Position numbers and translations under genes: made by a program
Assembly (NCBI GenBank): GCA_001783805.1
Contig: MFNS01000006.1
Coordinates: 34,095 to 98,094 of the forward strand
Origin: Candidatus Levybacteria bacterium RIFCSPHIGHO2_01_FULL_40_16
GTDB lineage: Bacteria > Patescibacteriota > Microgenomatia > Levybacterales > UBA12049
Direction: 5' to 3'
DNA: 64,000 bases
In this document: piece by piece, positions 1 through 64,000 of the stretch
How positions within the stretch are numbered: the stretch's first letter is position 1
Layout of the letters: each line of letters begins with the position of its first letter
Notes under the pieces: model-generated
Seen by the model: the letters and a program-made list of their open reading frames with translations, nothing else
Told to the model about the DNA's origin: nothing
Databases searched by the model: none

Positions 1-1
1 A

Positions 2-574
2 AAAAGAGTCAGAGGGAATAAAATGTATGGAGGGCAGTCTACTCATCTTCCGCTCAGAGTCAATCAGGCAGGAGTAATTCCAATAATCTTTGCTGTTTCC
101 CTGGTTCTTCTGCCTTCAATCGTTGCAAATTACCTAACCGCTTCTTCAAACAAACTGTTAAGCTCAATAGCGGTTACGGTTACCGGATTGTTTAATCCAT
201 CGGGGCCGTTCTATAACAGTCTTTATTTCTTGTTAGTTGTAGGTTTTACCTATTTCTATACGGCTGTAATATTCTCTCCCAAAAAAATCGCAGAGGAAAT
301 TCAAAAATATGGAGGATTTATCCCGGGAATTAGACCGGGAACTCCGACAGCCAGCTATTTAAATTATGTGTTAACACGTATAACCTTGGCCGGTGCAACT
401 TTTTTGGGTATTATCGCAATTTTTCCAACTATCGCTAAGGCCTTTACAAATATTCAGACGCTTTTATTAGGAGGAACAGGAATTCTCATCGTTGTTTCGG
501 TAGTTTTGGAAACTATTAAAGCAGTTGAGGCGCAGTTGGTAATGAGAAACTACGAAGGATATAATAAAAGGTAG
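2..574 (+). CDS. secY: preprotein translocase SecY, C-terminal part (gene begins upstream of window)
   Basis: Frame open to window edge; SecY C-terminal TM segments (GGQSTHLPLRVNQAGVIPIIFA, GGTGILIVVSV); followed by adk as in spc operon. Confidence 0.85.
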   Translation, partial: KRVRGNKMYGGQSTHLPLRVNQAGVIPIIFAVSLVLLPSIVANYLTASSNKLLSSIAVTVTGLFNPSGPFYNSLYFLLVVGFTYFYTAVIFSPKKIAEEIQKYGGFIPGIRPGTPTASYLNYVLTRITLAGATFLGIIAIFPTIAKAFTNIQTLLLGGTGILIVVSVVLETIKAVEAQLVMRNYEGYNKR

Positions 575-578
575 TCTT

Positions 579-1121
579 ATGAAGATAATCTTGATTGGGA
601 TACAGGGTTCAGGAAAATCGACTCAAGGAAATTTGCTTTCCGAAAAACTTTCTATTCCCTATCTGTCGACAGGGCATATTATTCGAGAAATGGCAAAAGA
701 AAAGACAACGATGGGCAGGTATATTAAGGAAACAACTTATTCCGGTCTTTTAATTCCGGATGACATTATGATTCCTATAGTTGCTGATTATTTAGCCAGA
801 AAAGAATACCAAAATGGTTTTATTCTGGATGGATTTCCAAGGACTATTGAGCAAGCCGAAAAATTTCCTGCGCATATAGATAAGGTAATTTATCTAAGCG
901 TCTCGGATAAAGAAGCCCTTTGGAGGTTAAGCGGACAGAATGGCAACGGCGAACGTCATGATGATACGCTTTCTGCAATAAGAAAACGCATTGAGTTATT
1001 TCATAAGCTTACCGAACCGGTGCTTGATTTTTACAAAAAGAAAGGTCGCTTGGTAGAAATTGACGGAGAAAAACCCATTGAGGAAATTTTCAAAGAGATT
1101 TTGAAGAAGGTAAAAAGCTAA
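579..1121 (+). CDS. adk: adenylate kinase
   Basis: P-loop GIQGSGKSTQ; short-lid adenylate kinase layout; conserved position after secY. Confidence 0.9.
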   Translation: MKIILIGIQGSGKSTQGNLLSEKLSIPYLSTGHIIREMAKEKTTMGRYIKETTYSGLLIPDDIMIPIVADYLARKEYQNGFILDGFPRTIEQAEKFPAHIDKVIYLSVSDKEALWRLSGQNGNGERHDDTLSAIRKRIELFHKLTEPVLDFYKKKGRLVEIDGEKPIEEIFKEILKKVKS

Positions 1122-1123
1122 GC

Positions 1124-1702
1124 GTGTTAATACATAAGCCTCTTATTATCGGGATCACAGGAGCATTTGGAAGCGGTAAGTCAACGACCGCGGATTTTCT
1201 CAAAAGTCTTGGATTTACAAAAGTGAGCCTTGCGCAATTTTTGGAAGAGGAATTAAGAGATCGGGGAGAAAAAAAGATTACCCGTAAACTTCTTCAAGAT
1301 CTGGGAAATGCTTGGCGAGAAAAATACGGAGCAGGAATTCTCGCCAAAAAAGCGCTGGGGCTAATTGAGAAAAAAGCCATGCAAAAAGTAGTCGTTGAGG
1401 GTTTTAGGAATAGTGCAGAGATTGACAAATTCCGCAAGCAAGGCAATTTTAAATTAATTGGTATTGTTGCAAACCGGAGAATCCGTTTCGGACGGCTCAA
1501 AAAATTAGACAGGAGAGAAAAATTAAATTGGGAGCTGTTTAATGAACTCGACAATCGGGATTTGGGGATCGGGGAAGAAAAGAATGGATTACAAGTGGCA
1601 ATTTGTCTGGCCTTATCCGACATCTTTATTGAGAACAACCGTGGTTTGGAAGAGTTTAAAAATAAAATTAAAAAAGCAATTAAAGAGAAAATTAATGACT
1701 AA
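1124..1702 (+). CDS. P-loop nucleotide kinase (dephospho-CoA kinase-like / NMP kinase family)
   Basis: GTG start; Walker A GITGAFGSGKST near N-terminus; 192 aa; sits between adk and cmk. Confidence 0.4.
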   Translation: MLIHKPLIIGITGAFGSGKSTTADFLKSLGFTKVSLAQFLEEELRDRGEKKITRKLLQDLGNAWREKYGAGILAKKALGLIEKKAMQKVVVEGFRNSAEIDKFRKQGNFKLIGIVANRRIRFGRLKKLDRREKLNWELFNELDNRDLGIGEEKNGLQVAICLALSDIFIENNRGLEEFKNKIKKAIKEKIND

Positions 1703-2399
1703 TAAAAATATTTCAATCGCAATAGACGGTCCGGTTGGAGCCGGCAAAGGGACGCTGGCAATAACGCTGGCAAAAAAACTAAATGCTCTTTATGTCTATA
1801 CGGGCGCAATGTACCGGGAGCTTGCTCTTGCGTGTTTGAGAGAAAAAACAGATATTAAGGATGAAGAAAAAGTTTTTGAAGTGCTCAATAAAATTTCTAT
1901 TGAATTTAAGCCTACGAATGAAGGAATAAAGGCATTTTTAAATGGTGAGGATGTAGCAGACGAAATCTTTAAACCATATGTTGGTAAAGCAGTGTCGGTG
2001 GTAGCCGCATTTCCAAAAGTTAGGAAAGAAATGGTTCTAAGACAAAGAAAAATAGCTGAAGACGCAATTAAGAATGGGAAAAACGTTGTTATGGAAGGGC
2101 GAGATATTTCAACAGATGTAATTCCAAATGCCGATCTGAAAATTTATTTGACAGCGGACATCAATATAAGAGCGCAGAGACGATTTAAGCAATTGGAGGA
2201 AAGGGGGATTAAAACAAGTTTTGATGAGGTTTTAAAAGATATACAGGAAAGAGATCGGCAAGATATTCAAAGAAACGTTTCTCCGTTAAAAATAGCTGAG
2301 AATGCAATCGTGATAGATACAACAGATGATCGGATTGAGCAAACTATGGAAAAAGTTGAAAAAGCGATGGAAAAATTGAGAGAAGAAAACTTAATATGA
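1695..2399 (+). CDS. cmk: cytidylate kinase
   Basis: Internal ATG at 1695 (MTNKNISIAIDGPVGAGKGT); Cmk-like P-loop and lid motifs; 8-nt overlap with upstream gene. Confidence 0.85.
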   Translation: MTNKNISIAIDGPVGAGKGTLAITLAKKLNALYVYTGAMYRELALACLREKTDIKDEEKVFEVLNKISIEFKPTNEGIKAFLNGEDVADEIFKPYVGKAVSVVAAFPKVRKEMVLRQRKIAEDAIKNGKNVVMEGRDISTDVIPNADLKIYLTADINIRAQRRFKQLEERGIKTSFDEVLKDIQERDRQDIQRNVSPLKIAENAIVIDTTDDRIEQTMEKVEKAMEKLREENLI

Positions 2400-3172
2400 T
2401 TAATTTAAAAACTAAAGAAGAGATTGAAATAATGCGCGCGGGCGGAAAAATCTTGGCGGATGTTTTGTTTGAAGTTCTAAAACATGTAAGAGTTGGCGTT
2501 TCAGAACTAGAGCTTGATCAATTAGCAGAAAAATTGATTTTGAATAAAGGCGGAGAGCCGGGATTTAAAAAAGTAGAGGGATACAAACATACTATTTGTA
2601 TTTCTACGAATGATGTTGTTGTTCACGGAATTCCGACTGAATATAAATTAAAAGAAGGCGATGTAATTGGTATAGATTGCGGGGTGTACTATAAAGGATT
2701 TCATACGGATATGGCGCAAACGCTTCGCGTTTCAACTCAAAACTCAAAGCTCAAAACTCAAAACTACAATAAGATCGATAAATTTTTGCAGGCTGGAGAA
2801 AAAGCGATGTGGAAGGGAATAAAAGCTGCTAAGCCGGGAAATAGGATTGGAGACATCTCCAAAGCAATTCAGGGGGTGGTAGAAGGGCAAGGCTATGCAG
2901 TCGTTAGAAGCCTAATCGGGCATGGGGTTGGAAAAGAGCTTCATGAGGATCCTGAAGTTCCGGGATTTCTGGATGATCCTGCCTTGGAAACTCCTCTTTT
3001 GAAAGAGGGAATGACGATAGCGATTGAGGCAATCTACAATATGGGTAAAAGTGACGTTGTTTATTCAGGAAATGACGGATGGACGATAAAAAGTAAAGAC
3101 GGAAGCCTATCTGGACTTTTTGAACGGACAATTGCCATTACTCGTCAAGAACCAATTATTTTAACGAAATAG
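2396..3172 (+). CDS. map: methionine aminopeptidase type I
   Basis: MetAP motifs (HGIP, GFHTD, metal ligands); ATGA overlap with cmk; carries an in-frame heptamer-repeat insert. Confidence 0.9.
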   Translation: MINLKTKEEIEIMRAGGKILADVLFEVLKHVRVGVSELELDQLAEKLILNKGGEPGFKKVEGYKHTICISTNDVVVHGIPTEYKLKEGDVIGIDCGVYYKGFHTDMAQTLRVSTQNSKLKTQNYNKIDKFLQAGEKAMWKGIKAAKPGNRIGDISKAIQGVVEGQGYAVVRSLIGHGVGKELHEDPEVPGFLDDPALETPLLKEGMTIAIEAIYNMGKSDVVYSGNDGWTIKSKDGSLSGLFERTIAITRQEPIILTK

Positions 3173-3201
3173 TTGCCCTTTGTAGGCTGGTTTGATATAA
3201 T
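3173..3201 (+). promoter_or_regulatory. candidate sigma70-type promoter for infA (-35 TTGCCC, extended -10 TGaTATAAT)
   Basis: TTGCCC, 17 nt spacer, TG-n-TATAAT about 90 nt upstream of infA ATG. Confidence 0.4.
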
Positions 3202-3210
3202 ATACAGTGT

Positions 3211-3281
3211 TAATTTCTAATTTCTAATTCCTAATTTCTAAAAATATTTAGGTCAATTAGGTCAATTAGTGATTAGGAATT
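3211..3281. repeat. heptamer tandem repeats (TAATTTC x4) plus imperfect inverted repeat in infA leader
   Basis: taatttc taatttc taattcc taatttc; aattcctaat ... attaggaatt inverted arms. Confidence 0.6.
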
Positions 3282-3288
3282 TTTTATT

Positions 3289-3507
3289 ATGGCTCATCAG
3301 GGATCTTTTGAGATAGAGGGAGTAGTTAAAGAATCGTTACCGAATACCCTTTTTAGAGTAGAACTAACAAATGGAGTGATAATTCTTTGTCATTTATCAG
3401 GCAAGATGAGGATGAATTTTATTAAAATATTGCCCGGAGACAAAGTAAGAGTCGAAATGACTCTTTACGATAAGACAAAGGGCAGAATAGTATACAGATA
3501 CAAGTGA
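3289..3507 (+). CDS. infA: translation initiation factor IF-1
   Basis: 72 aa S1-like fold with strong IF-1 similarity; classic position before rpmJ. Confidence 0.9.
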
Positions 3508-3513
3508 ATTGTT

Positions 3514-3627
3514 ATGAAAGTTCAGTCAAGTGTTAAGAAAAGATGCGTTAAATGCAGGATAATCAGGCGCGCAGGTGTTGTAAGGGTTGTTTGCGAAGTC
3601 CCCAAGCACAAGCAAAGACAAGGATAA
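3514..3627 (+). CDS. rpmJ: 50S ribosomal protein L36
   Basis: Not in ORF track (37 aa): [37 protein letters not shown]; Cys/His zinc ribbon; between infA and rpsM. Confidence 0.85.
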
Positions 3628-3632
3628 ATTAA

Positions 3633-3660
3633 GGTCATCCTGAACTTGTTTCAGGATCCC
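3633..3660. repeat. hairpin element family A (GGTCATCCTGAA-cttgt-TTCAGGATCCC), copy 1
   Basis: 8-bp perfect stem atcctgaa/ttcaggat; near-identical inverted copy at 63323..63355. Confidence 0.6.
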
Positions 3661-3722
3661 GAAAGAAATTTGGGAGATACTGAAATAAATTCAGCATGAC
3701 ATTGAAATAAGCAGGGATAAAT

Positions 3723-4124
3723 ATGAGAATTGCCGGATATAATTTACAAGATCTGAAAAGAGTTGATATTGCTTTAACTTATATTTATGGAATCGGACGC
3801 AAAAATGTTGTAAGCATCCTTAAAAAGGCAGAAGTAGAGGGTAACAAAAGAGTAAAGTCTTTGTCCGAAGATGAGCAAAAAAGAATTCAAAAAGTTTTGG
3901 AAGGATATAAGCTGGAAGGAGACTTAAGGGCTGAAGTACACGGAAACATCAAAAGATTAAAAGAAATCGGCTCTTACAGGGGCTCACGGCATAGCAAGAA
4001 CTTGCCCGTTCGCGGTCAGCGCACAAGATCAAATGCCAGAACAAAAAGAGGAAAGAGGGTTACAATCGGAGCTATCAAGAAAGAGGAAGCAGTGAAAACA
4101 GAAACGCAAAAGGAGACGAAATAA
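3723..4124 (+). CDS. rpsM: 30S ribosomal protein S13
   Basis: Strong S13 similarity (MRIAGYNL...GIGRKN). Confidence 0.9.
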   Translation: MRIAGYNLQDLKRVDIALTYIYGIGRKNVVSILKKAEVEGNKRVKSLSEDEQKRIQKVLEGYKLEGDLRAEVHGNIKRLKEIGSYRGSRHSKNLPVRGQRTRSNARTKRGKRVTIGAIKKEEAVKTETQKETK

Positions 4125-4127
4125 ACT

Positions 4128-4559
4128 ATGCCAGATTTTAAAGAAAATCCGAAAGTAAATGTTAAGTCAAATGCGACCAGCATAAAGAAAGCAAAAAAAA
4201 CTCAGGTTGCAGTATCCAGTACGGGACGCGCATATATAACCTCTACGTTCAACAACACTCTTATCACAGTGACAAACGATAAGGGAGATCCGATTGGCTG
4301 GAGCTCAGCAGGATCAGCAGGTTTTAAAGGTACGAGAAAATCTACCCCTTTTGCAGCAACTAGCGCAATGGAAGCCGTTGTTAAAAAAGCAGTTGAAAAA
4401 GGTTTGAAAACAGTTGAGGTATATGTTAAGGGTCCCGGAGCAGGCAGAGACTCGGCCCTAAGAGCAATTAAAAGCGGCGGATTATCGATCTCTTTAATTG
4501 CAGACATCACGCCGGTTCCGCATAATGGACCAAGAGCGAAGAAGAAAAGAAGAATTTAG
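4128..4559 (+). CDS. rpsK: 30S ribosomal protein S11
   Basis: S11 core ([12 protein letters not shown]...[12 protein letters not shown]). Confidence 0.9.
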
Positions 4560-4562
4560 AAT

Positions 4563-5171
4563 ATGGCTAGATATACAGGACCAAAACATAAAATAGCAAG
4601 ACGTGAGGGTGTAAATATCCTTGAAAAGGAATCTGCAAGCTTACAAAGACGTTTGAATGTTCCCCCGGGCGGACTTCATGGCAGGAAGATGAAAAGGAGG
4701 CTTTCCGAATATGGACAACAGATGCGTGAAAAGCAAAAAGCCAAAGCCATATATGGGCTCTTGGAAAAACAGTTTAGCAATTTAGTTAAAATGGTGGGCC
4801 GCAAAAAAGGCGAGACAGGAGAAATGTTGATATCCCTTTTGGAGACGAGACTTGACAATATAGTCTTTCGTTTGGGATTTGCTAAAACTAGAGCAATGGC
4901 CAGACAAATGGTCGGACACGGACAGATTCTCGTAAATGACAAAAGATTAAATATTCCTTCTTATAAAGTAGAATTGAATGATGTTGTAACGCTTACTCCG
5001 AAAGCGCAAAAAAACCCGCAAGTACTGGCACTATTGGAAGAAAAAGATAAGATTATAATACCTTTTTTAAAAAGGCAGGGAACTTCGGGAAAGCTTGTCA
5101 GAATGCCCAAAAAAGAAGATGTACAGGTTCCATTCGATTTACAGTTGATTATTGAATATTATTCCAGATAG
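4563..5171 (+). CDS. rpsD: 30S ribosomal protein S4
   Basis: MARYTGPKHKIARREG N-terminus; S4 domain. Confidence 0.9.
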   Translation: MARYTGPKHKIARREGVNILEKESASLQRRLNVPPGGLHGRKMKRRLSEYGQQMREKQKAKAIYGLLEKQFSNLVKMVGRKKGETGEMLISLLETRLDNIVFRLGFAKTRAMARQMVGHGQILVNDKRLNIPSYKVELNDVVTLTPKAQKNPQVLALLEEKDKIIIPFLKRQGTSGKLVRMPKKEDVQVPFDLQLIIEYYSR

Positions 5172-5187
5172 TGGTAAAATAACGTTT

Positions 5188-6111
5188 ATGGCTAATCCAG
5201 CGTTTAAGGTAAAAGAAGAAAAAATCGCTGAAAATCACAGCGAATTTGCAATAGAGCCTTTGGAGCCGGGATACGGTCATACCTTGGGTAATGCCTTAAG
5301 GAGAACTCTTCTTACTTCTATTCCTGGTGCAGCTGTAACATCAATAAAAATAACTGGTGTAAGGCATAGGTTCTCAACGATTCCGGGAGTTAAAGAAAAT
5401 GTCGTTGATTTCTTGCTTAATATGAAGGGCTTGAACTTTCGTCTTCTTGACGAATCAAGCAAAGGCAAAGCATCATTATCTGTAAAAGGGTCAAAGAAAA
5501 TAACTGGTGCAGATTTTGATCTTCCTGAGAATGTTGAGATTGTTAATAAAGATCACTATGTAGCATCTATTAATGACAAAAAAGCTAAGCTTGAGATGGA
5601 ATTAACAATTGAGCAGGGATTAGGGTATTCATCCGCGGAAGAAAGACGAAGCACAACGTTGGGGCTCATCCCCACAGATGCCGTATTTACCCCTGTTAAG
5701 AGAGTAAGCTATGAAGTTTCCGCTACCCGGGTCGGAAGACAGACAGATTTGGATAAATTGGTATTAAGCGTCTGGACAAATGGAATTGTTAGTCCGAAAG
5801 ATGCGCTCGTTGAGGCATCTAAAATTTTAACCGCATATTTTCTGCAGGTTTATGAGCCAAAATCTGTGATTTCTTCAGAATCAATCAGTGCAAAGCCGTC
5901 AATTGCAGACAACATTTCCAAATTGACTATTGATGAGCTAGATCTGCCAACTAGAATCTACAATAGTCTTAGAAATGGCGGAATTGAAACATTGGGTCAG
6001 CTTTTAGCTACCACAAAGAAGGACCTGATATCAATGCGTAATATGGGAAACAAATCTATAATGGTCGTTGAAGAAAAACTTAAAGAAAAAGGCGTAGCAT
6101 TAACGCAATAA
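5188..6111 (+). CDS. rpoA: DNA-directed RNA polymerase subunit alpha
   Basis: RpoA N-terminal domain (GHTLGNALRRTLL) and C-terminal domain; start taken at internal ATG after rpsD stop. Confidence 0.85.
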   Translation: MANPAFKVKEEKIAENHSEFAIEPLEPGYGHTLGNALRRTLLTSIPGAAVTSIKITGVRHRFSTIPGVKENVVDFLLNMKGLNFRLLDESSKGKASLSVKGSKKITGADFDLPENVEIVNKDHYVASINDKKAKLEMELTIEQGLGYSSAEERRSTTLGLIPTDAVFTPVKRVSYEVSATRVGRQTDLDKLVLSVWTNGIVSPKDALVEASKILTAYFLQVYEPKSVISSESISAKPSIADNISKLTIDELDLPTRIYNSLRNGGIETLGQLLATTKKDLISMRNMGNKSIMVVEEKLKEKGVALTQ

Positions 6112-6121
6112 ATTGCGTTAA
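6100..6121. terminator. perfect 10-bp palindrome spanning rpoA stop codon (TTAACGCAAT-aa-ATTGCGTTAA)
   Basis: Perfect inverted repeat read directly; no downstream T-tract. Confidence 0.35.
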
Positions 6122-6123
6122 AG

Positions 6124-6171
6124 TTCAAATCTTAAAGCTCAAAGCTCAAAGCTACAGCTCAAATCTTAAAA
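6124..6171. repeat. heptamer tandem repeat array (CTCAAAG-like, about 7 units), intergenic rpoA-rplQ
   Basis: ttcaaat cttaaag ctcaaag ctcaaag ctacag ctcaaat cttaaaa. Confidence 0.6.
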
Positions 6172-6259
6172 CTATTCTAAAAGATTTAAAGTTTTTAGAT
6201 TTAGTTTTGACTTTTGACATTTCCCCCTCTGGGGACAGGTGAGTTTTGAGTTTTTTAAT

Positions 6260-6721
6260 ATGAGAAAGAATGTTTTCGGAAGACAATTTAGCAGAGATAC
6301 GAATGAAAGAAAGTCGCTTTTTAAGAGTCTTATCTCTGCTCTAATTCTTCAAGAAAGCATTCAGACAACCTTGGAAAAAGCAAAGGCAATAAAGGGAGAC
6401 GTTGATAAAATCATAAATCAAGCCAAAAGAGGAAATGAAAGGCAAGCGATCCAACTTTTGCAACGCAGTCTTGGAGTAGAGGCACTTAATAAAGTTATAA
6501 AAGATTTGTTGCCTCGATTTAAAGATCGGACCAGCGGATACACAAGAATTATAAAATTAGGCAGGAGATTTTCGGACAATGCCGCGATGGTCGTGATGGA
6601 ATGGGTGGTAAAACCAGAAATTAAAAATGAAAAATTAAAAATGAAAAATGACGTTAAGAAATTATTAGCGGGAAAAATTGAGGAAAAACAAAAAGCAAAA
6701 GGAAAGGTTGCAAAGAAATGA
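6260..6721 (+). CDS. rplQ: 50S ribosomal protein L17
   Basis: L17 core (GYTRIIKLGRRFSDNA); Lys-rich C-terminal tail partly encoded by heptamer repeats. Confidence 0.85.
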   Translation: MRKNVFGRQFSRDTNERKSLFKSLISALILQESIQTTLEKAKAIKGDVDKIINQAKRGNERQAIQLLQRSLGVEALNKVIKDLLPRFKDRTSGYTRIIKLGRRFSDNAAMVVMEWVVKPEIKNEKLKMKNDVKKLLAGKIEEKQKAKGKVAKK

Positions 6722-7143
6722 ATCAACAGATGACAACATCAACAAAATTATCGCAAATAAGCCGCGGATGGCGTCTATTTGATGTCAATGAAAAAACTCT
6801 CGGTAGGGTCGCAAGTGAGATTGCGACAGTATTGATGGGTAAATCAAAACCGTATTTTGTCAGCAATTTGGATTGCGGAGATTTCGTTGTTGTAATTAAT
6901 GCAGAGAAAATAAAGGTGTCGGGAAGAAAAGAGCTGCTTAAGAAATATTTTCGCCATTCAGGTTATCCGGGTGGAGATATTCAAGAGTCTTTGGCGGATT
7001 TACGGAAAAGAAATCCTACAGACATAATTAAATTTGCAATTATGGGAATGTTGCCGCAGAATAAATTACAGGATAAAATGTTAACCAGACTGTTTATCTT
7101 TAAAGGCGCAGAACATCCTTATGCCGATAAGTTTAAAAAATAA
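6718..7143 (+). CDS. rplM: 50S ribosomal protein L13
   Basis: L13 similarity; overlaps rplQ stop. Confidence 0.9.
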   Translation: MNQQMTTSTKLSQISRGWRLFDVNEKTLGRVASEIATVLMGKSKPYFVSNLDCGDFVVVINAEKIKVSGRKELLKKYFRHSGYPGGDIQESLADLRKRNPTDIIKFAIMGMLPQNKLQDKMLTRLFIFKGAEHPYADKFKK

Positions 7144-7145
7144 TT

Positions 7146-7586
7146 ATGGATAAAACAGAAGAAAAAAATTTTGTTTTTGCGATTGGCAGACGTAAGTCTT
7201 CAACAGCAGAAGTTCATCTATATAAAAAAGACGCTACGGTTTGGGGAGGAACAGCTGTTAAAAAAGGAGAATTTTTTGTCAATAACAAGCCGGCTTTAGA
7301 ATATTTTGGTAAAAGTTTTGAAAAGACTTACAGAGAGCCTTTGGAGATTACAGGAATGCAGGATAAGCTGGCCGTATCCGTTCAGGTTCGAGGCGGAGGG
7401 AAAATGGGTCAGCTTGAAGCGGCGATTTTGGCCATAGCCAGAGCTTTAGATAAGATCGATCGGGAAAAATTTCACTCTATTCTTAAGAAAAAGGGGATGT
7501 TAACCCGTGATCCAAGAGTTAGAGAAAGAAGGAAAGTCGGCATGGGTGGAAAGTCCCGCAGAAGAAAACAATCTCCAAAGAGATAA
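7146..7586 (+). CDS. rpsI: 30S ribosomal protein S9
   Basis: S9 C-terminus (GGKSRRRKQSPKR); follows rplM. Confidence 0.9.
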   Translation: MDKTEEKNFVFAIGRRKSSTAEVHLYKKDATVWGGTAVKKGEFFVNNKPALEYFGKSFEKTYREPLEITGMQDKLAVSVQVRGGGKMGQLEAAILAIARALDKIDREKFHSILKKKGMLTRDPRVRERRKVGMGGKSRRRKQSPKR

Positions 7587-7589
7587 AGT

Positions 7590-8135
7590 TTATCTTACGA
7601 ACTTTTTATAAAGTTTTAGAAATTCCTCATCTTTTTCCAGTAGCTTAGTTTCTTCTTCGCACCATAGGGAGTATTTTCCAGGATTATTTTTTACATCGTC
7701 AACAAATTCCTGCCAATTTACCCATTTAACATCTTCGACTTCGTCGCTATTCGGTTTTGGTTCTTCATCTGTGAAGGCAACCATAACCGGACAAAGTTCA
7801 TTCTCTACAATTCCGTTCATCTCCGCTTTGTAGGAAAAATCGGGTAAGATTTCCTGAACATTATCTAGATCGAGTCCTAATTCAAATTCCAATCTCCTTT
7901 TTGCCGCATCAATATTGGATTCATTTAGCATTGGGTGTCCGCAGACAGAATTAGACCATACCAATGGCCAAGTTTTCTTTTTATGACTTCTTTGTTGAAG
8001 CAATAGCTCTCCTCTTGAATTAAATAGAAAAACGGAAAAACCCCTATGTAGTGGGGTATTTACATTATGAGTTGCGAGTTTTGGGGCAGTACCTAAAACT
8101 TTATTTTGTTTATCAACAAGAACTACTTCTTCCAT
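7590..8135 (-). CDS. idi: isopentenyl-diphosphate delta-isomerase, type 1 (Nudix fold)
   Basis: Matches E. coli Idi block HRGFSVFLFN...WPLVWSNSVCGHPMLNESNIDAAKRRLEFELG. Confidence 0.7.
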   Translation of the reverse strand: MEEVVLVDKQNKVLGTAPKLATHNVNTPLHRGFSVFLFNSRGELLLQQRSHKKKTWPLVWSNSVCGHPMLNESNIDAAKRRLEFELGLDLDNVQEILPDFSYKAEMNGIVENELCPVMVAFTDEEPKPNSDEVEDVKWVNWQEFVDDVKNNPGKYSLWCEEETKLLEKDEEFLKLYKKFVR

Positions 8136-8440
8136 AATGCGATTAAAAAGTTAATTAATAAATAAATTAGTAAAGCTTGCCAAAAAAGAATTGAGATGAG
8201 AACGGTACTAAGAAAAATTGCAATTAGTTCCCTTTGTGATCCGTAAAAATCCAGTAAAAAAGCGCCAATTCTACCAAATACGAAAAAAGCGATAAGTCCG
8301 ATGATTGGAGAAAAAATTACAGGAAGAAGTATTGGGCGTCTGGTAACAAGTCTCACTGCCATAAGCGGGTGAAAAGTTAATCCGAGAAGGGTTTTACTCC
8401 AGATATATGCTACGAAAATAAGAAACGTCCTTTTTCTCAT
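8123..8440 (-). CDS. hypothetical membrane protein (3-4 TM)
   Basis: Hydrophobic ORF co-directional with and downstream of ECF sigma/anti-sigma candidates. Confidence 0.35.
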   Translation of the reverse strand: MRKRTFLIFVAYIWSKTLLGLTFHPLMAVRLVTRRPILLPVIFSPIIGLIAFFVFGRIGAFLLDFYGSQRELIAIFLSTVLISILFWQALLIYLLINFLIALWKK

Positions 8441-8670
8441 AATTTTCCGAAAATTTTTAAAATTAATTCATCGTATCTTTTTCCAAGTACGCCATGAAAA
8501 ATTAAGGTAAGAATAAAAGCCAGAGGAATTAAGATTCTCCAGGGGTGATTTCCAAACCAAAAACTGACAGAGGTAAAAAGTCTTGGCAAAAACATCCCTT
8601 TGATTATTTTTTCTTGTTCTTTAGCCCTTTCTTGAAGTTTATTAAGAAATTGCTGCTCGTTCATAAGCAA
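8437..8670 (-). CDS. putative anti-sigma factor (short cytoplasmic N-terminus + single TM)
   Basis: 77 aa, overlaps 3' end of ECF sigma gene; topology typical of anti-sigma. Confidence 0.35.
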   Translation of the reverse strand: MLMNEQQFLNKLQERAKEQEKIIKGMFLPRLFTSVSFWFGNHPWRILIPLAFILTLIFHGVLGKRYDELILKIFGKL

Positions 8671-9223
8671 GTTTAAAACTCTGCCGAGCCCTGAAGAGGA
8701 GTGACTCTGTTGCCTTGAACGACAAATTAAATAGTGCGGCCAGCGTTTTTACGGACACATTTTCTTCATAATGTAGTCTTAATATTTTTTGATATTTGGC
8801 AGAGAGACTACGGAGAGCAAGTTCGATATTGTCGCGGATTTTATTTTTCTCAAATTGGAATTCCGGTTGATTAATTTCCGATGCAACAATTTGAAGGAAC
8901 GGAACTTGAGATAAGAGTATAGATTTAATTTTTTTCTTACGATAAAAATCAACCATTTTATTGTGGGCAATTCTGTAAAGCCATGCGGAAACATTTTGTT
9001 CCCTTTCAAGGAACGAAAGAGAATCAATTGCTTCCAGGAAAACATCGTTTGTGATCTCTTGCGCGTCTTCTCGCCGCGGGAGTTTCTTAGAGAGGTAAGC
9101 TAAAATCTTTGGTGAGTAAGTCTTGTAAAATTGAATTACCGCCTTGCTATCTCCGACTAAAATCCGCTTTATAAACGATGAGGACATAGGATAGATTATA
9201 AAGCTTTTCTTATAAAAATGCAC
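8642..9223 (-). CDS. RNA polymerase sigma factor, ECF (sigma-70 region 2/4) family
   Basis: Region 2 (DAQEITNDVFLEA, AWLYRIAHN) and region 4 (LRLHYEENVSVKTLAALFNLSFKATESLLFRARQSF); start may be internal Met at 9187. Confidence 0.75.
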   Translation of the reverse strand: MHFYKKSFIIYPMSSSFIKRILVGDSKAVIQFYKTYSPKILAYLSKKLPRREDAQEITNDVFLEAIDSLSFLEREQNVSAWLYRIAHNKMVDFYRKKKIKSILLSQVPFLQIVASEINQPEFQFEKNKIRDNIELALRSLSAKYQKILRLHYEENVSVKTLAALFNLSFKATESLLFRARQSFKLAYERAAIS

Positions 9224-9245
9224 TTTCGAATGATTTTGAGAGATT

Positions 9246-9839
9246 TTGCGACTAAATTATATGACTGAGCGATTAGATCGTGGTTTATCTTCTGTTTTTT
9301 CTGCGGAACAATCCTGCAGGGTCCGCTTTGTAGAACCGAATAACAATCTGGTGGTTCCGGACAGAACAATGCATAAATCAGAGCTGTCTGATAAATTTGA
9401 CGGGTTGGACATAGAATATCTCACTCAAATTAAACTAAGAGAATTGGGGTTTGCTCCTCAAAATGATAAAGAAAAGGAAATGCTCGAGTTTTTCCATAAT
9501 CCCTTAATTCACAGATATCCAGCAGGAGATTCGCCTGCGAGATACTTTATGGAAGTAATTATGGGAAACCATGCAATACTTGCTTCATATCTTCCTCCCA
9601 ATTCGATAACCTCTAATCACAAGCACTCAGATGAATATAAAATTTTAGAAGATTACCATATAACAGGAGGTGAACCTATTCTTAAATTGGATAGTGAAAT
9701 TCACGCATTAAAGAGCGGTATGTCCGTAGAGGTGCCTCTAAATACACCTCATCAGCTTAAAACAGGGGAAAAGCCTGCTTTTACCCTGATTATTATGAAA
9801 AATGCGGGCTTGGTGGATAGAAAAAACTGGCATAGGTAA
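9246..9839 (+). CDS. hypothetical protein, possibly cupin-fold
   Basis: H..H...E...G...H-like pattern in C-terminal half; divergent from sigma gene. Confidence 0.3.
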   Translation: MRLNYMTERLDRGLSSVFSAEQSCRVRFVEPNNNLVVPDRTMHKSELSDKFDGLDIEYLTQIKLRELGFAPQNDKEKEMLEFFHNPLIHRYPAGDSPARYFMEVIMGNHAILASYLPPNSITSNHKHSDEYKILEDYHITGGEPILKLDSEIHALKSGMSVEVPLNTPHQLKTGEKPAFTLIIMKNAGLVDRKNWHR

Positions 9840-9884
9840 CTTGCTTTGGAGTTAATCTTATAGTATAATTTATCTTCCTAAGCT

Positions 9885-10667
9885 ATGAAGAACATAACAT
9901 TAATTAAGCTGGGAGGATCGGTAATTACGGATAAGGACACTCCTTACAAGGCAAAGATAAGTGTGATAAGAAGATTAGCAAAGGAAATTAAGGGTTCAGG
10001 CATAACTTCTTTGGTTATTGCGCATGGGAGCGGGAGTTTTGGGCACACATCGGCAGTCAAGTATGGGGGCAAAAAGGGATATAAAAACAAATGGGGAATC
10101 GCTAAAGTTGCCAGAGATGCGATGGAGATTAATAGAATTGTGATGGATACCCTAATTGATGAAGGATTGCCGGCCGTTTCTTTAAGACCAATGAGTATGA
10201 TGATGACAAGTAAAGGCAGGATCAAAAAAAACTTATTTGAAATCATTGAAGAAGTTTTAAATCAAGGATTAATACCGGTTGTTTACGGAGACGTGATTTG
10301 GGATAAAGCATGGAAAAGCACTATCTATTCGGGGGAGACAACTTTAAATGAAATTGGAATATATTTATCTAAGAAAGGCTATAAGGTAAACAAAATTATT
10401 CAGGTGGGGCAAACGGATGGCGTTTATGATTTACAAAAGGAAACTATACCTTTGATAAACAAAAAGAATTGGGATAAAATTAAAAAATATCTTTTTGAAA
10501 ACAAAAGAGCTGATGTAACCGGCGGAATGCAGCACAAAATAGAAAACGCTTTAAAGATCGCAAAAATAGGAATAAATACGTTTTTGATAAACGGTAATAA
10601 AGCGAAGGAGTTATCAAACGCCATTTTGGGAAAATCGGTTAAGGGAACGATTATAAGAAAGAATTAA
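9885..10667 (+). CDS. isopentenyl phosphate kinase (amino-acid kinase family)
   Basis: IKLGGSVIT, HGSGSFGH (catalytic His region), PVVYGDVI, DVTGGM, FLINGNKA blocks align with archaeal IPK. Confidence 0.7.
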   Translation: MKNITLIKLGGSVITDKDTPYKAKISVIRRLAKEIKGSGITSLVIAHGSGSFGHTSAVKYGGKKGYKNKWGIAKVARDAMEINRIVMDTLIDEGLPAVSLRPMSMMMTSKGRIKKNLFEIIEEVLNQGLIPVVYGDVIWDKAWKSTIYSGETTLNEIGIYLSKKGYKVNKIIQVGQTDGVYDLQKETIPLINKKNWDKIKKYLFENKRADVTGGMQHKIENALKIAKIGINTFLINGNKAKELSNAILGKSVKGTIIRKN

Positions 10668-10672
10668 GTATT

Positions 10673-11353
10673 ATGAATAAAGAAATTATAGTTCCAGGCA
10701 ATGAAAAATTGTTCTCAGCAAGACAAACAATAGAGTCAGAGAAAAGGCCGAGTGCAGGAATAGCGATGGTGATCATTGGAATAGATCCAAATAAGAATGG
10801 GGAAAATATTAATAGTCCAGTTCTATGGACTAACATTGAAAAGAAGCCCAAGCTTGAAACAGATAGGCTTGCAGGGCAGATTTCTTTTCCCTCTGATACG
10901 CGAAAAATTGGAGAAGATAAACTTTCCAATATGTTAGGAACGCTACCAGAGTTCAGTGGAAACGATGGGTTAATAAGGAGTTTATCTTTTACGTCATCAT
11001 CTTATATAAATGAAGCAATTAAAATAAAAGAGAATCATTATGATCTGATGATAGTATTTTTGAATGGATTTCTGGCTACCCCAATTATCCCCCTGGATGG
11101 GAATGAGGTTAGTGCTAATGGTTGGATGCGATTAGAGGAATTACGTAAACTGCAAAAAGAAAATCCTTCCATGCTGAGAAGTTTTGTAGAGCAAATTATA
11201 GGCGGAGAGCTTATTGGTAAGGCGGTTGATGATTATTTTAGATTTCCGAAAGAGAGGATTCCTTTCTCTACTATTTTGCCACGTAATTTTTCTATAGCTA
11301 ATTTTTATAAAGTAAGAGAAAAATTGCCCGATGTGATTGGGCGCTCTCAATAA
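10673..11353 (+). CDS. hypothetical protein (co-transcribed with IPK)
   Basis: 226-aa ORF 5 nt after IPK stop; no motif I can name confidently. Confidence 0.45.
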   Translation: MNKEIIVPGNEKLFSARQTIESEKRPSAGIAMVIIGIDPNKNGENINSPVLWTNIEKKPKLETDRLAGQISFPSDTRKIGEDKLSNMLGTLPEFSGNDGLIRSLSFTSSSYINEAIKIKENHYDLMIVFLNGFLATPIIPLDGNEVSANGWMRLEELRKLQKENPSMLRSFVEQIIGGELIGKAVDDYFRFPKERIPFSTILPRNFSIANFYKVREKLPDVIGRSQ

Positions 11354-12046
11354 TCATTTTCCGAACCTTCTTTGGCGGCGGGAATATTCTTCAATGGCGT
11401 TTTCAATATCTTTATCATTAACGTCCGGGAAATGTTTTTGGAGGAAAATGTATTCTGCATAAGCCGCCTGCCAAATCATTAGTCCCGAAGTTCTTTGTTC
11501 TCCGGATGTCCTAATAATTAAATCCGGATTGGGATAGGGTTGATTTGCAGTGTCCAAATAATTGTTAAATTGCTCAATTGTTAAATTGTTAATATTCTGT
11601 CGAGATATTTTTTTAATTCCGCGAATCACTTCATCTTGTCCGCCGTAGTCAAGGGCGATATTTAAAATATAATTTTTAAAATTTTTTGTTTTTTCTTCGG
11701 AATCTTGAATTTTCTCCAGTAATTTTTTTGAAATCCTGTCTTTTCTTCCCAAATGAATTATTCTGATTTTTTCTTTTAACGCTTGTTTAAGATTCCTCTC
11801 AATAAATGTTTCGTACATTTTCATTAAATACGCAACTTCTTCTTTACTCCTATTCCAATTTTCCGTAGAAAATGCCCACATAGTCATAGTGTGAACACCA
11901 AGGGAACGGATTTTTTTCCCGATTTTTACCGCAACATCAAAACCTTTCCTATGTCCTTCAAAACTCGGAAGTCCATGCTCTTTCGCCCAGCGCCTGTTCC
12001 CGTCGGGGATGATAGCAACATGATTTGGGATAGTTGAAACTGCCAT
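11354..12046 (-). CDS. uppS: undecaprenyl diphosphate synthase
   Basis: HVAIIPDGNRRWA, MWAFSTENWNR, LIIRTSGEQRTSG motifs; start taken at internal Met. Confidence 0.85.
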   Translation of the reverse strand: MAVSTIPNHVAIIPDGNRRWAKEHGLPSFEGHRKGFDVAVKIGKKIRSLGVHTMTMWAFSTENWNRSKEEVAYLMKMYETFIERNLKQALKEKIRIIHLGRKDRISKKLLEKIQDSEEKTKNFKNYILNIALDYGGQDEVIRGIKKISRQNINNLTIEQFNNYLDTANQPYPNPDLIIRTSGEQRTSGLMIWQAAYAEYIFLQKHFPDVNDKDIENAIEEYSRRQRRFGK

Positions 12047-12081
12047 TTGCACATTATACCATCGGATGTTATAATACCAAA

Positions 12082-12759
12082 ATGCCAGTAAAGAAAAGTC
12101 AAAGGTCAAAGGTCAAAAATCAAAAGTTATCAGCAGTAATCGCGGTGCCGAAAGCAATTAACACCTCCATTAAAGATAAATTGAAACAACCGAAAAACTT
12201 TATTCCATTAATAATTATTGCGTTAATAATTATTGCATTTTCATTGAAAGGATTATTTGTTGTAGCTTTGGTCAACGGAGAGCCGATTGCAAGAATCGCT
12301 GTTGTCTCCGAATTGGAAAAACAGGGAGGAAAACAAGCTCTTTCATCTTTGGTAAATCAAACTCTTATTTTACAGGAAGCAAGGAAGAAGAATATTCAAG
12401 TTAGCCAAGCGGAAATTGATGCGGCAGCAAAGCAAATCGAAGACAGTCTTAAAAGCCAGGGGCAAAATTTGGATACGGCGTTAGCGATGCAGGGAATGAC
12501 CAGAAAAGATTTATCAACGCAATTAAAATTAAGAAGTCTGGTTGAAAAATTGCTTACAGATAAAGTCAAAGTTACAGACAAAGAAGTTGCGGATTACATT
12601 GAAAAAAACAAAGACACTTTCCCGGCTGAAATGAAGGAAGAAGAAATCAAAAAAAGCGTCACGGAGCAATTAAAACAGCAAAAGTTGGGCAGTGCATCTC
12701 AAGTTTGGCTGGCGGAACTTAACAAAAACGCCAAGATCAACTACTTCGTTAACTACTAG
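12082..12759 (+). CDS. membrane-anchored SurA N-terminal-domain-like chaperone protein
   Basis: N-terminal TM then SurA_N-like helical domain; heptamer repeats encode KSQRSKVKNQK near N-terminus; start uncertain (12034 or 12082). Confidence 0.4.
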   Translation: MPVKKSQRSKVKNQKLSAVIAVPKAINTSIKDKLKQPKNFIPLIIIALIIIAFSLKGLFVVALVNGEPIARIAVVSELEKQGGKQALSSLVNQTLILQEARKKNIQVSQAEIDAAAKQIEDSLKSQGQNLDTALAMQGMTRKDLSTQLKLRSLVEKLLTDKVKVTDKEVADYIEKNKDTFPAEMKEEEIKKSVTEQLKQQKLGSASQVWLAELNKNAKINYFVNY

Positions 12760-12765
12760 AATTAA

Positions 12766-13017
12766 ATGAGTCAAAAACTTGTAGAAAGAATCGGCTGGGC
12801 AGCCTCCGCAATAGCGATTCTCATGTGGTTTTCCTTTATTGATCAAATCCGCTTAAATCTATCCGGACAAAAAGGTTCGCTACTAATCCCAATAGTGGTT
12901 ACGATAAACTGTATTTTGTGGACAATGTTTGGATTGGGGAAGAAAAACTGGCAGATAATTTCAGCTAATGTGCCGGGAATATTTCTCGGCGTCCTCACCG
13001 CGCTCACCGCGCTATAA
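12766..13017 (+). CDS. SemiSWEET / PQ-loop family small membrane transporter
   Basis: 83 aa, 3 TM; aligns with SemiSWEET (IGWAASAI...FIDQI..., LW..FGL, SANV). Confidence 0.45.
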   Translation: MSQKLVERIGWAASAIAILMWFSFIDQIRLNLSGQKGSLLIPIVVTINCILWTMFGLGKKNWQIISANVPGIFLGVLTALTAL

Positions 13018-13384
13018 TTTTTTGGCAGTTTTTACTTCCACAATTACATTTAAAATTAACAAACGCTCCGATTTTCGCATAGTCCGAAGTTACCTCTTCT
13101 CCTTTGCGAATATTTTTTAAAGCAATATCGCAATTATTTTTTACATAGGTATTTGGATCGCAAGAATGATTGACGTATCTTTCCGGAGGTTGCATTAAAA
13201 GGTATTTATTACTGTTTATTTTCTGGATATAATGTTTTTCTGTCTTCGGTAGCTTATCTATTTCGGATCTTACAATAATTTTCGGATTCCATTTAAGAGC
13301 AATCTCACCTTTTTTAAAATCTTTTACAGCAAATACGCCCTTTTTATTAATTTTTGATTTTTTAACGAGAATATGATTGCTCAT
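13004..13384 (-). CDS. SET domain protein (putative protein-lysine methyltransferase)
   Basis: NHSCDPN signature and EEVTSDY, C-terminal Cys cluster (post-SET-like). Confidence 0.7.
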   Translation of the reverse strand: MSNHILVKKSKINKKGVFAVKDFKKGEIALKWNPKIIVRSEIDKLPKTEKHYIQKINSNKYLLMQPPERYVNHSCDPNTYVKNNCDIALKNIRKGEEVTSDYAKIGAFVNFKCNCGSKNCQKIIAR

Positions 13385-13409
13385 TAATAATATACTTGTT
13401 CAAAAAGTG

Positions 13410-13480
13410 TCGGGATGCAGGGAATTGAACCCTGGCTACCGCACCCCCAGCGCGGCGTACTACCGTTATACGACATCCCG
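13410..13480 (-). tRNA. tRNA-Pro (anticodon GGG)
   Basis: Cloverleaf folded by hand: 7-bp acceptor CGGGATG/CATCCCG, anticodon loop CTGGGGG, T-loop TTCAATT; no encoded CCA. Confidence 0.8.
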
Positions 13481-13497
13481 TTCTTGCTTTGCAATTT

Positions 13498-13526
13498 GTC
13501 TTTAGTTCTTTGTCTTTAGCCTTTGG
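13498..13526. repeat. CTAAAGAC-containing repeats (inverted orientation) downstream of four-helix-bundle gene
   Basis: gtctttagttctttgtctttag; same 8-mer as upstream repeats 13882..14019. Confidence 0.5.
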
Positions 13527-13867
13527 TTGGATAAAGATTTTATCAAAGCATTTAATTCTTTTCCAACTATTTCACATTTTTCTAATGCAGTTCTTATGTC
13601 AATTTTGAATAATTTCTCAGCGATTTTTAATCCCGCAACAGTCTCGTATAGCGATTTTAAAGCTATCCTTAAGAAACTTTTGAATTCAATATCTCCTAAT
13701 GCTCCTGTTCCTTCTGCTATGTTTAAAACGATAGATGTTGTAGATCTTTTTAGTTGATTTATTAAAGCAAATTTTTCTTCAATAGGTAAATTTTCTGTAA
13801 GTCTGTATACTTCTTCGACTAAGATTAAAGCATTATGATAAACCCTCAGTTTTTCAAATCTATACAT
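13502..13867 (-). CDS. four-helix-bundle protein (TIGR02436 / Avd-like, 23S rRNA-IVS protein family)
   Basis: 121 aa, all-helical, family-typical YRLTENLPIEEKFALINQLKRSTTSIVLNIAEG region. Confidence 0.55.
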   Translation of the reverse strand: MYRFEKLRVYHNALILVEEVYRLTENLPIEEKFALINQLKRSTTSIVLNIAEGTGALGDIEFKSFLRIALKSLYETVAGLKIAEKLFKIDIRTALEKCEIVGKELNALIKSLSNQRLKTKN

Positions 13868-13881
13868 TGTTGATCTTTGGT

Positions 13882-14019
13882 CGTTAGTCTTTGGACGATA
13901 ACCTAAAGACTAATTGCTAACGACTAATTTTGATCTATTGTATTTTAACATAAATATACTACAATAATTATGCTTTTTTAGTTAGCTAAAGACTAATTGC
14001 TAACAACTAAAGACTAATT
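13882..14019. repeat. direct/inverted repeat cluster (CTAAAGACTAATTGCTAAC x2 perfect, plus partial and inverted copies) immediately upstream of recA
   Basis: 19-nt perfect direct repeats at 13903-13921 and 13986-14004 bracket a TTGATC..17..AATATA promoter-like sequence; ends at recA ATG. Confidence 0.55.
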
Positions 14020-15090
14020 ATGGGCAGGACTCCGGCATCTCAAAAATCTATTCCCAATAGTCACACGGAAGCCTCCGGCAAACTCGCTGCAGTGAATCTG
14101 GCCATGGAGCAAATCGAGAAACAATATGGTCGTGGTTCGATCATGCGCTTTGGCGAAGTCGGTCAAAAGTTCGACATCTCGGTTATCTCCACAGGCTGTC
14201 TTCCCCTGGATCTGGCGCTTGGAGTAGGCGGAGTGCCAAGGGGCAGAATCATCGAAATCTACGGTCCGGAAGCCTCGGGAAAAACCACGATTTGCCTTTC
14301 CATTATTGCGCAAGCGCAAAAGCATGGAGGTGTCGCAGCCTTTATTGATGCGGAGCACGCGCTTGATCCCTTGTGGGCAGAAAAATTAGGAGTAAAACTT
14401 GATAATCTTTTGATTTCTCAACCGGATACCGGTGAGCAGGCTTTGGAAATTGCAGAAAGTTTAATTAGGAGTGGCGGAGTTGATGTTTTGGTAATCGATT
14501 CGGTTGCTGCTCTAGTTCCCAGAGCGGAAATTGAAGGGGAAATGGGAGACTCAATGATGGGGCTTCAGGCGCGTCTCATGTCCCAAGCTCTTAGAAAATT
14601 AACCGGTGTTATTTCCAAATCAAAAACAGTTTGTATATTTACAAACCAATTGCGTCAAAAAATCGGAATAATGTTTGGCAATCCCGAAACTACCACCGGA
14701 GGTTTGGCTCTCAAATTCTATGCCACAATGAGAATGGATGTTCGGAAAATTGAAACCTTAAAAGACGGCGATCGAGCAATTGGGTCCCGTCATCGGGTAA
14801 AAGTGGTAAAGAATAAGGTCTCGGCTCCATTTAGAATTGCAGAGTTTGATGTAATGTCGGACGGGATTTCCAGAGAGGGTGGGATCGTGGATGTCGGAGT
14901 GGAAATGAACGTAATTGAAAAATCCGGAGCGTTTTATAAATATGGAGATTTGATGTTGGGACAAGGAAAAGAAGCGACAAAGATATTTCTTAAAGAAAAG
15001 CCTGATGTCTCCAAAAAAATCGTTGACGAGATTTTAAAAATAAATAAATCCGGCGGCACCCCAGTCGAAGTCGGCGTAGAAGAAAAATAA
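14020..15090 (+). CDS. recA: recombinase RecA
   Basis: Walker [11 protein letters not shown]1/L2 loops, canonical RecA throughout. Confidence 0.9.
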
Positions 15091-15099
15091 CCTCCACAA

Positions 15100-15588
15100 A
15101 TGGATAATTTTGAAAAATTTTACAATAAGGCACTGGAGTTCTTGTCTTATCGTCCACGGTCGGAGAAAGAAGTGAGAGACCGTTTGAAGCTCAAAACTCA
15201 AAAGTCAAAGCTCAAAAGTTCAACTCAAAACTCAAAATTAATTGATAGTATTGTTGAAAAACTTAAGGAAAAGAAGTTTATTGATGATGAAGGGTTTGCT
15301 AAGGGATGGGTTGAAAGCAGGTTAAGATTTAAGCCGCGAAGTTTACGTTTAATACAATTGGAATTAAAACAGAAAGGCATAGATCAAGAAATAATTAACA
15401 ATTTACAGTTAACAGATGACAGCGATTTGAAATCCGCAAAACAGCTTGTTGGAAAGAGGATTGAGAGACTGAAGGGCTTACCAAGGCAAAAAATCTATGA
15501 AAAATTGGGTAGATATTTGGCTTCAAAAGGATTTAACTGGGATACGATCAAAAAGAGTATTGACGAGATATTGGACAAAGGAGTATAA
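15100..15588 (+). CDS. recX: RecA regulator RecX
   Basis: RecX-like helical repeats, directly after recA; contains in-frame heptamer-repeat insert (LKTQKSKLKSSTQNSKL). Confidence 0.7.
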   Translation: MDNFEKFYNKALEFLSYRPRSEKEVRDRLKLKTQKSKLKSSTQNSKLIDSIVEKLKEKKFIDDEGFAKGWVESRLRFKPRSLRLIQLELKQKGIDQEIINNLQLTDDSDLKSAKQLVGKRIERLKGLPRQKIYEKLGRYLASKGFNWDTIKKSIDEILDKGV

Positions 15589-15699
15589 TAGTCTAACGTA
15601 GACAAGAGGTTAATCTATGAAGAAAAGTATTCTTATTCCCTCTTTCAGGGTGTAAATCTCCTTTTAAGGTAGATTATCTTCTCGCGTCTATGGATTATT

Positions 15700-16965
15700 A
15701 TGAATCAAACACAGGATTTGCTCGGACTTGAAAAAAAACTTCTTGAAAGAGAAGAAAAGCTCGATTCGGAAAAAGAACGGCTTGAAAAAGAAAAAGAAGA
15801 GCTTAATAAGAAGCAAGAAGAATATTCCGCAAAACTCCAAAAAGTTTCCGGCCTAACTGCCGAAGAAGCAAAAAAACAACTTCTCAAAGAAACTGAAACA
15901 AAAGAAACACAGGCAATTGCCAGAATTATCAAGGAGAAAGAAGAAGATGCCAAAAGAACCGCTGCCAAAAAATCCCAGGAAATTTTGTTGGACAGCATGA
16001 AACATGGGGCGTTGGATTTTATTGCAGAATATACTGTCTCAACAGTTAAGGTAGATGATGAGGAAATAAAAGGAAGAATTATCGGCAAGGAGGGGCGCAA
16101 TATTCGGGCTTTTGAACAAGCAACGGGGGTAGATGTTGATCTGGATGAAGAAGGAATAATCCGGCTTTCCTGCTTTGATTCCGTCCGGCGCGAAACTGCC
16201 AAGAGGGCACTTGAGAAACTTCTCAAAGATACCAGAATCCAGCCATTCAGAATAGAGGAAATTGTTAATCAGACCAAGCAAGAGTTGGAAAAAGTTATGC
16301 TTGAGGAAGGCGAAAAAATTGCCCATGAAGTTGGGGTTTTCAATTTGCCGGTAGAGCTCCTGTCTATTTTGGGACGTTTCAGATTCAGAACTTCATATGG
16401 GCAGAATCTGATTGTTCATACGCTGGAGGAAACAAAAATCGGAATCCATATTGCCTCGGAAATCGGCGCAGATGTAAATATCGTCAGGCTTGGCTGTCTT
16501 TTCCATGACGTCGGTAAAGTAGTTGAGGGAGAAGGAAGTCATGTTAAGCTTGGAGTAGATCTTTTGAAAAAATTCAATATTCCGGAAAAAATTGTTAATT
16601 GTGTTGCCGAACATCATGAAGATAAACCCTTCTCATCTATGGAATCAGTAATAGTTTCTATCGCAGACTCGATTTCCGGAGCACGTCCGGGAGCGCGGTT
16701 TGAAGATATTGAAGGATATGCAAAAAGATTGAGGGATATGGAAGAAATTGCTAAAAAATATGAGGGCGTGGATGACGCATATGCTTTTGAGGCGGGTCGG
16801 GAACTGCGGGTGATCATCAATCCGGGAAGACTCGACGATGCTCAAACGACAATTACCGCAAATAAGATTAGAGAAGAAGTCAGTAGTGCTCTGGCAGTTC
16901 CGGGAGAAGTTAAAGTAACTGCAATCCGCGAATTCCGCGCCGTCTCTTCAGAATCTTCGGTTTAA
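15700..16965 (+). CDS. rny: ribonuclease Y (KH + HD domains)
   Basis: KH motif IGKEGRNIR and HD domain HDVGK...HHE; position after recA/recX as in Firmicutes. Confidence 0.8.
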   Translation: MNQTQDLLGLEKKLLEREEKLDSEKERLEKEKEELNKKQEEYSAKLQKVSGLTAEEAKKQLLKETETKETQAIARIIKEKEEDAKRTAAKKSQEILLDSMKHGALDFIAEYTVSTVKVDDEEIKGRIIGKEGRNIRAFEQATGVDVDLDEEGIIRLSCFDSVRRETAKRALEKLLKDTRIQPFRIEEIVNQTKQELEKVMLEEGEKIAHEVGVFNLPVELLSILGRFRFRTSYGQNLIVHTLEETKIGIHIASEIGADVNIVRLGCLFHDVGKVVEGEGSHVKLGVDLLKKFNIPEKIVNCVAEHHEDKPFSSMESVIVSIADSISGARPGARFEDIEGYAKRLRDMEEIAKKYEGVDDAYAFEAGRELRVIINPGRLDDAQTTITANKIREEVSSALAVPGEVKVTAIREFRAVSSESSV

Positions 16966-16976
16966 GTCTTCAATAA

Positions 16977-17037
16977 ATCCTGCACTTTTTTGAGCATTTA
17001 ATTATTTTACGTTTACATTTTTTCTAAAGTGCAGGAT
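16977..17037. terminator. 12-bp perfect inverted repeat (ATCCTGCACTTT ... AAAGTGCAGGAT) after rny, followed by A/T run
   Basis: Perfect arms with 37-nt loop, 12 nt after rny stop. Confidence 0.4.
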
Positions 17038-17052
17038 AAAAAATTTGATATC

Positions 17053-17081
17053 TTGACTTATTGTTGAATACATTGTATTTT
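17053..17081 (+). promoter_or_regulatory. candidate promoter for hup (-35 TTGACT, 17 nt, -10 TATTTT)
   Basis: Consensus-like hexamers about 50 nt upstream of hup TTG start. Confidence 0.35.
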
Positions 17082-17127
17082 TAAGCTAAACATAGAAAAT
17101 TTTTGCCCGGATTGGTGGTGAATTAAT

Positions 17128-17400
17128 TTGACAAAAAGAGAATTAATAGAAGTTGTTGCTAAAAAAGCAAATTTAACCAACAAAGCAGCCAGGGATGCTG
17201 TTCAAGCGGTTATAAACTCCATTAGAGATTCTTTGAAACGGGGAGAAAAAGTAGTGATTACAGGATTTGGAACTTTTTCTGTCCGCAATAGAGTTGAGAG
17301 AGTCGGTCGCAATCCGAAAACCGGAGAGAAAATAACCATCGCAGCCAGAAAAGCGCCAGGATTTACTCCAGGCAAAACGCTCAAAAAAGTAGTCAGATAA
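17128..17400 (+). CDS. hup: DNA-binding protein HU
   Basis: TTG start; HU signature GFGTFSVRNRVERVGRNPKTGE. Confidence 0.85.
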   Translation: MTKRELIEVVAKKANLTNKAARDAVQAVINSIRDSLKRGEKVVITGFGTFSVRNRVERVGRNPKTGEKITIAARKAPGFTPGKTLKKVVR

Positions 17401-17448
17401 ATCCGGATAAACTTGTTTTTAAGTCGTAGATGTATTAAAATACACCTG

Positions 17449-17872
17449 CTCTAGGAAGAAGATCCGTTACCCCCTCTTTCTTAAAGAAAGAGGGGGAGGA
17501 AAGTCCAGACAGGCGTAAGGACGGGGATGGAGCGTAAGCTCCGACGCGAAAGCGCTAGTGTTTATACTCTTTGCCCGCATATAGAGTATAAAACAAGTTT
17601 TGAATTAACAAAACTTGAGAGTAACAGAGACGAGCGGGAGTGAAACGCGACAATCCTACCTGCTGCAACTTTCGAACGACACGTTTGAGCATCTTTACGC
17701 AAGTGTCAAAGAAAGGCATCCCGATCGAATCGGGACGTATGTGACTAATTATCACAAACGAGATAGATTACGGCATTGCCTCGCTGAAGCTTCAGCGAAA
17801 GCGGGGATAAAACTCGCCTTCGTATAACTTCGGCGAAGTGAAACAGAATCTGGCTTACTTTCTTCCTAGAGC
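17449..17872 (+). ncRNA. rnpB: RNase P RNA (bacterial type A-like)
   Basis: P1 pairing CTAGGAAGAA/TTCTTCCTAG; P4 strands AGGAAAGUCCAGAC and ACAGAAUCUGGCUUA; GNRA loops (GCGAAAGC, CUUCGG); 424 nt with no credible ORF. Confidence 0.7.
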
Positions 17873-17899
17873 ATTTCTAATTGGTATTGCAGAGCCAAG

Positions 17900-20761
17900 T
17901 CAGACTTGGCAGAGGATTTTGTATTCGCAGTTAATACACAGAACGCTCTTACTGCATTTGAAATCGCTTTTTTCAATCTCGGCAATTTTTTCAATTAATT
18001 CACTTTCCAATTTATCCAAATCTTTTTTCTCAAAGCTCATGGTTTTTTTAGTATTTCCGTCAAGAAAATGCAAAGTTAAAGTTATATCTTTGGGATTTCT
18101 GTTTAAAATTTTATCTTTGACGCGGGTGGCTGCCAAAGCGTAAATTGCCAATTGGAGTTCGTGCGCGGTTTCGGCTTTGGGATTTTCTCCTCCTGTTTTA
18201 TAATCAATAATTTCAATCCCTTTGCCTTTTTTGTCAATGCGGTCAATTTTTCCAAAGACTTTTACCCCGTTTTTTAAAATAAAATTAAACGGGTATTCTA
18301 ATTGCAAGGGTTTTGTCGGTTTACTGCAGTCTGTCTTATAAAATTCTTCCAAAAGTTTGATGCCTTGTGCGAAGCGTTCCTCTTCATGTCTTTTCCCGCT
18401 ATACCCTTCGCTCATCCATTCTTCTTTAAAAATTTTAAGCAATTGCTTAAGAGATGGGGTAGCTCTTTCGCTAATTTGTTTATAAAAATTATATAAAGTA
18501 TTGTGGATAGAGATTCCAAAACTTTGTACAGCCGCAGGTGGGGTGGGAAGATTAAAAATCACTTTAGCTTTATAATGCAGCGGGCAGATATCAAACATTT
18601 GCAAGTTGGAAAAAGTAACATAGCTTATTTTCAAAGGGGGTTTTTCTTCTTGTCCTGCAGTTTCTTCCCGATAAACAGACAGAACTTCAGGAAGAGATAA
18701 TTGTTGAGTCTTGCTCTCAAGTTTCTCCTCCAAAAGATTGGGGAGTGCGTCATAAATAAATGGGGACAATTTTCTTATCCGTTTTCCGGTTCCATAATAG
18801 TCTGCAGCGGTGAAATATAATCTTTCTTTTGCCCTGGTTACACCGACATAAAAAAGCCTGCGTTCTTCTTCCAGATGAAAATCACTTTCCGAGAGGATAT
18901 TCTCTTTGAGAATTCCGTCAGGAAGCGGAATTTTTTCACTTCTTTCCCGGGAAGGGAAACGGTCGGAAACCAGATTTACCATAAAGACAACTTTGAATTC
19001 CAATCCTTTGGAAGAATGTACTGTTAGAATATTTACTACATTTTTGTCTTTAATATCCACATCCGCAGCCGTGGGGCTGTCTCCCATTTGCAGCATCAGA
19101 TTGAGCCATTCGTAAAGAATGAAGATATTGGCATCCGGACGCTCGGTTTCAAAACTTTTTATTCTGTCGAAAAACTTAGCAATATTTTGGACTCGGCGTT
19201 CTTCTCCAATAGAGTTAGAAGAACTAAGTATCTCAAAAAGTTTTGAGTCTATTAAAAAATAATATAGAATCTGTCCGGCTGAATCCTTCTTGCTCTTTTC
19301 CAGATGTCTTACGGCCATCTCTCTAAACCTTATCAATTTTTCTTGGGTGGCTGGCTTTAGGAATGATTGTTCGACATTAAAAAGTGTCTCAAAAAGAGTC
19401 AGATTTTTCCTTTTGGCAAAATTTAAGAGATAATTAAGTTCGACATAAGGAATCTCGAAAACGTCCATGGAAAGAACCCTAAAAAGAGAAACCGAATCAG
19501 AAAGATTGGTGAGAAAAGCAAGATAAGCAATTAAATCTTTGATTTCTTCCTGTTGGAAAAGATACCCCGGGCCCAAGAATTGAAAAGGAATTCTGTGACG
19601 TTGTAAAGCGGTAGTAATCAGTGACGCGTGATTATTTGCTCTGACCAAAATCGCAAAGTCTTTATACTCGTATTTTTTCTCTGTTAAATCCTTAATTGTT
19701 CTGGCTATTTTATCTGCTTCGTCTTCAGATCGTATCTCATGGATTAATTCGATATCTTTTTCAGAAGCAGGAGAATGGCTTTTAAGTTTTTTGTCGATAC
19801 CCTCTACTACTTCCAGACGATTAGGGTTATTATGTTGAATTAATCGGTAGGCAGCATCCAGAATTGGCTGGGTAGATCTGTAGTTATTATTTAGAGTGAC
19901 AACTTTTGCCTTGGGGAAACTTTTTTTAAACTGCAGGACATTTGAAACAGCCGCTCCCCTGAACCTATAAATTGACTGATCATCATCCGCAACAACGGTA
20001 ATATTTTTATCATCTCCGGCCAAAAGTATTGCCAGTTCGTTTTGTGCGTAGTTAGTGTCTTGAAATTCATCAACCAAAATAAATTTGAATTGCTTTTGAT
20101 ATTTCTTTAAAATATTTTTTCTTTTTCGAAATAGCAATAAAGTATTGGAAATAAGATCGGAAAAATCCATCACTCCTTCTTTAATTTTTAGTTCTTCATA
20201 TTTTTTATAAGAATTTGCCAGCTCTAAATATTGCTGTGTTTCTTCTCCCGATTTTTGCTTTTTGACCCATTCAAGATATTCTTTGGGCGAAACGTCCTCG
20301 TCTTTGAGTCTGGAAAAGTGAGTAAGAAGGGCATCTAAAAATTTCGTAGGATTGCCAAGCGGTCTAAAAAGATTGAGTCCGATATTAAAAATGTTTTGAC
20401 GCAAAAGCAATATGGATTCGGCTTCGGAAATTAATTTATATCCCGGATCAAGCCCGATTGCATGCGCGTCCTGACGTAAGATCCTATCGCAAAAAGCATG
20501 AAAAGTGGAAATCCACATCTGGGTATAGCCATAAGGCATGGCAATATCCACACGCTCTTCCATTTCGCGCGCCGCCTTATCCGTAAAAGTTAAAGCCAAA
20601 ATTTGCGAGGAAAGGATATTTTTTTTGAGAATTAAATACTTTATTCTTTCAGTTATGACTGTAGTTTTGCCGGTTCCCGCGCCGGCAATAATTAATAATG
20701 GCCCCTGAAGATGCTTAATCGCTGCAATTTGTTGGGGATTCAAAGCTTTATTCTCCGTCAT
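17900..20761 (-). CDS. UvrD/PcrA-family helicase fused to C-terminal Cas4/RecB-like PD-(D/E)xK nuclease with Fe-S Cys cluster
   Basis: Helicase motifs (GAGTGKTT, DEFQDTN, VGVTRAK); C-terminal DICPLHY ... IDYK ... CINCEYKILC (C-x2-C-x5-C). Confidence 0.75.
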   Translation of the reverse strand: MTENKALNPQQIAAIKHLQGPLLIIAGAGTGKTTVITERIKYLILKKNILSSQILALTFTDKAAREMEERVDIAMPYGYTQMWISTFHAFCDRILRQDAHAIGLDPGYKLISEAESILLLRQNIFNIGLNLFRPLGNPTKFLDALLTHFSRLKDEDVSPKEYLEWVKKQKSGEETQQYLELANSYKKYEELKIKEGVMDFSDLISNTLLLFRKRKNILKKYQKQFKFILVDEFQDTNYAQNELAILLAGDDKNITVVADDDQSIYRFRGAAVSNVLQFKKSFPKAKVVTLNNNYRSTQPILDAAYRLIQHNNPNRLEVVEGIDKKLKSHSPASEKDIELIHEIRSEDEADKIARTIKDLTEKKYEYKDFAILVRANNHASLITTALQRHRIPFQFLGPGYLFQQEEIKDLIAYLAFLTNLSDSVSLFRVLSMDVFEIPYVELNYLLNFAKRKNLTLFETLFNVEQSFLKPATQEKLIRFREMAVRHLEKSKKDSAGQILYYFLIDSKLFEILSSSNSIGEERRVQNIAKFFDRIKSFETERPDANIFILYEWLNLMLQMGDSPTAADVDIKDKNVVNILTVHSSKGLEFKVVFMVNLVSDRFPSRERSEKIPLPDGILKENILSESDFHLEEERRLFYVGVTRAKERLYFTAADYYGTGKRIRKLSPFIYDALPNLLEEKLESKTQQLSLPEVLSVYREETAGQEEKPPLKISYVTFSNLQMFDICPLHYKAKVIFNLPTPPAAVQSFGISIHNTLYNFYKQISERATPSLKQLLKIFKEEWMSEGYSGKRHEEERFAQGIKLLEEFYKTDCSKPTKPLQLEYPFNFILKNGVKVFGKIDRIDKKGKGIEIIDYKTGGENPKAETAHELQLAIYALAATRVKDKILNRNPKDITLTLHFLDGNTKKTMSFEKKDLDKLESELIEKIAEIEKSDFKCSKSVLCINCEYKILCQV

Positions 20762-20781
20762 GTGGCTATTCTAACACAAAG

Positions 20782-21750
20782 TTATGCTTCTAAGCTTTTG
20801 GTGGAATTAATCTTCTGACCGATTTGAGAAAATCCGGTATTAACATTATTGAATTGCGAAGAAGTATTATTGATATGTTTTCCCAAGACCACCATGTTTT
20901 CTTCAACTTTATGAAAATCCACTTGCAGAGCCCGGAGCATTTTAAAAAGATCACGGGATCTGCTTTCTATTTTTTTACCCTCAAAAGCCAAAAGGATTGT
21001 TTGCAGATGCGCGTACAAAGTGGTCGGAGAGACAACGTACACGCGGGATTGTTTGGCAAAATCCATGACATCTAACATGTTAACTAACTCATAATAAACC
21101 GATTCGCTTGGTACATACATGAGGGCAAAATCCATAGTACCTTCTTCGGGTAAGATATATTTTTTGGCGATGTCAGAGATATGTTTTTTAACATCTTTGC
21201 CAAATTCTTTCTGCAAAGCAGAATACTCAGCGCTTTTTACATCGCCTTTTGCCATTCGTTGGAAATTTTCCATTGGGAATTTTGAGTCAATCGGCAAAAT
21301 TCCCGCATCCGTCTGAATTGCCGCATCAACTCTCTCACCGGATTTAAATTGATATTGGATGTGGAAACTATTTTTGGGGAACATCTGGGAAATTAAATCT
21401 TTCAGAACCTGCTCGCCGATATTGCCGCGGAGTTTCGGACTTTTCAAAAAATCTTGAAGTTCTTTCATGCTTCTCCCAATTTCGCTCATTTGCCCGACTT
21501 CTTTTCCCACATCGCGGATCACGGTTGCCGCTGTATCCAAACGTTGGTTAAGTTGTTTGGAATTTTCCTGCAAAGTCTTGACCATGTGAGTTGAGGAAGA
21601 ATCTATACTTGATTGCATGGTCTTGAGCCATTCCAAAAGCGCTCCGTCCGGTTTATTTTTCTGCAAATCCGACAGTTTTTTGTTGAAAAAAAATAAAATG
21701 AGGATAAACCCTAAAATTAAAACCCCAATAACTAAAGGTTCAGCTTGCAC
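20782..21750 (-). CDS. rmuC: DNA recombination protein RmuC
   Basis: N-terminal TM, coiled coil, RmuC core (LRGNIGEQVL, IDSKFPMENF). Confidence 0.7.
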   Translation of the reverse strand: MQAEPLVIGVLILGFILILFFFNKKLSDLQKNKPDGALLEWLKTMQSSIDSSSTHMVKTLQENSKQLNQRLDTAATVIRDVGKEVGQMSEIGRSMKELQDFLKSPKLRGNIGEQVLKDLISQMFPKNSFHIQYQFKSGERVDAAIQTDAGILPIDSKFPMENFQRMAKGDVKSAEYSALQKEFGKDVKKHISDIAKKYILPEEGTMDFALMYVPSESVYYELVNMLDVMDFAKQSRVYVVSPTTLYAHLQTILLAFEGKKIESRSRDLFKMLRALQVDFHKVEENMVVLGKHINNTSSQFNNVNTGFSQIGQKINSTKSLEA

Positions 21751-22026
21751 CCTCTCATTCTACCACAAAATATTTCTTTGAAAATTTCCACCCCAACAAC
21801 TAACAAGTTATTGGCATTCTAATGATAAATATCATTAACGTGTCATGTCGGGAAATAACGTTGATGTCTGCATCGTAGGGATGAATTAGTTTCAATGTTT
21901 TAAAAGATTAAAACCAATTCATTTCTATAGAGAGAGAAATATTTGCAGGTATTAAGATAAAGAATATTATTTTTGCAAGGCGTCCCCTTGCGAAGCTGGG
22001 AAAAATTGGAGTTTGCCTTAGTAATA

Positions 22027-23157
22027 TTAGTCGAAATAGAGCTCTGGGTTAGCAATGATTTTATTCCATGACATTTTTTCCGGGTGGAAGCAAGCATATG
22101 AGCCGATCATCGCGGCATTATCGGTACACAAACTTTTTTCAGGATAAAAAAGTTTAATTTCCAATTTCAAATTTCCAATTTCAAATTTCAAATGATCGCG
22201 GAGCTTTTGATTGCAAGCGACACCGCCGCCCAAAAGAATTGATTTTACCTTGTATTTTTTCGCTGCCCTGATAGTTTTGCGGACGAGAACTTCAATAATT
22301 GATTTTTGGACGCAGGCGCAAATGTCTGCAATGACAGCTTCTTTAAGTTGGGGTCCTGCCGCCAGTTTCCCTCCCGCCAGTGCTCCTTCCAAGCGTTCAG
22401 TCCGCGCTGTCGGGAGCCCTTCCTCTGGCGTCACCCCTCTTTTTAATTTGTTAACTTCGCGCCAGACTGCTGCTTTAAGACCAGAAAAAGAAAAATCAAA
22501 ATCTTTTGAGCCAATCATCGGCCGTGGGAACGTAAAGCGACTAGCAATGCCACGTTCTGAAAGCTTTTCGATTATTGGACCTGCGGGATAAGGTAGATTT
22601 AAAAGCCTGCCGATTTTGTCAAAAGCTTCCCCTGCCGCATCATCTCGGGTTCCGCCCAGCCACTCAAAGTTATTGTAATCTTTCATTAATAACAAATCAG
22701 TGTGTCCTCCCGAAACTAGTAATGTAATTGCCGGAAATTCAATTTTTGATTTTTGATTTTTGATTTTTGATTTTTCGCTAACGAAGTTAGCGAATATGTG
22801 TCCGAGTAAATGATTTACAGGAATTATGGGTTTTTTCCAAAGATAACCTAAAGTTTTTGCAGTTTCAACTCCAATCAGAAGCGATCCAATGAGTCCCGGG
22901 CCTTCGGTTACAGCAATTGCGTCAATGTCTTTAATTTTTAATTTAGAATTATCAATTGCCTTTTCTACTACCGGAATAATGAATTTCAATTGTTCGCGGG
23001 CTGCGATATCGGGAATAATTCCGCCGGTTTTTGCATGGAAAGTTAAGGATGACGCAACAACATTTGCTAAAACTTTAACGTAATTTTCTTTGGGATTTTT
23101 GGAAACGACAGCGGCTGCGGTTTCATCACAACTGGTTTCAATTGCCAAGATTTTCAT
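22027..23157 (-). CDS. tsaD: tRNA N6-adenosine threonylcarbamoyltransferase TsaD
   Basis: MKILAIETSCDETAAAV, HxxGH metal site, Kae1/TsaD fold; two in-frame heptamer-repeat inserts. Confidence 0.9.
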   Translation of the reverse strand: MKILAIETSCDETAAAVVSKNPKENYVKVLANVVASSLTFHAKTGGIIPDIAAREQLKFIIPVVEKAIDNSKLKIKDIDAIAVTEGPGLIGSLLIGVETAKTLGYLWKKPIIPVNHLLGHIFANFVSEKSKIKNQKSKIEFPAITLLVSGGHTDLLLMKDYNNFEWLGGTRDDAAGEAFDKIGRLLNLPYPAGPIIEKLSERGIASRFTFPRPMIGSKDFDFSFSGLKAAVWREVNKLKRGVTPEEGLPTARTERLEGALAGGKLAAGPQLKEAVIADICACVQKSIIEVLVRKTIRAAKKYKVKSILLGGGVACNQKLRDHLKFEIGNLKLEIKLFYPEKSLCTDNAAMIGSYACFHPEKMSWNKIIANPELYFD

Positions 23158-23620
23158 ATTTTACTTTGTCGCCATTTTTAAATTTATATTTTTCAGAGAG
23201 ACCGGCCTGAATTTCTAAAACTTTGTCTGACGGTCCTACCGGAGTATAAATTATTGGACTTTCCTTATTATCTTTTGGAGGTTGAGCATTGTTTTTTATT
23301 TCAACTATCGTGTCGGTCTTAATATAAATTATGTCAATTGGAAATTTCATATTCTTCATCCAAAAAGAATAATAGTCGGGCTTATCGAATAGAAAAATCA
23401 TTCCCTGATCCTGTTGAAGTTCTTTGGTTTCGGACAAGCCTATTTCCCGCTCTTGCTGCGATGCTGCTGCAATTACTCTAAAACTATGGCCAGCGATTGT
23501 TACGGTTGGAGTTTTTTTAAAAAGAGATAATGATCCGCCGCCGGTTAGGTAGTTTTGAGTAAAATACATGGCTCCGGCAACGATAAGCAAAAGCGCAAAT
23601 ACCAATAATACTTTTTTCAT
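23138..23620 (-). CDS. DUF192 family protein
   Basis: Signal/TM then GMIFLFD...FWMKNMKFPIDIIYI, typical DUF192. Confidence 0.55.
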   Translation of the reverse strand: MKKVLLVFALLLIVAGAMYFTQNYLTGGGSLSLFKKTPTVTIAGHSFRVIAAASQQEREIGLSETKELQQDQGMIFLFDKPDYYSFWMKNMKFPIDIIYIKTDTIVEIKNNAQPPKDNKESPIIYTPVGPSDKVLEIQAGLSEKYKFKNGDKVKYENLGN

Positions 23621-24102
23621 TAATTCACATTAATTAATTTCATGTATTTAGTTGTTGAGTGGTTTTGAATTTTTTTGACTGCATAAATAACTTTGCCCTG
23701 AACTAATTTTGCCTGTCTTCTTTTATGTCTCACATATGGGTCGCCTTGGGTAGTCGCAATTATGTCAGGGCGTATTTCGACCATGAGTTTATCATACAGA
23801 TCATTATTTGTCATGTTTTTAAGCATGATTATATAACTAACACTTTCAAGGGAAGATAAGACTTTCGCGCGGTCTTGCTGGGAATTTATTGGCCGGTGTT
23901 TACCTTTTTCTCTTGCGGCTTTACTGTCATCCTCCAGTAATAAGAAGAGATAGTTGGCATATTTTTTTGATTTTTCCAAAAACTTGATGTGGCCTAAATG
24001 CAATATGTCAAAAAATCCGCCAACAACAACAATTGTTTCGTTTAATTTTCTAATTTTTTTTGCGATTTCGATAGCTTCTTTTATATCTAAGATTTTTTTC
24101 AC
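23620..24102 (-). CDS. cytidylyltransferase-like protein (RfaE domain II / heptose-1-P adenylyltransferase-like)
   Basis: GTG start; GGFFDILHLGHIKFL (HxGH) and KGKHRPI blocks. Confidence 0.5.
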   Translation of the reverse strand: MKKILDIKEAIEIAKKIRKLNETIVVVGGFFDILHLGHIKFLEKSKKYANYLFLLLEDDSKAAREKGKHRPINSQQDRAKVLSSLESVSYIIMLKNMTNNDLYDKLMVEIRPDIIATTQGDPYVRHKRRQAKLVQGKVIYAVKKIQNHSTTKYMKLINVN

Positions 24103-24159
24103 AATTTTTAATTTTCAATTTTTAATTTTCATTGAAAATTTTAAATTTCAAATTTCAAA
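24103..24159. repeat. A/T-only heptamer-like repeats with 8-bp palindrome (AATTTTCA-tt-TGAAAATT) between convergent genes
   Basis: aattttc aattttt aattttc attgaaaatt ttaaatttcaaatttcaaa. Confidence 0.5.
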
Positions 24160-25611
24160 TTAGTTTTCCTTTGTACCCCTAAGAAAAATAGATTGCCAGG
24201 GAGCGTAATTTGAAATAAAGGTCTCCGAGATAATTTTTTTACCATTTTTCATTACTTCCCTTGCGAAAGAGGCTCTTGATCCTTCCGCACTGAAATCTAT
24301 TTGTTTTACTGTTCCCTTTGGCAGGGTTGGATCATCTTGGTATAGATCCGGGGGCGGCGGAACTCGGTTGGTAATTACCGGCTGAGTCAGGGTAACTTCT
24401 CTTCCGTCTTTAGTACCATAAAGAAAAACTGAGAGTCTTTGCTCTTCCAGATCGATTTGAGTTTGTACAAGGATGTAGTTACCGGTATCATTTTTGAATT
24501 TTAAGTCGACGCTCGGGACAAAAACAGTAGCATCCAGTCCTGGCAGACTGTCCTGCTCATAATACCCAACCCGATACGCGTGAGCATGCCTCTCCGTAAT
24601 TGGAACCCCCGCATTGAGAATTGCTCTGAAGAAAGTGGTTGATACTTGACAAATACCTCCTCCATCACCAAGCACTGTTTTGCCATTTTGGATAATATAG
24701 GCTTGTTGGTAGCCTGTAAAGGAAGAAACATCGCCCAAGGCTTTGGCAAAAGAAAATTCTTCATTGGGGGCAATTAGAACTCTATTTATTCTGGATGCGG
24801 CCAGGGTAATGTTGAATATTCTCTGAGGTATTGAATGCTGAAAAAGAGAAGTTCCCGTTCCAATCAATTCTTTTATGCCCAAATTGTTTGCTTTATCCGT
24901 AGTTATTTTAGGCGAAAAAGTTTTGATGGTAACCGGAATAACTATTTCTTGAGTTTTTTGTACTAACAATACCTTTTCAAATTGAGCTCTCAAATCTTGC
25001 TTAACTTTCTCCATATCAACCGCTTTGCCTTCTTCAGACGGTTTGAATGCCAGGACTTTTCCGTTTTGAAAAGTGAAAAGCGCATCAACGGGTTCCTTAT
25101 TCACCTTTTCTATAAATGGGGTCAAGGTTTTATTCAGCATGTCTTCGGAATAGCGGTATGCCGGCTGCAAATTTAATCCATTAAAGTATGCCTGAAAAGC
25201 AATGCTAATATTAGAGAGAAATTCATGGGATTTTCCCAAGCCTATTGCCTGCTGAGCAATGAGCTTTTCATCATAGCCAAACTTCAAATCTTTAGCTGAA
25301 ATTGTCGCTATATTCTCCGAAAGTGAAAATGTAAATTGAGTATTTTCAATAGTCTCGTTTCTCTTAGCAAACAATTCCTCGACTTCCTTTTGAGTAGATC
25401 CTCCTACGTAGATGTTATTAAACGTTATTCCCGGATAAACAACGCCGGCGTTCACCTTTTCATAGATAATAAATGTAAAACTTGCAAATAAAAATGCTGC
25501 CAAGACTGCTCCGGTAATAAACCAAAAGCAGGCTTTCATAATGCGTGTAATAATTTTTTTCCGGATTTTTAATTTTTTAGTTTGCTTCATTTGATATACT
25601 ATAGCTGACAT
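24160..25611 (-). CDS. VanW family protein (membrane-anchored)
   Basis: N-terminal TM; VanW core GDGGGICQVSTTFFRAILNAGVPITERHAH. Confidence 0.65.
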   Translation of the reverse strand: MSAIVYQMKQTKKLKIRKKIITRIMKACFWFITGAVLAAFLFASFTFIIYEKVNAGVVYPGITFNNIYVGGSTQKEVEELFAKRNETIENTQFTFSLSENIATISAKDLKFGYDEKLIAQQAIGLGKSHEFLSNISIAFQAYFNGLNLQPAYRYSEDMLNKTLTPFIEKVNKEPVDALFTFQNGKVLAFKPSEEGKAVDMEKVKQDLRAQFEKVLLVQKTQEIVIPVTIKTFSPKITTDKANNLGIKELIGTGTSLFQHSIPQRIFNITLAASRINRVLIAPNEEFSFAKALGDVSSFTGYQQAYIIQNGKTVLGDGGGICQVSTTFFRAILNAGVPITERHAHAYRVGYYEQDSLPGLDATVFVPSVDLKFKNDTGNYILVQTQIDLEEQRLSVFLYGTKDGREVTLTQPVITNRVPPPPDLYQDDPTLPKGTVKQIDFSAEGSRASFAREVMKNGKKIISETFISNYAPWQSIFLRGTKEN

Positions 25612-25631
25612 ATTATACTAGATATTGCCTT

Positions 25632-27089
25632 ATGGATGAAAATATGATCTTCAAGCCCATTAATACTGTCCCTCAAGAGGCGGACATTCAGCCTGCCCGC
25701 CAGAGCCTTGCTCAGGCAAGTGCAGGCGGGCCTGAGATTCCGCCAAATAATCCAGTTATTGCACCAGTTCCATCTGAATTACAAAGTAGTCCTCCTCCGT
25801 CAATACTATTTAGGATTTTGAAAATTTTATTGGGAATAGCGATTGTTCTTGGCATTATTTTCTTCGTCTACAATATAATTTTGCCTAAGTTTTTTCCTTC
25901 CAAAATCAATCAGGCAACATTGACATATTGGGGATTGTTCGAAGATGCTTCAGTAATCGCTCCGATTATTGTAGATTTTGAAAAGGAACATCCGAATATT
26001 AAAATAGAGTATACCAAGCAAGACCTGGATCAATATAGGGATAAATTGGTAACCCGTTCTAATAATGGTAATGGTCCGGATATCTTTAGGTTCCACAATA
26101 CTTGGGTTCCTCAGCTTTCAGAGCTACTTTTGCCTCTTCCTCAGAGCGTTATCTCAAAAGAAGATTTTTCTAAAAATTATTATCCGGTCGTTAAGACAGA
26201 TCTCATAAAAAATGGGGCTATTTACGGTGTGCCTTTGCAAATAGACACCCTGAACCTTTTTATAAATAGAGATCTTTTTCAAGCAGCCGGTCTCAAGCCG
26301 CCTGGCACCTGGATAGAATTCGTAAAATACGCGAGACAACTGACTGTCAAGGATGGAAATAACAATATAAAAACAGCCGGAGCCGCAATGGGAACATTCA
26401 GCAATATAACTCATGCTCCCAATATAATCTCAATGCTTTTTGTCCAGAATGGCGTGAATCTCAATGATATATCCTCCAATCTTCCGGCTGCAGCTGAGGC
26501 CTTAAATTTTTACTCCTCCTTTGCCTTGCCCGCAGAGAACGTCTGGGATGATACCCTAGATGAATCAATTAAACTCTTTGCTTCGGGCTCCCTAGCCATG
26601 TATTTTGGTTATTCGGGAGATTTTTTTACAATAAAATCCATGAATCCAAACCTTTCATTTGACATTTATTCGGTACCGAGTTTGCCGGGGCAAAATGCAA
26701 CGATTGCCAGTTACTGGGCTGAGGGAGCATCTGTCAAAAGTAAACATCAAAAGGAAGCACTTCTTTTCCTGCAATATCTTACCCGAAAAGAAACAGCGCA
26801 AAAATTATTCACAGAAGAGTCAAAAACGAGAAATTTCGGTGAGCCATATGCCAGAGTTGATTTAGCAGATAGCTTGAAGGATTCCATTGCTTATCCTTTT
26901 GTCGGAGCAGCGCCCTCTGCGGTTTCTTCTTTCTTTGTTGACGGGACGTTTGACAACGGATTAAATTCCCAGATGAATAACAATTTAAGCAGTGCGGTAG
27001 ATTCTATGCTGAAAGGAACATCCCCGCAAACAGCTGCCGAAACTCTTTCTGCGGGAGTTTCGACAGTCCTAAAGCAATATGCCCAATAA
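25632..27089 (+). CDS. extracellular solute-binding protein (ABC transporter SBP family 1-like), membrane-anchored
   Basis: Pro-rich N-terminus, TM, SBP_bac_1-like fold; no adjacent permease or ATPase. Confidence 0.55.
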   Translation: MDENMIFKPINTVPQEADIQPARQSLAQASAGGPEIPPNNPVIAPVPSELQSSPPPSILFRILKILLGIAIVLGIIFFVYNIILPKFFPSKINQATLTYWGLFEDASVIAPIIVDFEKEHPNIKIEYTKQDLDQYRDKLVTRSNNGNGPDIFRFHNTWVPQLSELLLPLPQSVISKEDFSKNYYPVVKTDLIKNGAIYGVPLQIDTLNLFINRDLFQAAGLKPPGTWIEFVKYARQLTVKDGNNNIKTAGAAMGTFSNITHAPNIISMLFVQNGVNLNDISSNLPAAAEALNFYSSFALPAENVWDDTLDESIKLFASGSLAMYFGYSGDFFTIKSMNPNLSFDIYSVPSLPGQNATIASYWAEGASVKSKHQKEALLFLQYLTRKETAQKLFTEESKTRNFGEPYARVDLADSLKDSIAYPFVGAAPSAVSSFFVDGTFDNGLNSQMNNNLSSAVDSMLKGTSPQTAAETLSAGVSTVLKQYAQ

Positions 27090-28113
27090 CCTAATTGTCT
27101 GTGGAGGAACATTTGACCATTTTCACAAGGGACACGAAGCATTTTTGAATTATGTTTTTTCTGTTGGCAAAAAATATCTTGTTGGAATAACCAGCGATAA
27201 CTACGTAAAAAATTCAAAATTTAGAATTCAGAATCCAGAATTTATTGAACCTTTTGAAAAAAGAAAAGAATCAGTTTTGGAGTTTGTAAAAAAAGAAAAA
27301 GCTTTAAATAAAGTTGAGATCATTAAAATAGAGGATTTGTTTGGGCCCACTCTTTCTAAAGATCTAGTGATTGATGCAATTGTTGTGTCACAGGATTCAA
27401 AAGATGGAGCAGACATCATTAATCAAAAAAGAAAAGAGCTCAAGTTGGCTGCGCTTAAGGTCTTTGTTGTTCCTCCTGTTAATTCTGAGGACGGAAAGCT
27501 TATTTCGTCCGCGAGAATTAGGAACGGCGAAATAAATAGAGCAGGCAGACTCTATGTAAAACCGGTATGGCTTCAAAAAGATTTAATTCTCCCAAAAGAT
27601 TTAAGAGAAGAGTTTCATAAACCGTTTGGTGGATTATTTAAAGCTATTACAGATTCGAATATTCTCAAAAAGTCTTTGATAATTGCAGTCGGTGACGAAA
27701 CATCCAGAAATCTTAATAAGTTAGCTGTCAATCAAAGGCTCTCTGTGGTAGATTTTAAGGTTGCGCGAAAGAAAAAATTTTCCTCATTCCTAGATCTTGG
27801 TTTCTCAGGAAATGAGAAAGTTGTATTTGCAAATAATCCTGCAGGCCACATGACGCATGATCTTTTCTCAAAAATCTTAGATATTTTTAAATTCAGTTTT
27901 AGCAAGAGGATAATCTTAAAAATAGCAGGAGAAGAAGACCTTGCGGTTTTACCCTTAATCTTGGCAGCGCCTCTGGACACTGTCATTTATTATGGTCAGC
28001 CCCCACTTCGCTCTGCGAGCTACGCGGGGCAGGCAGGCATTATAAAAGTGGTAGTTACAGAACAAAGTAAAGAGCGCGCTTATGATCTAGCCTCAAGACT
28101 AAAGCCTATATAA
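27079..28113 (+). CDS. archaeal-type phosphopantetheine adenylyltransferase fused to DUF359-like (GTP-dependent dephospho-CoA kinase-like) domain
   Basis: N-terminus CGGTFDHFHKGH (cytidylyltransferase HxGH); C-terminal half resembles DUF359 (IAVGDETSRNL...VVDFK). Confidence 0.45.
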   Translation: MPNNLIVCGGTFDHFHKGHEAFLNYVFSVGKKYLVGITSDNYVKNSKFRIQNPEFIEPFEKRKESVLEFVKKEKALNKVEIIKIEDLFGPTLSKDLVIDAIVVSQDSKDGADIINQKRKELKLAALKVFVVPPVNSEDGKLISSARIRNGEINRAGRLYVKPVWLQKDLILPKDLREEFHKPFGGLFKAITDSNILKKSLIIAVGDETSRNLNKLAVNQRLSVVDFKVARKKKFSSFLDLGFSGNEKVVFANNPAGHMTHDLFSKILDIFKFSFSKRIILKIAGEEDLAVLPLILAAPLDTVIYYGQPPLRSASYAGQAGIIKVVVTEQSKERAYDLASRLKPI

Positions 28114-28129
28114 CTAATACTAGAGGTTA

Positions 28130-28158
28130 TTGACAAATATCCCCTAATATTATATATT
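28130..28158 (+). promoter_or_regulatory. candidate greA promoter (-35 TTGACA, 17 nt, -10 TATATT)
   Basis: Consensus hexamers upstream of leader hairpin. Confidence 0.5.
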
Positions 28159-28171
28159 TTTCATGCTAACA

Positions 28172-28205
28172 ATCCCTCGACACTAAAAATTTGAGGGATT
28201 TTTTA
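28172..28205 (+). terminator. intrinsic-terminator-like hairpin in greA 5' leader (ATCCCTC...GAGGGAT + T6)
   Basis: 7-bp stem, 13-nt loop, TTTTTT; ends 14 nt before greA ATG. Confidence 0.5.
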
Positions 28206-28218
28206 AGTATTAAAGGCT

Positions 28219-28689
28219 ATGGATACAAAAAAGATTTACTTAACAAAAGAAGGATTGGCAGAGCTCAAAAAAGAGTACGATGAGATTGTCAATGTAAAAA
28301 GACCGAATGTTTTGGCACGCGTTACTCAAGCCAGAAACATGGGTGATTTGTCGGAAAATGCGGAATATGTTGCCTCCCGCGAAGAACTGACTTTCATAGA
28401 CGGAAGAATAGACGAGTTGGAGATTATTCTTAAGCAAGCAGTGATTATAAGGGATAATGTTAAGGCGGCAAATCATGCGGTAAAGCTAGGATCTACGGTT
28501 ACATTGACCGTTAATGGCAAAAAAGAAATTTTCACAGTTGTTGGAGAGTGGGAAGCGGATCCGGAAAACAAGAAAATCTCGCATGAATCACCGCTTGGGA
28601 AAATGCTAATTGGTAAGAAAGTGGGAGATAAAGTTCAGGTTGAAGCTCCTGCCGGCAAAATCACTTACGCTGTCATCAGCGTAAAATAG
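28219..28689 (+). CDS. greA: transcription elongation factor GreA
   Basis: N-terminal coiled coil with acidic tip (DLSENAEY) and FKBP-like C-terminal domain. Confidence 0.85.
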   Translation: MDTKKIYLTKEGLAELKKEYDEIVNVKRPNVLARVTQARNMGDLSENAEYVASREELTFIDGRIDELEIILKQAVIIRDNVKAANHAVKLGSTVTLTVNGKKEIFTVVGEWEADPENKKISHESPLGKMLIGKKVGDKVQVEAPAGKITYAVISVK

Positions 28690-28690
28690 C

Positions 28691-29338
28691 CTAATTAAAT
28701 AGGGATTTAAGTATAGAAAAAGCCTTATTTACATCTTTATCCTCAAGTATCAAAGTGAATTCGGAAGCAGTGGAAACAATCTCAATAATATTTACTCCTT
28801 CCCAAGCAAGGGACTTTAAAAAAAAGTAGAATATTCCAGGAGTAACTACCGATTGATCAGGTAAATTTATTGTAATTGAAGACAGATTGTTGAATTCAGA
28901 AATTGTTTTTTCATGCTTAAGAATCTCTTTTATCTGACTTGCTATGTCATTGCTTGCGATTATTGTCGATTCAGATATTCCCTTTGAGAATGTTAAAAAG
29001 AATTTTTGTCCTCCGTTGAAGCTTAAAATTTGAGAGTATTTAGTTATAAGAGCTTCAGAGTTTATAAGGTTTATCTCGAAAAGATTCGACCTGATTATAA
29101 TAGTTGGTTTAGTTTTAAAAATATTTTTATATTTGGATTGTGGCTTCAAGTTTTTCTGCAGCCTATTAAGAGCCATAATCACGGATGATATATTAATTTC
29201 TTTAAGTAGCATTTCTTCGAGCTCAGGTTTGATGTATCGGGCGAGAGAGGAATTATTAATAAATCCTTTAGACATAGCCTCCGTAAGGTATCTGGATCTT
29301 TTAATTATGGTATTCGTAGCTTCAGGAACAGTAATCAT
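28691..29338 (-). CDS. hypothetical protein (ACT-like domains?)
   Basis: 215-aa ORF with alternating beta-alpha pattern; weak call. Confidence 0.3.
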   Translation of the reverse strand: MITVPEATNTIIKRSRYLTEAMSKGFINNSSLARYIKPELEEMLLKEINISSVIMALNRLQKNLKPQSKYKNIFKTKPTIIIRSNLFEINLINSEALITKYSQILSFNGGQKFFLTFSKGISESTIIASNDIASQIKEILKHEKTISEFNNLSSITINLPDQSVVTPGIFYFFLKSLAWEGVNIIEIVSTASEFTLILEDKDVNKAFSILKSLFN

Positions 29339-29442
29339 GTTTAAATTTTAACATAATATATAGTTTTTGTGAATATTTTATTAAAATTTGACACAGTAAT
29401 TAACCCTATTATAATTGTTTTGAAAGTTAATTTAATGATATA

Positions 29443-30375
29443 ATGTTAGAAGTGGAAAATACTGCGATGAAAAATGAAGGAAGAAACCCGCATCCTAAAA
29501 GAGATGATTTTCTTGAAAAAAGAATAAGAGGCCTAATAAGTGATCAGGCCTATTCGACGGAAATGGGCAGACGAATGTTTGCAGACGCTCGAAGACTTCA
29601 GGTAGATTATTTTAAAGATAGCTTATTGCATATAGATAATCCTAATTTAATCCACAAAAGCACCCAAAAATTACTGCACGATTTAGCAATAACTACGAAT
29701 GCTCATATAGTTGAAGGAGAAGAAATATTGAAGAAATTGCCTAAAGGCAGACCTATTTTTACAGAAACGAATCATTATAGTGGTTATAAATTAACGGCTA
29801 TAGATCAGTCAGAACTAGGCGTTAATTACCCTGAGATAGATGAGATTTTTCCATTCCCATTTTTCTATGCGCCTATGATTCCAGTAGCCGATGTGTTGGG
29901 GAATTATCTGTACGATGCGCATCTAGTGCTACCGGGAGAACTTAGGAAAATTCAAGAAGGAGCAGGTCTTTTAATTGTTCCGGAAGATGATGGCTCTTTT
30001 AATTCAATAAAGAGAGAAACAGAAAAAATGATTTCTCGACATCCTAATTCCTTGATAGTGATTTTTCCAGAAGGTGGCACATCCGGAAAAAGAAATATGG
30101 GTGGGCCATATGATATGGATCATTTTCATGGAGGATCGTTGGCTATTGCCGAAGCTTTAGGCGTTCCAGTTATTCCTGTTTATCAACGTTTTAATCCATA
30201 CAGTGGATTTGAAATAGGAATTTTAGAACCCGTTGATTTTAGTCATGCACCCAAGACCGAAGATTTGGGAGTAAAAAAAGCTTATTTTGCTGAATTAGCC
30301 GAAACTACCAGAGCAAAAATGCAGCAACATCTTAGTCAGAGAAAGCAATCTGCGGACGTTCCCTCCAATTCCTGA
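29443..30375 (+). CDS. hypothetical protein, acyltransferase-like (FPEGG motif)
   Basis: LIVIFPEGGTSGKRN resembles PlsC-family motif III; HxxxxD motif not clear. Confidence 0.3.
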   Translation: MLEVENTAMKNEGRNPHPKRDDFLEKRIRGLISDQAYSTEMGRRMFADARRLQVDYFKDSLLHIDNPNLIHKSTQKLLHDLAITTNAHIVEGEEILKKLPKGRPIFTETNHYSGYKLTAIDQSELGVNYPEIDEIFPFPFFYAPMIPVADVLGNYLYDAHLVLPGELRKIQEGAGLLIVPEDDGSFNSIKRETEKMISRHPNSLIVIFPEGGTSGKRNMGGPYDMDHFHGGSLAIAEALGVPVIPVYQRFNPYSGFEIGILEPVDFSHAPKTEDLGVKKAYFAELAETTRAKMQQHLSQRKQSADVPSNS

Positions 30376-30387
30376 TCTACTGCAATT

Positions 30388-31938
30388 TTGAGTGACAGCC
30401 TGTATAATATTGATATGTTTTGGGTGGATAGCGTAGCTGCAGAATTAAAAAAGAGAAAATTATCTCTGGAGTGGGTAGATGATATGAAAACCCCATCCGG
30501 CAGAATCCACGTTGGCGCTCTACGCGGTGTAGTAGTCCATGATTTGGTTTTCAAAGCATTAAAGGAGTTGGGTGTTAAGACAAAATACACTTATATTTTT
30601 GACAATCACGATCCAATGGACTCTCTGCCCGTATATCTTCAAAAAGAAAAATTTGAAAAATATCTGGGAATGCCGCTTTTTAAAATCCCTTCTCCAGCTG
30701 CTGGATTCAGCGACTATGCCCAGTATTATGCAAAAGAATTTATGGAAGTTTTTAATAAAATCGGCTGCCATCCTGAAATTTTATGGTCAACGGATTTATA
30801 TAAAAGCGGAAAAATGAACCCCCTGATAAAAGAATGTTTAGATGAGGCTTCCGAAATAAGAAAAATTTATGAAGATCTTTACAAGAAAAAAATTGACAAA
30901 AAATGGTATCCTTTTCAGCCGTATTGTCCAAATTGCAGTAAGGTTTCGACGACAAAAGTTTATAACTGGGATGGGGAAAAAGTTTCATTTACATGCGAAA
31001 TAGACGCTGTTGTCTGGACAAAAGGATGCGGATTTAAGGGGAAAATGTCACCTTTTAGTAATGAAAAAGGAATTGCAGGCAAGCTTTCCTGGAAAGTGGA
31101 GTGGGCTGCGAAATGGAAAGTTTTAGGCATAACCGTTGAAGGAGCAGGCGAAGATCATATGAGCAAGGGCGGATCGCATGATTTGGCAAGCCTTATCTGC
31201 GAAAGAGTGATTAATTATCCTGTTCCGTACCCTTTGCCTTATGCGTTTTTTTTAATAGGAGGCAGAAAGATGTCTTCTTCGAAAGGCCGCGGGTCGTCCG
31301 CTCCTGAAATGCTTGAAATTTTACCGCCGGAAATCCTGCGCTTCTTAATGGTAAAAACAAAAGTCAGTCAACAGATTAATTTTGATCCCAGCGAAGACAC
31401 TGTACCCAAACTTTTTGATGATTATCAAAAAGCAGCCGAGGCATATTTTGAAAAGAAAGATGAGAACCTAGCAAGGATTTTTAAATTATCGCAAATAGAT
31501 AAAGTAAAAAAACCACCGAGCATTAGATTCTCCGTTTTGGCACAATGGGTGCAAATGCCCAACATGGAAAAAGAAATAAAGAAGGAAAGTCTTGAGGAAT
31601 GGGAGTCTTATGCAAAAATTTGGGTTGAAAAATATGCTCCAAACGAAATTAAATTTTCTATCCAAGAAAAAATACCAGAGGCTTCTAAAAAACTTTCTCA
31701 AAAACAAAAAGAATATTTGCTTAAAGTCTCCTCATTTTTAGATAATAATTGGGACGCAGAGGAATTTCAAAAGAAACTTTATGAATGGGCAAAGGAGATA
31801 AGCTTATCCCCTACAGAAGCATTCCAAGCATTATATGTGTCGCTTATTGGTAAAGATTACGGACCAAAAGCAGCATGGCTAATTTTAAAACATAAAGATT
31901 TTGTAAAAAAACGGTTTCTTGACGCCGCTAATTCATGA
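30388..31938 (+). CDS. lysK: lysine--tRNA ligase, class I (archaeal type)
   Basis: Class I signatures: HVGALRG (HIGH-like) and KMSSSKG (KMSKS). Confidence 0.85.
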   Translation: MSDSLYNIDMFWVDSVAAELKKRKLSLEWVDDMKTPSGRIHVGALRGVVVHDLVFKALKELGVKTKYTYIFDNHDPMDSLPVYLQKEKFEKYLGMPLFKIPSPAAGFSDYAQYYAKEFMEVFNKIGCHPEILWSTDLYKSGKMNPLIKECLDEASEIRKIYEDLYKKKIDKKWYPFQPYCPNCSKVSTTKVYNWDGEKVSFTCEIDAVVWTKGCGFKGKMSPFSNEKGIAGKLSWKVEWAAKWKVLGITVEGAGEDHMSKGGSHDLASLICERVINYPVPYPLPYAFFLIGGRKMSSSKGRGSSAPEMLEILPPEILRFLMVKTKVSQQINFDPSEDTVPKLFDDYQKAAEAYFEKKDENLARIFKLSQIDKVKKPPSIRFSVLAQWVQMPNMEKEIKKESLEEWESYAKIWVEKYAPNEIKFSIQEKIPEASKKLSQKQKEYLLKVSSFLDNNWDAEEFQKKLYEWAKEISLSPTEAFQALYVSLIGKDYGPKAAWLILKHKDFVKKRFLDAANS

Positions 31939-32549
31939 AAAAGCTGCTTGTTGCTACGAGAAATGTTGGAAAATTAAAAGAAATTTCTAATTTTCTTTCA
32001 GACTTATCACTTAAAATTGTTTCACTTGATGATGTTGGGATTATTAAAGATATTGAAGAGAATGGAAAAACTTATGAAGAGAATTCTCAAAAGAAAGCCT
32101 TATTTTTTGCTAAGATTTCCAAATTGCCAACAATTGCGGATGATGGCGGAATAGAAATTTCAGCATTAGGCGGCGCGCCAGGAATAAAAAGCAAAAGATG
32201 GTTGGGAAAAGACTCAACAGATCAGGATATCATCAATCACATGACAAAAGTTGCAAAAGAATTACCCGACGACATTAAGGAAGCAAAGTTTAAAACCGTG
32301 ATCAGTTTAGCACTGCCAAATGGCAAAGTTTGGAGCGTTAACGGAGAAGTCAAGGGGATTATTGCCCAAAAACCATATTTAAGAGCGCTCAAGGGCTACC
32401 CTTATCGGTCTTTTTTCTATTTACCCAAAATAAAAAAGTATTACCATGAAGATCAATTGACCCAGGAGGAGGAAAAAGAATATAATCATAGATATAAGGC
32501 AGTTCAAAAATTAAAACCAATCCTTAGGAATGTATTAAGTATTATGTAG
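31935..32549 (+). CDS. rdgB: non-canonical purine NTP pyrophosphatase (RdgB/HAM1)
   Basis: MKKLLVATRNVGKLKE and SALGGAPGIKSKRW motifs. Confidence 0.8.
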   Translation: MKKLLVATRNVGKLKEISNFLSDLSLKIVSLDDVGIIKDIEENGKTYEENSQKKALFFAKISKLPTIADDGGIEISALGGAPGIKSKRWLGKDSTDQDIINHMTKVAKELPDDIKEAKFKTVISLALPNGKVWSVNGEVKGIIAQKPYLRALKGYPYRSFFYLPKIKKYYHEDQLTQEEEKEYNHRYKAVQKLKPILRNVLSIM

Positions 32550-32561
32550 CAAGTATTAAGC

Positions 32562-33857
32562 ATGATAGATTTAAACTTTTTAAGAAATAATCCGCAATTA
32601 ATTCAAAAGGCAGCGCTTGATAAAAATATTGACATTAACATTAATCATATTTTGGAAATAGATAAAAAGTACAAAGAATTGTCAATTTCCGTTCAGAAAC
32701 TCCGGGAGGAAAGGAATGTGCTAACGGAAAAAATTAAAAGAGATCCCAAGCAATTTGATAGAAAAGGCGCACAGAGCTTAAAGCAAAAATTAGAGAAAGA
32801 AGAAAAAGCACTTTCTGCAGTTTGGGAAGAATTAAAAATAGAATTACTTAAAATTCCAAATGTCCCAGCAGTAAATACGCCCATTGGTCCCAATAGTAAA
32901 TTCGATAAAGAAATTCGTAGGTGGGGAAAAATACCAAAATTTGATTTTCCAATAAAAAATCATATAGAAATTGGAAAGAATTTAGATATCTTAGATTTTG
33001 TTGCTGGGGCTAAAGTTTCCGGTTTTCGCGGTTATTATTTAAAAAACGAGGGGGCTTTATTACATTGGGCAGTTCTAAATTTTGCCTTTGCGAAAATGAT
33101 CTCACATGGATTTACCCCCATGGTTCCTCCGACCTTAATTCACGAATTCGTTTTGGTGGGAAGCGGTCATTTTCCATTTGGCAAACGAGATATTTATCAG
33201 ATTGCCAATCCCGGGAAATTAGAAAGCGGTGAGGAAATTAAAAACCCTATTTATTTAGGTGGAACTTCCGAACCTGCACTTCTGGCTTATTTTGCAGATA
33301 AAATTTTAACAGAAAAAGAATTACCTATTAAGATTTGTGCCCTTACCCAATGTTATCGGTCTGAGGTTGGGGATTACGGTAAAGATGTTAAAGGCTTATA
33401 TCGTATACACGAATTTACTAAAGTTGAACAAGTCGTAATTTGCAGGAATGATTTGAAAGAGTCAGAAAAACTACACCAGGAAATGCAGTCTATTTCGGAA
33501 GAGATTTTGCAAGAATTAGATCTTTCTTATCATGTTGTGCAAAATTCAACCGGAGATATGGGTGCAGGTAAATATAAAATGTTTGATATTGAAACTTGGA
33601 TGCCTGCACGAAATAATTACGGAGAAACTCATTCAAATTCTAATTTAACTGATTGGCAAGCACGCAGACTTAATATGAAATTTAAAGATCGAAAAGGAAT
33701 TGTTAATTATTGTTATACTTTAAACAATACAGTTATTGCTTCTCCAAGAATATTGATTGCAATCTTGGAAAATTATCAAAAGGCCGACGGAAGTGTTTTA
33801 ATTCCAAAAATTTTACAAAAATATTTAAACATAGAAAAAATAACTCCAAGTAAATAA
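32562..33857 (+). CDS. serS: serine--tRNA ligase
   Basis: N-terminal coiled coil; class II motifs (FRSEVG, GDYGKD). Confidence 0.9.
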   Translation: MIDLNFLRNNPQLIQKAALDKNIDININHILEIDKKYKELSISVQKLREERNVLTEKIKRDPKQFDRKGAQSLKQKLEKEEKALSAVWEELKIELLKIPNVPAVNTPIGPNSKFDKEIRRWGKIPKFDFPIKNHIEIGKNLDILDFVAGAKVSGFRGYYLKNEGALLHWAVLNFAFAKMISHGFTPMVPPTLIHEFVLVGSGHFPFGKRDIYQIANPGKLESGEEIKNPIYLGGTSEPALLAYFADKILTEKELPIKICALTQCYRSEVGDYGKDVKGLYRIHEFTKVEQVVICRNDLKESEKLHQEMQSISEEILQELDLSYHVVQNSTGDMGAGKYKMFDIETWMPARNNYGETHSNSNLTDWQARRLNMKFKDRKGIVNYCYTLNNTVIASPRILIAILENYQKADGSVLIPKILQKYLNIEKITPSK

Positions 33858-33858
33858 A

Positions 33859-33879
33859 TTTTCAATTTTTAATTGAAAA
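33859..33879. terminator. palindrome TTTTCAATT-ttt-AATTGAAAA just after serS stop
   Basis: Perfect 9-bp inverted repeat 2 nt after TAA. Confidence 0.4.
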
Positions 33880-34020
33880 ATGTTATTTTTTTGCCATCAT
33901 TTTTTTTGCTTGATTAACGCCCCAAACATTTATTTTTGAAGCAGAGCATTTTACTTGACAAATAAAAAAAAATTACTCAGGATAATAATTAGTATTTATA
34001 AAAAAGGAGGTGAATTCACA

Positions 34021-34071
34021 ATGGCAAGAAAAAAAGCAAAGAGAAAGAAGAGAAAGAAGAGAAAGAAGTAA
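34021..34071 (+). CDS. 16-codon poly-Lys/Arg small ORF (MARKKAKRKKRKKRKK) with strong SD; leader peptide or tiny basic protein
   Basis: AAAAAGGAGGTG 7 nt upstream of ATG; followed by terminator hairpin and then secA. Confidence 0.35.
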   Translation: MARKKAKRKKRKKRKK

Positions 34072-34112
34072 TTGGTAAGCAATTTGGAGTATTACCAATT
34101 GATCAGTTGGTA

Positions 34113-34150
34113 TCCCCTCTTTCTTAAAGAAAGAGGGGATTTTCTTTTTG
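34113..34150 (+). terminator. intrinsic-terminator-like hairpin (CCCCTCTTTC-ttaaa-GAAAGAGGGG + T-rich) 19 nt before secA ATG
   Basis: 10-bp perfect stem plus ATTTTCTTTTTG; 25-nt core identical to rnpB P3 hairpin (17471-17495). Confidence 0.55.
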
Positions 34151-34168
34151 TTGTGATAAAATAAGTAT

Positions 34169-36832
34169 ATGTTTAATTTCATTGGTAAAATTTTTGATTC
34201 TAACGAAAAAGAAATAAATAAATTAAAACCAATTGTTTCGGAGACTAATTCATTTGAAGAAAAATTTAAAAAATTAAAGGACAAAGACTTTCCTTTAAAA
34301 ACAAAAGAATTTAAGGAGAGAGTAAGGGACGGAGAATCTTTGGATCTCTTGTTACCCGAAGCATTTGCAATCGTTCGCGAGGCATCGAGAAGATCTATCG
34401 GGCAGCGGCATTATGATGTTCAACTAATGGCAGGAATAACACTGGCGAGCGGAAAAATTGCAGAACAAAAAACAGGAGAGGGAAAAACCCTCTCCTCAGT
34501 TCCGGCATTATATCTACATAGTCTAACTGGCAAAGGTACTCATTTGGTTACCGTCAATGATTATCTGGCCCGCCGTGATGCGGGATGGATGGGTCCGATA
34601 TTTAATCTTCTTGGAATAACGGTTTCTTCAATTATCAATGATACATCTTTTATCTTTGATCCAAATTTTGTCAATAAAGACGCGCAAGATCCCAGACTTT
34701 CTCACTTAAGACCAATTACCCGAAAAGAAGCTTACGGGGCAGATGTTACTTATGGAATAAATTCGGAATTTGGTTTTGATTATCTTCGAGATAATATGGC
34801 TCAATCGATAGAGGAAACAGTGCAGCGGGGATATTATTATGCGATTGTTGATGAAGTTGACTCAGTTTTGATCGACGAAGCGCGAACTCCACATATAATT
34901 TCTGCTCCGGACGAATCTCCAACGCAAAAATATTATGAATATGCAAAGTTGGTTGATAACTTAAATCCGGACATAGATTATAAAATTGACGAAAAATTAA
35001 GAACTGCCCATCTGACAGATCATGGTATCGGAAAAATTGAAAAACTTTATGGAATTAATAATATTTATGAAAAAGATTTTAATACTGTTTATCATTTGGA
35101 AGCGGCATTGAAAGCCCGGACATTATTCAAAAAAGAAAAAGATTATATCGTGAAAGATAATCAAGTCATTCTGGTTGATGAATTTACCGGGCGGCTCATG
35201 ATAGGCAGAAGACTTTCCGAAGGATTGCATCAGGCAATAGAAGCAAAAGAAAATGTTTCGATACAACGGGAATCAAAGACAATGGCAACGGTATCTTTGC
35301 AAAATTATTTTAGAATGTATGAAAAATTAGCAGGAATGACGGGAACGGCTGTTACGGAAGCACGCGAATTTCATAAAATCTATAATCTTTCGGTTGTTGT
35401 AATTCCCACAAATAAATTAATGATTCGATGCGATCATCAGGATTTAGTTTATAAAACCGGACGGGCTAAATTATCTGCGGTTGCCAACGAAATTGAAAAA
35501 ACTCACAAAACCGGACAACCTATTTTAGTTGGTACAACATCAATAGACAAAAATGAATTGATATCGGAACTTTTAAGGCGTCGCGGAATTAAGCATGAGA
35601 TTTTGAATGCTAAAAATCACGAACAGGAAGCAAGAATAATTGCTATGGCCGGAGAAAAAGGCGCTGTAACTGTGGCAACCAATATGGCAGGCCGGGGTGT
35701 GGATATTATTTTGGGCGGAGAAACACCTTCTGCAGGTGAGAATTCAGGTTTATTTAAAAAATGGCAAAAAGAACATGATGAAGTTGTGGGGCTTGGCGGA
35801 TTATATGTAATTGGTACCGAAAGACATGAGTCCCGAAGAATAGATAATCAGTTGCGGGGAAGATCGGGTCGTCAGGGAGACCCGGGAGCATCCCGATTCT
35901 TTGTTGCGTTGGATGATGAAATAATGAGGCTTTTTGGCGGAGATACAATATCGGGAGTCATGACACGATTTAATATGCCTGAAGATGTTCCGTTACAGCA
36001 CATGATTGTTTCCAGGGCAATTGAGCAAGCGCAGACAAAAGTTGAAGGATTTAATTTTGATATTAGGAAACATCTGGTTGATTATGATGATGTCCTAAAT
36101 AAGCAAAGGGAAATAATTTACAAAAGACGAAGAGTAGTTTTGGAAAATAAAGAATCTCTGGAAAAAGAAATAATGGAAAAAATCGATACGTCTTTAGCAA
36201 CTATTGTTAATATTCATACAGCTCAAGTGGGCGATGATAAACCTATTGATGAAAAAATAATTGATGATTTTACTACAATACTTCCTTTCGATGAATCTTC
36301 CAAAAAGCAATTAATAAAACAATTAGAAGTAGCAGTGGGTATAGAGCAGAAAATAACCTTTTTGACCAGCATTGCTCGCGATATTTATAATCAGCGGAAA
36401 AAACAATTGGGAGAAGAGATGATGAAGCAAATTGAAAGATATGTGATGTTATCGGTTAGCGATACGCTTTGGATGGATCATTTGGATGCGGTTGAAAATC
36501 TAAGGGGGGGAATTGGGCTTCGGGGCTATGGGCAAAGAGATCCGCTGGTTGAGTACAAGAATGAAGCTTATGCGATGTTTGAACAGTTAATTAATGCAAT
36601 AGATGATGAAATCGTGCATAGAATTTACAGAATTCAGATACAGCAGGCTCCGCAAATGCATCAACACGTAAGAGAACAGGCAGCCGGTTCAGCAGTTGGC
36701 ATTTCTGAAACTTCAATTAATAATAAAAAATCCACAACAAGTAATCCCGTAGATAAAAAAAAGATTGGGCGCAATGATCCTTGTTATTGCGGATCGGGAA
36801 AAAAATACAAAAAATGCCACTACCCTAATTAG
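34169..36832 (+). CDS. secA: preprotein translocase ATPase SecA
   Basis: DEAD motor, PPXD, C-terminal zinc-binding CYCGSGKKYKKCH. Confidence 0.95.
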   Translation: MFNFIGKIFDSNEKEINKLKPIVSETNSFEEKFKKLKDKDFPLKTKEFKERVRDGESLDLLLPEAFAIVREASRRSIGQRHYDVQLMAGITLASGKIAEQKTGEGKTLSSVPALYLHSLTGKGTHLVTVNDYLARRDAGWMGPIFNLLGITVSSIINDTSFIFDPNFVNKDAQDPRLSHLRPITRKEAYGADVTYGINSEFGFDYLRDNMAQSIEETVQRGYYYAIVDEVDSVLIDEARTPHIISAPDESPTQKYYEYAKLVDNLNPDIDYKIDEKLRTAHLTDHGIGKIEKLYGINNIYEKDFNTVYHLEAALKARTLFKKEKDYIVKDNQVILVDEFTGRLMIGRRLSEGLHQAIEAKENVSIQRESKTMATVSLQNYFRMYEKLAGMTGTAVTEAREFHKIYNLSVVVIPTNKLMIRCDHQDLVYKTGRAKLSAVANEIEKTHKTGQPILVGTTSIDKNELISELLRRRGIKHEILNAKNHEQEARIIAMAGEKGAVTVATNMAGRGVDIILGGETPSAGENSGLFKKWQKEHDEVVGLGGLYVIGTERHESRRIDNQLRGRSGRQGDPGASRFFVALDDEIMRLFGGDTISGVMTRFNMPEDVPLQHMIVSRAIEQAQTKVEGFNFDIRKHLVDYDDVLNKQREIIYKRRRVVLENKESLEKEIMEKIDTSLATIVNIHTAQVGDDKPIDEKIIDDFTTILPFDESSKKQLIKQLEVAVGIEQKITFLTSIARDIYNQRKKQLGEEMMKQIERYVMLSVSDTLWMDHLDAVENLRGGIGLRGYGQRDPLVEYKNEAYAMFEQLINAIDDEIVHRIYRIQIQQAPQMHQHVREQAAGSAVGISETSINNKKSTTSNPVDKKKIGRNDPCYCGSGKKYKKCHYPN

Positions 36833-37215
36833 TCTTCGATTTTGAGGACTTCTTTAACCCTATCAACAATTCCCTCCAGCTTTATATCCGATTTTACCAA
36901 ATAGTAAGCAGGTTGATTCCTGAGAACAGAATTAATTACATAGCTGGAATTTGGATTTACATTAGTAAGAATAATAACCGGGACTGTTCTTCCCCATTCA
37001 TCATGCCTTAGCTTTTGAAGCATGATCATTCCATCCATTTTTGGCATGAGAATGTCCAAAAGGATAAGATCAGGACGTTCCTTCAAAGAGATGGCCAGTC
37101 CTTGTTCTCCGTCAGTTGCGGTAAGAGTTGTAAACTCCTGATTTGTAAGGGCTTGCGAAATAGCGTCTAACATGGCTTCTTCGTCCTCAATTATTAAGAT
37201 TTTTTTGTTGTCCAT
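36829..37215 (-). CDS. response regulator, receiver domain only (CheY-like)
   Basis: ILIIEDEE, ILLDILMP (phospho-Asp), SSYVINS (Thr/Ser), K near C-terminus; AGGAGG SD before ATG at 37215. Confidence 0.75.
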   Translation of the reverse strand: MDNKKILIIEDEEAMLDAISQALTNQEFTTLTATDGEQGLAISLKERPDLILLDILMPKMDGMIMLQKLRHDEWGRTVPVIILTNVNPNSSYVINSVLRNQPAYYLVKSDIKLEGIVDRVKEVLKIED

Positions 37216-37257
37216 TGCCTCCTTATTGTAAACAAGCTCAGGGACATTTGCAACACT

Positions 37258-37323
37258 TAAGCGGGCAGGCCCGCCTGCCATCGCTACCAGCCCGGACTAG
37301 CCCAGGCATGGCAAGGCAGACGC
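37258..37323 (-). other. GC-rich structured island (about 66 nt) between histidine kinase stop and response-regulator start
   Basis: gcgggcaggcccgcctgcc... with alternative overlapping stems; about 65-70% GC in a roughly 35% GC genome. Confidence 0.4.
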
Positions 37324-38064
37324 TCAGGCATTAGCGGGCAGGGAAATGGAAAACGTTGTACCCGTGTTCTCTTCGGACTTAAAATTAATATTCGCCCGTA
37401 GTTTCTTTAAAATTAGCCTGACCAGATACAAGCTAAAACCCATATCTTTAAAATTAACAGAATCTGCCAATATTTTTGACCTTTTTTCTTTGGGGATTCC
37501 ATAGCCGTTATCTTTTATTTCAACTAGCAATCTCTTGTTTAAAAAATCTGCTTTAATATCAATATTTCCGTTTTCCGGGGTATATTTGACTGCGTTTTCA
37601 ATAAGACTTTGAAAAGCAATGCTTAAGAGCTTTGAATCTGTCTGAATTGAGACTTCCTGTTCTGCAGGATAAACCTCCTGTAAATGAAGTTTACGCCTTT
37701 CAATTCTAAATTGTAACTTTCGGATAATTCTTCCGATTAAATCTTTTATGTCAACCCTTTCGATTTTGACAGTGAGATTGTTAGATTGTAACTGCAAAAG
37801 GACAATTAAAGACTCAATAGTCTCGTTCAATTTTTCGCTGGCATTGTAAATTTCCGTAAAATATTTTTCTTGCTTATCATTGAGATTTCCAACTGATTTA
37901 TCAGACAATAGTTCTATATACCATTTGATAATAGAAATTGGAGATCTGAATCTATGCGCCATGACATGAAAAAACTCAATTTTATCCTTCTCTTCCCTAG
38001 ATAATATAAGAAAGAAAACTAACGTTATTAATACTAGGACTAAGAATAATGTAAAAACCGGCAT
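37324..38064 (-). CDS. sensor histidine kinase (TM + HisKA + HATPase_c)
   Basis: H-box MAHRFRSPISII, N-box ENAVKYT, G-boxes DNGYGIP / GTTFSISLP. Confidence 0.75.
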   Translation of the reverse strand: MPVFTLFLVLVLITLVFFLILSREEKDKIEFFHVMAHRFRSPISIIKWYIELLSDKSVGNLNDKQEKYFTEIYNASEKLNETIESLIVLLQLQSNNLTVKIERVDIKDLIGRIIRKLQFRIERRKLHLQEVYPAEQEVSIQTDSKLLSIAFQSLIENAVKYTPENGNIDIKADFLNKRLLVEIKDNGYGIPKEKRSKILADSVNFKDMGFSLYLVRLILKKLRANINFKSEENTGTTFSISLPANA

Positions 38065-38114
38065 ATTTTCACTATACTATATTTACGGATAAATGTGTAA
38101 AATAAATATAAATA

Positions 38115-38150
38115 GGATAAATCCAGCACCGAATCGGTGCTGGATAAAAC
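38115..38150. repeat. hairpin element family B copy 1 (ATCCAGCACC-gaatc-GGTGCTGGAT) in HK / RlpA-like divergent intergenic
   Basis: Perfect 10-bp inverted repeat flanked by GGATAA ... AAAAC; degenerate copy at 46562..46594. Confidence 0.55.
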
Positions 38151-38154
38151 TGCC

Positions 38155-39024
38155 ATGACCAATTCACACTACAAAAAATTAAGCGAGAGATGGAGAGCCC
38201 GGCACCAGGACTTACAAAGAAAACTTTGGAGTAAACATGATGAAGCTCTAAAATGGCTATCCAACAACTATCGGCAATTGGCTTCGGGATCTTTGGGGGG
38301 GTTAATGCTTTTAACAGGACAAATCTCCAATCCTTTCCCCTCTTCGAATGTTGTCAATGCTGCAGCTCCAATAGCTCGGAAAGTGGACAAAAAAGTATTT
38401 TTAGTAGCGGATCTGACTCGTATTTTGCCCAAAGATGTAATTCCGTTGGAGAGAGCGGATGAACAGAAAATCTCAGACATATTATCTAGGACTTTTAGCA
38501 TCAAAGTCACGCCGGAACTGAAGGGTAAAAGACTCAATAGGAATTATGGACTGATTGGGGCGGAGCAGCATTTGGCCCGTTATCCGGGAGACACATTAGG
38601 CACTCATTTTGACTCCCAAGACGACATGAGAGTTTATTGGCAGCAAGGTATGGCTCCGGGATTGGGCGCCTGGAGCTATTTTGCCCCCTCAAAAGAAGCG
38701 CTAACTAAGGAAGATATAGACAGAGAAAAATATTATATTGCTGTTCCCACATTTTTATCAAAAGATTTTAATAGTAGATTTGCGGAATACCGTGATTTTT
38801 ATAAATACAGAAAAATGCTAGTCGTAAATCCTAACAATGGAAAAGCTATTGTTGCGGATATAGCGGATGCAGGGCCCGCTACCTGGACAGGTAAACATTT
38901 GGGCGGTTCTCCCGAGGTTATGCATTATCTGGAGCGAGTTGACGGATCGTTAAGGGGTCCGGTACTCTACTTTTTTATTGACGATCCTGATGATAAGATT
39001 AAATTAGGCCCGATTAGCGTTTAA
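38155..39024 (+). CDS. RlpA-like double-psi beta-barrel domain protein (secreted/membrane)
   Basis: C-terminal KMLVVNPNNGKAIVADIADAGP...HLGGSPEVMHYL resembles RlpA/DPBB; ATG at 38155 preferred over GTG at 38137. Confidence 0.4.
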   Translation: MTNSHYKKLSERWRARHQDLQRKLWSKHDEALKWLSNNYRQLASGSLGGLMLLTGQISNPFPSSNVVNAAAPIARKVDKKVFLVADLTRILPKDVIPLERADEQKISDILSRTFSIKVTPELKGKRLNRNYGLIGAEQHLARYPGDTLGTHFDSQDDMRVYWQQGMAPGLGAWSYFAPSKEALTKEDIDREKYYIAVPTFLSKDFNSRFAEYRDFYKYRKMLVVNPNNGKAIVADIADAGPATWTGKHLGGSPEVMHYLERVDGSLRGPVLYFFIDDPDDKIKLGPISV

Positions 39025-39029
39025 AAGCT

Positions 39030-39356
39030 ATGAGAAGAAAATATTTTTATACTCACATTGTGGATACGTCTACGCTCTCTTTAAAGTTAGGCGACATGGA
39101 TTTAACTCCAAAGGAAAGACTGCATTTAATTTCTCTGATTAATTCTAATATTCACCACGAGATTTTGGACCTAGTTTTATCAGAACTTAATCCGATAGAT
39201 AAAGAAACATTTTTGGCTAGCCTTGCTTCGGAGGATCACGCTAAAATTTGGAAATTGCTAAATGCCAAGGTAGAGAATATCGAAGAAAAAATTAAGAAAA
39301 CCGCGGAGGATATAATAAAAGAATTACACAAAGATATAAAAGAGGTTGCGGGTTAG
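39030..39356 (+). CDS. hypothetical protein
   Basis: 108-aa helical ORF, no recognisable motif. Confidence 0.3.
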   Translation: MRRKYFYTHIVDTSTLSLKLGDMDLTPKERLHLISLINSNIHHEILDLVLSELNPIDKETFLASLASEDHAKIWKLLNAKVENIEEKIKKTAEDIIKELHKDIKEVAG

Positions 39357-39595
39357 TGTTTTTCTTTGAGATATCTTTGCTCAATTTTTTTTAATTTATC
39401 CCCAACTGCTCTTTCTACATCCACTCCTGCCGCGATGGCCAATTGCATAGCGGTTATGATAACGTCTGCAAATTCTTCGTACATATTGTGTTTGTCAAAG
39501 TTTTGCAATTTTGCGCGCCGCTGAAGTTTGAGAATCGAAAGGATGTCATTACATAATTCTCCTACTTCCTCATTGAGTTTTACGGTTTTTGTCAA
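39353..39595 (-). CDS. MazG-like nucleotide pyrophosphohydrolase domain protein (small)
   Basis: EEVGEL ... EEFADVIITAMQLAIAAGVDVERAV pattern. Confidence 0.45.
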   Translation of the reverse strand: MTKTVKLNEEVGELCNDILSILKLQRRAKLQNFDKHNMYEEFADVIITAMQLAIAAGVDVERAVGDKLKKIEQRYLKEKH

Positions 39596-39628
39596 AATCT
39601 CTTTTTCGATTGGTGAATAAAGCTTGTA

Positions 39629-40159
39629 TTGAGGCTTTGTTTTTTTCGTTTAATAATTTTATTTTTTCCTGCAGAGATTTTAGATTCATGCTACCATTGT
39701 AACATAATGTTGAATATATTCATGATTTTTTTGGCAAAATACTTGTATTTGTTTGTTATTTTTATAGCAGTTTTATTTGTAGTCAAAGAAAAGACACGAA
39801 GAATGCGTATTTTGATTTTTTCAGCTGTTATTCTGCCTTTTATCTTTATAATTTCTCAAATTACAGGTAAAATTTATTATAATCCGGGGCCATTCGTAGT
39901 TGAACGTTTTATTCCGCTTGTTGCTCATGGCGCAAATAATGGTTTTCCGTCAGATCATTCATTAATAAGTTTTGCTTTGGCATCGATCATTTTTTTATTT
40001 AACAAGAAATGGGGAATAGTTTTATTTATTCTCTCTTTTCTAGTTGGTTATAGCCGCGTATACGTTGGCATACATCATCCAATTGACATTTTGGGAAGTT
40101 TCTTGATTAGCGTTATAGTTACTAAAATCTGTGCTACAATAGCCTCATGGAAGAAGTAG
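39629..40159 (+). CDS. PAP2 family phosphatase (undecaprenyl-diphosphatase-like)
   Basis: PAP2 motifs PSDHS and SRVYVGIHHPID; multi-TM; true start probably an internal Met. Confidence 0.65.
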   Translation: MRLCFFRLIILFFPAEILDSCYHCNIMLNIFMIFLAKYLYLFVIFIAVLFVVKEKTRRMRILIFSAVILPFIFIISQITGKIYYNPGPFVVERFIPLVAHGANNGFPSDHSLISFALASIIFLFNKKWGIVLFILSFLVGYSRVYVGIHHPIDILGSFLISVIVTKICATIASWKK

Positions 40160-40521
40160 ATACGCAAGAGTCTTGGAATAAAAAGCGAATTTTTATTGCT
40201 GTTTTTTTATTTATATTATTAATCGCCGGGGGATACCTCTTCAAAATCCGTTTTCTTGATGAATATTTATCCCAGCAGGCAAAATCGGTTAAGGGAGTTG
40301 GTACGGCAGAAAAAATTACAGAGCCCGCGTTTAAAACGAACATTCAAGAAGCGTTGAAAGAAAAAATCAATAACCTTAAGCAGGAAGTCTCCGGCTTGAA
40401 TATTTCGGAGATTGCGTCCTCTTCTCCCCAAGTACAAAAAATACTTAAGGACATTAAGTCTTTGGAGCAATATCCGACTAATCAAATAAAAGAAATTTGT
40501 AGAAAAATTTGCGGTTTATAG
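40147..40521 (+). CDS. hypothetical membrane-anchored coiled-coil protein
   Basis: N-terminal TM then helical region. Confidence 0.3.
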   Translation: MEEVDTQESWNKKRIFIAVFLFILLIAGGYLFKIRFLDEYLSQQAKSVKGVGTAEKITEPAFKTNIQEALKEKINNLKQEVSGLNISEIASSSPQVQKILKDIKSLEQYPTNQIKEICRKICGL

Positions 40522-40524
40522 AGT

Positions 40525-41529
40525 ATGGACGAAATAAAAGATAGGGCAAATAAATTATTGGCGAAATTGGATAGCGATAAAAAAAGGCAAGAGATAAGAT
40601 TAATTGAGGCGGAAAGCTTAAAGCCCAACTTTTGGCAAAATCATCAAAATGCAGCAATCAAGATGAAGGAAATGTCTGATCTTCAGACGGAAGTTGCCAA
40701 AGCGGAAGTTCTGCAGAGCAGAATTCAGAGCGGAGATTGGGGTGGAGCGAAGGAATTGTTGGAAGAGCTTGAGGTTTTTCTTTATTTATCCGGTCAATAT
40801 GATAAAAATTCGGCAATTTTGGCTATTCACGCAGGTCAGGGCGGAGTTGAGGCAATGGATTGGGCGCAAATGCTATTTAGAATGTACACGAGGTATTGTG
40901 AGAGAAAAAGATTCAAGTCGGAAATAATTGATGAAACCTACGGTGAAGAAGCGGGATATAAAAGTGTTGTGATAACAGTTAGCGGCAAATATGCTTACGG
41001 ATACCTGAAGGGTGAGGCTGGAGTCCATCGTTTGGTAAGGCTCTCGCCTTACAATGCGGATAACCTCCGTCAGACATCCTTTGCCCTGGTTGAAGTGCTG
41101 CCGGATATTGGCGATAACGGCGATATAGAAATAAAAGAGGACGATTTGGAATGGAATTTTTTCCGCGCGGGAGGGCACGGAGGACAAAATGTCAACAAAG
41201 TTTCCACCGCTGTCAGACTCAAGCATAAACCTACGGGAATTATAGTAACGGCTCAAACGGAAAGATTTCAGGCGCAAAATAGGGAATACGCCTTAAAGAT
41301 CTTGCGGGCAAAACTTTGGATTCTGAAAGAAGAAGAGCGAAAAAAGGAGGAAAAGAAATTAAAAGGAGGGTATAAAACTCCGGGATGGGGAAATCAAATC
41401 CGTTCCTACGTTTTACATCCTTACCATATGGTAAAAGATCTTCGGACAAATTTTGAAACAGGCAATACGGATGCGGTTCTGGACGGGGATCTGGACGAAT
41501 TCATTGATGAGGAATTACGCAAACTTTAA
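40525..41529 (+). CDS. prfB: peptide chain release factor 2 (no programmed frameshift seen)
   Basis: GGQNVNK motif; RF2-type tripeptide region reads SPY (SPF expected). Confidence 0.75.
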
Positions 41530-41577
41530 CATTTGCCAAAAACCGCATTTTGTGCAATACTTTGAGTAGATAAAGCT

Positions 41578-42063
41578 ATGGAAAAGAAGGGAAAAGCATT
41601 GGAAGCAAATAAGTCAACAGAACAACCGCTGGTTCATAATTTCAATAACAACATAAATAATTCCATCTTCACGAAAAATCTATTTATTTTTCTTATTGTT
41701 ACGGCAATTATGGGGACGATGACGGGATATATATTAAGCAATAGAGATGGTGCCGGCGGAAATACGCTTACATCAGGCACAATAGATTCATCCAAAGTAT
41801 CAAAAGGAGTTATTGTGGGGTCCAATGATATCAAAACATTTAAGGACACTGCCAGCGGGACTTTAAAAAATGGGGGAATTAATGGAGAGGGACAATTCCA
41901 TCTGGTTAGAACCGGAGGAGATAGTCAAAACGTTTACCTCACTTCTTCAAGCGTAGATTTGTCTGTCTTTGTTGGTAAAAAAATAAAAGTGTGGGGCGAA
42001 ACGCAAAGGGCACAGTACGCGGGATGGCTCATGGATGTGGGGCGGGTAGAAGTAGCGGAGTAG
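41578..42063 (+). CDS. hypothetical membrane-anchored protein
   Basis: N-terminal TM, Gly/Ser/Thr-rich extracytoplasmic part. Confidence 0.3.
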   Translation: MEKKGKALEANKSTEQPLVHNFNNNINNSIFTKNLFIFLIVTAIMGTMTGYILSNRDGAGGNTLTSGTIDSSKVSKGVIVGSNDIKTFKDTASGTLKNGGINGEGQFHLVRTGGDSQNVYLTSSSVDLSVFVGKKIKVWGETQRAQYAGWLMDVGRVEVAE

Positions 42064-42082
42064 TCCTAATAAAACCTCTAAT

Positions 42083-42853
42083 ATGATACAACTAAGCAAA
42101 GTTTCAAAACAATTTCGTACTGGAGTTTTTGCACTTTCCGATATTAGTTTTGAAGTGGAAAAAGGGGAATTCGTTTTTTTGGTAGGCCCAACTGGAAGCG
42201 GAAAAACCACAATTTTTAGACTGCTTACCCGCGAAGCGCTTCCCACAACAGGTGAAGTAATTGTAGATAATTGGGATGTTGTAAAACTGCCAAACAATAA
42301 AATATCTCATCTTCGGAAAAAGATAGGTGTGGTATTCCAGGATTTGAAACTTTTAATGGACAGGACAATTTTTGAAAATATTATTCTGCCTCTTGAGGTT
42401 TCCGGGATAGATACTTTGCCCGCTGCTAAGATTGTCGAGGACGTCATGGGAAAGGTTGGAATTTTGAGTCATCGGGATAAATTTCCGATCCAGCTTTCCG
42501 GAGGAGAATTGCAAAGAGCGGCAATTGCCAGAGCGCTTATCCTTGAGCCGGATATCTTATTGGCAGATGAGCCAACAGGCAATTTGGACTCTCAAACAGC
42601 GATGGAGATTGTCAGGCTATTGGAGAATATTAATAAAAAAGGTACAACTGTAATTATGGCAACCCACAACGAAGATGCTATAAAAACGCTTTCGAAAAGA
42701 ATTATTGCTTTGGATAAAGGACAGCTGGCGGGAGAAAGCGGCAAGAAATCAAAAACGCACACAGAGCATTCTGAGAAAAAATCAGCTATTATAAAGAAGG
42801 AGGAGAATCCTTCGACGAGCTCAGGATTAAGAAAAGAAGATGAAGAATTTTAA
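42083..42853 (+). CDS. ftsE: cell division ATP-binding protein FtsE
   Basis: Walker A GPTGSGKTT, signature LSGGELQR, Walker B; followed by ftsX. Confidence 0.8.
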   Translation: MIQLSKVSKQFRTGVFALSDISFEVEKGEFVFLVGPTGSGKTTIFRLLTREALPTTGEVIVDNWDVVKLPNNKISHLRKKIGVVFQDLKLLMDRTIFENIILPLEVSGIDTLPAAKIVEDVMGKVGILSHRDKFPIQLSGGELQRAAIARALILEPDILLADEPTGNLDSQTAMEIVRLLENINKKGTTVIMATHNEDAIKTLSKRIIALDKGQLAGESGKKSKTHTEHSEKKSAIIKKEENPSTSSGLRKEDEEF

Positions 42854-43706
42854 AACGACCTGGCGAAATATTAGGAGGTCTCCGTATCAGGCTTTTGCTG
42901 CGGTTTTCGTGATGACCTTAACTTTTTTATTCATCTCCCTTTTTACATTTTTGCTTTTCGGATCAACAAAAGCGATTAGTTATTTTGAGTCCCGCCCTCA
43001 GGTTACCGCGTTTTTCAAAAATGAAGTAAAGCAAGAGGATATAGATAATCTTAAGAACGAATTAATGGCAACCAATAAAGTTGCCAACGCAAAATTTGTT
43101 TCCAAACAGGATGCTCTGAAGATTTATAGAGAGCAGAATAAGGATGATCCCCTACTATTAGAGCTGGTAACTGCTGATATTCTGCCTGCTTCTTTGGAAA
43201 TCTCAACAATAAAAATTGAAGATTTGTCGGTAATAAATGATAAGCTTAAAGATTCTCCTTTGGTCTCGGAAGTGGTTTTTCAAAAAGATGTAGTTTCTGT
43301 TTTAACATCCTGGACAAACGCTTTGCGAACTATTGGACTGGGATTGATAATTGTTTTATCTTTAGTTTCGATTTTTATTATGGTAATTATAATCGGAATA
43401 AAAATTTCGCAGAAAAAAGAAGACATAGAAATTATGAGATTAATCGGAGCCGATAGATGGTATATCCGGTGGCCATTTATTTTTGAGGGAATTTCTTATG
43501 GAGTCGTGGGAGCATTCTTAGGATGGTTAATCTCAACCGGCGCATTATGGTATGCTACTCCATTTCTGTCGTCCTTTCTTAAAGGAATGCCAATTTTTCC
43601 TATCCCTCTCACTTTTTTCTTCGGTTTGTTAGGCGCAGAGTTATTGGTGGCTATAGTTTTGGGAACAGTTTCCAGTTTCCTGGCAGTACTCAGATATCTT
43701 AAGTAA
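42840..43706 (+). CDS. ftsX: cell division permease FtsX
   Basis: 4 TM with large extracytoplasmic loop; FtsX-like C-terminus. Confidence 0.75.
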   Translation: MKNFKTTWRNIRRSPYQAFAAVFVMTLTFLFISLFTFLLFGSTKAISYFESRPQVTAFFKNEVKQEDIDNLKNELMATNKVANAKFVSKQDALKIYREQNKDDPLLLELVTADILPASLEISTIKIEDLSVINDKLKDSPLVSEVVFQKDVVSVLTSWTNALRTIGLGLIIVLSLVSIFIMVIIIGIKISQKKEDIEIMRLIGADRWYIRWPFIFEGISYGVVGAFLGWLISTGALWYATPFLSSFLKGMPIFPIPLTFFFGLLGAELLVAIVLGTVSSFLAVLRYLK

Positions 43707-43713
43707 AATATGT

Positions 43714-44967
43714 ATGTTTTTTTCAAAGAAAAAAATAATATTTATACTTTTTCTTCTTAGCCTATTAGTTCTTTCTAAATACTTCTCAATAATTGTTTAT
43801 GCCGCGGATTGTGATGATAAGAATGGTCAAGAAAAAGTTGACTGCCTACAGAATAAAGTAAATGATCTTAAGGGTCAAGCCAAAACACTTTCGTCCCAAA
43901 TTTCCATAATGGATAGTCAAATTAGATTAACAGAGGCAAGAATAGAGACAAACAAAAGGCAAATACTCGATTTAACACTAGACATTGATACGACAACGAA
44001 AAAAATTTCCTCTCTCCAGGACTCTTTAAATAAAATTACGGAAGTATTGCTAAATAGAATTGTTGCAACATATCAGGCAGGGAGAGTTCAGCCGTTTGAA
44101 ATGCTTTTATCCTCTCGGGACGCTTCCAATTTGCTGGCGAGACTAAATTATTTAAGGATTGCACAAAACCATGATAAAAGACTTATCTACGATGTCCAGC
44201 AAGCAAAAAATGACTACACAAATCAAAAAGATATTTACGAGGCAAAGAAGAAAAAAGTAGAGAATCTCAAAAAACAACTCGAAGCATATACTGTTCAATT
44301 AAATCAGGAAAAAGTAAATAAGCAAGATTTGCTTAGTCAAACAAGGGGAAGTGAGGCGACATATCAATCCCTTTTGGCGCAAGCCAGAGCTCAGTTGGCC
44401 GCCTTTTCTAATTTTGCAACTTCTACCTTTGGAACATCATTGGTTCCCCATAAAGAATTGTCTGATGAATACGGTAAATATTATAATCAAAGGGATAGTC
44501 AATGGGGCAATTTATTAGTCAATAATGATAGCAGCAATTGTAGGGGTGGTCCCTGTACCTTAGCTAGAATTGGTTGTCTGATAACTTCTTATGCGATGGT
44601 GGCTTCTCGTTTTGGAAGCTCAATAAATCCCGCAGACGTAGCGGTAAACTCCAGTAACTTTTGGGGCGGTAGCGCTGATTTTATGAAGCCGGGTCCCTCG
44701 GCAAATGGGCATGCGGTAAGTTATGTAGCTGATCCATCCATACAGCAGTTAAGAGACGCATTAAGCTCTGGTGCAGCTGTAATTGCTGGTTTATCAATCA
44801 ATGGCGGTCCATCCTCAACTCATTATTCTGATCACTGGGTTGTTTTAAGGTCGGTTGATGGTGAAAGCTTTAAGATAAATGATCCTGCTTATCAAGACGC
44901 AATGAACGTTTCCTTGAATGACCATTATTCTAGCTGGACAATAATTGAAGCAAGAATTTATAGATAA
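43714..44967 (+). CDS. PcsB/EnvC-like coiled-coil protein with C-terminal papain-like (C39/CHAP-like) cysteine peptidase domain
   Basis: Signal/TM, about 200-aa coiled coil, C-terminal Cys (CTLARIGC) ... His (HYSDHWVVL); directly after ftsEX. Confidence 0.5.
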   Translation: MFFSKKKIIFILFLLSLLVLSKYFSIIVYAADCDDKNGQEKVDCLQNKVNDLKGQAKTLSSQISIMDSQIRLTEARIETNKRQILDLTLDIDTTTKKISSLQDSLNKITEVLLNRIVATYQAGRVQPFEMLLSSRDASNLLARLNYLRIAQNHDKRLIYDVQQAKNDYTNQKDIYEAKKKKVENLKKQLEAYTVQLNQEKVNKQDLLSQTRGSEATYQSLLAQARAQLAAFSNFATSTFGTSLVPHKELSDEYGKYYNQRDSQWGNLLVNNDSSNCRGGPCTLARIGCLITSYAMVASRFGSSINPADVAVNSSNFWGGSADFMKPGPSANGHAVSYVADPSIQQLRDALSSGAAVIAGLSINGGPSSTHYSDHWVVLRSVDGESFKINDPAYQDAMNVSLNDHYSSWTIIEARIYR

Positions 44968-44974
44968 ATATTAA

Positions 44975-45847
44975 ATGAGAGCAATAATTGTCCTTATTGC
45001 GGTTTTATTTCTTCTGCATTTTGCGAATCCTGTTTCTGCAGCAACTTTTACCTTCGAAGGATCTCTGGCAGAGATCCATGATGATGAATCTTTTACTATC
45101 AATGTTTTACTTTCTATAGCCAGTTCGAAGGGAAAAAGCTATTACATTCGACCTGGATTCTTCCAGCCAGAAAAAACTCCACGTTCTTATTTCGGCTATA
45201 TCAAAGATAATGCAGGTGATTGGGCTAACGGGGGATCACCGATAGATAAAACACAGTTTTATAAAATTACTATGAATGACAATAACGAATGGGTAGGCAG
45301 CCTTATTATAAAGGCTGATCTAGAGGCTTCCGGATTCAATGGATCGGGAAATTACAATTTTATAATTGGTAGGTATACAGAATCCGGGAGCACAGTAAAT
45401 TGGTGCGATGGCGATTCCACTCCATGTTCCACTTCCATTATTACAATTAATCAAGCACCAACGCCTACGTCTACCCCGACGCCTGTTCCAATAAATATTC
45501 CTACTTCAACGCCAACCCCTACGCCAACTCCAACATCTTTGCCGGCGCCGACGAAAACGCCAACGCCTACTCCAAGCCGTACACCTACGCCTATTTTAAG
45601 ATCCTCGTTATCGCCTGCGCCAGAAGAAGTTTTGGGAGAAAGTACGGAAACTGGGGAAATTGTTTCCGCTACTGACACAGAATCTTCTAATGAAGACGCA
45701 CTGGCTTCAAATAAATCCAAAAGCACAAATAACAATTGGTTTCAAAAATTTTTCATTTGGATTGGCGGAATTCTTTTAATTGCTTGTGCTATACTATCTT
45801 TTCGAGTTTATATTAAAAATAAAAAACCGGATTCCGAAACAATATGA
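44975..45847 (+). CDS. secreted protein with Pro/Thr-rich linker and C-terminal TM anchor
   Basis: Signal peptide; APTPTSTPTPVP...TPTPTPS low-complexity linker; C-terminal hydrophobic anchor. Confidence 0.45.
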   Translation: MRAIIVLIAVLFLLHFANPVSAATFTFEGSLAEIHDDESFTINVLLSIASSKGKSYYIRPGFFQPEKTPRSYFGYIKDNAGDWANGGSPIDKTQFYKITMNDNNEWVGSLIIKADLEASGFNGSGNYNFIIGRYTESGSTVNWCDGDSTPCSTSIITINQAPTPTSTPTPVPINIPTSTPTPTPTPTSLPAPTKTPTPTPSRTPTPILRSSLSPAPEEVLGESTETGEIVSATDTESSNEDALASNKSKSTNNNWFQKFFIWIGGILLIACAILSFRVYIKNKKPDSETI

Positions 45848-46323
45848 AAATTAAAGAAAAAGTTTTTGTTACAAATAATTTCGAAGAGACACAAAAACTA
45901 GGAGAGAATTTTGCAAGGTCTCTCCTTGCAAGTCCGCAAGGAGAGACCTCAAATGTGATTACTCTCTATGGGGAGTTGGGAAGCGGCAAAACAACTTTTG
46001 TTCAGGGGTTAGCGGCTGGCCTTGGAATTAAGAACAGAATTATTTCCCCTACATTCATAATAGTCAGAAGCTATAAATTAAGGATTAAGGATAAAGGATT
46101 AATGATAAATGACTTTTATCATATAGATTTGTATAGGGTGGAGAGCGAGAGGGATCTTGAGGGTTTAGGGATTGAAGAAATTGTAAATAATAAAAATAAT
46201 ATTGTGGTAATTGAGTGGGCGGAAAAATTAAAAAAATACTTGCCTCAAAAAAGAATAGACATAAAATTTTCATATGAAAAAGACAACATAAGAAAAATTA
46301 TGTTTGGATCTTCAAATCAATAA
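45844..46323 (+). CDS. tsaE: tRNA threonylcarbamoyladenosine biosynthesis protein TsaE
   Basis: LYGELGSGKTTFVQG P-loop, SPTFII, HIDLYR; contains heptamer-encoded insert KLRIKDKGLM. Confidence 0.75.
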   Translation: MKIKEKVFVTNNFEETQKLGENFARSLLASPQGETSNVITLYGELGSGKTTFVQGLAAGLGIKNRIISPTFIIVRSYKLRIKDKGLMINDFYHIDLYRVESERDLEGLGIEEIVNNKNNIVVIEWAEKLKKYLPQKRIDIKFSYEKDNIRKIMFGSSNQ

Positions 46324-46379
46324 GCATCGTTTGACAATTGCCTTACTTGTGTGGTATATATTGTCCACTGCCTCACAAG

Positions 46380-46577
46380 ATGAATTACAATATCCAGACA
46401 AATTTTTTCAATGTTAAAGAAGTTTCAGTATTTTTAAAATTAAGCGCACTAACAGTTTACAAATATATCTCGGAGAAAAAAATTAAAGCAATACAGTTTG
46501 GCGGACGTTACCTTATCGATAAATCCTCACTTAATAAATTTGTGAAAGAGAGAAAATTAAGTAAATCCAGCACCTGA
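46380..46577 (+). CDS. helix-turn-helix (excisionase/MerR-like HTH_17) DNA-binding protein
   Basis: VKEVSVFLKLSALTVYKYISEKKIKAIQFGGRYLI pattern; start may be 46338. Confidence 0.45.
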   Translation: MNYNIQTNFFNVKEVSVFLKLSALTVYKYISEKKIKAIQFGGRYLIDKSSLNKFVKERKLSKSST

Positions 46578-46594
46578 TTGGTGACGGATAAAAC
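46562..46594. repeat. hairpin element family B copy 2 (degenerate: ATCCAGCACC-tgatt-GGTGACGGAT), overlaps HTH stop, upstream of tsaC
   Basis: Shares TAAATCCAGCACC and GGATAAAAC with copy at 38115..38150. Confidence 0.5.
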
Positions 46595-46627
46595 CTCTTG
46601 GAACCTTCTAATTGATATAATTACAAT

Positions 46628-47206
46628 ATGGATAAGGTTAAAAAAGCAATTGAAGTTTTAAGGCAGGGCGGAATAGTTATTTTTCCAACAGATACGGCTA
46701 TCGGCATTGGCTGCAGAGTAGATGATAAAAAAGCAGTAGAAAGATTATTTAAAATCCGCAAAAGACCTGAAAATAAACCAATGTTAATATTGGTTAATTC
46801 GATTGAGATGGCTCAAGATTATTTATTACCAATTTCTCAAGAAATTAAGAATAAGCTGATTAAACGCTATTGGCCGGGAAAGCTTACAATTATTCTGCAA
46901 AGCAAAATTGATAAGGTGCCAAATTTGGTAAGAGGCGGAACAAATACTCTTGGCGTTAGATTTCCCGATAGTAAAAATTTGTTAAAATTAATTAGCGGAG
47001 TGGGCGTACCAGTTGTTGCGCCATCTGCAAATTTTGCAGGCGAGAAAACACCGTTTAGATTTGAAGATCTAAATCCAAAACTTATAAAACAAGCGGATTA
47101 TGTTTTAAATGAAGAAATAAGTTTGGAAAAAAATGTTTCAACTATAATTGATTGTACGGTTACGCCCTGGAAGGTTATCAGAGAAGGAGCGGTAAAGATA
47201 AATTAA
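46628..47206 (+). CDS. tsaC: L-threonylcarbamoyladenylate synthase (YrdC/Sua5 domain)
   Basis: YrdC motifs (FPTDTAIGIG, VRGGTNTLGVRFP, PSANFAG). Confidence 0.8.
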   Translation: MDKVKKAIEVLRQGGIVIFPTDTAIGIGCRVDDKKAVERLFKIRKRPENKPMLILVNSIEMAQDYLLPISQEIKNKLIKRYWPGKLTIILQSKIDKVPNLVRGGTNTLGVRFPDSKNLLKLISGVGVPVVAPSANFAGEKTPFRFEDLNPKLIKQADYVLNEEISLEKNVSTIIDCTVTPWKVIREGAVKIN

Positions 47207-47208
47207 AA

Positions 47209-47565
47209 ATGAAAAATGAAAAATTAAAAATTATTTTGGTACTAGATACTGCAGATAGTCAAGAAATTACAGTAGGTTTGATTATTGATGGCCGGAAAGA
47301 CATTCAAACCAAAAAGGTTATTTTCAATAAGACACAAATTATCCTGCCAATGGTTGATAAGATTCTAAAAAAACATTTATTAGCGCCAAAAGATTTATCG
47401 GAAATTCAAATTAACCTCGGGCCGGGATCATTCACAGGCTTACGGATTGGTCTTGCCATTGCCAATGCTTTGTCTTTTGTTCTCAAAGTTCCGGTTAATG
47501 GAAAAAAAGCCGGAGAAATAATTTTGCCAATATATTCCTCCTCCGCGAAAAGCAAACAGCATTAG
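47209..47565 (+). CDS. tsaB: TsaB (YeaZ)-like protein, N-terminal domain only (short form)
   Basis: ILVLDTA ... GPGSFTGLRIGLAIANAL; only about 119 aa from ATG at 47209. Confidence 0.55.
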   Translation: MKNEKLKIILVLDTADSQEITVGLIIDGRKDIQTKKVIFNKTQIILPMVDKILKKHLLAPKDLSEIQINLGPGSFTGLRIGLAIANALSFVLKVPVNGKKAGEIILPIYSSSAKSKQH

Positions 47566-47654
47566 ACATGTAAAGTTATTGTTATTTCGCTTCGGCGGAT
47601 TTAAGCTCTGGTAACGTTGAATAATATAATTGGCAGAGCTTCAAAAGTGATATA

Positions 47655-48512
47655 ATGAAGAAAATGAAAGATTTCCTGTTTCATCTTTTCATCCCAAGAG
47701 AATCTAATAATCACCGGGCAAAAGTCTTACACCATACAAATTTATTCCTAACAATAGTTTTTCTCTTCTTAGCAAGCTTTCTGATACAAAGAATAAGTGT
47801 AAGTTATCCGGCTGTTCTAGGCATAAATGCAGATATCTCCTCGGATCAACTTTTGTTTTTAACCAATCAAGAAAGACAAAATGCAGGCGTTAATCCATTA
47901 GCTTTTAATGAACAACTTTCCCAAGCAGCTTCAAAAAAAGCTCAGGATATGCTTGACTATGGTTATTGGGCGCATAATTCTCCGACCGGCAAAAGCCCAT
48001 GGGTTTTTATTAGATCATCAGGATACAATTATGTTTATGCGGGAGAGAATTTGGCAAGGGGATTTGCGACTGCAGATAGCGTAATGAAAGCATGGATGGC
48101 AAGTCCGGATCATCGGGCAAATGTGCTCTCGGCAAACTACGAAGATGTTGGATTTGCAGTAAAGTTGGGAAAATTAAATGGCGAAGAGACAGTCCTGATT
48201 GTAGAGGAGCTTGGTAGCTTGCATATGCCTATTGCCAAGAGTAAGGTTCAGGATATTGCAGCAGGGAATACAAACGTCCTTACTAAGAATGTTCAAGTGG
48301 TTAGCAAACAATCGCTTATCAATATTTCGTCTCTATCTTCAAATATTTATTACATATTTATTCTAGTATTTATTGCGGCCCTTTTGTTGGATATGATTAT
48401 TGTAGAAAAGAAGAAAGTTATGCGTTTCGTTGGGCACAACATTGATCATATACTATACCTATTGCTGATATTAGTTTTAATTGGTATCTGGGGTAAGGGG
48501 GTAATAATTTGA
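47655..48512 (+). CDS. CAP (SCP/PR-1-like) domain protein, membrane-anchored
   Basis: N-terminal TM, CAP core (NQERQNAG, YWAHNSPTG, GENLARGF, WMASPDHRANVLS), C-terminal TM. Confidence 0.65.
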   Translation: MKKMKDFLFHLFIPRESNNHRAKVLHHTNLFLTIVFLFLASFLIQRISVSYPAVLGINADISSDQLLFLTNQERQNAGVNPLAFNEQLSQAASKKAQDMLDYGYWAHNSPTGKSPWVFIRSSGYNYVYAGENLARGFATADSVMKAWMASPDHRANVLSANYEDVGFAVKLGKLNGEETVLIVEELGSLHMPIAKSKVQDIAAGNTNVLTKNVQVVSKQSLINISSLSSNIYYIFILVFIAALLLDMIIVEKKKVMRFVGHNIDHILYLLLILVLIGIWGKGVII

Positions 48513-48781
48513 TGTTAAAAAGGATATCGGAACATGCCGCCTACTACACGTCGCTGATTGCTATACTTAGTCTTAGTTTTTTACTGGCGTACAGCAGTTC
48601 GGATAGGAGTTTTCAAATTGGCGTTATTGTTGCCACTACCTTTTTCTATGTATTGTGGGGCATTCTGCATCATCTGATAAATCATGATTTACATACAAAA
48701 ATTGTGATAGAATATATACTTATTGGTACCTTTGGTTTGACAATTATATTTTTTCTTTTGAGTGTAAGTGGCAACTATTAG
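48509..48781 (+). CDS. hypothetical small membrane protein
   Basis: 90 aa, 3 predicted TM. Confidence 0.3.
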   Translation: MMLKRISEHAAYYTSLIAILSLSFLLAYSSSDRSFQIGVIVATTFFYVLWGILHHLINHDLHTKIVIEYILIGTFGLTIIFFLLSVSGNY

Positions 48782-48791
48782 GAGATAATTT

Positions 48792-49520
48792 ATGAAAGGT
48801 GTTGTTTTGGCGGGGGGTCTTGGCACAAGACTCTATCCCTTAACCCATGTAACTAATAAGCATCTGCTTCCAGTTTATAATAAGCCAATGATTTTCTATC
48901 CTATTCAGACTCTGGTGAATGCAGGAATAACGGAAATCTTAATTGTTACTTCAGGACCTCATGTTGGTGATTTTCTGGGAGTGCTTAAAAATGGAAAGGA
49001 TTTAGGGGTAACACATTTGGAATATGCTTATCAGGAAAAACCGGATGGCGGAATTGCGGACGCGCTTTCTCTGGCAGAGGCTTTTGCGGATGGAGATTCG
49101 ATTACGGTTATTTTGGGAGATAACACTACGGATGCAGATATTTCACAGGCGGCTAGAAGATTTAAGGATGGAGCAGTTGTTTTTCTTAAAAAAGTTCCGG
49201 ACCCAAAGCGTTTCGGAGTACCCCTATTTGATCCTAAAAATCCAAAAAATATAATCAAAATTGAGGAAAAACCAAAAGAGCCTAAATCTGATTATGCCGT
49301 TACAGGTATCTATATTTACGATAATAAAGTTTTTGAGTACGTTAGGAAATGCGATCCGAATTTTGCCGGAAGAGGAGAATTAGAGATTACAGAGGTAAAT
49401 AATTACTATATTAACGAAAAAAAACTCAGATGGGAAGAGCTAAATGGATATTGGAGCGATGCCGGAACTTTTGATAGTCTTTTTAAATCCAGCAGTTATT
49501 GGGCCACCCAAAAAAAATGA
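48792..49520 (+). CDS. rmlA: glucose-1-phosphate thymidylyltransferase (short form)
   Basis: MKGVVLAGGLGTRLYPLT nucleotide-binding motif; RmlA-like. Confidence 0.8.
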   Translation: MKGVVLAGGLGTRLYPLTHVTNKHLLPVYNKPMIFYPIQTLVNAGITEILIVTSGPHVGDFLGVLKNGKDLGVTHLEYAYQEKPDGGIADALSLAEAFADGDSITVILGDNTTDADISQAARRFKDGAVVFLKKVPDPKRFGVPLFDPKNPKNIIKIEEKPKEPKSDYAVTGIYIYDNKVFEYVRKCDPNFAGRGELEITEVNNYYINEKKLRWEELNGYWSDAGTFDSLFKSSSYWATQKK

Positions 49521-50059
49521 GCCAATGGAAAATTATTTCTCAAAAATCCATACTTAAAGCGAAACTTTTTGACGTTAAACAAATAGATTTTGAAAATAAA
49601 TCTGGAAAGAAAAAGACGCATCGTGTGGCGGAAAGAGTTCCAATTGTTTCAGTTTTTCCCCTGACCGACTCATACGAAATTTATTTGCTTTCCGAATATA
49701 GATACATGCTGAAGAAAACAATTATAGAAGCTGTAGCTGGGCATATGGAAAAAAAAGAAACTACAATTGCCGCAGCAAAAAGAGAACTAAAAGAAGAGGC
49801 AGGCATAGAGGCTCAACAGTTGGAAGAAATAGCCAGAATTGAAATGTCGGGCAGCGTTTTTAAGAGTAAAGTCCACCTTTTTTTGGCAAAAGGATTGGAA
49901 ATAGGAGATAATAAACCTGATGATGACGAAGAGATATCTGTTATTAAAATGCCTTTAGCGCTGGCCGTAGAAAAAGTTATGTCGGGAGAAATTAATCATG
50001 CCTCAAGCGTGATAGGTATATTAATGCTTGATAATTTAAGAAGAGAGAAAAAATTATAA
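49517..50059 (+). CDS. Nudix hydrolase
   Basis: Perfect Nudix box GHMEKKETTIAAAKRELKEEAGI; embedded between rmlA and rmlB. Confidence 0.7.
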   Translation: MSQWKIISQKSILKAKLFDVKQIDFENKSGKKKTHRVAERVPIVSVFPLTDSYEIYLLSEYRYMLKKTIIEAVAGHMEKKETTIAAAKRELKEEAGIEAQQLEEIARIEMSGSVFKSKVHLFLAKGLEIGDNKPDDDEEISVIKMPLALAVEKVMSGEINHASSVIGILMLDNLRREKKL

Positions 50060-50061
50060 TT

Positions 50062-51075
50062 ATGAAACTTCTAGTTACGGGTGGAGCAGGATTTATAGGA
50101 TCCAATTTTATTCTTTATTGGATGAAGAATTATCCGCAAGATAGAATTGTTAATTTGGATAATCTTACTTACGCGGGGAATTTGGAAAATCTTAAAGAAG
50201 TTGAGAAGAATCCCAACTATAAATTCATTCATGGAAACATTTGCAATTTAAATATTGTAGGCGAGGCAATGAGGGGTATAGATACGGTTGTGCATTTTGC
50301 TGCAGAAAGCCATGTCGATAGGTCAATCCTGAAGCCATCCGATTTTATTGTGACAAATGTTGTTGGCACCCAAGTCTTGTTGGATAGCGCCTTGAAGCAT
50401 AAGGTGAAGCGTTTTCACCATATTTCTACAGATGAAGTTTATGGAAGCCTTAAACTTAATGATCAGAGTAAATTTAATGAACGAACAAATTATAATCCCA
50501 ATAGTCCATATTCGGCAAGTAAAGCCGGGTCAGATCATTTAGTTAAAGCGTATAGCGAAACTTATGGTCTTCCAATTACAATTACTAATTGCTCAAACAA
50601 TTTTGGTCCGTATCAATTCCCGGAAAAATTTATTCCATTGGCAATAACAAATATTTTAGAGGACAAAAAGGTTCCGGTATACGGAGACGGGCTGTATGTA
50701 AGGGATTGGCTCTATGTGATTGATCACTGCAGAGCAATAGATCTAGTTTTAAATAAGGGCAAAGTTGGGGAGACATATTTGGTAGGCGGAATGACGGATG
50801 ACATCTCTAATCTGGAGGTGGTTAAAAAAATTCTGAAGATTATGGGTAAACCGGAAAGCTTTGTAGAGCATGTTAAAGATAGACTCGGACATGACCGTCG
50901 TTATGCGGTTAATTGGTCAAAAATAGAAAAAGAATTAGGCTGGAAACCCCTTCACGATTTTGATGAGTGGCTTGAAAAAACTATTGCTTGGTATAAAGAA
51001 AATGAAAAATGGTGGAAGGATGTAAAATCAGGCGATTACAAAAAATACTATCAAGAGCAATATGGAAAATTATGA
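50062..51075 (+). CDS. rmlB: dTDP-glucose 4,6-dehydratase
   Basis: TGGAGFIGSNF, YSASKAGSD (YxxxK), RmlB-like throughout. Confidence 0.9.
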   Translation: MKLLVTGGAGFIGSNFILYWMKNYPQDRIVNLDNLTYAGNLENLKEVEKNPNYKFIHGNICNLNIVGEAMRGIDTVVHFAAESHVDRSILKPSDFIVTNVVGTQVLLDSALKHKVKRFHHISTDEVYGSLKLNDQSKFNERTNYNPNSPYSASKAGSDHLVKAYSETYGLPITITNCSNNFGPYQFPEKFIPLAITNILEDKKVPVYGDGLYVRDWLYVIDHCRAIDLVLNKGKVGETYLVGGMTDDISNLEVVKKILKIMGKPESFVEHVKDRLGHDRRYAVNWSKIEKELGWKPLHDFDEWLEKTIAWYKENEKWWKDVKSGDYKKYYQEQYGKL

Positions 51076-51938
51076 AAATTTTGGGAACGGGACTAGATGG
51101 GCTTGTTGGGTCAAGAATAATTGAGCTTTTAAGCGGTAAGCATGAGTTTGAGAATCTCAGCCTCAGTACGGGAGCGGACATTACGGATAGGAATGCAATT
51201 CTCCAAAAAATCAAAAACTCGGATGCTCAAATCATGCTTCACTTAGCCGCGAAAACCGATGTTGATGGATGCGAATTGGATAAGCCATTAGGAGAAAAAG
51301 GAGATGCTTGGAAAATTAATGTGTTTGGAACACAAAACGTAGTTGACGGATGTTCGGAGAGTAATAAAAAAATAATTTATATTTCTACGGATTTTGTTTT
51401 TGATGGAACAAAAGAAGCTTATTCGGAAGAAGATGCTCCAAATCCGCTCAGCTGGTACGCCAAAACAAAATATGAGGGAGAAAAAATCGTCCAAACTTCA
51501 AAAATTCCCTGGATCATTGTCCGTATTGCCTCTCCCTATAGGGCAGTATTCAAAAAATTAGATTTTACTCGCGCGATTCTTAAGCGTTTACAAGAAGGAC
51601 TTTCTGTAGTAGCGGTTAAGGATCATATTTTTACTCCGACATTTATTGACGATATTGCCTTGGCAATCGACGTTCTGATTGCAGATAATTTACAGGGCAT
51701 ATTCCATGCCGTTGGGAGTCAGAGCTTAACACCTTTTGCTGCCTCTATTCTGATAGCAAAAGAATTTAGTTTGGATTCATCTAAAATCACTGAAACTAGA
51801 AGAGCTGAGTTTTTTAATAATCGAGCGCCCAGGTCTTTCCAACTGGCGCTGAAAAATGATAAAATACAAAGATTAGGAGTAAAAATGAAGACGTTTGAAG
51901 AAGGACTGAGAGAGATAAAAAAACAAGGGATAATTTGA
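51072..51938 (+). CDS. rmlD: dTDP-4-dehydrorhamnose reductase-like (RmlD family)
   Basis: ATGA overlap with rmlB; LGTGLDGLVGSRI Rossmann motif, YAKTKYEGE (YxxxK). Confidence 0.7.
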   Translation: MKILGTGLDGLVGSRIIELLSGKHEFENLSLSTGADITDRNAILQKIKNSDAQIMLHLAAKTDVDGCELDKPLGEKGDAWKINVFGTQNVVDGCSESNKKIIYISTDFVFDGTKEAYSEEDAPNPLSWYAKTKYEGEKIVQTSKIPWIIVRIASPYRAVFKKLDFTRAILKRLQEGLSVVAVKDHIFTPTFIDDIALAIDVLIADNLQGIFHAVGSQSLTPFAASILIAKEFSLDSSKITETRRAEFFNNRAPRSFQLALKNDKIQRLGVKMKTFEEGLREIKKQGII

Positions 51939-52034
51939 AATTTTAAATTTGCAATTTTCAATCAAATCTAAATTTTAAAATTAAAACATTAAAAATTCAT
52001 TAAAAATTAAAAATTTTAAATTGAAAATTAAGTT
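51939..52034. repeat. 96-nt A/T-only low-complexity heptamer-like repeat tract (AAATTTT/AAAATTA units) filling rmlD-ugd intergenic
   Basis: Essentially G/C-free; periodic aaatttt, aaaatta, aaaattc units. Confidence 0.5.
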
Positions 52035-53327
52035 ATGACAATAACTTTTGTAGGACATGGGTATGTAGGTTTGGTAACCGCTTCTGTTTTTGCAGATCTC
52101 GGCAACACAGTTTGGGTTATCGGACATACCAAAGAAAAGATTGAAAATCTCAAAAAAGGCATATTACCCATTTATGAACCGGGACTTGAAGAAATTGTCA
52201 GAAGGAATGTTAAAGCAAAAAGACTATTGTTTACTCTGGATTATAAAGAATCTGTTCCAAATTCAGATGCTGTTTTTATAACAGTTGGTACCCCTCCAAA
52301 ACCGACAGGCGAAGCTGATTTGTCGATTGTTTTTGAAGTCGCCAAGAAAATCGGAGAGAATCTGGATGGATATACCGTGGTCGTAACAAAAAGTACGGTA
52401 CCGGTTGGAACAAATAAAATAATCAATGAAATAATTGCTGCGGCAAAACCCGCAAAAGCAAAGTTTGACATCGCATCTATTCCTGAATTCTTAAGAGAAG
52501 GACAAGCCATATCGGATACGCTTCATCCAGATAGAATTGTAATCGGTACCAATTCCAAGCCCGCAGAGAAATTACTGATTGAACTTCATAAGTCTATCGA
52601 TGGAAGCTATGTATTGACCAATATCGAAACTGCGGAAATGATTAAGTATGCTGCCAACTCATTTCTCGCCACAAAGATTTCTTTTGCGAATGCAATTGCT
52701 CATCTGTCAGAGCTAACCGATGCGGATGGATCAAAAGTTTTAGAGGCAGTGGGGCTTGATAAACGGGTTGGCAGTCAATTCTTGCTTGCGGGAGCAGGAT
52801 ATGGAGGAAGCTGTTTCCCAAAAGATGTAAAAGCCATGATAACAATTGCAAAAAGATCAGGATACGATTTTTCCCTTCTTAAAGCTGTTGAGGAAATTAA
52901 CCAACAGGCAATGCATGGTATAGTTGAAAAAGCAAAGAAGATGTTGGGCGGGAAGGTAAAAGACAAAACGATTGGGATACTTGGCTTATCCTTTAAGCCC
53001 GACACGGACGATATGAGAGATGCTCCTTCAATCTTTATCATAAATAGCCTTCTTAGAGAAGGCGCAAAAATAAAAGCTTATGATCCTATTGCGATGAATA
53101 ACGCAAAAAGAATTCTAAGAAATGTTGATTTTCAACCTGATTCTTATTCTGTTGCCCAAGATTGCGACATTCTGATTATAATAACCGAATGGAATGAATT
53201 TAGACAACTTGATCTAAGGGAAATAAAAAAGTATATGAGCAAACCTGTCCTTCTGGATGGAAGAAATATTTATGATCCCCGGAAATTAAGAGAAATGGGA
53301 TTTATATATACTGGAGTTGGTCGATGA
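52035..53327 (+). CDS. ugd: UDP-glucose 6-dehydrogenase
   Basis: VGHGYVGL NAD motif, catalytic GGSCFPKDV. Confidence 0.85.
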   Translation: MTITFVGHGYVGLVTASVFADLGNTVWVIGHTKEKIENLKKGILPIYEPGLEEIVRRNVKAKRLLFTLDYKESVPNSDAVFITVGTPPKPTGEADLSIVFEVAKKIGENLDGYTVVVTKSTVPVGTNKIINEIIAAAKPAKAKFDIASIPEFLREGQAISDTLHPDRIVIGTNSKPAEKLLIELHKSIDGSYVLTNIETAEMIKYAANSFLATKISFANAIAHLSELTDADGSKVLEAVGLDKRVGSQFLLAGAGYGGSCFPKDVKAMITIAKRSGYDFSLLKAVEEINQQAMHGIVEKAKKMLGGKVKDKTIGILGLSFKPDTDDMRDAPSIFIINSLLREGAKIKAYDPIAMNNAKRILRNVDFQPDSYSVAQDCDILIIITEWNEFRQLDLREIKKYMSKPVLLDGRNIYDPRKLREMGFIYTGVGR

Positions 53328-54295
53328 ATCCTTCCATGAAAAAAGTTTTAATAACAGGAATTACCGGGTTTGCAGGAAGTTATCTTGCGCAACACCTCCT
53401 CTTGACCAAAAAATATAACATCAGCGGGACTTACCTATTTGGAAAAAGTTTAAGTAACGTTGAATATGCAGAAGGTAAATTAAACCTAATAAAAGCAGAT
53501 TTGTCTGAAGAAAAAAACGTGCTTGATATTATTCAAGATGTTTCTCCGTCAATAATTTTCCATTTAGCCGCACTAACGTCTCCGGCAGACAGTTTTAAAA
53601 ATCCAACGACAGCTATAACCAACAATATCTCCCTACAGGTAAATCTACTGGAGGCAGTAAGAAAGCATAATCTATCCAACACAAAAATTTTGATTGTTTC
53701 ATCGGCAGACATCTACGGACGGGTTGCAAAAAACAATTTACCTATTGACGAAGAAACGCCTTTGATACCAACCAGTCCCTACAGCGTGTCTAAAATAGCG
53801 CAGGATTTTTTAGGTCTTACCTATTTTTTGACCTACAAACTTAAGATAATAAGAGTAAGGCCCTTTAATCATATTGGACCCAGACAATCTCCGAATTTCG
53901 TTGTTTCCGCGTTTGCCAAACAGATAGCTGAAATAGAGAAAGGTATAAGAAGGCCGGTTTTGAAAGTCGGCAATCTTCAAGCAAAAAGAGATTTTACGGA
54001 CGTAAGAGATATGGTTAATGCATACATTTTAGCTGTTGAGAAGGGGGAAGATGGAGAAGTTTATAATATAGGATCGGGTATCTCTTATAAAATATCTGAT
54101 ATTTTGAATAAATTAATTTCCATGTCTTCTTCTAAGATAAAGATAGAAAAAGACGAAACTTTATTTAGACCAAGCGATAATCCTGATCTGGTATGTAATG
54201 CTGGTAAATTTATTAGCCTTACAGGCTGGAAACCTCAAGTTCCTATCGAAACGACTCTCAAGGAAACTCTGGACTATTGGAGAAATATAATTTAA
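53324..54295 (+). CDS. GDP-4-dehydro-6-deoxy-D-mannose reductase-like (Rmd / GMD-family SDR)
   Basis: ITGITGFAGSYL, YSVSK (YxxxK), PFNHIGPRQ; adjacent to gmd. Confidence 0.5.
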   Translation: MNPSMKKVLITGITGFAGSYLAQHLLLTKKYNISGTYLFGKSLSNVEYAEGKLNLIKADLSEEKNVLDIIQDVSPSIIFHLAALTSPADSFKNPTTAITNNISLQVNLLEAVRKHNLSNTKILIVSSADIYGRVAKNNLPIDEETPLIPTSPYSVSKIAQDFLGLTYFLTYKLKIIRVRPFNHIGPRQSPNFVVSAFAKQIAEIEKGIRRPVLKVGNLQAKRDFTDVRDMVNAYILAVEKGEDGEVYNIGSGISYKISDILNKLISMSSSKIKIEKDETLFRPSDNPDLVCNAGKFISLTGWKPQVPIETTLKETLDYWRNII

Positions 54296-54313
54296 AATTA
54301 AATAGGTACTTTT

Positions 54314-55279
54314 ATGAAGAAAGCTTTAATAACAGGAATTACGGGACAAGACGCATCATACCTTGCGGAATTTCTGCTTACAAAAGGATATAAAGTTTTT
54401 GGAACAACAAGAAGATCCAGCACGGTTAACAATGAGAGAATAGAACATATCCAGGATAAAATTACTATTTTACAAGGAGACTTGTTGGATCAGGGGTCGT
54501 TGTCTTCAGCGCTTTTGGAGTCTGAACCTGACGAAGTTTATAATTTAGCAGCTCAATCTTTTGTTCAGACATCTTGGAATCAGCCTGTTTTGACTGGAGA
54601 ATTTACCGCTTTGGGAGTGACCAGGTTGCTTGAGGCAATCAGAACTGTAAATCCCAAAATAAAATTCTATCAAGCATCCAGTTCGGAAATGTTTGGTAAA
54701 GTAACGGAGACTCCGCAGAAAGAAACGACAAGATTCCATCCAAGAAGTCCTTACGGTGTGGCCAAAGTTTACGGCCATTACATAACGATGAATTATCGAG
54801 AAAGTTTTGGTATTTTTGCCTGTTCGGGTATGATGTTTAATCATGAATCTCCCCGCAGGGGTTTGGAATTTGTGACCAGAAAGATAAGCCATGCAGTTGC
54901 GAGAATAAGCCTTAAAAAGCAGGAGCATCTTGAACTTGGAGCGCTGGAGCCAAAGAGAGATTGGGGATTTGCAGGTGATTATGTTGAGGCGATGTGGCTC
55001 ATGCTTCAGCAAGAGAAAGCAGATGATTATGTAGTAGCAATGGGAGAAAATCACAGCGTTAGGGAATTTTTGGATTTGGCTTTTAAAACAGTTGGAATTT
55101 CGGATTGGAGTAAGTATGTTGTCTCCAATAAAACGTCTCACATGCGGCCTGCAGAAGTTGACTATTTAATAGGGGATGCGAGCAAAGCCAAAAAAGTATT
55201 GGGATGGAAACCGAAAACAAGCTTCAAAGAACTGGTTGAAATGATGGTTAAAGCCGATTTGGTGCTGGAGAAGAAGTAG
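54314..55279 (+). CDS. gmd: GDP-mannose 4,6-dehydratase
   Basis: [38 protein letters not shown]: near-canonical GMD. Confidence 0.85.
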
Positions 55280-55337
55280 AAATAAATCCCGCACCAACCC
55301 CATCGTTTAGTTCCAAGACAAGATTTAATATAAAATT

Positions 55338-56312
55338 ATGGATAAATCAAGAAAAAGAGTATTGGTAGCAGGTGGTGCGGGATTTATTGGTTCGCATTTA
55401 TGCAAAAGTTTATTAGACGGGAATTACAAAGTAATCGCAATAGACAATCTTCTGACAAGTACTAAAGATAATTTAAAAGATCTTCTAAAAAATCCTGAAT
55501 TCACATTTTTAGAGCATGATGTTACCGACCAAATTTCAAATTTCAAATTTCAAATTTCAAATTTGGACTATATCTTCCACTTGGCAAGTCCTGCATCCCC
55601 AAATCAAAAAAGCGCAAGGAGTTACATAAATCATCCAATAGAAACTTTACTTGCAAATTCACTTGGAACATATAATCTTTTGGAATTAACCCGTCAATTT
55701 AACGCTAAATTTTTATATGCTTCTTCATCCGAAGTTTACGGAGATCCCGCAATATCTCCTCAAAAGGAAGATTATTTTGGTAGTGTAAATCCAAATGGAA
55801 TAAGATCTGTGTATGATGAGGGAAAAAGATTTGGAGAAGCAATTACATCTGGGTACGTACGGAAATATGGTTTGGATGCTCGCATAATTCGTATTTTTAA
55901 CACTTACGGACCAATAATGCTGGCTGATGATGGAAGGGTGGTGTCTAATTTCATTAACCAGGCAATAGAAAATAAGCCGATTACAGTTTATGGAAAAGGT
56001 ACTCAAACAAGAAGTCTTTGCTATGTTGATGATATGGTTTCCGGAATAAAACTGGCAATGCTGACTCCGAATACCAAGGGAGAAGTTTTTAATTTAGGTA
56101 ATCCGGATGAGCGAAGCATTCTAGATATTGCAAAGCTTATTAAGAGTCTGACCAATTCAAAATCAAAAATTGTTTTTGAAGATTTGCCTATCGATGATCC
56201 AAAATCCAGAAAGCCTGATATCGCCAAAGCAAAAAGAATTTTAGGGTGGGAACCAAAAGTCTCAACAGAGAGAGGCTTACGAAAAACCATAGATTATTTT
56301 AGAAACATATGA
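55338..56312 (+). CDS. UDP-glucuronate decarboxylase (UDP-xylose synthase, UXS/ArnA-decarboxylase-like SDR)
   Basis: GGAGFIGSHL, HLASPASP, YDEGKR (YxxxK), RIFNTYGP; carries heptamer-encoded insert ISNFKFQISN. Confidence 0.7.
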   Translation: MDKSRKRVLVAGGAGFIGSHLCKSLLDGNYKVIAIDNLLTSTKDNLKDLLKNPEFTFLEHDVTDQISNFKFQISNLDYIFHLASPASPNQKSARSYINHPIETLLANSLGTYNLLELTRQFNAKFLYASSSEVYGDPAISPQKEDYFGSVNPNGIRSVYDEGKRFGEAITSGYVRKYGLDARIIRIFNTYGPIMLADDGRVVSNFINQAIENKPITVYGKGTQTRSLCYVDDMVSGIKLAMLTPNTKGEVFNLGNPDERSILDIAKLIKSLTNSKSKIVFEDLPIDDPKSRKPDIAKAKRILGWEPKVSTERGLRKTIDYFRNI

Positions 56313-57436
56313 AAATAGTGATCATCCCCGCAACTTACAATGAAAAAGGCAATATTGAACGATTGATTACGATTCTCGAAACAGAAGTTTTTCCAAAGCT
56401 CAAGAATCACGATATGTATATTTTGGTGGCTGATGACAATTCTCCGGATGGGACCGCGGATGAAGTAAAAAAGTTGATGAAAAAATGGGCGAATATCGGT
56501 ATCTCAAGTGGCATAAGGAATGGATTGGGAGCAGCCTACATTAGGGGGATGACGTATGCGGTTGAAAAATTAGGCGCCGATGTAATGTTTGAAATAGATG
56601 CGGACTTACAGCATGATCCACACAAAATTCCTGAATTTATTAAAAAAATTGAACAAGGATACGATATGGTTATAGGAAATCGGTACAGTGATGGCGGTTC
56701 GATTCCTGAGAATTGGCCTCTGATTCGAAAAATATTTTCAATTGCTGCCAATCTTTTTGTCAGAACTGTCTTTACGAAATTTTCCGTGCATGATTGGACA
56801 GGCGGATATAGGGCTTTAAAAAAGGAGGTTTTTCTTAAGGAGAAACCTAGGCTTACTAATTTCAGGGGATACATATTCCAAATTTCTTTTTTGCATAAAG
56901 CCGTAAGAGACGGATTCAAAATTGGAGAAGTTCCATTTCATTTTAGCGATAGGACTTTGGGCAGTTCCAAAATTGCCCCCTTAGGGTACATACTAGATGT
57001 AGTTGAATATGTGGTTATTTCAAGAATTAAGGAGTTGATTTTTGGAAAATTCGGAAAATTTTTAGTGGTTGGAGGATTGGGATTTGTTATAAATGCCGGT
57101 TTGTACGAGGCGTTGGTAAGGAATACCAATCTTCCTCTTGCGGTTTCTAATTTGATAGCCGCCCAATTTGCAATCTTTTCAAATTTTAACTTCAACAACG
57201 CATGGACATTTAAAACCCAAAAGGCAAACAGCATCTTTTCCTACTTCAGGAAAATGATAGGTTTTTTTACAACATCAAATATAGGAGTGATCCTTATCCA
57301 ATCGGGAATAATTCAGCTTGGAGATGTATTATATGGTGAAAAATATTACAGAATTTATTTTCTCATTGGAACATTTTTTCTCTTAATTTGGAATTTTACA
57401 ATGTATAGTAAGATCATTTGGAAAAAGAAGACCTAA
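56309..57436 (+). CDS. polyprenyl-phosphate glycosyltransferase, GT2 (DPM1/ArnC-like) fused to GtrA-like C-terminal domain
   Basis: N-terminal GT2 (VIIPATYNE, DDNSPDGT, DADLQHDP); C-terminal 4-TM GtrA-like. Confidence 0.7.
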   Translation: MKIVIIPATYNEKGNIERLITILETEVFPKLKNHDMYILVADDNSPDGTADEVKKLMKKWANIGISSGIRNGLGAAYIRGMTYAVEKLGADVMFEIDADLQHDPHKIPEFIKKIEQGYDMVIGNRYSDGGSIPENWPLIRKIFSIAANLFVRTVFTKFSVHDWTGGYRALKKEVFLKEKPRLTNFRGYIFQISFLHKAVRDGFKIGEVPFHFSDRTLGSSKIAPLGYILDVVEYVVISRIKELIFGKFGKFLVVGGLGFVINAGLYEALVRNTNLPLAVSNLIAAQFAIFSNFNFNNAWTFKTQKANSIFSYFRKMIGFFTTSNIGVILIQSGIIQLGDVLYGEKYYRIYFLIGTFFLLIWNFTMYSKIIWKKKT

Positions 57437-57461
57437 GGCCTCAATCTTAATTCAAAATAAT

Positions 57462-59015
57462 ATGTTTTTACGAATTTGGAAATTATTAACAAATAATAAA
57501 GTTGTATTTTTTTTCATACTTATTCTTGCTGCGTTTTTAAGACTTTATAAAATTGATGATTACATGACTTTTCTTGGAGATGAGGGGAGAGACGTTCTTA
57601 TTGTAAAGGGTATTTTGGAAGGACATTTTACTCTCTTAGGGCCTAGGGCTTCGGCTGCAGATTTCTTTACGGGACCTATCTATTATTATTTTATGGCACC
57701 ATTTTTGTGGTTATTTAATTTAGATCCGGTAGGTCCGGCTGTTGGAATTGCCCTTTTAGGAATAGCAACGGCATATCTGGTTTATCGTATCGGTAAATAT
57801 TTTTTTGGGGCACCAGCCGGGCTTTTTGCAGCAGCACTTTATGCAGTATCTCCAGTGGTCATTAGCTATTCACGTTCCTCTTGGAATCCAAATCCAATGC
57901 CGTTTTTCTCGTTGTTGATACTCTTTTTTCTATACAGATCAATTATGGATAAGTCATGGAAAATATTATTTTTTACGGGACTCCTTTTTGGCATTGCAAT
58001 GCAACTGCATTATATAGAGGTGTTTTTGGGGATTACGATTTTTCTCTTTATAATAATCTCAACCTATATATTGGAAAATAAAAAAAGAATAAAGATATGC
58101 GCCATGCGTTATGCGGAGTTTTTATTAGGATTTCTAATTGGTTTTTCTCCATTTCTTGCATTTGAGATTCGTCATGGGTTTCCAAATACTAAGACGATAT
58201 TAAATTTTATTTTTCATCAGGATCTTTACATTAAAGAGGTAGTTCGTACATCACCTATGCAAATTGTAGGGGATGTTTTTTTTAGATTGTTTGCGCGCTT
58301 ACTTACAAACTATCCTCCGCTAGATCGGCTGCATGATGGGACATTGATATTTACGTTGTGGCAACTAGGGGTAGTTATATTAGCGGTTGCGTCAATAATC
58401 GCACTGCTTAGGATAAAAAACAAAATTGCTTTATTATTATTTTCCTTATGGCTTTTTATCGGAGTATTAAGTTTCGGATTCTATAAAAAACCTATTTATG
58501 ATTATTATTTTGAATTCATGTTTCCATTGCCTTTTTTATTGATTGGAAATTTGTTTCACCAGCTTTATAAAAGCGAAAGAATGCATATCTACGGTAAAAT
58601 TATCTCGATTGGTTTATTCACGACTCTATTTTTATATAATTTATACTGGATGCCTTTTAAATTTGCCCCAAACAAACAAAAAGATCAGGTAAAATCAATT
58701 GCTGAATTTGTAGTTTCTAAAACAAATAGTAAGCCTTTTAATTTTGCTTTAATTGCCGCGCAAAATTCCGATCATGCTTATCGTTATTTCTTTAATGTTT
58801 GGAAGAGAGATCCAATTACGATAGAAAATGAGATTGTGGATCCGAAGAGGAAGACGGTTGCCAATCAGCTGCTGGTCATTTGCGAAGATAGGAATTGTGC
58901 ACCGCTAGGAAATTCTCTTTGGGAAATAGCAGGATTCGGCCGGGCAGAAATTGCTCAAGAATGGAATATCTCCGTTGTCAAAGTATTCAAACTTGTCCAT
59001 TATGAGGGAGTTTAA
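57462..59015 (+). CDS. GT-C glycosyltransferase, family 39/83 (ArnT/PMT-like)
   Basis: Multi-TM; N-terminal DEGRD-containing loop typical of ArnT/PMT GT-C enzymes. Confidence 0.6.
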   Translation: MFLRIWKLLTNNKVVFFFILILAAFLRLYKIDDYMTFLGDEGRDVLIVKGILEGHFTLLGPRASAADFFTGPIYYYFMAPFLWLFNLDPVGPAVGIALLGIATAYLVYRIGKYFFGAPAGLFAAALYAVSPVVISYSRSSWNPNPMPFFSLLILFFLYRSIMDKSWKILFFTGLLFGIAMQLHYIEVFLGITIFLFIIISTYILENKKRIKICAMRYAEFLLGFLIGFSPFLAFEIRHGFPNTKTILNFIFHQDLYIKEVVRTSPMQIVGDVFFRLFARLLTNYPPLDRLHDGTLIFTLWQLGVVILAVASIIALLRIKNKIALLLFSLWLFIGVLSFGFYKKPIYDYYFEFMFPLPFLLIGNLFHQLYKSERMHIYGKIISIGLFTTLFLYNLYWMPFKFAPNKQKDQVKSIAEFVVSKTNSKPFNFALIAAQNSDHAYRYFFNVWKRDPITIENEIVDPKRKTVANQLLVICEDRNCAPLGNSLWEIAGFGRAEIAQEWNISVVKVFKLVHYEGV

Positions 59016-59020
59016 CTTCT

Positions 59021-59056
59021 AAGAAAAACCCCACACCATGCAGTGAGGGGTTTTTG
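59021..59056. terminator. bidirectional intrinsic terminator (A-tract, CCCC-AC ... GTGAGGGG, T-tract) between convergent genes
   Basis: AAGAAAAACCCCACACCATGCAGTGAGGGGTTTTTGC. Confidence 0.5.
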
Positions 59057-59110
59057 CTTTGTTCTTGAAGGAATATTGCTAATCCATCAAGAAAAGTATC
59101 CCCAACAAAT

Positions 59111-59254
59111 TTAGGCTTTTCCAATTCTGTACATTCCTGTTCCACAAACTGGGCATTTGCCTTTCATTGCCGGTTTACCGTTTTTCATTGTAACTGCTTG
59201 AGCGCTTGGGTCTTCTCTCTTCGCTCTGCATTTTACGCAGTACATTGATGCCAT
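59111..59254 (-). CDS. small zinc-ribbon protein (47 aa; CxxC...CxxC), not in ORF track
   Basis: MASMYCVKCRAKREDPSAQAVTMKNGKPAMKGKCPVCGTGMYRIGKA; strong SD GGGAGGTG 7 nt upstream; terminator downstream. Confidence 0.5.
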   Translation of the reverse strand: MASMYCVKCRAKREDPSAQAVTMKNGKPAMKGKCPVCGTGMYRIGKA

Positions 59255-59278
59255 ATTTATTTTCACCTCCCTTCCTAG

Positions 59279-59542
59279 CTAATAATTTAAATTTGGTATT
59301 GAAAGAATGTGTCTTTTAAGAAGAAAGAAGAGAATAATCTGTGCCGCAATGATAGAGCAAGTTAATATTCCTGTCTTCGAAACGTCTTTTAAGACGTGCG
59401 TATTGAAATAAGAATTTTCATTAATTGAAATAGCGAGGGGAGAATTATTGGGAGGCGTATTCTTATTTTTGAAAATATAAACCTGATGACGATAATCTGC
59501 AATAATTTTTTCTTTACGGGTCTTTTTGTGCTTATGCTTCAT
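59279..59542 (-). CDS. hypothetical protein (basic N-terminus, C-terminal TM)
   Basis: ORF only; immediately upstream of zinc-ribbon gene. Confidence 0.25.
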   Translation of the reverse strand: MKHKHKKTRKEKIIADYRHQVYIFKNKNTPPNNSPLAISINENSYFNTHVLKDVSKTGILTCSIIAAQIILFFLLKRHILSIPNLNY

Positions 59543-59602
59543 AATAGCAAAAGACTACACTATTGACACGAGCCTGTCAAGAGGCTAAGATAATTAATAT
59601 CT

Positions 59603-60061
59603 ATGACGTCCAATTTTATCCTCTTAGGATTTTCAATAATTAGTTTATGGCTCTTCATCGTTTCAATTTTTCTCTGGAAGGCTTTGTCTCATTACAATAA
59701 ATTGGGACGGGGGTTAAAGGATAAAGATTTCAAATCGATTATGGAGGCCCTTTTGGAAGATACGCGTATTGCCAAAAAAGATATTAATGGTTTAAAGTTA
59801 TATTGTGACAAGATACAAAAAGACGGTTTTTTACATATTCAAAAGATAGGTTTGGTCCGTTTTAATCCATTTAAAGATACGGGAGGCGACCAAAGTTTTA
59901 TCCTGTCTCTGGTCGATGGAAATGATACGGGGGTCATAATCTCCGGTTTGTATGCCAGGTCAGGTACGAGATGGTATGCGAAAAGAGTCGTAGAGGGTAA
60001 ATCATTGGAACATGAGCTGTCTGACGAAGAGAAAAAAGCTCTCAAAGAAGCAAGGGCTTAG
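59603..60061 (+). CDS. DUF4446-like membrane-anchored protein
   Basis: N-terminal TM; GLVRFNPFKDTGGDQSFILSLVDGNDTGVIISGLYARSGTRWYAK block. Confidence 0.4.
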   Translation: MTSNFILLGFSIISLWLFIVSIFLWKALSHYNKLGRGLKDKDFKSIMEALLEDTRIAKKDINGLKLYCDKIQKDGFLHIQKIGLVRFNPFKDTGGDQSFILSLVDGNDTGVIISGLYARSGTRWYAKRVVEGKSLEHELSDEEKKALKEARA

Positions 60062-60066
60062 AAGAT

Positions 60067-61230
60067 ATGAGCAAAAATAAATTATTCAGTACTATATTGG
60101 TTGTAATTATCTATTTAATTTCTACCGGCACATCGTATATATTTTTTTCGGTAAATGCAGCATCTAGCGTTAAAACTACCTTGCCTACGGTTGGGACATC
60201 AGATAAGCTTACTTTTGACGAAACTCTTCCCAGGACAGAACCATGCCCAATGAATGGAACGCTTTACTCAAAACAACAAAAAGACTGGTGGGAAAAGCAT
60301 AGGCCCCTGGGAATAATGGTAGAAAACCATGCGGAGGCTCGTCCTCAATCGGGCTTGTCTTCTGCAGATGTCCTATATGAAGCGGTTGCGGAAGGCGGCA
60401 TAACTAGATTCCTGTCTATTTTTTATTGTCAGTCAGCTGAAGAAGTCGGACCAATCAGGAGCGCCCGCACATACTTCTTAGATTTTATTTCAGAATATGG
60501 GGTAAGTCCATTGTATGCTCATGTCGGAGGAGCCAATCAGGACGGTCCAGCAGACGCCTTGTCCCAAATTGAAGATTATGGTTGGGCAGGAGTCAACGAC
60601 ATGAATCAATTTTCTATTGGTTTTCCAACATTTTGGAGAGATTATGATCGATTAGGACATCCTGCGGCAACAGAACATACAATGTATTCAACAACAGAAA
60701 AACTTTTGCAATTTGCCGCTACTTCCAGGAAGTTAACAGCTGAAGATGAGAATGGAATAACTTGGACAAAAGGTTTTGTTCCTTATAGTTTCAAAGAAGA
60801 TGCTCCGGTGTCCCAGAGGCCTCCAAAGCAGACAATTCATTTAGAGTTTTGGGCAGAGGATCCTGCTTATGCTGTAGATTGGATATATGAGCCAATTGCA
60901 AATATATATAAAAGGAATAACAGAGAAGTTGCGCAGATCGATCGAAATAATAGTCAGCAACTAACTGCAAAAAATATAGTAGTATTATACATGTTTCAGA
61001 CTAATGCAAATGATGGGTATCAGGACAATCAGCATTTATTGTACAAAACAAAAGGAGTAGGGCGTGCAAATATTTTTATGGACGGGAAACAGATTACCGG
61101 TACTTGGAGAAAAGATAGTAGGACAGCCCGAACCCTGCTTTTTGATAACACGGGGTTACCAATAAAATTTGATCGAGGAACAATTTGGTTCGAAATTCTG
61201 CCTATAGGTGGAATATTGACTGTTAAATGA
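60067..61230 (+). CDS. DUF3048 domain protein (secreted/membrane-anchored)
   Basis: N-terminal TM; RPQSGLSSADVLYEAVAEGGITRFLSIFYCQ typical of DUF3048 (YerB-like). Confidence 0.55.
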   Translation: MSKNKLFSTILVVIIYLISTGTSYIFFSVNAASSVKTTLPTVGTSDKLTFDETLPRTEPCPMNGTLYSKQQKDWWEKHRPLGIMVENHAEARPQSGLSSADVLYEAVAEGGITRFLSIFYCQSAEEVGPIRSARTYFLDFISEYGVSPLYAHVGGANQDGPADALSQIEDYGWAGVNDMNQFSIGFPTFWRDYDRLGHPAATEHTMYSTTEKLLQFAATSRKLTAEDENGITWTKGFVPYSFKEDAPVSQRPPKQTIHLEFWAEDPAYAVDWIYEPIANIYKRNNREVAQIDRNNSQQLTAKNIVVLYMFQTNANDGYQDNQHLLYKTKGVGRANIFMDGKQITGTWRKDSRTARTLLFDNTGLPIKFDRGTIWFEILPIGGILTVK

Positions 61231-61355
61231 TGTATGCCACTACGCAATTATTTCAAGAATTCGACATATACCTACCGTAGCTTTCAAAATGATAATTAGG
61301 CTATTAAAATTGCTCAATTTGTTAGAATAATTGCTTCGTTAGGCATTATACTTAT

Positions 61356-61385
61356 TTGCATTTTGAAAACAAAGGGGTATATAAT
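61356..61385 (+). promoter_or_regulatory. candidate promoter (-35 TTGCAT, 18 nt, -10 TATAAT) with very short leader before 61400 gene
   Basis: Consensus hexamers; -10 ends about 15 nt before ATG. Confidence 0.4.
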
Positions 61386-61399
61386 CAGAGCAAGAGTTT

Positions 61400-61975
61400 A
61401 TGTTGTCTGATTTAATCACTTCGCAATCCAGAATAAAACTATTAAATGTCCTGTTGGCCGAGCCTACGGAAATGCTTCATGTTAGGGAGCTGGTAAGAAG
61501 AACGGGGGACGAAATTAACGCAGTCAGACGCGAACTTTTGTTTTTAGAAAAAAAAGGAATTCTCACCCGAGAACCTCGCGCCAATAGAGTATATTATTCA
61601 TTATCTAAAAATTATCTTTTTTATTTCGATCTTTTAAGAATGGGTGCAAAAATAGTAGGCCTAGGGGATGCGATATTAAAAAACCGCGTTAAGATTGGGA
61701 AAATAAAATATGCAATGTTTTCCGGAAAATTTGCAAGAAGAATGGAAAAAAGACCGACAGATGTTGACTTTATCATTGTCGGAACAATTGTACTGCCTGA
61801 ATTGGCGGTTCTGATCAGGGACGAAGAGAAAAGATTGGGGAGAGAAATTAATTATACAGTGATGACAGAGGAAGAATTTTCATTCAGAAAGAAAAAAAGA
61901 GACCCATTTATACTGTCCGTTCTCTTAGGATCTAGAGTCATGCTCTATGGGGACGAGGAAAGTATGCTAGCATGA
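61400..61975 (+). CDS. winged-helix transcriptional regulator-like protein
   Basis: N-terminal wHTH (LHVRELVRRTGDEINAVRRELLFLEKKGIL); C-terminal domain unassigned. Confidence 0.4.
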   Translation: MLSDLITSQSRIKLLNVLLAEPTEMLHVRELVRRTGDEINAVRRELLFLEKKGILTREPRANRVYYSLSKNYLFYFDLLRMGAKIVGLGDAILKNRVKIGKIKYAMFSGKFARRMEKRPTDVDFIIVGTIVLPELAVLIRDEEKRLGREINYTVMTEEEFSFRKKKRDPFILSVLLGSRVMLYGDEESMLA

Positions 61976-63333
61976 AAAAGAGTCCTCAATTTCTTCTTTG
62001 GTTTATTATTTTATTAACAATTTTGGGCATTGTTGTTAATCTTCCTTCAAAAGGTTTTCTTTCTTTCACAAAATCTTTATCCTTTAAGGAAGGATTGGAC
62101 CTTGCGGGAGGTACGAGTTTAACCTTGAAAGCGGACATGAAAAGCATAGATCAAGCTCAAAGAGGTAAAGCTTTAGAGTCGGCAAAAACAGTGATAGAGC
62201 AAAGAACAAACTATTTTGGAGTATCAGAACCCATTGTCCAAACCGCGGTTAGCGGAAATGATTATCGTGTAATTGTGGAATTGCCGGGTGTTAACATAGA
62301 TCAGGCAAAAAACATCATTGGTACAACCGCACAACTTTCTTTCTGGGAGGGAACAGCAACCAGCTCATCCGTTTCAGTTAAAACGCAGGCGGACATTCAA
62401 TTGCTTGTTGCAACCCAATCTGCGTATCCGCCTAGCGTAGTGTTAGCCTTAGGAACATATCCTAGTAAAACAGATCTTAGCGGAGCAGATCTCAAAGAAA
62501 CAAGCGTTGGATTTGACCAAAATAGTGGTAAACCCGAAGTGCAATTAAAATTTACATCTCAAGGCGCAAAGAAGTTTGCAGATATTACAAGTCGAAATGT
62601 TGGTAAAATCGTCGCAATTGCCTTGGATAATCAGGTCATCGAGGCGCCCCGCGTGAATCAGCCAATACTAACTGGAGATGCAGTAATAACGGGGGGATTT
62701 ACTACACAGACTGCAAATGCGGTGAGTAAATCGCTTAATGCAGGAGCGTTGCCGGTGCCTCTTGTGTATTTACAGCAGCATGGTGTGGAAGCAACTTTAG
62801 GCAGAGAATCCTTATTGAAAAGTCTTTTTGCAGGAGTATTGGGAATACTGATTATCATTATTTTTATGACTGTTTTGTACGGAAAATTGGGAATTATTGC
62901 AAGCGTTGCCTTAATAATTTATACCTTACTGGTTGCTTCGATTCTTAAAATTAGCAGCGTTACTCCGTACGCAATAACGCTGACGCTCTCAGGAATAGCG
63001 GGATTTATTCTATCAATCGGTATGGCGGTTGATGCGAACATTCTGATTTTTGAGAGAATGAAAGAAGAAAGAAGAAGTGGTCGGTCATGGCATGAATCAT
63101 TGGAATTAGGATTTACAAGAGCTTGGACATCAATCCGGGATTCGAATATCTCAAGTCTAATAACTTGCTCCGTTCTATATCAATTTGGAACGGGTTCTGT
63201 CAAAGGATTTGCGCTAACTCTGGCAATTGGAGTTTTGGTCTCTATGTTTTCGGCAATCGTTGTAACGCGAACATTATTAAATGTCATGCTGAACTCGTTT
63301 CAGCATCCGGTTCCTAAAGAGACGGGATCCTGA
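61972..63333 (+). CDS. secD: protein translocase subunit SecD
   Basis: N-terminal TM, periplasmic domain, C-terminal 5-TM SecD/F block; followed by secF. Confidence 0.85.
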   Translation: MKKSPQFLLWFIILLTILGIVVNLPSKGFLSFTKSLSFKEGLDLAGGTSLTLKADMKSIDQAQRGKALESAKTVIEQRTNYFGVSEPIVQTAVSGNDYRVIVELPGVNIDQAKNIIGTTAQLSFWEGTATSSSVSVKTQADIQLLVATQSAYPPSVVLALGTYPSKTDLSGADLKETSVGFDQNSGKPEVQLKFTSQGAKKFADITSRNVGKIVAIALDNQVIEAPRVNQPILTGDAVITGGFTTQTANAVSKSLNAGALPVPLVYLQQHGVEATLGRESLLKSLFAGVLGILIIIIFMTVLYGKLGIIASVALIIYTLLVASILKISSVTPYAITLTLSGIAGFILSIGMAVDANILIFERMKEERRSGRSWHESLELGFTRAWTSIRDSNISSLITCSVLYQFGTGSVKGFALTLAIGVLVSMFSAIVVTRTLLNVMLNSFQHPVPKETGS

Positions 63334-63355
63334 AATAAATTCAGGATGACACGGG
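63323..63355. repeat. hairpin element family A copy 2 (CGGGATCCTGAAA-taaa-TTCAGGATGAC), overlaps secD stop
   Basis: 28 of 32 nt identical to reverse complement of 3631..3661. Confidence 0.6.
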
Positions 63356-63362
63356 AGAAATT

Positions 63363-64000
63363 ATGAATATTATCGGACATAAAAATTGGTATTTTGGTTT
63401 ATCTTTATTGGTTATCATTACGGGACTTATTGCAATTTTCCTGTGGGGATTAAATCTTTCCATTGAATTTACCGGTGGCTCTAGGCTGACCTTAGCTTTT
63501 AATGATGTGGTTGGCGATAAACAGATTAAAATAGTTGACGAAGCTTTGAAAGCGGAAAAGATAAAAATAGCCAGTATTGAGAAATCAAACAAATTGATTT
63601 TCGTCAGAACGTCTCCGATAGATCAAAATCAAAATAATAAATTTATAAATACGCTATCGAAGAATTTTAAAGACGTTAAAGAGCGGGAGTTTGAGACAAT
63701 AGGTCCGGTAATAGGGCAAGAAACAACCTTTAATGCTTTAAAGGCAATTATAATAGCGTCGGTTTTGATTATTCTTTATATAACCTGGTCATTCAGACAG
63801 GTTCCCAAGCCTGCCAGCAGTTTCCGGTTTGGGGTCTGCGCAATTATTGCCTTAATTCATGATGTGCTGGTGGTAGTCGGGGTTTTTGCAATTCTAGGAC
63901 ATTTTTTTGGAGTTGAAATAGATTCTCTTTTTGTGACCGCCATTCTAACAGTAATTGGTTTTTCAGTTCACGATACAATTGTTGTTTTTGATAGAATCCG
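63363..64000 (+). CDS. secF: protein translocase subunit SecF (N-terminal part; continues past window)
   Basis: ATG at 63363; MNIIGHKNWYFGLSLLVI...; open to window end. Confidence 0.8.
   Translation, partial: MNIIGHKNWYFGLSLLVIITGLIAIFLWGLNLSIEFTGGSRLTLAFNDVVGDKQIKIVDEALKAEKIKIASIEKSNKLIFVRTSPIDQNQNNKFINTLSKNFKDVKEREFETIGPVIGQETTFNALKAIIIASVLIILYITWSFRQVPKPASSFRFGVCAIIALIHDVLVVVGVFAILGHFFGVEIDSLFVTAILTVIGFSVHDTIVVFDRI

Follow-up and report, generated by a model that had tools for sequence, protein, structure and literature searches.

Two CGTC/TGTC-tagged REP dimers at the rpmJ-rpsM and secD-secF junctions of a Levybacteria genome, with a GIY-YIG nuclease gene as their candidate partner

The window analyzed here is a 64-kb stretch of Levybacteria DNA. 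Two elements of about 70 nt were found in it, each composed of two inverted hairpins with 8-bp stems. The first (3633-3701) lies between rpmJ (3514-3627) and rpsM (3723-4124), with its hairpins at 3634-3657 and 3677-3700. The second (63282-63351) has its hairpins at 63283-63306 and 63327-63350, contributes the final 17 codons of secD (61972-63333) together with its stop codon, and ends 12 nt before the secF ATG (63363). An earlier sequence-only reading had reported a palindromic hairpin after rpmJ. This hairpin is real and was detected at 3634-3660 in the rpmJ-rpsM spacer, but it is only half of the feature, the second hairpin of the same element (3677-3700) lying 17 nt downstream. The features at the two sites are as follows.

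3633..3701, no strand: REP dimer 1, a head-to-head tagged hairpin pair in the rpmJ-rpsM spacer
3634..3660, plus strand: unit 1a, tag (G)GTC at 3633-3636, stem ATCCTGAA (3637-3644) / TTCAGGAT (3650-3657), loop CTTGT, tail CCC
3674..3701, minus strand: unit 1b, minus-strand reading TGTC-ATGCTGAA-tttat-TTCAGTAT-ctc, one G.T position in the stem
3622..3629, plus strand: left copy of the flanking duplication GGATAAAT, comprising the rpmJ end and stop
3715..3722, plus strand: right copy of the flanking duplication GGATAAAT, abutting the rpsM ATG at 3723
63282..63351, no strand: REP dimer 2, a head-to-head pair spanning the secD 3' end and the secD-secF spacer
63282..63309, plus strand: unit 2a, TGTC-ATGCTGAA-ctcgt-TTCAGCAT-ccg, within the secD coding sequence
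63324..63351, minus strand: unit 2b, minus-strand reading TGTC-ATCCTGAA-tttat-TTCAGGAT-ccc, holding the secD stop codon TGA (63331-63333)
63280..63333, plus strand: element-encoded SecD C-terminus NVMLNSFQHPVPKETGS, in place of the ancestral ...RTIYK
63258..63380, no strand: patch of difference between filled and empty alleles, made up of the element and clustered flanking substitutions relative to locus L127

Each hairpin follows the formula (C/T)GTC-AT-S-CTGAA-YTYRT-TTCAG-S'-AT-CYC. All four window units share the 8-bp stem AT-S-CTGAA / TTCAG-S'-AT, with 5-nt loops CTTGT, CTCGT, and TTTAT (twice). The tag is TGTC in three units and GGTC in one, and the 3-nt tails are CCC, CTC, CCG, and CCC. 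The motif GTCATSCTGAA-N5-TTCAGSAT had 8 matches in the 64-kb window against 0.05 expected, and no CTGAA-type dimer other than these two was found there. The reverse complement of 3634-3660 does match 63323-63350, as the earlier reading stated (28-nt arms, 93% complementary), and the second hairpin at secD does carry the stop codon in its stem. The secD copy had also been called inverted, which does not hold. The two elements are direct copies, each a head-to-head dimer, and align as direct repeats over about 100 nt with 81% column identity. What produces the inverted match is that the two hairpins of any one element are reverse complements of each other.

The same reading had linked these hairpins to an inverted repeat after rny. 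That repeat exists (16977-16988 / 17026-17037, 12 bp with a 37-nt loop), but it is unrelated: GTC tag, CTGAA/TTCAG stem, and YTYRT loop are all missing. ATCCTG is all that it has in common with the CGTC-tagged units, and it was grouped instead with a second hairpin family, AATCCNGCAC...GTGCNGGATAAAA, found at 16976-17037 (after rny), 38120-38145, and 46564-46589 with stems of 10-12 bp. AATCCNGCAC matched 5 times in the 64-kb window against 0.32 expected. The window also holds intergenic A/T-rich repeats with a 7-nt period (AAATTTC, CTCAAAG, AAAAATG), often forming long imperfect palindromes, at 2730-2786, 6118-6174, 6611-6664, 15184-15240, 22150-22193, 22738-22782, 24090-24160, 47193-47232, and 51926-52029. 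At 55530-55565, (AAATTTC)x5 lies within a NAD-dependent epimerase-like ORF (55338..56312) and encodes ...QISNFKFQISNL....

Scanning one genome per species with the pattern TCATNCTGAA-N5-TTCAG-N15-40-CTGAA-N5-TTCAGNATGA retrieved dimers at 120 or more genome loci across many phyla. In these, two inverted units surround a variable spacer of 15-40 nt, and the tag is CGTC or TGTC in nearly all of the 120 loci listed. Hosts among the matches listed include Sphingomonadales and a Rickettsia endosymbiont (Alphaproteobacteria), many Bacteroidota, and, within Patescibacteria, Roizman-, Levy-, Magasanik-, Moranii-, Gracili-, and Saccharibacteria, together with Gastranaerophilales, Elusimicrobia, Treponema, Nitrospirota, Ignavibacteria, Armatimonadota, Bdellovibrionales, and Syntrophaceae. 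Several other genomes carry 2-5 copies within 8 kb. The family is thus extremely widespread, where a repeat limited to two copies and absent from relatives would have spoken against the original description. Phage carriage was considered as a vector of cross-phylum spread and rejected, with only 3 matches in 2.9 million IMG/VR viral contigs. Rfam returned no family at the gathering threshold for the whole window, nor up to an E value of 10 for the locus, where only chance matches to miRNA precursors appeared, and a literature search by sequence string gave only unrelated primer matches.

Pairing in 108 dimers among the matches listed was used to distinguish two local hairpins from one long one. 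The variable stem position finds its partner inside the same hairpin in 99/108 and 105/108 dimers, as C-G, G-C, T-A, or A-T, whereas the pairing required by a single long hairpin is present in 31/108. Other stem variants also stay paired (ATTCCGAA/TTCGGAAT, ACCCTGAA/TTCAGGGT, AACCTGAA/TTCAGGTT, and ATTCCGCA/TGCGGAAT). Therefore, the selected structure is two separate 8-bp hairpins, kept by compensatory changes. Covariation, not energy, carries this conclusion and rules out the long hairpin as the selected structure, even though that hairpin is the thermodynamic minimum of the whole element folded as RNA (about -31 kcal/mol). Within a dimer, the two loops are chosen independently, being identical in 28 of the matches listed against 22.8 expected. 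Orientation is strongly constrained, with 135 plus/minus pairs (tags outward) and 8 in other arrangements among the matches listed. The unpaired parts, namely the (C/T)GTC tag, the YTYRT loop, and the C(C/T)C tail, are kept across phyla, which argues for sequence-specific recognition by a protein.

These properties place the window elements in the superfamily of CGTC-tagged REPs described by Di Nocera, De Gregorio and Rocco in 2013 (PMC3733652), with families CGTC-1 to -4. According to that survey, the units have a terminal CGTC tag, often TGTC and also CCTC, stems of 8-9 bp that nearly always begin with A-T and T-A, a loop 4-5 nt long, and three tail nucleotides. They occur mostly as head-to-head dimers, with heterodimers predominating in CGTC-2, and are located near where the upstream ORF ends, with some intragenic in-frame copies (PMC3733652). 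The window units share the tag, the AT-first stem, the 5-nt loop, the head-to-head arrangement, and the position after a stop codon; they also have a tail of 3 nt, though not of the published sequence. In addition, the intragenic CGTC-2 peptide RHSELVSGS of Sulfurovum back-translates to CGTCATTCnGAACTnGTnTCnGGnTC, which is essentially the window unit. The window elements probably belong to a CGTC-2-like subfamily. The earlier suggestion of a REP/MITE-like repeated hairpin was correct: the units fit the published definition of CGTC-tagged REPs, at least 120 other genomes carry them, and near-identical strains differ in having or lacking them.

Among the matches listed, the classifiable dimers lie between co-directional genes in 63 cases, between convergent genes in 20, between divergent genes in 13, and inside a long ORF in 9, usually near a stop codon. 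The distance from the preceding stop codon is typically 10-40 nt. One methionyl-tRNA synthetase-like ORF (L080, 2435-4024) contains ...HKELVSGS..., a peptide like that of a CTGAA-type unit read in frame and possibly an intragenic copy. The flanks of 125 dimers showed no consistent target-site duplication; a longest common flanking string of at least 8 nt occurred in 7 of them, against about 1.8 under the null, and consisted of low-complexity sequence. A classical DDE-derived MITE was rejected for this reason, as its inverted termini are present but the fixed-length duplication is not. Dimers were nested within larger palindromes in 18 of the 125 (about 14%), compared with 2.6 expected. In the Rickettsia endosymbiont of Polydrusus (L002, 629-686; L032, 2134-2193), a CTGAA-type dimer sits inside a CGTC-1 palindrome, CCCGCGAAGGCGGGAATCCAG ... 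CTGGATTCCCGCCTTCGCGGG, forming a composite element.

Relatives of the window genome were compared at both sites. At the rpmJ-rpsM junction, most relatives are empty, with the rpmJ stop codon 2-10 nt from the rpsM ATG (caaGGATAAATatg). The window instead has an 85-nt insertion flanked by the 8-nt duplication GGATAAAT. Two other junctions are occupied in different ways: L137 carries a decayed CTGAA-type dimer with a 12-nt flanking duplication, and L156 an unrelated TGTC-tagged dimer with the stem ATTCTGAGGCG.... Together, these two point to a recurrent landing site. In the Levybacteria-like loci L133, L135, L141, L147, L149, and L150, sequence of the 7-nt-period type fills the spacer upstream of rpsM.

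The secD site gave a closer comparison. Window SecD is identical to a protein of Candidatus Levybacteria bacterium RIFCSPLOWO2_01_FULL... (GCA_001782335.1, MFOJ01000008.1), which belongs to the Candidate Phyla Radiation. Levybacteria SecD proteins almost all have 441 aa and end in ...VVTRTFLRTIYK (FLRTIYK), including one that is 99% identical to window SecD, whereas window SecD has 453 aa and ends in ...TRTLLNVMLNSFQHPVPKETGS. L127, which carries the 441-aa allele, is 100% identical to the window over more than 4 kb upstream and 600 bp downstream, except at 63258-63380. In this empty allele (L127 4267-4345), the element is absent, the stop and start codons are adjacent (TAATATG), and the flanking substitutions are clustered, giving a patch of 123 nt. 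Dimer 2 thus rewrote the last residues of SecD by replacing its final codons and stop. L129, with a SecD only 84% identical, carries the element at precisely this position; it is 86-87% similar to the window within the patch and about 75% elsewhere. The filled patch common to the window and L129 also includes a new Shine-Dalgarno-like GGGAG before secF. Judged from these alignments, the patch looks like a short gene-conversion or recombination tract that carried the element between lineages.

These comparisons show recent gain or loss at both window sites, and both copies are best read as recent gains in this Levybacteria lineage. Orthologous conservation of the two copies across Levybacteria is contradicted by the empty sites in most relatives. 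A strain that matches the window perfectly over more than 5 kb lacks the secD copy, and most relatives are empty at both sites; the copies are therefore dispensable.

This dispensability bears on two readings of the elements as RNA-level signals. Intrinsic, possibly bidirectional, transcription terminators would be stable hairpins located 3' of stop codons, as these are. However, no T-run follows either element and a scan found no terminator-like site on the plus strand, in agreement with the earlier statement that these are not classic intrinsic terminators. Both elements also lie within operons, between genes that need co-transcription (rpmJ/rpsM and secD/secF, with the secF ATG so close behind), and therefore they should not be efficient terminators. 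Empty alleles also work without the elements. Termination is a highly improbable explanation. A primary role in RNA, as 3'-end protective hairpins, RNase processing sites, or translation modulators in the rpmJ-rpsM and secD-secF operons, deserves more weight. Both copies sit in transcribed operon spacers and have stable RNA folds (-30 to -33 kcal/mol, z about -5 to -6), and the family prefers positions shortly past stop codons and is somewhat depleted between divergent genes. REPs of E. coli stabilize upstream mRNA and can stall ribosomes when near a stop codon. This reading is nonetheless unlikely, given that the copies are dispensable, that a simple hairpin, including an RNase site, needs no near-identical unpaired tag and loop across phyla, and that the symmetric dimer and the nuclease gene bracketed by such units, described below, point to DNA rather than RNA. 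As a secondary consequence, the elements may plausibly still affect mRNA stability, or translation around the secD stop codon.

A partner gene was sought in an ORF survey, in which all 812 ORFs from the 120 loci listed were clustered and screened for motifs. The only non-housekeeping family recurring near dimers was a protein of about 100 aa (84-105 aa), present at 9 loci. The other recurrent clusters were set aside as common housekeeping families (ABC ATPases, permeases, SDRs, and glycosyltransferases). The recurrent protein is a stand-alone GIY-YIG domain (Pfam PF01541, E values of 1e-11 to 1e-17) with conserved catalytic Tyr, Tyr, Arg, His, Glu, and Asn. Its nearest solved structures are uncharacterized UPF0213 proteins and the N-terminal domain of UvrC, and NCBIfam has no specific family for it. 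In L020 (Patescibacteria, 5319-5710), L103, and L114 (1763-2189), the gene lies exactly between a plus and a minus unit, in the place of the dimer spacer. Within hairpin-rich loci, 3 of 8 GIY-YIG ORFs were bracketed in this way, compared with 4 of 631 other ORFs.

To avoid circularity, 26 loci were collected by protein homology alone, comprising 7 viral contigs, 7 distinct metagenome/NCBI loci, and 12 plasmid or chromosome records. Units were called with a strict detector (GTC, a stem of 8-9 bp with at most 1 mismatch, and a loop of 4-5 nt). Among these protein-ascertained loci, 17/26 had a strict unit within 150 nt of the GIY-YIG ORF, and in 10/26 the ORF was bracketed by a plus unit on the left and a minus unit on the right. 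The background of 0.118 units per kb predicts about 1 locus with any unit and essentially none bracketed. About one third of the loci had no strict unit, and several more GIY-YIG loci are bracketed by variant hairpins that the strict detector missed. These counts establish a statistical association, seen in genomic neighborhoods, between the dimers and the GIY-YIG gene.

GIY-YIG genes also lie between plus and minus CGTC/TGTC-tagged hairpins in L216 (339-746), L252, L253, L256, L258, L261, L265, and L271. The two flanks of the gene in L216 form a 29-nt perfect inverted repeat. The subtype of the associated hairpins varies in part with the clade of the nuclease. Aeromonas, Neisseria, and Azospirillum have ATTCCCGC-gaag (CGTC-1), and Rhizobiaceae have ATCCTCGGG-cttga (CGTC-3). 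Stems are G+C-rich in sphingomonads, a Magasanikbacterium and Planktothrix have ATTC(C/T)GAG types with long loops, and the CTGAA type occurs in Patescibacteria, Nitrospirota, WOR-3, Desulfobacterales, and Bacteroidota. Some of these cassettes adjoin complete dimers (L254, L114, and L265). On plasmid AZO_p3 of Azospirillum lipoferum 4B (L254, 255506-255799), the cassette is located between sufB and sufC with a complete REP dimer on each side, and in Desulfobacterales it is located between genes for NADH-dehydrogenase-like subunits, inside the operon.

Classical REPINs, as in Pseudomonas and E. coli, are mobilized by RAYT, an HUH/Y1 tyrosine transposase, and mobilization of this kind would suit the shared architecture of a 5' unpaired tetranucleotide, a palindrome, and inverted doublets. 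The tag here, however, is CGTC/TGTC and not GTAG, and clustering and the motif screen revealed no Y1/HUH-like ORF among the 812 ORFs of the 120 loci listed, where the recurrent neighbor is the GIY-YIG gene instead. The 2013 survey likewise reports no CGTC unit flanking any tyrosine transposase gene and no dedicated transposase for CGTC-REPs (PMC3733652). RAYT is accordingly a very unlikely mover of these elements.

Taken as a whole, the two window elements are very probably miniature selfish repeat copies, in the form of head-to-head CGTC/TGTC-tagged REP dimers of an ATSCTGAA-YTYRT subtype resembling CGTC-2. Their origin can be framed around the nuclease. CGTC-REPs may be the terminal hairpins or targets of tiny GIY-YIG-only cassettes (UPF0213-like), with the ORF-less dimers as miniature derivatives, a proposal that we judge evenly balanced. 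The hairpins would extrude from single-stranded or cruciform DNA, and the conserved unpaired tag and loop would be read by a trans-acting nuclease, for which the stand-alone GIY-YIG protein encoded between plus and minus units in many genomes is the best candidate. Dimers without an ORF, derived from a GIY-YIG cassette, might then spread in a homing-like way, with cleavage repaired from a filled template and the flanks converted along with it, or through excision and insertion. The window dimers would be passengers, present as stable hairpins in the transcripts of two essential operons that they do not terminate, and the rewritten SecD tail and re-spaced translation starts would be their side effects. 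The order may also be the reverse, with the GIY-YIG gene invading REP dimers that already existed instead of having given rise to them. Neither the 64-kb window nor about 85 kb of sequence from this species yielded a GIY-YIG homolog, so the window copies may be fossils without activity, or inert passengers that recombination has moved.

In itself, what the window holds is one more ordinary member of a published superfamily, whose range it extends to Candidate Phyla Radiation bacteria with their reduced genomes. It is also a clean example of a REP dimer that rewrites the C-terminus of an essential protein (SecD) and re-spaces translationally coupled genes. What moves CGTC REPs has been a question since 2013, and GIY-YIG bracketing across at least 5 hairpin subtypes and many phyla provides a testable candidate. 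If true, the proposal would describe a GIY-YIG-based counterpart of the RAYT-REPIN system and supply the enzyme that the 2013 survey did not find. Its confirmation would establish a novel type of bacterial mobile element with a GIY-YIG nuclease at its core, give a function to annotations of "GIY-YIG nuclease family protein" (at least 8000 clusters), and might yield compact hairpin-structure-specific nucleases.

Compared with known systems, the window elements stand closest to the published CGTC-REPs, from which they differ in tail, hosts, and associated gene. The window-type tail is CYC, where the published consensus is CCA. The hosts reported in 2013 were Proteobacteria (mainly alpha), Chlorobi, Bacteroidetes, Spirochaetes, and Thermotogae (PMC3733652), whereas here they also include Levybacteria, Gastranaerophilales, Elusimicrobia, Nitrospirota, Armatimonadota, and others, and the Candidate Phyla Radiation (Levybacteria) is a new host group for this known repeat superfamily. 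In place of the lack of a dedicated enzyme, a recurrent bracketed GIY-YIG gene is seen here. The Rickettsia repeats RPE-4 and RPE-6, equated with CGTC units in the same survey (PMC3733652), insert in frame into genes, as at the SecD C-terminus, whereas RPE-1 is longer (about 100-150 bp) and Rickettsia-specific.

The REPIN-RAYT system (Bertels and Rainey 2011, PMC3116915) shares the inverted doublet of tagged palindromes with a short spacer and the non-autonomous character, and its full version, a gene flanked by repeats, resembles the bracketed GIY-YIG gene. It differs in its GTAG tag, its HUH/Y1 transposase, and its mostly vertical inheritance within one lineage, whereas window-type units have a CGTC tag, no RAYT, and near-identical sequence across phyla. 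We found no published link of GIY-YIG with REP, REPIN, MITE, YhbQ, or COG2827 in an incomplete coverage of the literature. Free-standing GIY-YIG homing endonucleases (T4 Seg, I-TevI) differ from the proteins here, which have only about 95-106 aa, lack a separate DNA-binding domain, and are bracketed by inverted hairpins. They are alike in the GIY-YIG catalytic domain and in forming intergenic cassettes inside operons, and cleavage and repair with co-conversion of flanks would be expected in both, for which the secD patch is suggestive.

Follow-up and report, generated by a model that had tools for sequence, protein, structure and literature searches.

The two heptamer blocks at 6623-6650 and 47205-47232 of a 64-kb window (the whole stretch of Candidatus Levybacteria DNA that was analysed) are quite probably slippage-driven heptanucleotide microsatellites, belonging to a genome- and lineage-wide class in Candidatus Levybacteria that is filtered by the reading frame. 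The peptide KNEKLK is common to two unrelated proteins, ribosomal protein L17 and TsaB, because heptamer arrays located inside genes get translated. A sequence-only reading had traced the shared peptide to a repeat of DNA-level origin that translation then reads through, and this is supported by the present analysis. Its further proposal, that a 28-mer spreads from the locus of one block to that of the other, found no support, since the order of G and T in the units is forced by the frame, at least 57 unit types exist and the changes are local and involve whole units.

The two AAAAATK blocks and their reading frames

By direct reading of the window sequence, the block at 6623-6650 is AAAAATG AAAAATT AAAAATG AAAAATG and the block at 47205-47232 is AAAAATG AAAAATG AAAAATT AAAAATT. 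The coordinates, sequences, translations and gene identities first given to both were borne out by the sequence, the ORF list and Pfam. The blocks had also been described as the same four units in different order; instead, the rplQ block contains three G-units and one T-unit, and the tsaB block two of each. The longest exact string common to both is 20 nt long (AAAAATGAAAAATTAAAAAT, starting at 6623 and 47212). Translation of L17 through the first block gives VVKPEIKNEKLKMKNDVKK, the ORF from the ATG at 47209 gives MKNEKLKIILVLDT, and KNEKLK(M/I) is encoded by both (AAAAATK)4 blocks. No other array of at least three AAAAATK units is present in the 64-kb window, where (AAAAATK)3 with at most one mismatch has seven overlapping matches versus 0.02 expected from dinucleotide-preserving shuffles. 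With at least three copies counted as a tandem 7-nt repeat, TRF detected 4.9 units in each of the two arrays, 6618-6651 and 47200-47233.

The gene rplQ (6260-6721, plus strand) encodes ribosomal protein L17 (153 aa), identified from the ORF list and a match to Pfam PF01196 (Ribosomal_L17, E 1.7e-25) that covers profile positions 1-97 of 97. The globular domain comprises aa 20-116 (nt 6317-6607) and is followed by a lineage-specific Lys-rich tail (aa 117-153). Because the Ribosomal_L17 match ends at aa 116 of 153, the block is located in the 37-aa tail directly after the domain. The array that holds it (6618-6651, plus strand; AAATTAA AAATGAA, about 4.9 units by TRF and period scan) also has a perfect 14-nt period of 2.3 copies and is translated as EIKNEKLKMKND; it lies in the linker between the domain and the Lys-rich tail. 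In relatives, the VKELPAGK...KRKVAKK tail 3' of the array is conserved in frame beyond quite different arrays, which indicates that the rplQ array is translated. Across 120 relatives the L17 linker varies strongly in length (5, 9, 15-16 or 21-28 aa), with differing units in 0 to about 5 copies and with length classes of 9 and 16 aa; copy numbers in relatives change in steps of 7 aa (21 nt). The stop codon of rplQ overlaps the start of rplM (ATGA at 6718-6721).

The rpoA-rplQ spacer (6124-6254, plus strand; sequence, TRF and RNA folding) contains AAAGCTC-type units (6124-6174) opposite inverted GAGTTTT/GACTTTT units (6200-6254), and the GC palindrome TCCCCCTCTGGGGA (6222-6235) sits between the inverted units. 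The spacer is predicted to fold into a long hairpin that ends 8 nt 5' of the rplQ ATG (-41.8 kcal/mol, z = -4.4 versus shuffles).

The second block lies in a junction array, AAATTAA AAATGAA AAATGAA AAATTAA AAATTAT (47200-47233, plus strand; TRF and period scan). The gene tsaC (46628-47206, plus strand) encodes a protein of the Sua5/YciO/YrdC family (192 aa; ORF list and Pfam PF01300, E 4.6e-51), and its final codons and stop TAA (47204-47206) fall within this array, as does the sole ATG available to tsaB (47209-47211). From this ATG a half-size tsaB of 118 aa is read (47209-47565, plus strand), which matches PF00814 (E 2.4e-13); this model is named TsaD and covers TsaB too, and homologues of the ORF are annotated TsaB. 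The array itself constitutes the junction of the two genes, with an AAAAATT unit providing the tsaC stop and an AAAAATG unit the tsaB ATG two bases on. Alternative tsaB starts are ATT at 47230 and 47233 and TTG at 47236, and TTG at 47152 is also used by gene callers. The TsaB of relatives has 104 aa in 82 of 120 cases, nearly all of them without an extension and beginning with Met and two residues (e.g., MNT) followed by LILDT. An array-derived N-terminus was found in nine of the 120, six of which contain MKNEKLK. The tsaC-tsaB junction of relatives contains arrays of ATTTCTA, AGATTAA (nine copies) or CATTAGT, or none. Read-through had been proposed for both copies, and for rplQ it stands on the in-frame tail. 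The tsaB copy is presumably translated too, with less certainty, because a natural strain (L174) has lost both ATG units and is left without any tsaB ATG; the array may therefore precede the true start (ATT or TTG) and go untranslated.

Seven is not divisible by three, and the units of an in-ORF array therefore pass through all three phases every 21 nt. Within each 21 nt of an AAAAATK array, one junction must carry G (GAA, not TAA) and a second T (TTA, not TGA), and the third is free (ATG or ATT). Enumeration of the 16 G/T patterns of (AAAAATK)4 showed that two are open in frame 0 and four in frame 1. The observed patterns GTGG (rplQ) and GGTT (tsaB) are both stop-free, and every stop-free pattern reads as cyclic K-N-E-K-L-K-(M/I). 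The 20-nt identity and the peptide are what any AAAAATK array needs to stay open in frame, and because the G/T order is dictated by the frame, the common peptide requires no copying between the rplQ and tsaB loci. In-ORF arrays would survive solely as stop-free unit variants, and length changes keep the frame solely in steps of three units. The A-rich strand is the sense strand in 40 of 42 in-ORF arrays, in agreement with the stop-codon content of the units.

Programmed -1 frameshifting (X XXY YYZ) and transcriptional slippage were ruled out, as neither such a pattern nor an Rfam frameshift element is present; the units have just five consecutive A before T and so form no X XXY YYZ slippery heptamer.

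Heptamer arrays in the window and in relatives

A strict scan of the window for periods 4 to 21 identified eight arrays of period 7, four of period 14 and 0-1 of each other period; by the same criterion, order-3 Markov shuffles of the window contained no tandem arrays of any period. A looser scan gave about 16 period-7 arrays versus 0-1 for other periods. In relatives, 80 rplQ loci (1.26 Mb) contained 103 period-7 arrays, whereas no period other than multiples of 7 exceeded 6, and 80 tsaB loci contained 19 versus at most 3 for other periods, so that these 160 loci added 122 period-7 arrays to those of the window. Array density ranged from 0 to 9 per 10 kb. At least 57 distinct heptamer units were found across the arrays. 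Among 134 arrays, 31% lie inside long ORFs and 69% outside, versus 83% and 17% of random windows. The arrays are depleted in ORFs, yet frequent there, and the in-ORF share of 31% is unusually high.

The in-ORF arrays, about one-third of the total, occur in the genes for L17, MetAP, RecX, TsaD (two arrays), TsaE and a UXS-like enzyme, and their translation gives these proteins tails or loop inserts. The four t6A genes of the window (tsaB, tsaC, tsaD and tsaE) all contain arrays. The map gene, encoding MetAP, contains an AAAACTC/AAAGCTC array (2732-2770, plus strand; period scan and Pfam) that is located in a loop and translated as STQNSKLKTQNYN. In relatives, this loop contains AAAACTC, AAAATTC, AAGGATT or AAAAATK arrays, nested palindromes, or none, and the map gene of L016 corresponds to the window sequence minus exactly 21 nt at the array site. 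The recX array (AAAACTC/AAAAGTC/AAAGCTC; 15187-15217, plus strand; period scan and Pfam) is translated as LKLKTQKSKLKS and is an insertion relative to most orthologues. Two minus-strand arrays in tsaD were found by period scan, GAAATTT/GGAAATT at 22153-22195 and a perfect CAAAAAT array of five units at 22735-22780 (sense-strand letters), which are translated as DHLKFEIGNLKLEIK and SEKSKIKNQKSKIE, respectively; compared with the best solved homologue, the latter inserts 9 aa. The tsaE array (ATTAAGG/ATAAAGG/ATTAATG; 46072-46112, plus strand; TRF, period scan and Pfam) is translated as YKLRIKDKGLMIND, and other species have this peptide type in the tail of L17 and the loop of MetAP. Period scan and Pfam located an array in a cytidylyltransferase-like/DUF359 gene (27209-27241, plus strand; translated KNSKFRIQNPEF) and a perfect CAAATTT array of five units in a UDP-glucuronate-decarboxylase-like gene (55526-55571, plus strand; translated TDQISNFKFQISNLDY), which adds 6 aa relative to human UXS1.

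Several further arrays were detected by TRF and period scan. The map-infA intergenic region contains TAATTTC in 4.4 copies (3206-3243, plus strand), and an AAAGGTC/AAAAGTC array (plus-strand letters; 12090-12129, minus strand) is located upstream of uppS. Two adjoining intergenic arrays, AATTTTT/AATTTTC followed by AAATTTC (24101-24164, no strand assigned), are partly inverted to each other and lie between two minus-strand genes. A long degenerate heptamer tract (51932-52029, no strand assigned) occupies the intergenic region 5' of the UDP-glucose dehydrogenase gene (start 52035).

In 1.79 Mb of relatives' loci, AAAAATK arrays were found again at the L17 tail, as well as in a loop of MetAP. 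At the same sites as the arrays, relatives have contracted arrays or proto-arrays of 1.5-2 units. GC-rich palindromes of 14-40 nt and several sequence types are nested inside arrays of L011, L012, L013, L015, L021 and L162. The sequence-only reading had named an absence of other copies, combined with tails kept in all relatives, as the outcome that would count against it; the repeats recur, and the ends of L17 and TsaB vary. A synthetic (KNEKLKM/I)n query of 5.8 billion proteins (3070 word-sharing candidates) gave no informative protein match: one weak match (E 7.6e-4) was to an unannotated protein of 50 aa and the other 11 had E values of at least 0.6. No Rfam family overlaps the blocks, and a gathering scan of the whole window identified one tRNA only.

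Length polymorphism and origin of the arrays

Near-identical strains were found to differ by exactly two or three whole units. The rplQ array of strain L171 (ERZ27254844; 99.07% identical) is 14 nt shorter, the tsaB array of L174 (ERZ27254763; 0 mismatches in 5.5 kb) is 21 nt shorter and L177 (ERZ27254767; 526-kb contig; 0 mismatches in 5.5 kb) lacks 14 nt in the tsaD array at 22153-22195, each deletion being the sole indel of its alignment. In L171, L17 is truncated to 132 aa and ends in KPEIKNEK before the stop codon; in L177, TsaD is truncated at 329 of 376 aa; in L174, the deletion takes both ATG-bearing units and the tsaB ATG with them. All three variants are consensus contigs from metagenome assemblies. 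Identical arrays occur in independent ENA, JGI, Logan and NCBI assemblies, which rules out the arrays as an assembly artefact. The arrays near 24101, 27209, 51932 and 55526 showed no length polymorphism, and neither did those at 2732, 3206, 6124, 12090 and 15187 in L001-L010. A 60-nt rplM deletion in L007 and breaks in L182 and L183 near 27436-27485 lie away from heptamer arrays.

These footprints point to slippage as the generating process. A typical array consists of about five units of an A-rich 7-mer (AAAANNN). It would arise and change length by slipped-strand mispairing, whole units at a time, and would build up where it is harmless: in spacers between genes, at gene junctions and in the tails and surface loops of proteins. 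The KNEKLK peptide appears to have no selected function. Single-unit steps shift the frame, which makes it difficult for a 7-nt array to grow one unit at a time within an essential ORF, and array births in essential ORFs must use 21-nt events, compensated steps or other input.

The blocks could instead be copies of an AAAAATK cassette of about 33 nt (IKNEKLKMKND) that was moved or converted between loci in a mobile-element-like or recombinational manner, which is quite improbable. Identical canonical units are shared four times more often within than between loci (8.3% versus 2.1%; permutation p<0.0005), and an identical 33-nt string, ATTAAAAATGAAAAATTAAAAATGAAAAATGAC, is common to the rplQ gene of the window and the MetAP gene of a different species (L041); these two observations leave room for copying or gene conversion. 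The peptide NPSTSSGEKL, encoded by one nested element and found in L17 tails and a TsaB N-terminus of other species, and the small, mobile-looking palindromes nested in arrays are also consistent with movement. However, the within-locus sharing is partly due to adjacent or inverted array pairs, the 20-nt identity between the blocks is forced by the frame, and the blocks differ in unit composition and have no common flanks, terminal repeats or target duplications. The diversity of units, the proto-arrays at orthologous sites and the restriction of strain differences to whole-unit indels within arrays likewise argue for local slippage rather than transfer. It is also rather unlikely that the arrays are kept for a function, as phase-variable switches, as protein or ribosome landing sites in leaders or as hairpin-forming inverted arrays. 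The L17 tail, TsaD and the tsaB start are candidate switches, given the 14-nt frame-shifting and the start-removing alleles in otherwise identical strains; many intergenic arrays adjoin start codons, the rpoA-rplQ spacer has a marked predicted fold, and OB-fold proteins such as CSPs or S1 are candidate heptamer-binding proteins. The literature offers a precedent in the TAACTGA repeats, for which translational regulation has been proposed, and CspB is noted there to bind one heptamer per protein (PMC4679880). Neither unit sequence nor copy number nor even presence is conserved at orthologous sites, however, and contingency loci typically involve surface or host-interaction genes, whereas housekeeping genes are affected here. 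Variation was found in just three of about 16 arrays, and the truncation of TsaD is probably deleterious rather than adaptive.

Convergent low complexity or chance, in which AT-rich codons and selection for Lys/Glu/Asn-rich disorder would produce the blocks without a DNA-level repeat process, has next to no probability. The genome has a G+C content of 37% and the tails are Lys-rich, but the period is 7 nt and not 3, 69% of the 134 arrays lie outside long ORFs, shuffled sequences contain no arrays, the peptides at one site change to unrelated sequences following the unit type, and the indels are multiples of 7 nt. The period scans, the census of relatives and the strain indels effectively refute this reading.

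Known repeat systems and significance

Heptanucleotide long SSRs (LSSRs) are over-represented in prokaryotes, and polymerase slippage has been proposed as their origin (Mrazek et al. 2007, as cited in PMC4679880 and PMC4692102). As outlined in those citing papers, this class resembles the present arrays in its head-to-tail 7-nt units, many dispersed arrays, favoured period of 7, mostly intergenic location and proposed slippage. The arrays described here have tandem units, dispersal with a period-7 excess, non-coding enrichment and whole-unit copy-number variation (L171, L174, L177, L016 and the L17 linker classes). They differ from the LSSRs of those accounts in their host, a member of Candidatus Levybacteria (CPR) with a small genome, in having many A-rich units of which none is dominant, and in that about one-third of the arrays lie in housekeeping ORFs and are apparently translated. 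No earlier report of heptamer arrays in Candidatus Levybacteria was found in the literature searched.

The STRR (short tandemly repeated repetitive) heptamers are reportedly a feature of heterocystous cyanobacteria, and in Nostoc small dispersed repeats (SDR) are said to be nested in them. The arrays are similar to this pair in that small hairpin-forming elements, here the GC-rich palindromes, are nested inside dispersed tandem heptamers. However, no tandem copies of the STRR units CCCCAGT, TTGGTCA and CAACAGT are present here and the host belongs to another phylum, so the arrays are not STRRs; the nested palindromes here are of several sequence types. Tandem copies of TAACTGA, STRR units, GGGAATC and GGGGAYT were absent from the window. 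Rickettsia palindromic elements (RPEs) are reportedly selfish repeats that have entered protein-coding genes in frame. They are dispersed palindromic elements of 100-150 bp with sequence families. As with RPEs, non-protein repeat DNA is translated here as extra loops or tails of conserved, often essential proteins, whereas the blocks are tandem microsatellites of 28-45 nt and only the nested palindromes are RPE-like, in miniature. In a comparison with mobile miniature elements (MITE, REP, RPE and SDR) that covers the heptamer blocks and not the nested palindromes, the blocks had neither common flanks nor inverted termini, and their compositions differed.

STRR heptamers of cyanobacteria are also mentioned in PMC4692102. 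The TAACTGA direct repeats occur in marine Beggiatoaceae, cyanobacteria and some Bacteroidetes (MacGregor 2015, PMC4679880). They are present in two to six or more copies, typically directly 5' of the start codons of genes, some of which encode ribosomal proteins, and occasionally in ORFs in the stop-free orientation (PMC4679880). Heptamer direct repeats near start codons, an association with ribosomal protein genes and stop-free in-ORF copies are common to both systems. The TAACTGA system has a single unit, whereas the arrays here have many units, are frequent in ORFs and supply stop and start codons; TAACTGA itself occurs three times in the window, each time singly. Phase-variable contingency loci, as in Haemophilus, Neisseria and others, have SSRs within ORFs or promoters (PMC2651432, PMC8262952). 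In both cases whole-unit slippage in an intragenic repeat shifts the frame, and near-clonal populations contain truncated alleles beside full-length ones. The units of contingency loci are mostly 1-5 nt and lie in surface or host-interaction genes that undergo adaptive reversible switching, whereas the genes affected here are rplQ, tsaD and tsaB. A change in unit number does switch the product in the 14-nt alleles of L17 and TsaD and the 21-nt allele of tsaB, as seen in assembled contigs.

The peptide shared by two proteins is thus reduced to a rule, that of an intragenic 7-nt microsatellite read in three phases, in which a stop-codon filter sets both the unit variants and the peptide. Candidatus Levybacteria genomes are full of heptamer microsatellites, which extend into ribosomal, t6A, RecX and MetAP genes. 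Strains that are otherwise identical differ in array length, and the protein is truncated by some of the alleles. These arrays affect the annotation of start codons, gene fusions (tsaC-tsaB) and "insertions" in CPR proteins, and they bear on the strain-level population genetics of uncultured bacteria. They also bear on the old question of why prokaryotes favour heptanucleotide repeats, as a DNA-level process can here be separated from a protein-level filter at dozens of orthologous sites. It is conceivable, though unlikely, that the arrays are a hypermutable system on CPR housekeeping genes, with the L17 tail, TsaD and the tsaB start toggled in clonal populations and the arrays perhaps seeded or moved with nested palindromes in the manner of STRR/SDR. 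If so, they would be the CPR counterpart of the cyanobacterial STRR/SDR pair, acting on the core genes of an ultra-small bacterium.

The AAAAATK blocks at rplQ and tsaB

The rplQ block (6623-6650) consists of AAAAATG, AAAAATT, AAAAATG and AAAAATG, and the tsaB block (47205-47232) of AAAAATG, AAAAATG, AAAAATT and AAAAATT. An exact string of 20 nt, beginning at 6623 and at 47212, is common to both. The coordinates, sequences and translations in the sequence-only reading were confirmed, but its description of the blocks as the same four units in different order was incorrect, as the rplQ block contains three AAAAATG units and one AAAAATT unit and the tsaB block two of each. Seven overlapping matches to (AAAAATK)3 with at most one mismatch occur in the window against 0.02 expected, and shuffled sequence gave zero tandem arrays under the array criterion applied. 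A chance origin of the blocks is thus excluded.

The Pfam domain Ribosomal_L17 covers residues 20-116 of the 153 residues of L17. The rplQ block begins 3-4 codons past the domain end, within a 37-residue Lys-rich tail, and is translated as ...VVKPEIKNEKLKMKNDVKK.... The tsaB block lies where tsaC (Sua5/YrdC by Pfam, 46628-47206) is followed by a half-size TsaB open reading frame (Pfam, from 47209), and its translation from the ATG at 47209 is MKNEKLKIILVLDT. This array would act as a gene junction, in which the TAA of an AAAAATT unit terminates tsaC. Most likely tsaB starts 2 nt past this stop, at the ATG that the following AAAAATG unit supplies; the canonical TsaB Met position is AAA in the window. 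The motif GGAG in the tsaC 3' end lies 19 nt upstream, so tsaB is probably started by termination-reinitiation. In a strain whose block lacks ATG (L174), ATT or TTG can, or must, start tsaB instead, which makes translation of the tsaB block probable but not certain.

Because 7 is coprime with 3, each 21 nt of an array inside an open reading frame is read in the three codon phases in turn. A TGA arises in pure (AAAAATG)n and a TAA in pure (AAAAATT)n, so that each pure array is closed in one phase. Enumeration of the 16 patterns of four units gave two that are open in frame 0 and four in frame 1. The last base of a unit has to be G at an AAT-xAA junction and T at an AAA-TxA junction, and is free at an ATx junction. 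The patterns GTGG (rplQ) and GGTT (tsaB) are both open, and each open pattern encodes a cyclic permutation of K-N-E-K-L-K-(M/I). Any AAAAATK array within an open reading frame will thus yield this peptide; the 20-nt identity is one whole frame cycle of the sole open solution, and the M/I difference is its single free position. The earlier view that the peptide comes from a translated DNA repeat holds, but the enumeration removes peptide identity as a sign of block-to-block copying. Protein-level convergence or chance as the source of the shared peptide is effectively refuted.

Period-7 arrays in the window and in relatives

The window belongs to a Candidatus Levybacteria genome (Microgenomates, Candidate Phyla Radiation, CPR) of aquifer-type metagenomes. 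Tandem Repeats Finder reported about 22 period-7 rows in the 64-kb window, compared with 3-7 per neighbouring period. A strict self-match scan of periods 4-21 detected eight arrays of period 7, four of period 14 and 0-1 of the others, and a looser scan detected 16 period-7 arrays versus 0-1 for other periods. In 80 rplQ loci from different Levybacteria species (1.26 Mb), 103 period-7 arrays were found, with at most six for any period other than 7 and its multiples; in 80 metagenome tsaB loci the counts were 19 and at most three for other periods. The density of arrays is patchy among relatives (0 to 9 per 10 kb). The 134 arrays in 1.85 Mb (window included) have a median of about five units and comprise 57 distinct canonical units, which are rich in A on one of the strands (54%) and mostly AAA(A)NNN. 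Heptamer tandem arrays are therefore a lineage-wide class.

Half of the 16 window arrays lie within open reading frames of solid Pfam identity. The arrays of MetAP, RecX and TsaE are translated as STQNSKLKTQNYN, LKLKTQKSKLKS and YKLRIKDKGLMIND, respectively, and the two arrays of TsaD as SEKSKIKNQKSKIE and DHLKFEIGNLKLEIK. Others are found in L17, in a cytidylyltransferase-like protein and in a UDP-glucuronate-decarboxylase-like (UXS-like) enzyme (TDQISNFKFQISNLDY, a perfect CAAATTT x 5). Compared with solved structures, the array segments of TsaD add 9 and 2 aa and that of the UXS-like enzyme 6 aa, as insertions or replaced loop segments. All four t6A-pathway genes of the window (tsaD, 22027-23157, which holds two arrays; tsaE, 45844-46323; tsaC and tsaB, 46628-47565) carry or abut arrays, which may be coincidence, as the window has about 77 genes and about 16 arrays.

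Over all the sequence analysed, long open reading frames hold 31% of arrays but 83% of random windows. Coding sequence is depleted of arrays, yet far from free of them, and their location is preferentially, not exclusively, intergenic. The sense strand is the A-rich strand in 40 of 42 arrays within open reading frames, a bias attributable to the stop-codon content of the units: AAAACTC, AAAAATC, AAAATTC and AAATTTC are stop-free in every phase on the A-rich strand, whereas the opposite strand has TGA. The sense-strand and unit-variant patterns fit stop-codon avoidance.

Turnover between species and strains

The tails of L17 and TsaB are not conserved among 120 homologues of each. The L17 linker, measured from ...MEWV to the conserved VKELPAGK...KRKVAKK tail, is 5 aa (eight proteins), 9 aa (eight), 11 aa (five), 15-16 aa (72) or 21-28 aa (16) long, and classes 9 and 16 differ by exactly 7 aa, or three units. 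Its sequence follows the heptamer unit and no protein motif (KNEKLKMKND, QNSKLKVQND, SQKSNLKSQNL, IKDQKSNIKN and INDKGLMIKDK, the last being the tsaE-type unit of the window). Among relatives, the rplQ site is unexpanded in L013 (gaaATTAAAAATGAAattaag), contains AAAGATC/AAAAATC units in L014, reads AAAAATTAAAAATGAAAAATG in L021 (L17 identity 55%) and contains ATCAAAT/ATCAAAA units in L030, where the open reading frame ends within the array. In L011, L015 and L021, GC-rich palindromes of 14-36 nt are nested in the rplQ array and encode the peptides LPARNASQRNAGG, NPSASSGE and PPSGG. The in-frame tail conserved 3' of all L17 array variants indicates that translation passes through the array.

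Most TsaB homologues (82 of 120) are 104 aa long and nearly all begin with Met and two residues (e.g., MNT) before LILDT. An array-derived N-terminus occurs in nine: MKNEKLKI[T/I/Y] in six, and MKDEKLKIT, MIKDKLKII and MNPSTSSGEKLKIT, the last of which shares its nested element with some L17 tails. The junction in relatives carries ATTTCTA x 4, AGATTAA x 9 or CATTAGT-type arrays directly against the ATG, or none, and in the protein P0134 tsaC and tsaB are fused via a stop-free AAAAATC-type array. One open reading frame for both genes is also seen in L091, which reads WKIIRQGAIRMQNVILLIDT stop-free. TsaB of this group (window 47209-47565; P0122-P0240) has about 104-118 aa and matches roughly the N-terminal half of the canonical protein of about 230 aa.

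At the MetAP and RecX loop sites, relatives carry AAAACTC, AAAATTC or AAGGATT/AAGGATA arrays or palindrome-nested arrays, and more distant species have none. The MetAP loop of L041 contains ATTAAAAATGAAAAATTAAAAATGAAAAATGAC, the exact string of the window rplQ, and at map L016 differs from the window in being exactly 21 nt shorter. Perfect (AAAAATK)>=3 arrays number five in the 1.79 Mb of relatives; three lie in open reading frames and all three encode KNEKLKMKN. Unit type and copy number thus turn over at orthologous sites.

Whole-unit indels also separate near-identical strains. The sole indel of L171 (99.07% identical over 5.9 kb) is a 14-nt deletion at 6618 (two units, one 14-nt super-period), after which L17 ends KPEIKNEK* at 132 aa and the tail is lost. 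In L174 (0 mismatches over 5.5 kb) the sole difference is the deletion of 21 nt, or three units, at 47200; both units with an ATG are gone and ...GATAAATTAAAAATTATTTTGGTA... remains. In L177, a same-species contig of 526 kb that matches the window with 0 mismatches over 5.5 kb, the tsaD array at 22153-22195 has lost 14 nt at 22169; TsaD of this contig (2964-3953) is cut to 329 of 376 aa, with loss of the conserved CTDNAAMIG segment. The other arrays examined showed no length variation in the contigs returned. These alleles were taken from consensus assemblies, and assembly collapse would be an unlikely cause because the arrays (35-45 nt) are far shorter than the assembler k-mers (k141 in contig names).

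Two other kinds of variation were observed. At rplM (7015-7072), away from heptamer arrays, one same-species JGI contig (L007:2111-2112) is without about 60 nt flanked by ACAG microhomology, and its L13 has 121 aa versus 141. At 27436-27485 two independent assemblies break: L182 is chimeric, with an inversion at 27436, and in L183 (NCBI record) a 22-nt stretch replaces 44 nt. No repeat explaining these breaks is evident in the sequence.

Origin of the arrays and comparison with known repeats

Slipped-strand mispairing would create and resize the arrays, and repeated contraction and expansion would homogenise mutations across units. Selection would then retain open, in-frame (multiple-of-21-nt) states where extra residues are tolerated. 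The rplQ array may be an insert in the linker that is neutral or almost so, with out-of-frame variants removing the tail. Copy-paste spread of the repeat between loci, as proposed in the sequence-only reading, is improbable: it is unnecessary to explain the observation and the blocks are without element-like ends, although an identical 33-mer in unrelated genes of two species, the sharing of identical units (4 times greater within than between loci) and nested palindromes associated with arrays speak for it. For some arrays a selected function in phase variation, leader binding sites or hairpins is possible, an example of the last being the rpoA-rplQ spacer, whose long hairpin fold (-41.8 kcal/mol, z = -4.4) ends 8 nt upstream of the rplQ ATG; as a general explanation, selected function is contradicted by the non-conservation of arrays.

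In this spacer (6112-6262), AAAGCTC-type heptamers lie opposite inverted GAGTTTT/GACTTTT heptamers, with a small palindrome, TCCCCCTCTGGGGA (6222-6235), inside the hairpin. A separate hairpin, AACGCAAT-AA-ATTGCGTT, overlaps the rpoA stop (6102-6119). GC-rich palindromic mini-elements of 14-40 nt, such as CCTGCCCGC...GCAGGCGGG and AATCCTTCGACGAGCTCAGGATT, occur in open reading frames of the window (25693-25729, 27999-28030, 37264-37279 and 42807-42829) and of relatives (L011:10380-10413, L162:1865-1898 and L083:15071-15110). Translation reads them in frame, as ARQSLAQASAGG and, in the ftsE tail, as NPSTSSG, and the same palindrome types are nested within arrays of the L17 tail, TsaB N-terminus and MetAP loop of relatives. 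They look like a second repeat class, possibly mobile. One and the same perfect hairpin, CCCCCTCTTTCTTAAAGAAAGAGGGGG, with a stem of 6-7 bp, is present at 17470-17496 and again at 34114-34138. It resembles a terminator common to both sites or a small palindrome of a dispersed type.

Repeats translated as part of essential genes are classically represented by the Rickettsia RPEs, which differ in kind of element from these heptamer arrays. Over-representation of long heptanucleotide SSRs in prokaryotes is established, according to PMC4679880 and PMC4692102, and the known heptamers include cyanobacterial STRR, Xanthomonas/Nostoc GGGNATC and Beggiatoaceae TAACTGA. A polymerase-footprint idea has been offered for the heptamer period (Mrazek 2007, as cited in PMC4679880). 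No STRR, GGGNATC or TAACTGA units in tandem were found in the window, and no earlier report of heptamer arrays in CPR bacteria was found in the literature searched. Compared with the known heptamer SSRs, the arrays described here differ in the breadth of A-rich unit types, in the large share located in housekeeping open reading frames, in providing stop and start codons or fusing genes, and in the truncation of L17 and TsaD by alleles found at the strain level.

Follow-up and report, generated by a model that had tools for sequence, protein, structure and literature searches.

Every cell needs polyprenyl-phosphate carriers for wall building, and we know of no established account of where ultra-small CPR bacteria get the C5 units for them. 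Isopentenyl phosphate kinase (IPK) is the last step of archaeal mevalonate (MVA) routes, and IspH is the last step of the MEP pathway. The closest described system is the clustering of IPK-IDI-I and cis-IPPS genes in CPR bacteria reported by Hoshino & Gaucher in 2018 (PMC6107057). CPR species without most MVA genes still keep IPK beside IDI-I (PMC6107057). The CPR IPK homologues were termed enigmatic in that study, which called their characterisation critical and left open the function of IPK in CPR (PMC6107057). Because this clustering is already published (PMC6107057), the core synteny finding at the locus described here is not new, and its gene order contributes little beyond what has been published. 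The locus does provide new handles, namely a strictly linked Nudix-fold partner of IPK, a natural IspH fusion and a clear difference from MVA-positive CPR operons. Literature searches combining Levybacteria with mevalonate or isoprenoids, and CPR with undecaprenyl, found nothing.

The window, the 64-kb stretch of DNA analysed here, belongs to a MAG of Candidatus Levybacteria (CPR/Microgenomates), a small-genome groundwater bacterium. An earlier note, made from the sequence alone, had proposed a cluster of idi, IPK and uppS. All three genes were found where it placed them (Table 1), together spanning no more than 4.5 kb; each scores above the curated cut-offs for its family and has its catalytic motifs intact. 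About 25 related loci, drawn from independent assemblies, show the idi-IPK-uppS arrangement as well, and the clustering is therefore not a matter of chance. The ECF sigma gene that the note saw among them is also present, but the idi-IPK interval is not filled by a sigma module alone: it holds four genes (TM105, s75, the ECF sigma factor and a weak cupin). A single gene, hyp226, separates IPK from uppS. Across 7.3-12.9 kb, matches in a promoter and terminator scan were no more numerous than in shuffled sequence.

Table 1. Features of the isoprenoid locus and putative carrier-lipid genes elsewhere in the window.
Feature	Position	Strand	Remarks
idi, type-1 isopentenyl-diphosphate isomerase, 181 aa	7590-8135	-	end of minus-strand unit ECF-s75-TM105-idi
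TM105, membrane protein, 105 aa	8123-8440	-	without family match; at least 2 hydrophobic segments
s75, single-pass membrane protein, 75 aa	8437-8664	-	anti-sigma-like by position only
ECF-type sigma-70 factor, 181 aa as called	8642-9187	-	Sigma70_r2, Sigma70_r4_2, TIGR02937
Cupin-like protein, 192 aa	9261-9839	+	Cupin_2, weak
Isopentenyl phosphate kinase (IPK), 260 aa, archaeal-type amino-acid-kinase fold	9885-10667	+	NF040647
hyp226, Nudix-fold protein without catalytic Nudix box	10673-11353	+	5-nt gap after IPK
uppS, cis-polyprenyl (undecaprenyl-type) diphosphate synthase, 230 aa	11354-12046	-	TIGR00055, PF01255
PAP2-family phosphatase, 176 aa	39629-40159	+	PF01569 on called gene
Putative GT2-GtrA polyprenyl-phosphate glycosyltransferase	56309-57436	+	PF00535 + PF04138
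PMT_2/ArnT-like glycosyltransferase	57462-59015	+	PF13231

The kinase scores 206 bits against the archaeal IPK model NF040647 (IPPK_Arch, cut-off 120), whereas the sister models give 49.8 bits for FomA (cut-off 550), 24.6 for ArgB and 20.9 for ProB. Its closest solved relatives are the IPKs 7lnt, 3ll9 and 3k4o (E 1e-32 to 1e-34), with archaeal IPK structures reaching 1e-34 as against 1e-11 for FomA. The KLGGS and HGSGSFGH blocks singled out in the earlier note lie within residues 7-17 (IKLGGSVITDK) and at residues 47-54; IKLGGS and HGSGSFGH are invariant in 15 relatives. Residues K8, G10, G11, S12, K17, H54, D136, D210 and K218 are likewise invariant in relatives. H54 aligns with H66 of the M. 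jannaschii chain, which is native H60, and His60 is the phosphate-stabilising residue of M. jannaschii IPK (PMC9654404). The protein falls within a CPR clade of IPKs. Judged by its sequence, the protein is a true, archaeal-type IPK and not an Asp/Glu/UMP kinase. A FomA-like or amino-acid-kinase identity was considered and ruled out by the scores.

The product of idi passes both isomerase models (NF002995, 224.6 bits versus a cut-off of 127; TIGR02150, 151 versus 105.8) and matches the solved IDI 3hyq/1hx3 with E 5e-42. Alignment shows conservation of NTPLH, SVCGHP, ENELCP and the Trp in the match to 3hyq, which we take to represent the catalytic Cys/Glu and metal ligands, as in E. coli IDI. 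The genes of the minus-strand unit are tightly packed: the reading frames of idi and TM105 share 13 nt, TM105 and s75 overlap by 4 nt, and s75 shares 23 nt with the sigma ORF. The ECF factor, whose longest ORF extends to 9223, contains both sigma region 2 and region 4 (Sigma70_r2, 1e-13; Sigma70_r4_2, 8e-9; TIGR02937, 81.9 bits versus 42.9). The s75 protein has one hydrophobic segment (residues 44-62) and matches no Pfam or NCBIfam family, anti-sigma families included; TM105 has no Pfam or NCBIfam match either. TM105 and the ECF sigma gene co-occur in nine related loci (L005, L006, L010, L091, L094, L096, L099, L101 and L103), and s75 is kept together with the sigma factor across related loci. 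The placement of idi under this ECF sigma/anti-sigma-like module suggests that, in this strain, it is controlled by envelope stress.

Between the sigma gene and IPK, the cupin-like gene represents a variable insertion 5' of IPK. It scores 26.7 bits against Cupin_2, slightly below the 27.2 cut-off, and its product has no meaningful match among PDB sequences. Homologues with 27-42% identity occur in L005-L007, L090-L093, L096 and L101, and the gene was undetected in the remaining Levybacteria-type loci. In L102 and L103, an unannotated 167-aa ORF occupies its slot.

Taken as a plain hypothetical in the earlier note, hyp226 instead emerges as a conserved partner of IPK. It follows IPK in all 11 Levybacteria-type loci picked via IPK, and IPK lies 5' of it in 12/12 loci picked via hyp226. 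The protein has the Nudix alpha/beta/alpha fold. Of the Nudix box GX5EX7REUXEEXGU, G1 and G22 are retained and the catalytic glutamates are absent; in 14 of 18 sequences Asn stands at position E19, a hydrophobic residue takes the place of E20, and R15/E16 show no conservation. Since Pfam also gives no PF00293 match, we class hyp226 as a Nudix-fold protein rather than a Nudix hydrolase, and the missing glutamates make a hydrolase role doubtful. A hyp226 profile found nothing among PDB sequences, and hhalign detected no relationship to the IDI of the window. In three assemblies representing two species (L006, L102 and L103), the same slot holds a hyp226::IspH fusion in which the IspH part is intact. 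Because close relatives carry this fusion, the ligand or substrate of hyp226 is probably a C5 prenyl (di)phosphate. The earlier note had offered an alternative MVA pathway or salvage as the meaning of IPK; with the fusion, a connection to HMBPP or the MEP end-step becomes a third option. New here are the linkage and Nudix fold of hyp226, its fusion to IspH, and the overlap of idi with an ECF sigma/anti-sigma-like operon; a constant, unannotated Nudix-fold partner of IPK appears to be undescribed in the literature.

At the other end of the cluster, UppS scores 222.5 bits against TIGR00055 (cut-off 109.55), with E 9e-71 for PF01255 and 1.5e-54 for S. aureus UPPS 3wyi. It conserves DGNRRWA, FSTENW, RTSGEQR and RRFG and falls in the 'type A' UppS group. 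Gene callers, like the earlier note, start uppS at the ATG at 12046, while its longest ORF runs to 12109 (TTG); the gene is convergent with hyp226, with zero gap. A tblastn search of the 64-kb window found no trans-IPPS, the supplier of the UppS primer. Further along, the PAP2 phosphatase is by its family a candidate polyprenyl-diphosphate phosphatase of the carrier-lipid cycle. The two glycosyltransferases at 56309-59015 have weak matches to polyprenyl-phosphate sugar transferases and likely use a polyprenyl-phosphate carrier. ORFs at 50-59 kb had fitted MVA genes in size; they are in fact nucleotide-sugar enzymes and glycosyltransferases.

Upstream genes were sought in the window and 10 kb past its 3' end, which together cover about 74 kb of the genome, whose size is at least 776 kb. 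None of MVK, MVD/PMD, HMGR, HMGS, AACT, AcnX, UbiD, IDI2 or trans-IPPS was found there (tblastn E > 0.03; Pfam lists), the AcnX and UbiD homologues of the archaeal MVA pathway giving E > 0.03 across the window. These 74 kb thus hold no alternative MVA set, with MVK and an MVD-like decarboxylase accompanying IPK. The Pfam gene lists of the window and the 10 kb beyond it contain no MEP gene, and LytB had no tblastn match. No isoprenoid-alcohol transporter or first kinase was identified. MVA genes are absent in all of the roughly 25 Levybacteria-type loci and lie within 6 kb of IPK in 8/18 other CPR-type loci. The MVA-positive CPR contigs L088 and L089 read IDI1-HMGR-HMGS-AACT-DUF35-MVK-PMVK-MVD-UppS; the Levybacteria IDI-UppS slot contains only IPK and hyp226, with or without a trans-IPPS. 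Five other CPR loci (L013, L017, L034, L039 and L051) carry an MVD-like decarboxylase directly 5' of IPK or a full HMGR-HMGS-AACT-MVK-MVD-IPK operon, the MVD-like-IPK pairs being those of L013, L017, L039 and L051.

Our preferred reading, for which we see an even prospect, is that the cluster forms the end segment of isoprenoid carrier-lipid synthesis, with IPK and hyp226 recapturing or salvaging C5 phosphates. IPK with ATP would phosphorylate isopentenyl or dimethylallyl monophosphate, yielding IPP or DMAPP, IDI would balance the two, and UppS is predicted to add IPP units to an allylic primer, giving a C50-55 polyprenyl diphosphate that serves cell-wall and glycan assembly. The kinase would then not serve to complete a mevalonate operon next to it. 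Together with the constant, presumably co-transcribed hyp226 it may constitute a recapture or salvage device for C5 phosphates drawn from the host, from the environment or from recycling within the cell, and the Levybacteria lineage would have lost the MVA genes that other CPR hold in the IDI-UppS slot. The observations behind this reading are the enzyme identities and motifs, the lack of local MVA/MEP genes, the IPK-hyp226 linkage and the IspH fusions. If salvage is correct, it would describe an episymbiont metabolically dependent on late isoprenoid intermediates. Taken as a whole, the interpretation in the earlier note is partly supported.

A de novo route would give the cluster a different meaning. 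A mevalonate pathway of the phosphomevalonate-decarboxylase/IPK or AcnX/UbiD type could end with this IPK and have its other genes elsewhere in the genome, leaving the cluster as its downstream half. The decarboxylase-IPK pairs and full operons of other CPR loci favor this, MVA enzymes are present in most Microgenomates, and MVA genes can be split between two clusters (PMC6107057). However, where CPR have both, IPK and MVA genes are usually together (PMC6107057), and no MVA gene lies near IPK in the Levybacteria-type loci or in the 74 kb searched here. A CPR-profile search for HMGR also returned no Levybacteria among the best 120 of about 8,000 matches, and none of these 120 sits on a 776-kb contig like that which carries the window's genes, a weakly informative result. 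We consider this route rather unlikely. An MEP supply from genes elsewhere, with IPK and the Nudix-fold protein acting as a plant-like IP/IPP buffering loop that tunes UppS flux, is in our view unlikely. Plant IPK and Nudix hydrolases do set the balance of IP/DMAP versus IPP/DMAPP (PMC8248349), and close relatives with the same cluster have an intact IspH fused to hyp226. Against this, MEP is sparse in CPR (PMC6107057), the window is without MEP genes, IspH was in no locus examined other than those with the fusion, and hyp226 lacks the catalytic box.

It is also conceivable, though very improbable, that the IPK homologue acts on another substrate (for example HMBP, a phosphonate or a longer prenyl phosphate) and adjoins idi and uppS for another reason. 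IPKs are promiscuous kinases, and HMBP might be accepted given the IspH fusion next door. Yet the protein passes the IPK equivalog model, falls far short of the FomA cut-off and conserves the phosphate-binding His and glycine loops, and its conserved gene neighbourhood, with IDI and UppS, suggests C5 chemistry. Returning to salvage, a more specific version may be imagined, to which we assign a low probability. The Levybacteria would carry a cassette of last-step enzymes only (IPK, IspH in some strains, IDI and UppS), fed by host-scavenged IP/DMAP/HMBPP. In such a cassette hyp226 would be a new non-hydrolytic handler of C5 prenyl phosphates working with IPK and IspH, and a type-A UppS without an adjacent trans-IPPS may need no FPP primer.

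Compared with known systems, the CPR synteny of Hoshino & Gaucher involves the same three genes in the same bacterial group, but the Nudix-fold partner, the IspH fusion, the ECF sigma linkage and salvage are all unmentioned there (PMC6107057). The alternative mevalonate pathway of Chloroflexota and haloarchaea uses the same IPK family, with IP to IPP as its last step (Dellas et al. 2013, as cited in PMC6107057). In contrast, the neighbourhood of IPK, both here and in every Levybacteria-type locus, contains no decarboxylase, MVK or HMGR. The plant pair of IPK and Nudix hydrolase, as cited in PMC8248349 (Henry et al. 2015, 2018), similarly joins IPK to a Nudix-superfamily protein in isoprenoid precursor metabolism, whereas the bacterial pairing is a strict operon linkage and hyp226 is without the catalytic REUxEE motif. 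The classical CPR mevalonate operon (L088 and L089) shares the IDI-1 and UppS flanks and sometimes an upstream ECF sigma gene. Here, its entire MVA block is missing, and IPK and hyp226 occupy the slot.

The clustering of idi, IPK and uppS within 4.5 kb, claimed in the earlier note, is borne out by ORF coordinates, curated cut-offs and intact motifs. In the ORF listing the three genes lie straight after the ribosomal S9 gene, and their products pass the cut-offs for type-1 IPP isomerase (IDI1; 224.6 bits against 127), isopentenyl phosphate kinase (IPK; NF040647, 206 against 120) and the cis-IPPS UppS (TIGR00055, 222.5 against 109.55). Catalytic motifs are kept whole in IDI (NTPLH, SVCGHP, ENELCP), IPK (IKLGGS, HGSGSFGH) and UppS (DGNRRWA, FSTENW, RTSGEQR, RRFG). 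The nearest solved structures are E. coli/Salmonella IDI (1e-41), S. aureus/M. luteus UPPS (1e-53 to 1e-54) and, for IPK, archaeal IPKs (E 1e-32 to 1e-34), with FomA at 1e-11. The same note's assignment of the HGSGSFGH and KLGGS blocks to an IPK likewise holds, with sister-kinase models scoring far lower (FomA 49.8, ArgB 24.6, ProB 20.9). In the phylogeny it had proposed as a check, a rough NJ tree, the window IPK belongs to a Levybacteria-type clade that is monophyletic and nested in a group of CPR (which include Microgenomates) and DPANN, separate from Chloroflexota and the principal archaeal clades. Identical proteins are on record from three Candidatus Levybacteria MAGs (OGH24338-40 and others), in which IPK and its downstream neighbour are annotated 'hypothetical protein'; the contigs carrying the genes reach 776 kb. 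The window has a G+C content of ~37%.

Coordinates of the isoprenoid module, the IspH fusions in related loci (L-numbers) and neighbouring features
Feature	Location	Strand	Remark
idi	7590-8135	-	ORF listing
IPK	9885-10667	+	ORF listing
uppS	11354-12046 as called; longest ORF 11354-12109		ORF listing
hyp226::IspH/LytB fusion (531-533 aa)	L006:10748-12349; L102:3132-4727; L103:3087-4682
SET-domain protein	13004-13384		between SurA-like gene and recA
tRNA-Pro(GGG)	13409-13480		between SurA-like gene and recA
23S-rRNA-IVP family protein	13502-13867		between SurA-like gene and recA

Four minus-strand genes overlap one another in series: the ECF sigma gene runs into s75, encoding a 75-aa protein with one membrane segment, by 23 nt; s75 into TM105, for a 105-aa membrane protein, by 4 nt; and TM105 into idi by 13 nt. 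The plus strand carries a cupin gene, a 45-nt gap, IPK, a 5-nt gap and hyp226, whose stop abuts that of the convergent uppS. The ECF module and cupin are insertions, variable among relatives. ECF sigmas recur beside IPK, IDI, UppS or mevalonate (MVA) pathway genes in several CPR lineages, often with a small membrane protein next (window 8437-9187; L010, L016, L020, L022, L024, L025, L032, L039, L083, L089); they form three or four sequence groups with 23-39% identity between groups, and so are not necessarily orthologous. TATAAT boxes lie 6-7 nt 5' of the ATG in uppS, the SurA-like gene and the ECF sigma gene and 15 nt 5' of IPK (12047-12081, 9188-9205, 9860-9884), with no Shine-Dalgarno room between box and start, which suggests leaderless or very short-leader mRNAs.

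An IPK alignment run against the GTDB reference genomes retrieved 80 loci, whose ORFs were called and clustered locally, recurrent clusters being named with Pfam. The Levybacteria-type core is conserved as S9 / IDI1(-) / IPK(+) hyp226(+) / [trans-IPPS(-)] UppS(-) (window, L005-L012, L014, L015). Many TPA_asm MAGs with CPR-type gene content and CPR-like IPK/IDI/UppS are titled 'uncultured Gammaproteobacteria' or 'Pseudomonadales' (L006, L007, L010, L014, L015, L017, L020, L021, L029, L034, L051, L077, L083), labels that are probably wrong.

Linkage of hyp226 to IPK is strict: hyp226 lies 3' of IPK in 11/11 Levybacteria-type loci chosen through IPK, and IPK 5' of hyp226 in 12/12 metagenome loci chosen through hyp226. 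In Nudix-box register the protein retains G1 and G22; because the catalytic REUxEE glutamates are lost, we class it as Nudix-fold and not as a Nudix hydrolase. E81, E93, W151, R169 and D220 are invariant. The hyp226 family is small (112 representatives among 1.84 billion proteins) and evolves fast (35-53% identity where IPK shows 61-79% and RecA 85-94%). Three assemblies from two closely related species (L006; P0307 in L102/L103) have the hyp226 domain fused to IspH, the last enzyme of the MEP pathway, in the same IPK-UppS slot and with the ECF-s75-TM105-idi module upstream, as in the window. The fused IspH passes TIGR00216 (211 and 223 bits; cut-off 187.85), and its three cluster cysteines are retained; no IspH occurs in any other fetched locus or in the window. 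Through this naturally occurring fusion, hyp226 is tied to HMBPP/IPP/DMAPP chemistry. Five family members of 390-451 aa (P0260, P0265, P0269, P0270, P0305) share a conserved second domain of ~180 aa at the C-terminus, a recurrent fusion partner without Pfam match and absent from all fetched loci.

Downstream of IPK-hyp226 stand type A UppS alone, trans-IPPS with type B UppS, or trans-IPPS alone. Type A is 75-86% identical to the window's UppS (L093, L091, L096) and type B 40-45% (L092, L008); none of the type-A loci compared has an adjacent trans-IPPS. L092 and L093 are equally near the window (RecA 93%, IPK 78%), yet carry types B and A, respectively. In the distant CPR L077, UppS also falls with type A, perhaps through gene transfer. 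Woesebacteria-type UppS ORFs (L022, L024, L032, L039) reach 407-458 aa, about twice normal length, implying a putative extra domain; a PEGA-MreB-WecG-ECF block upstream of IPK is conserved across these loci.

Elsewhere in the window, 48792-59015 contains a large nucleotide-sugar island (NTP transferase, NudE-like Nudix, RmlB, RmlD, UDP-glucose dehydrogenase, GDP-mannose dehydratase, two further epimerases) and, after it, genes for a GT2-GtrA polyprenyl-phosphate glycosyltransferase and for a PMT_2/ArnT-like protein. The interval 12766-13867, between the SurA-like gene and recA, also holds an 83-aa SWEET/MtN3-like half-transporter (weak Pfam match). Lysyl-tRNA synthetase (~30415-31938) is class I (PF01921, archaeal-type); its longest ORF starts with TTG at 30388, and gene callers use another start. 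Several CPR contigs carry 5-8 tandem T4SS_pilin-family genes directly adjoining MVA-UppS or IPK-UppS clusters (L088:18003-20815; L089:4721-7275; L016 and L020 c62 arrays).

The module would convert C5 monophosphates to IPP/DMAPP and then polyprenyl diphosphate for a carrier-lipid cycle, with a PAP2 phosphatase (39.6 kb) and the GT2-GtrA and PMT_2 proteins (56-59 kb) as candidate users. MVA genes lie within 6 kb of IPK in 8/18 other CPR-type loci, ordered MFS-HMGR-HMGS-thiolase-DUF35-MVK-MVD-IPK in L051 and tIPPS-UppS-...-MVD-IPK-IDI2 in L013/L017; L088 and L089, two long CPR contigs found via HMGR, read IDI1-HMGR-HMGS-AACT-DUF35-MVK-PMVK-MVD-(...)-UppS without IPK. MVA-positive CPR therefore place pathway genes either in the IDI-UppS interval or immediately next to IPK. 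The IDI-to-UppS slot of Levybacteria-type loci holds IPK and hyp226 only; tblastn across the whole window detects no homologue of MVA, AcnX/UbiD, IDI2 (type-2 isomerase), trans-IPPS or LytB genes (E > 0.03), and the Pfam gene lists, which span almost the entire window plus 10 kb past its 3' end, are free of MVA and MEP families. Whether Levybacteria have shed the MVA block and now rely on recapture or salvage is, in our judgement, an even call.

MVA genes elsewhere in the Levybacteria genome would leave the pathway intact, an unlikely arrangement given those CPR layouts. It is also rather improbable that MEP genes elsewhere accompany a plant-like IP/IPP loop; the plant IPK/Nudix pair (PMC8248349) and the IspH fusion recall such an arrangement, and hyp226 has lost the hydrolase glutamates. 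Action of the window IPK on a different substrate seems very improbable: its H54 aligns with M. jannaschii His60, a residue credited with terminal-phosphate stabilisation in every IPK (PMC9654404).

Beyond CPR, IPK in Archaea and Chloroflexota has AcnX/UbiD, MVK, IDI2 and tIPPS nearby. Hoshino & Gaucher 2018 (PMC6107057) reported that CPR, mainly Microgenomates, carry MVA genes and an archaeal-type IPK, that IPK and IDI-I remain neighbours even in CPR species without most of the MVA genes, and that cis-IPPS clusters with CPR MVA genes, so the core finding here adds one more case to a pattern already in print. They gave the function of CPR IPK as uncharacterised and mention neither a Nudix partner nor a sigma factor nor salvage; our literature searches found no later paper characterising any CPR IPK. 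The module is real and conserved, with core synteny already published. Three of its elements are new, in that we found no description of them: IPK's obligate Nudix-fold partner, the hyp226-IspH fusion and the linkage between idi and an ECF sigma.
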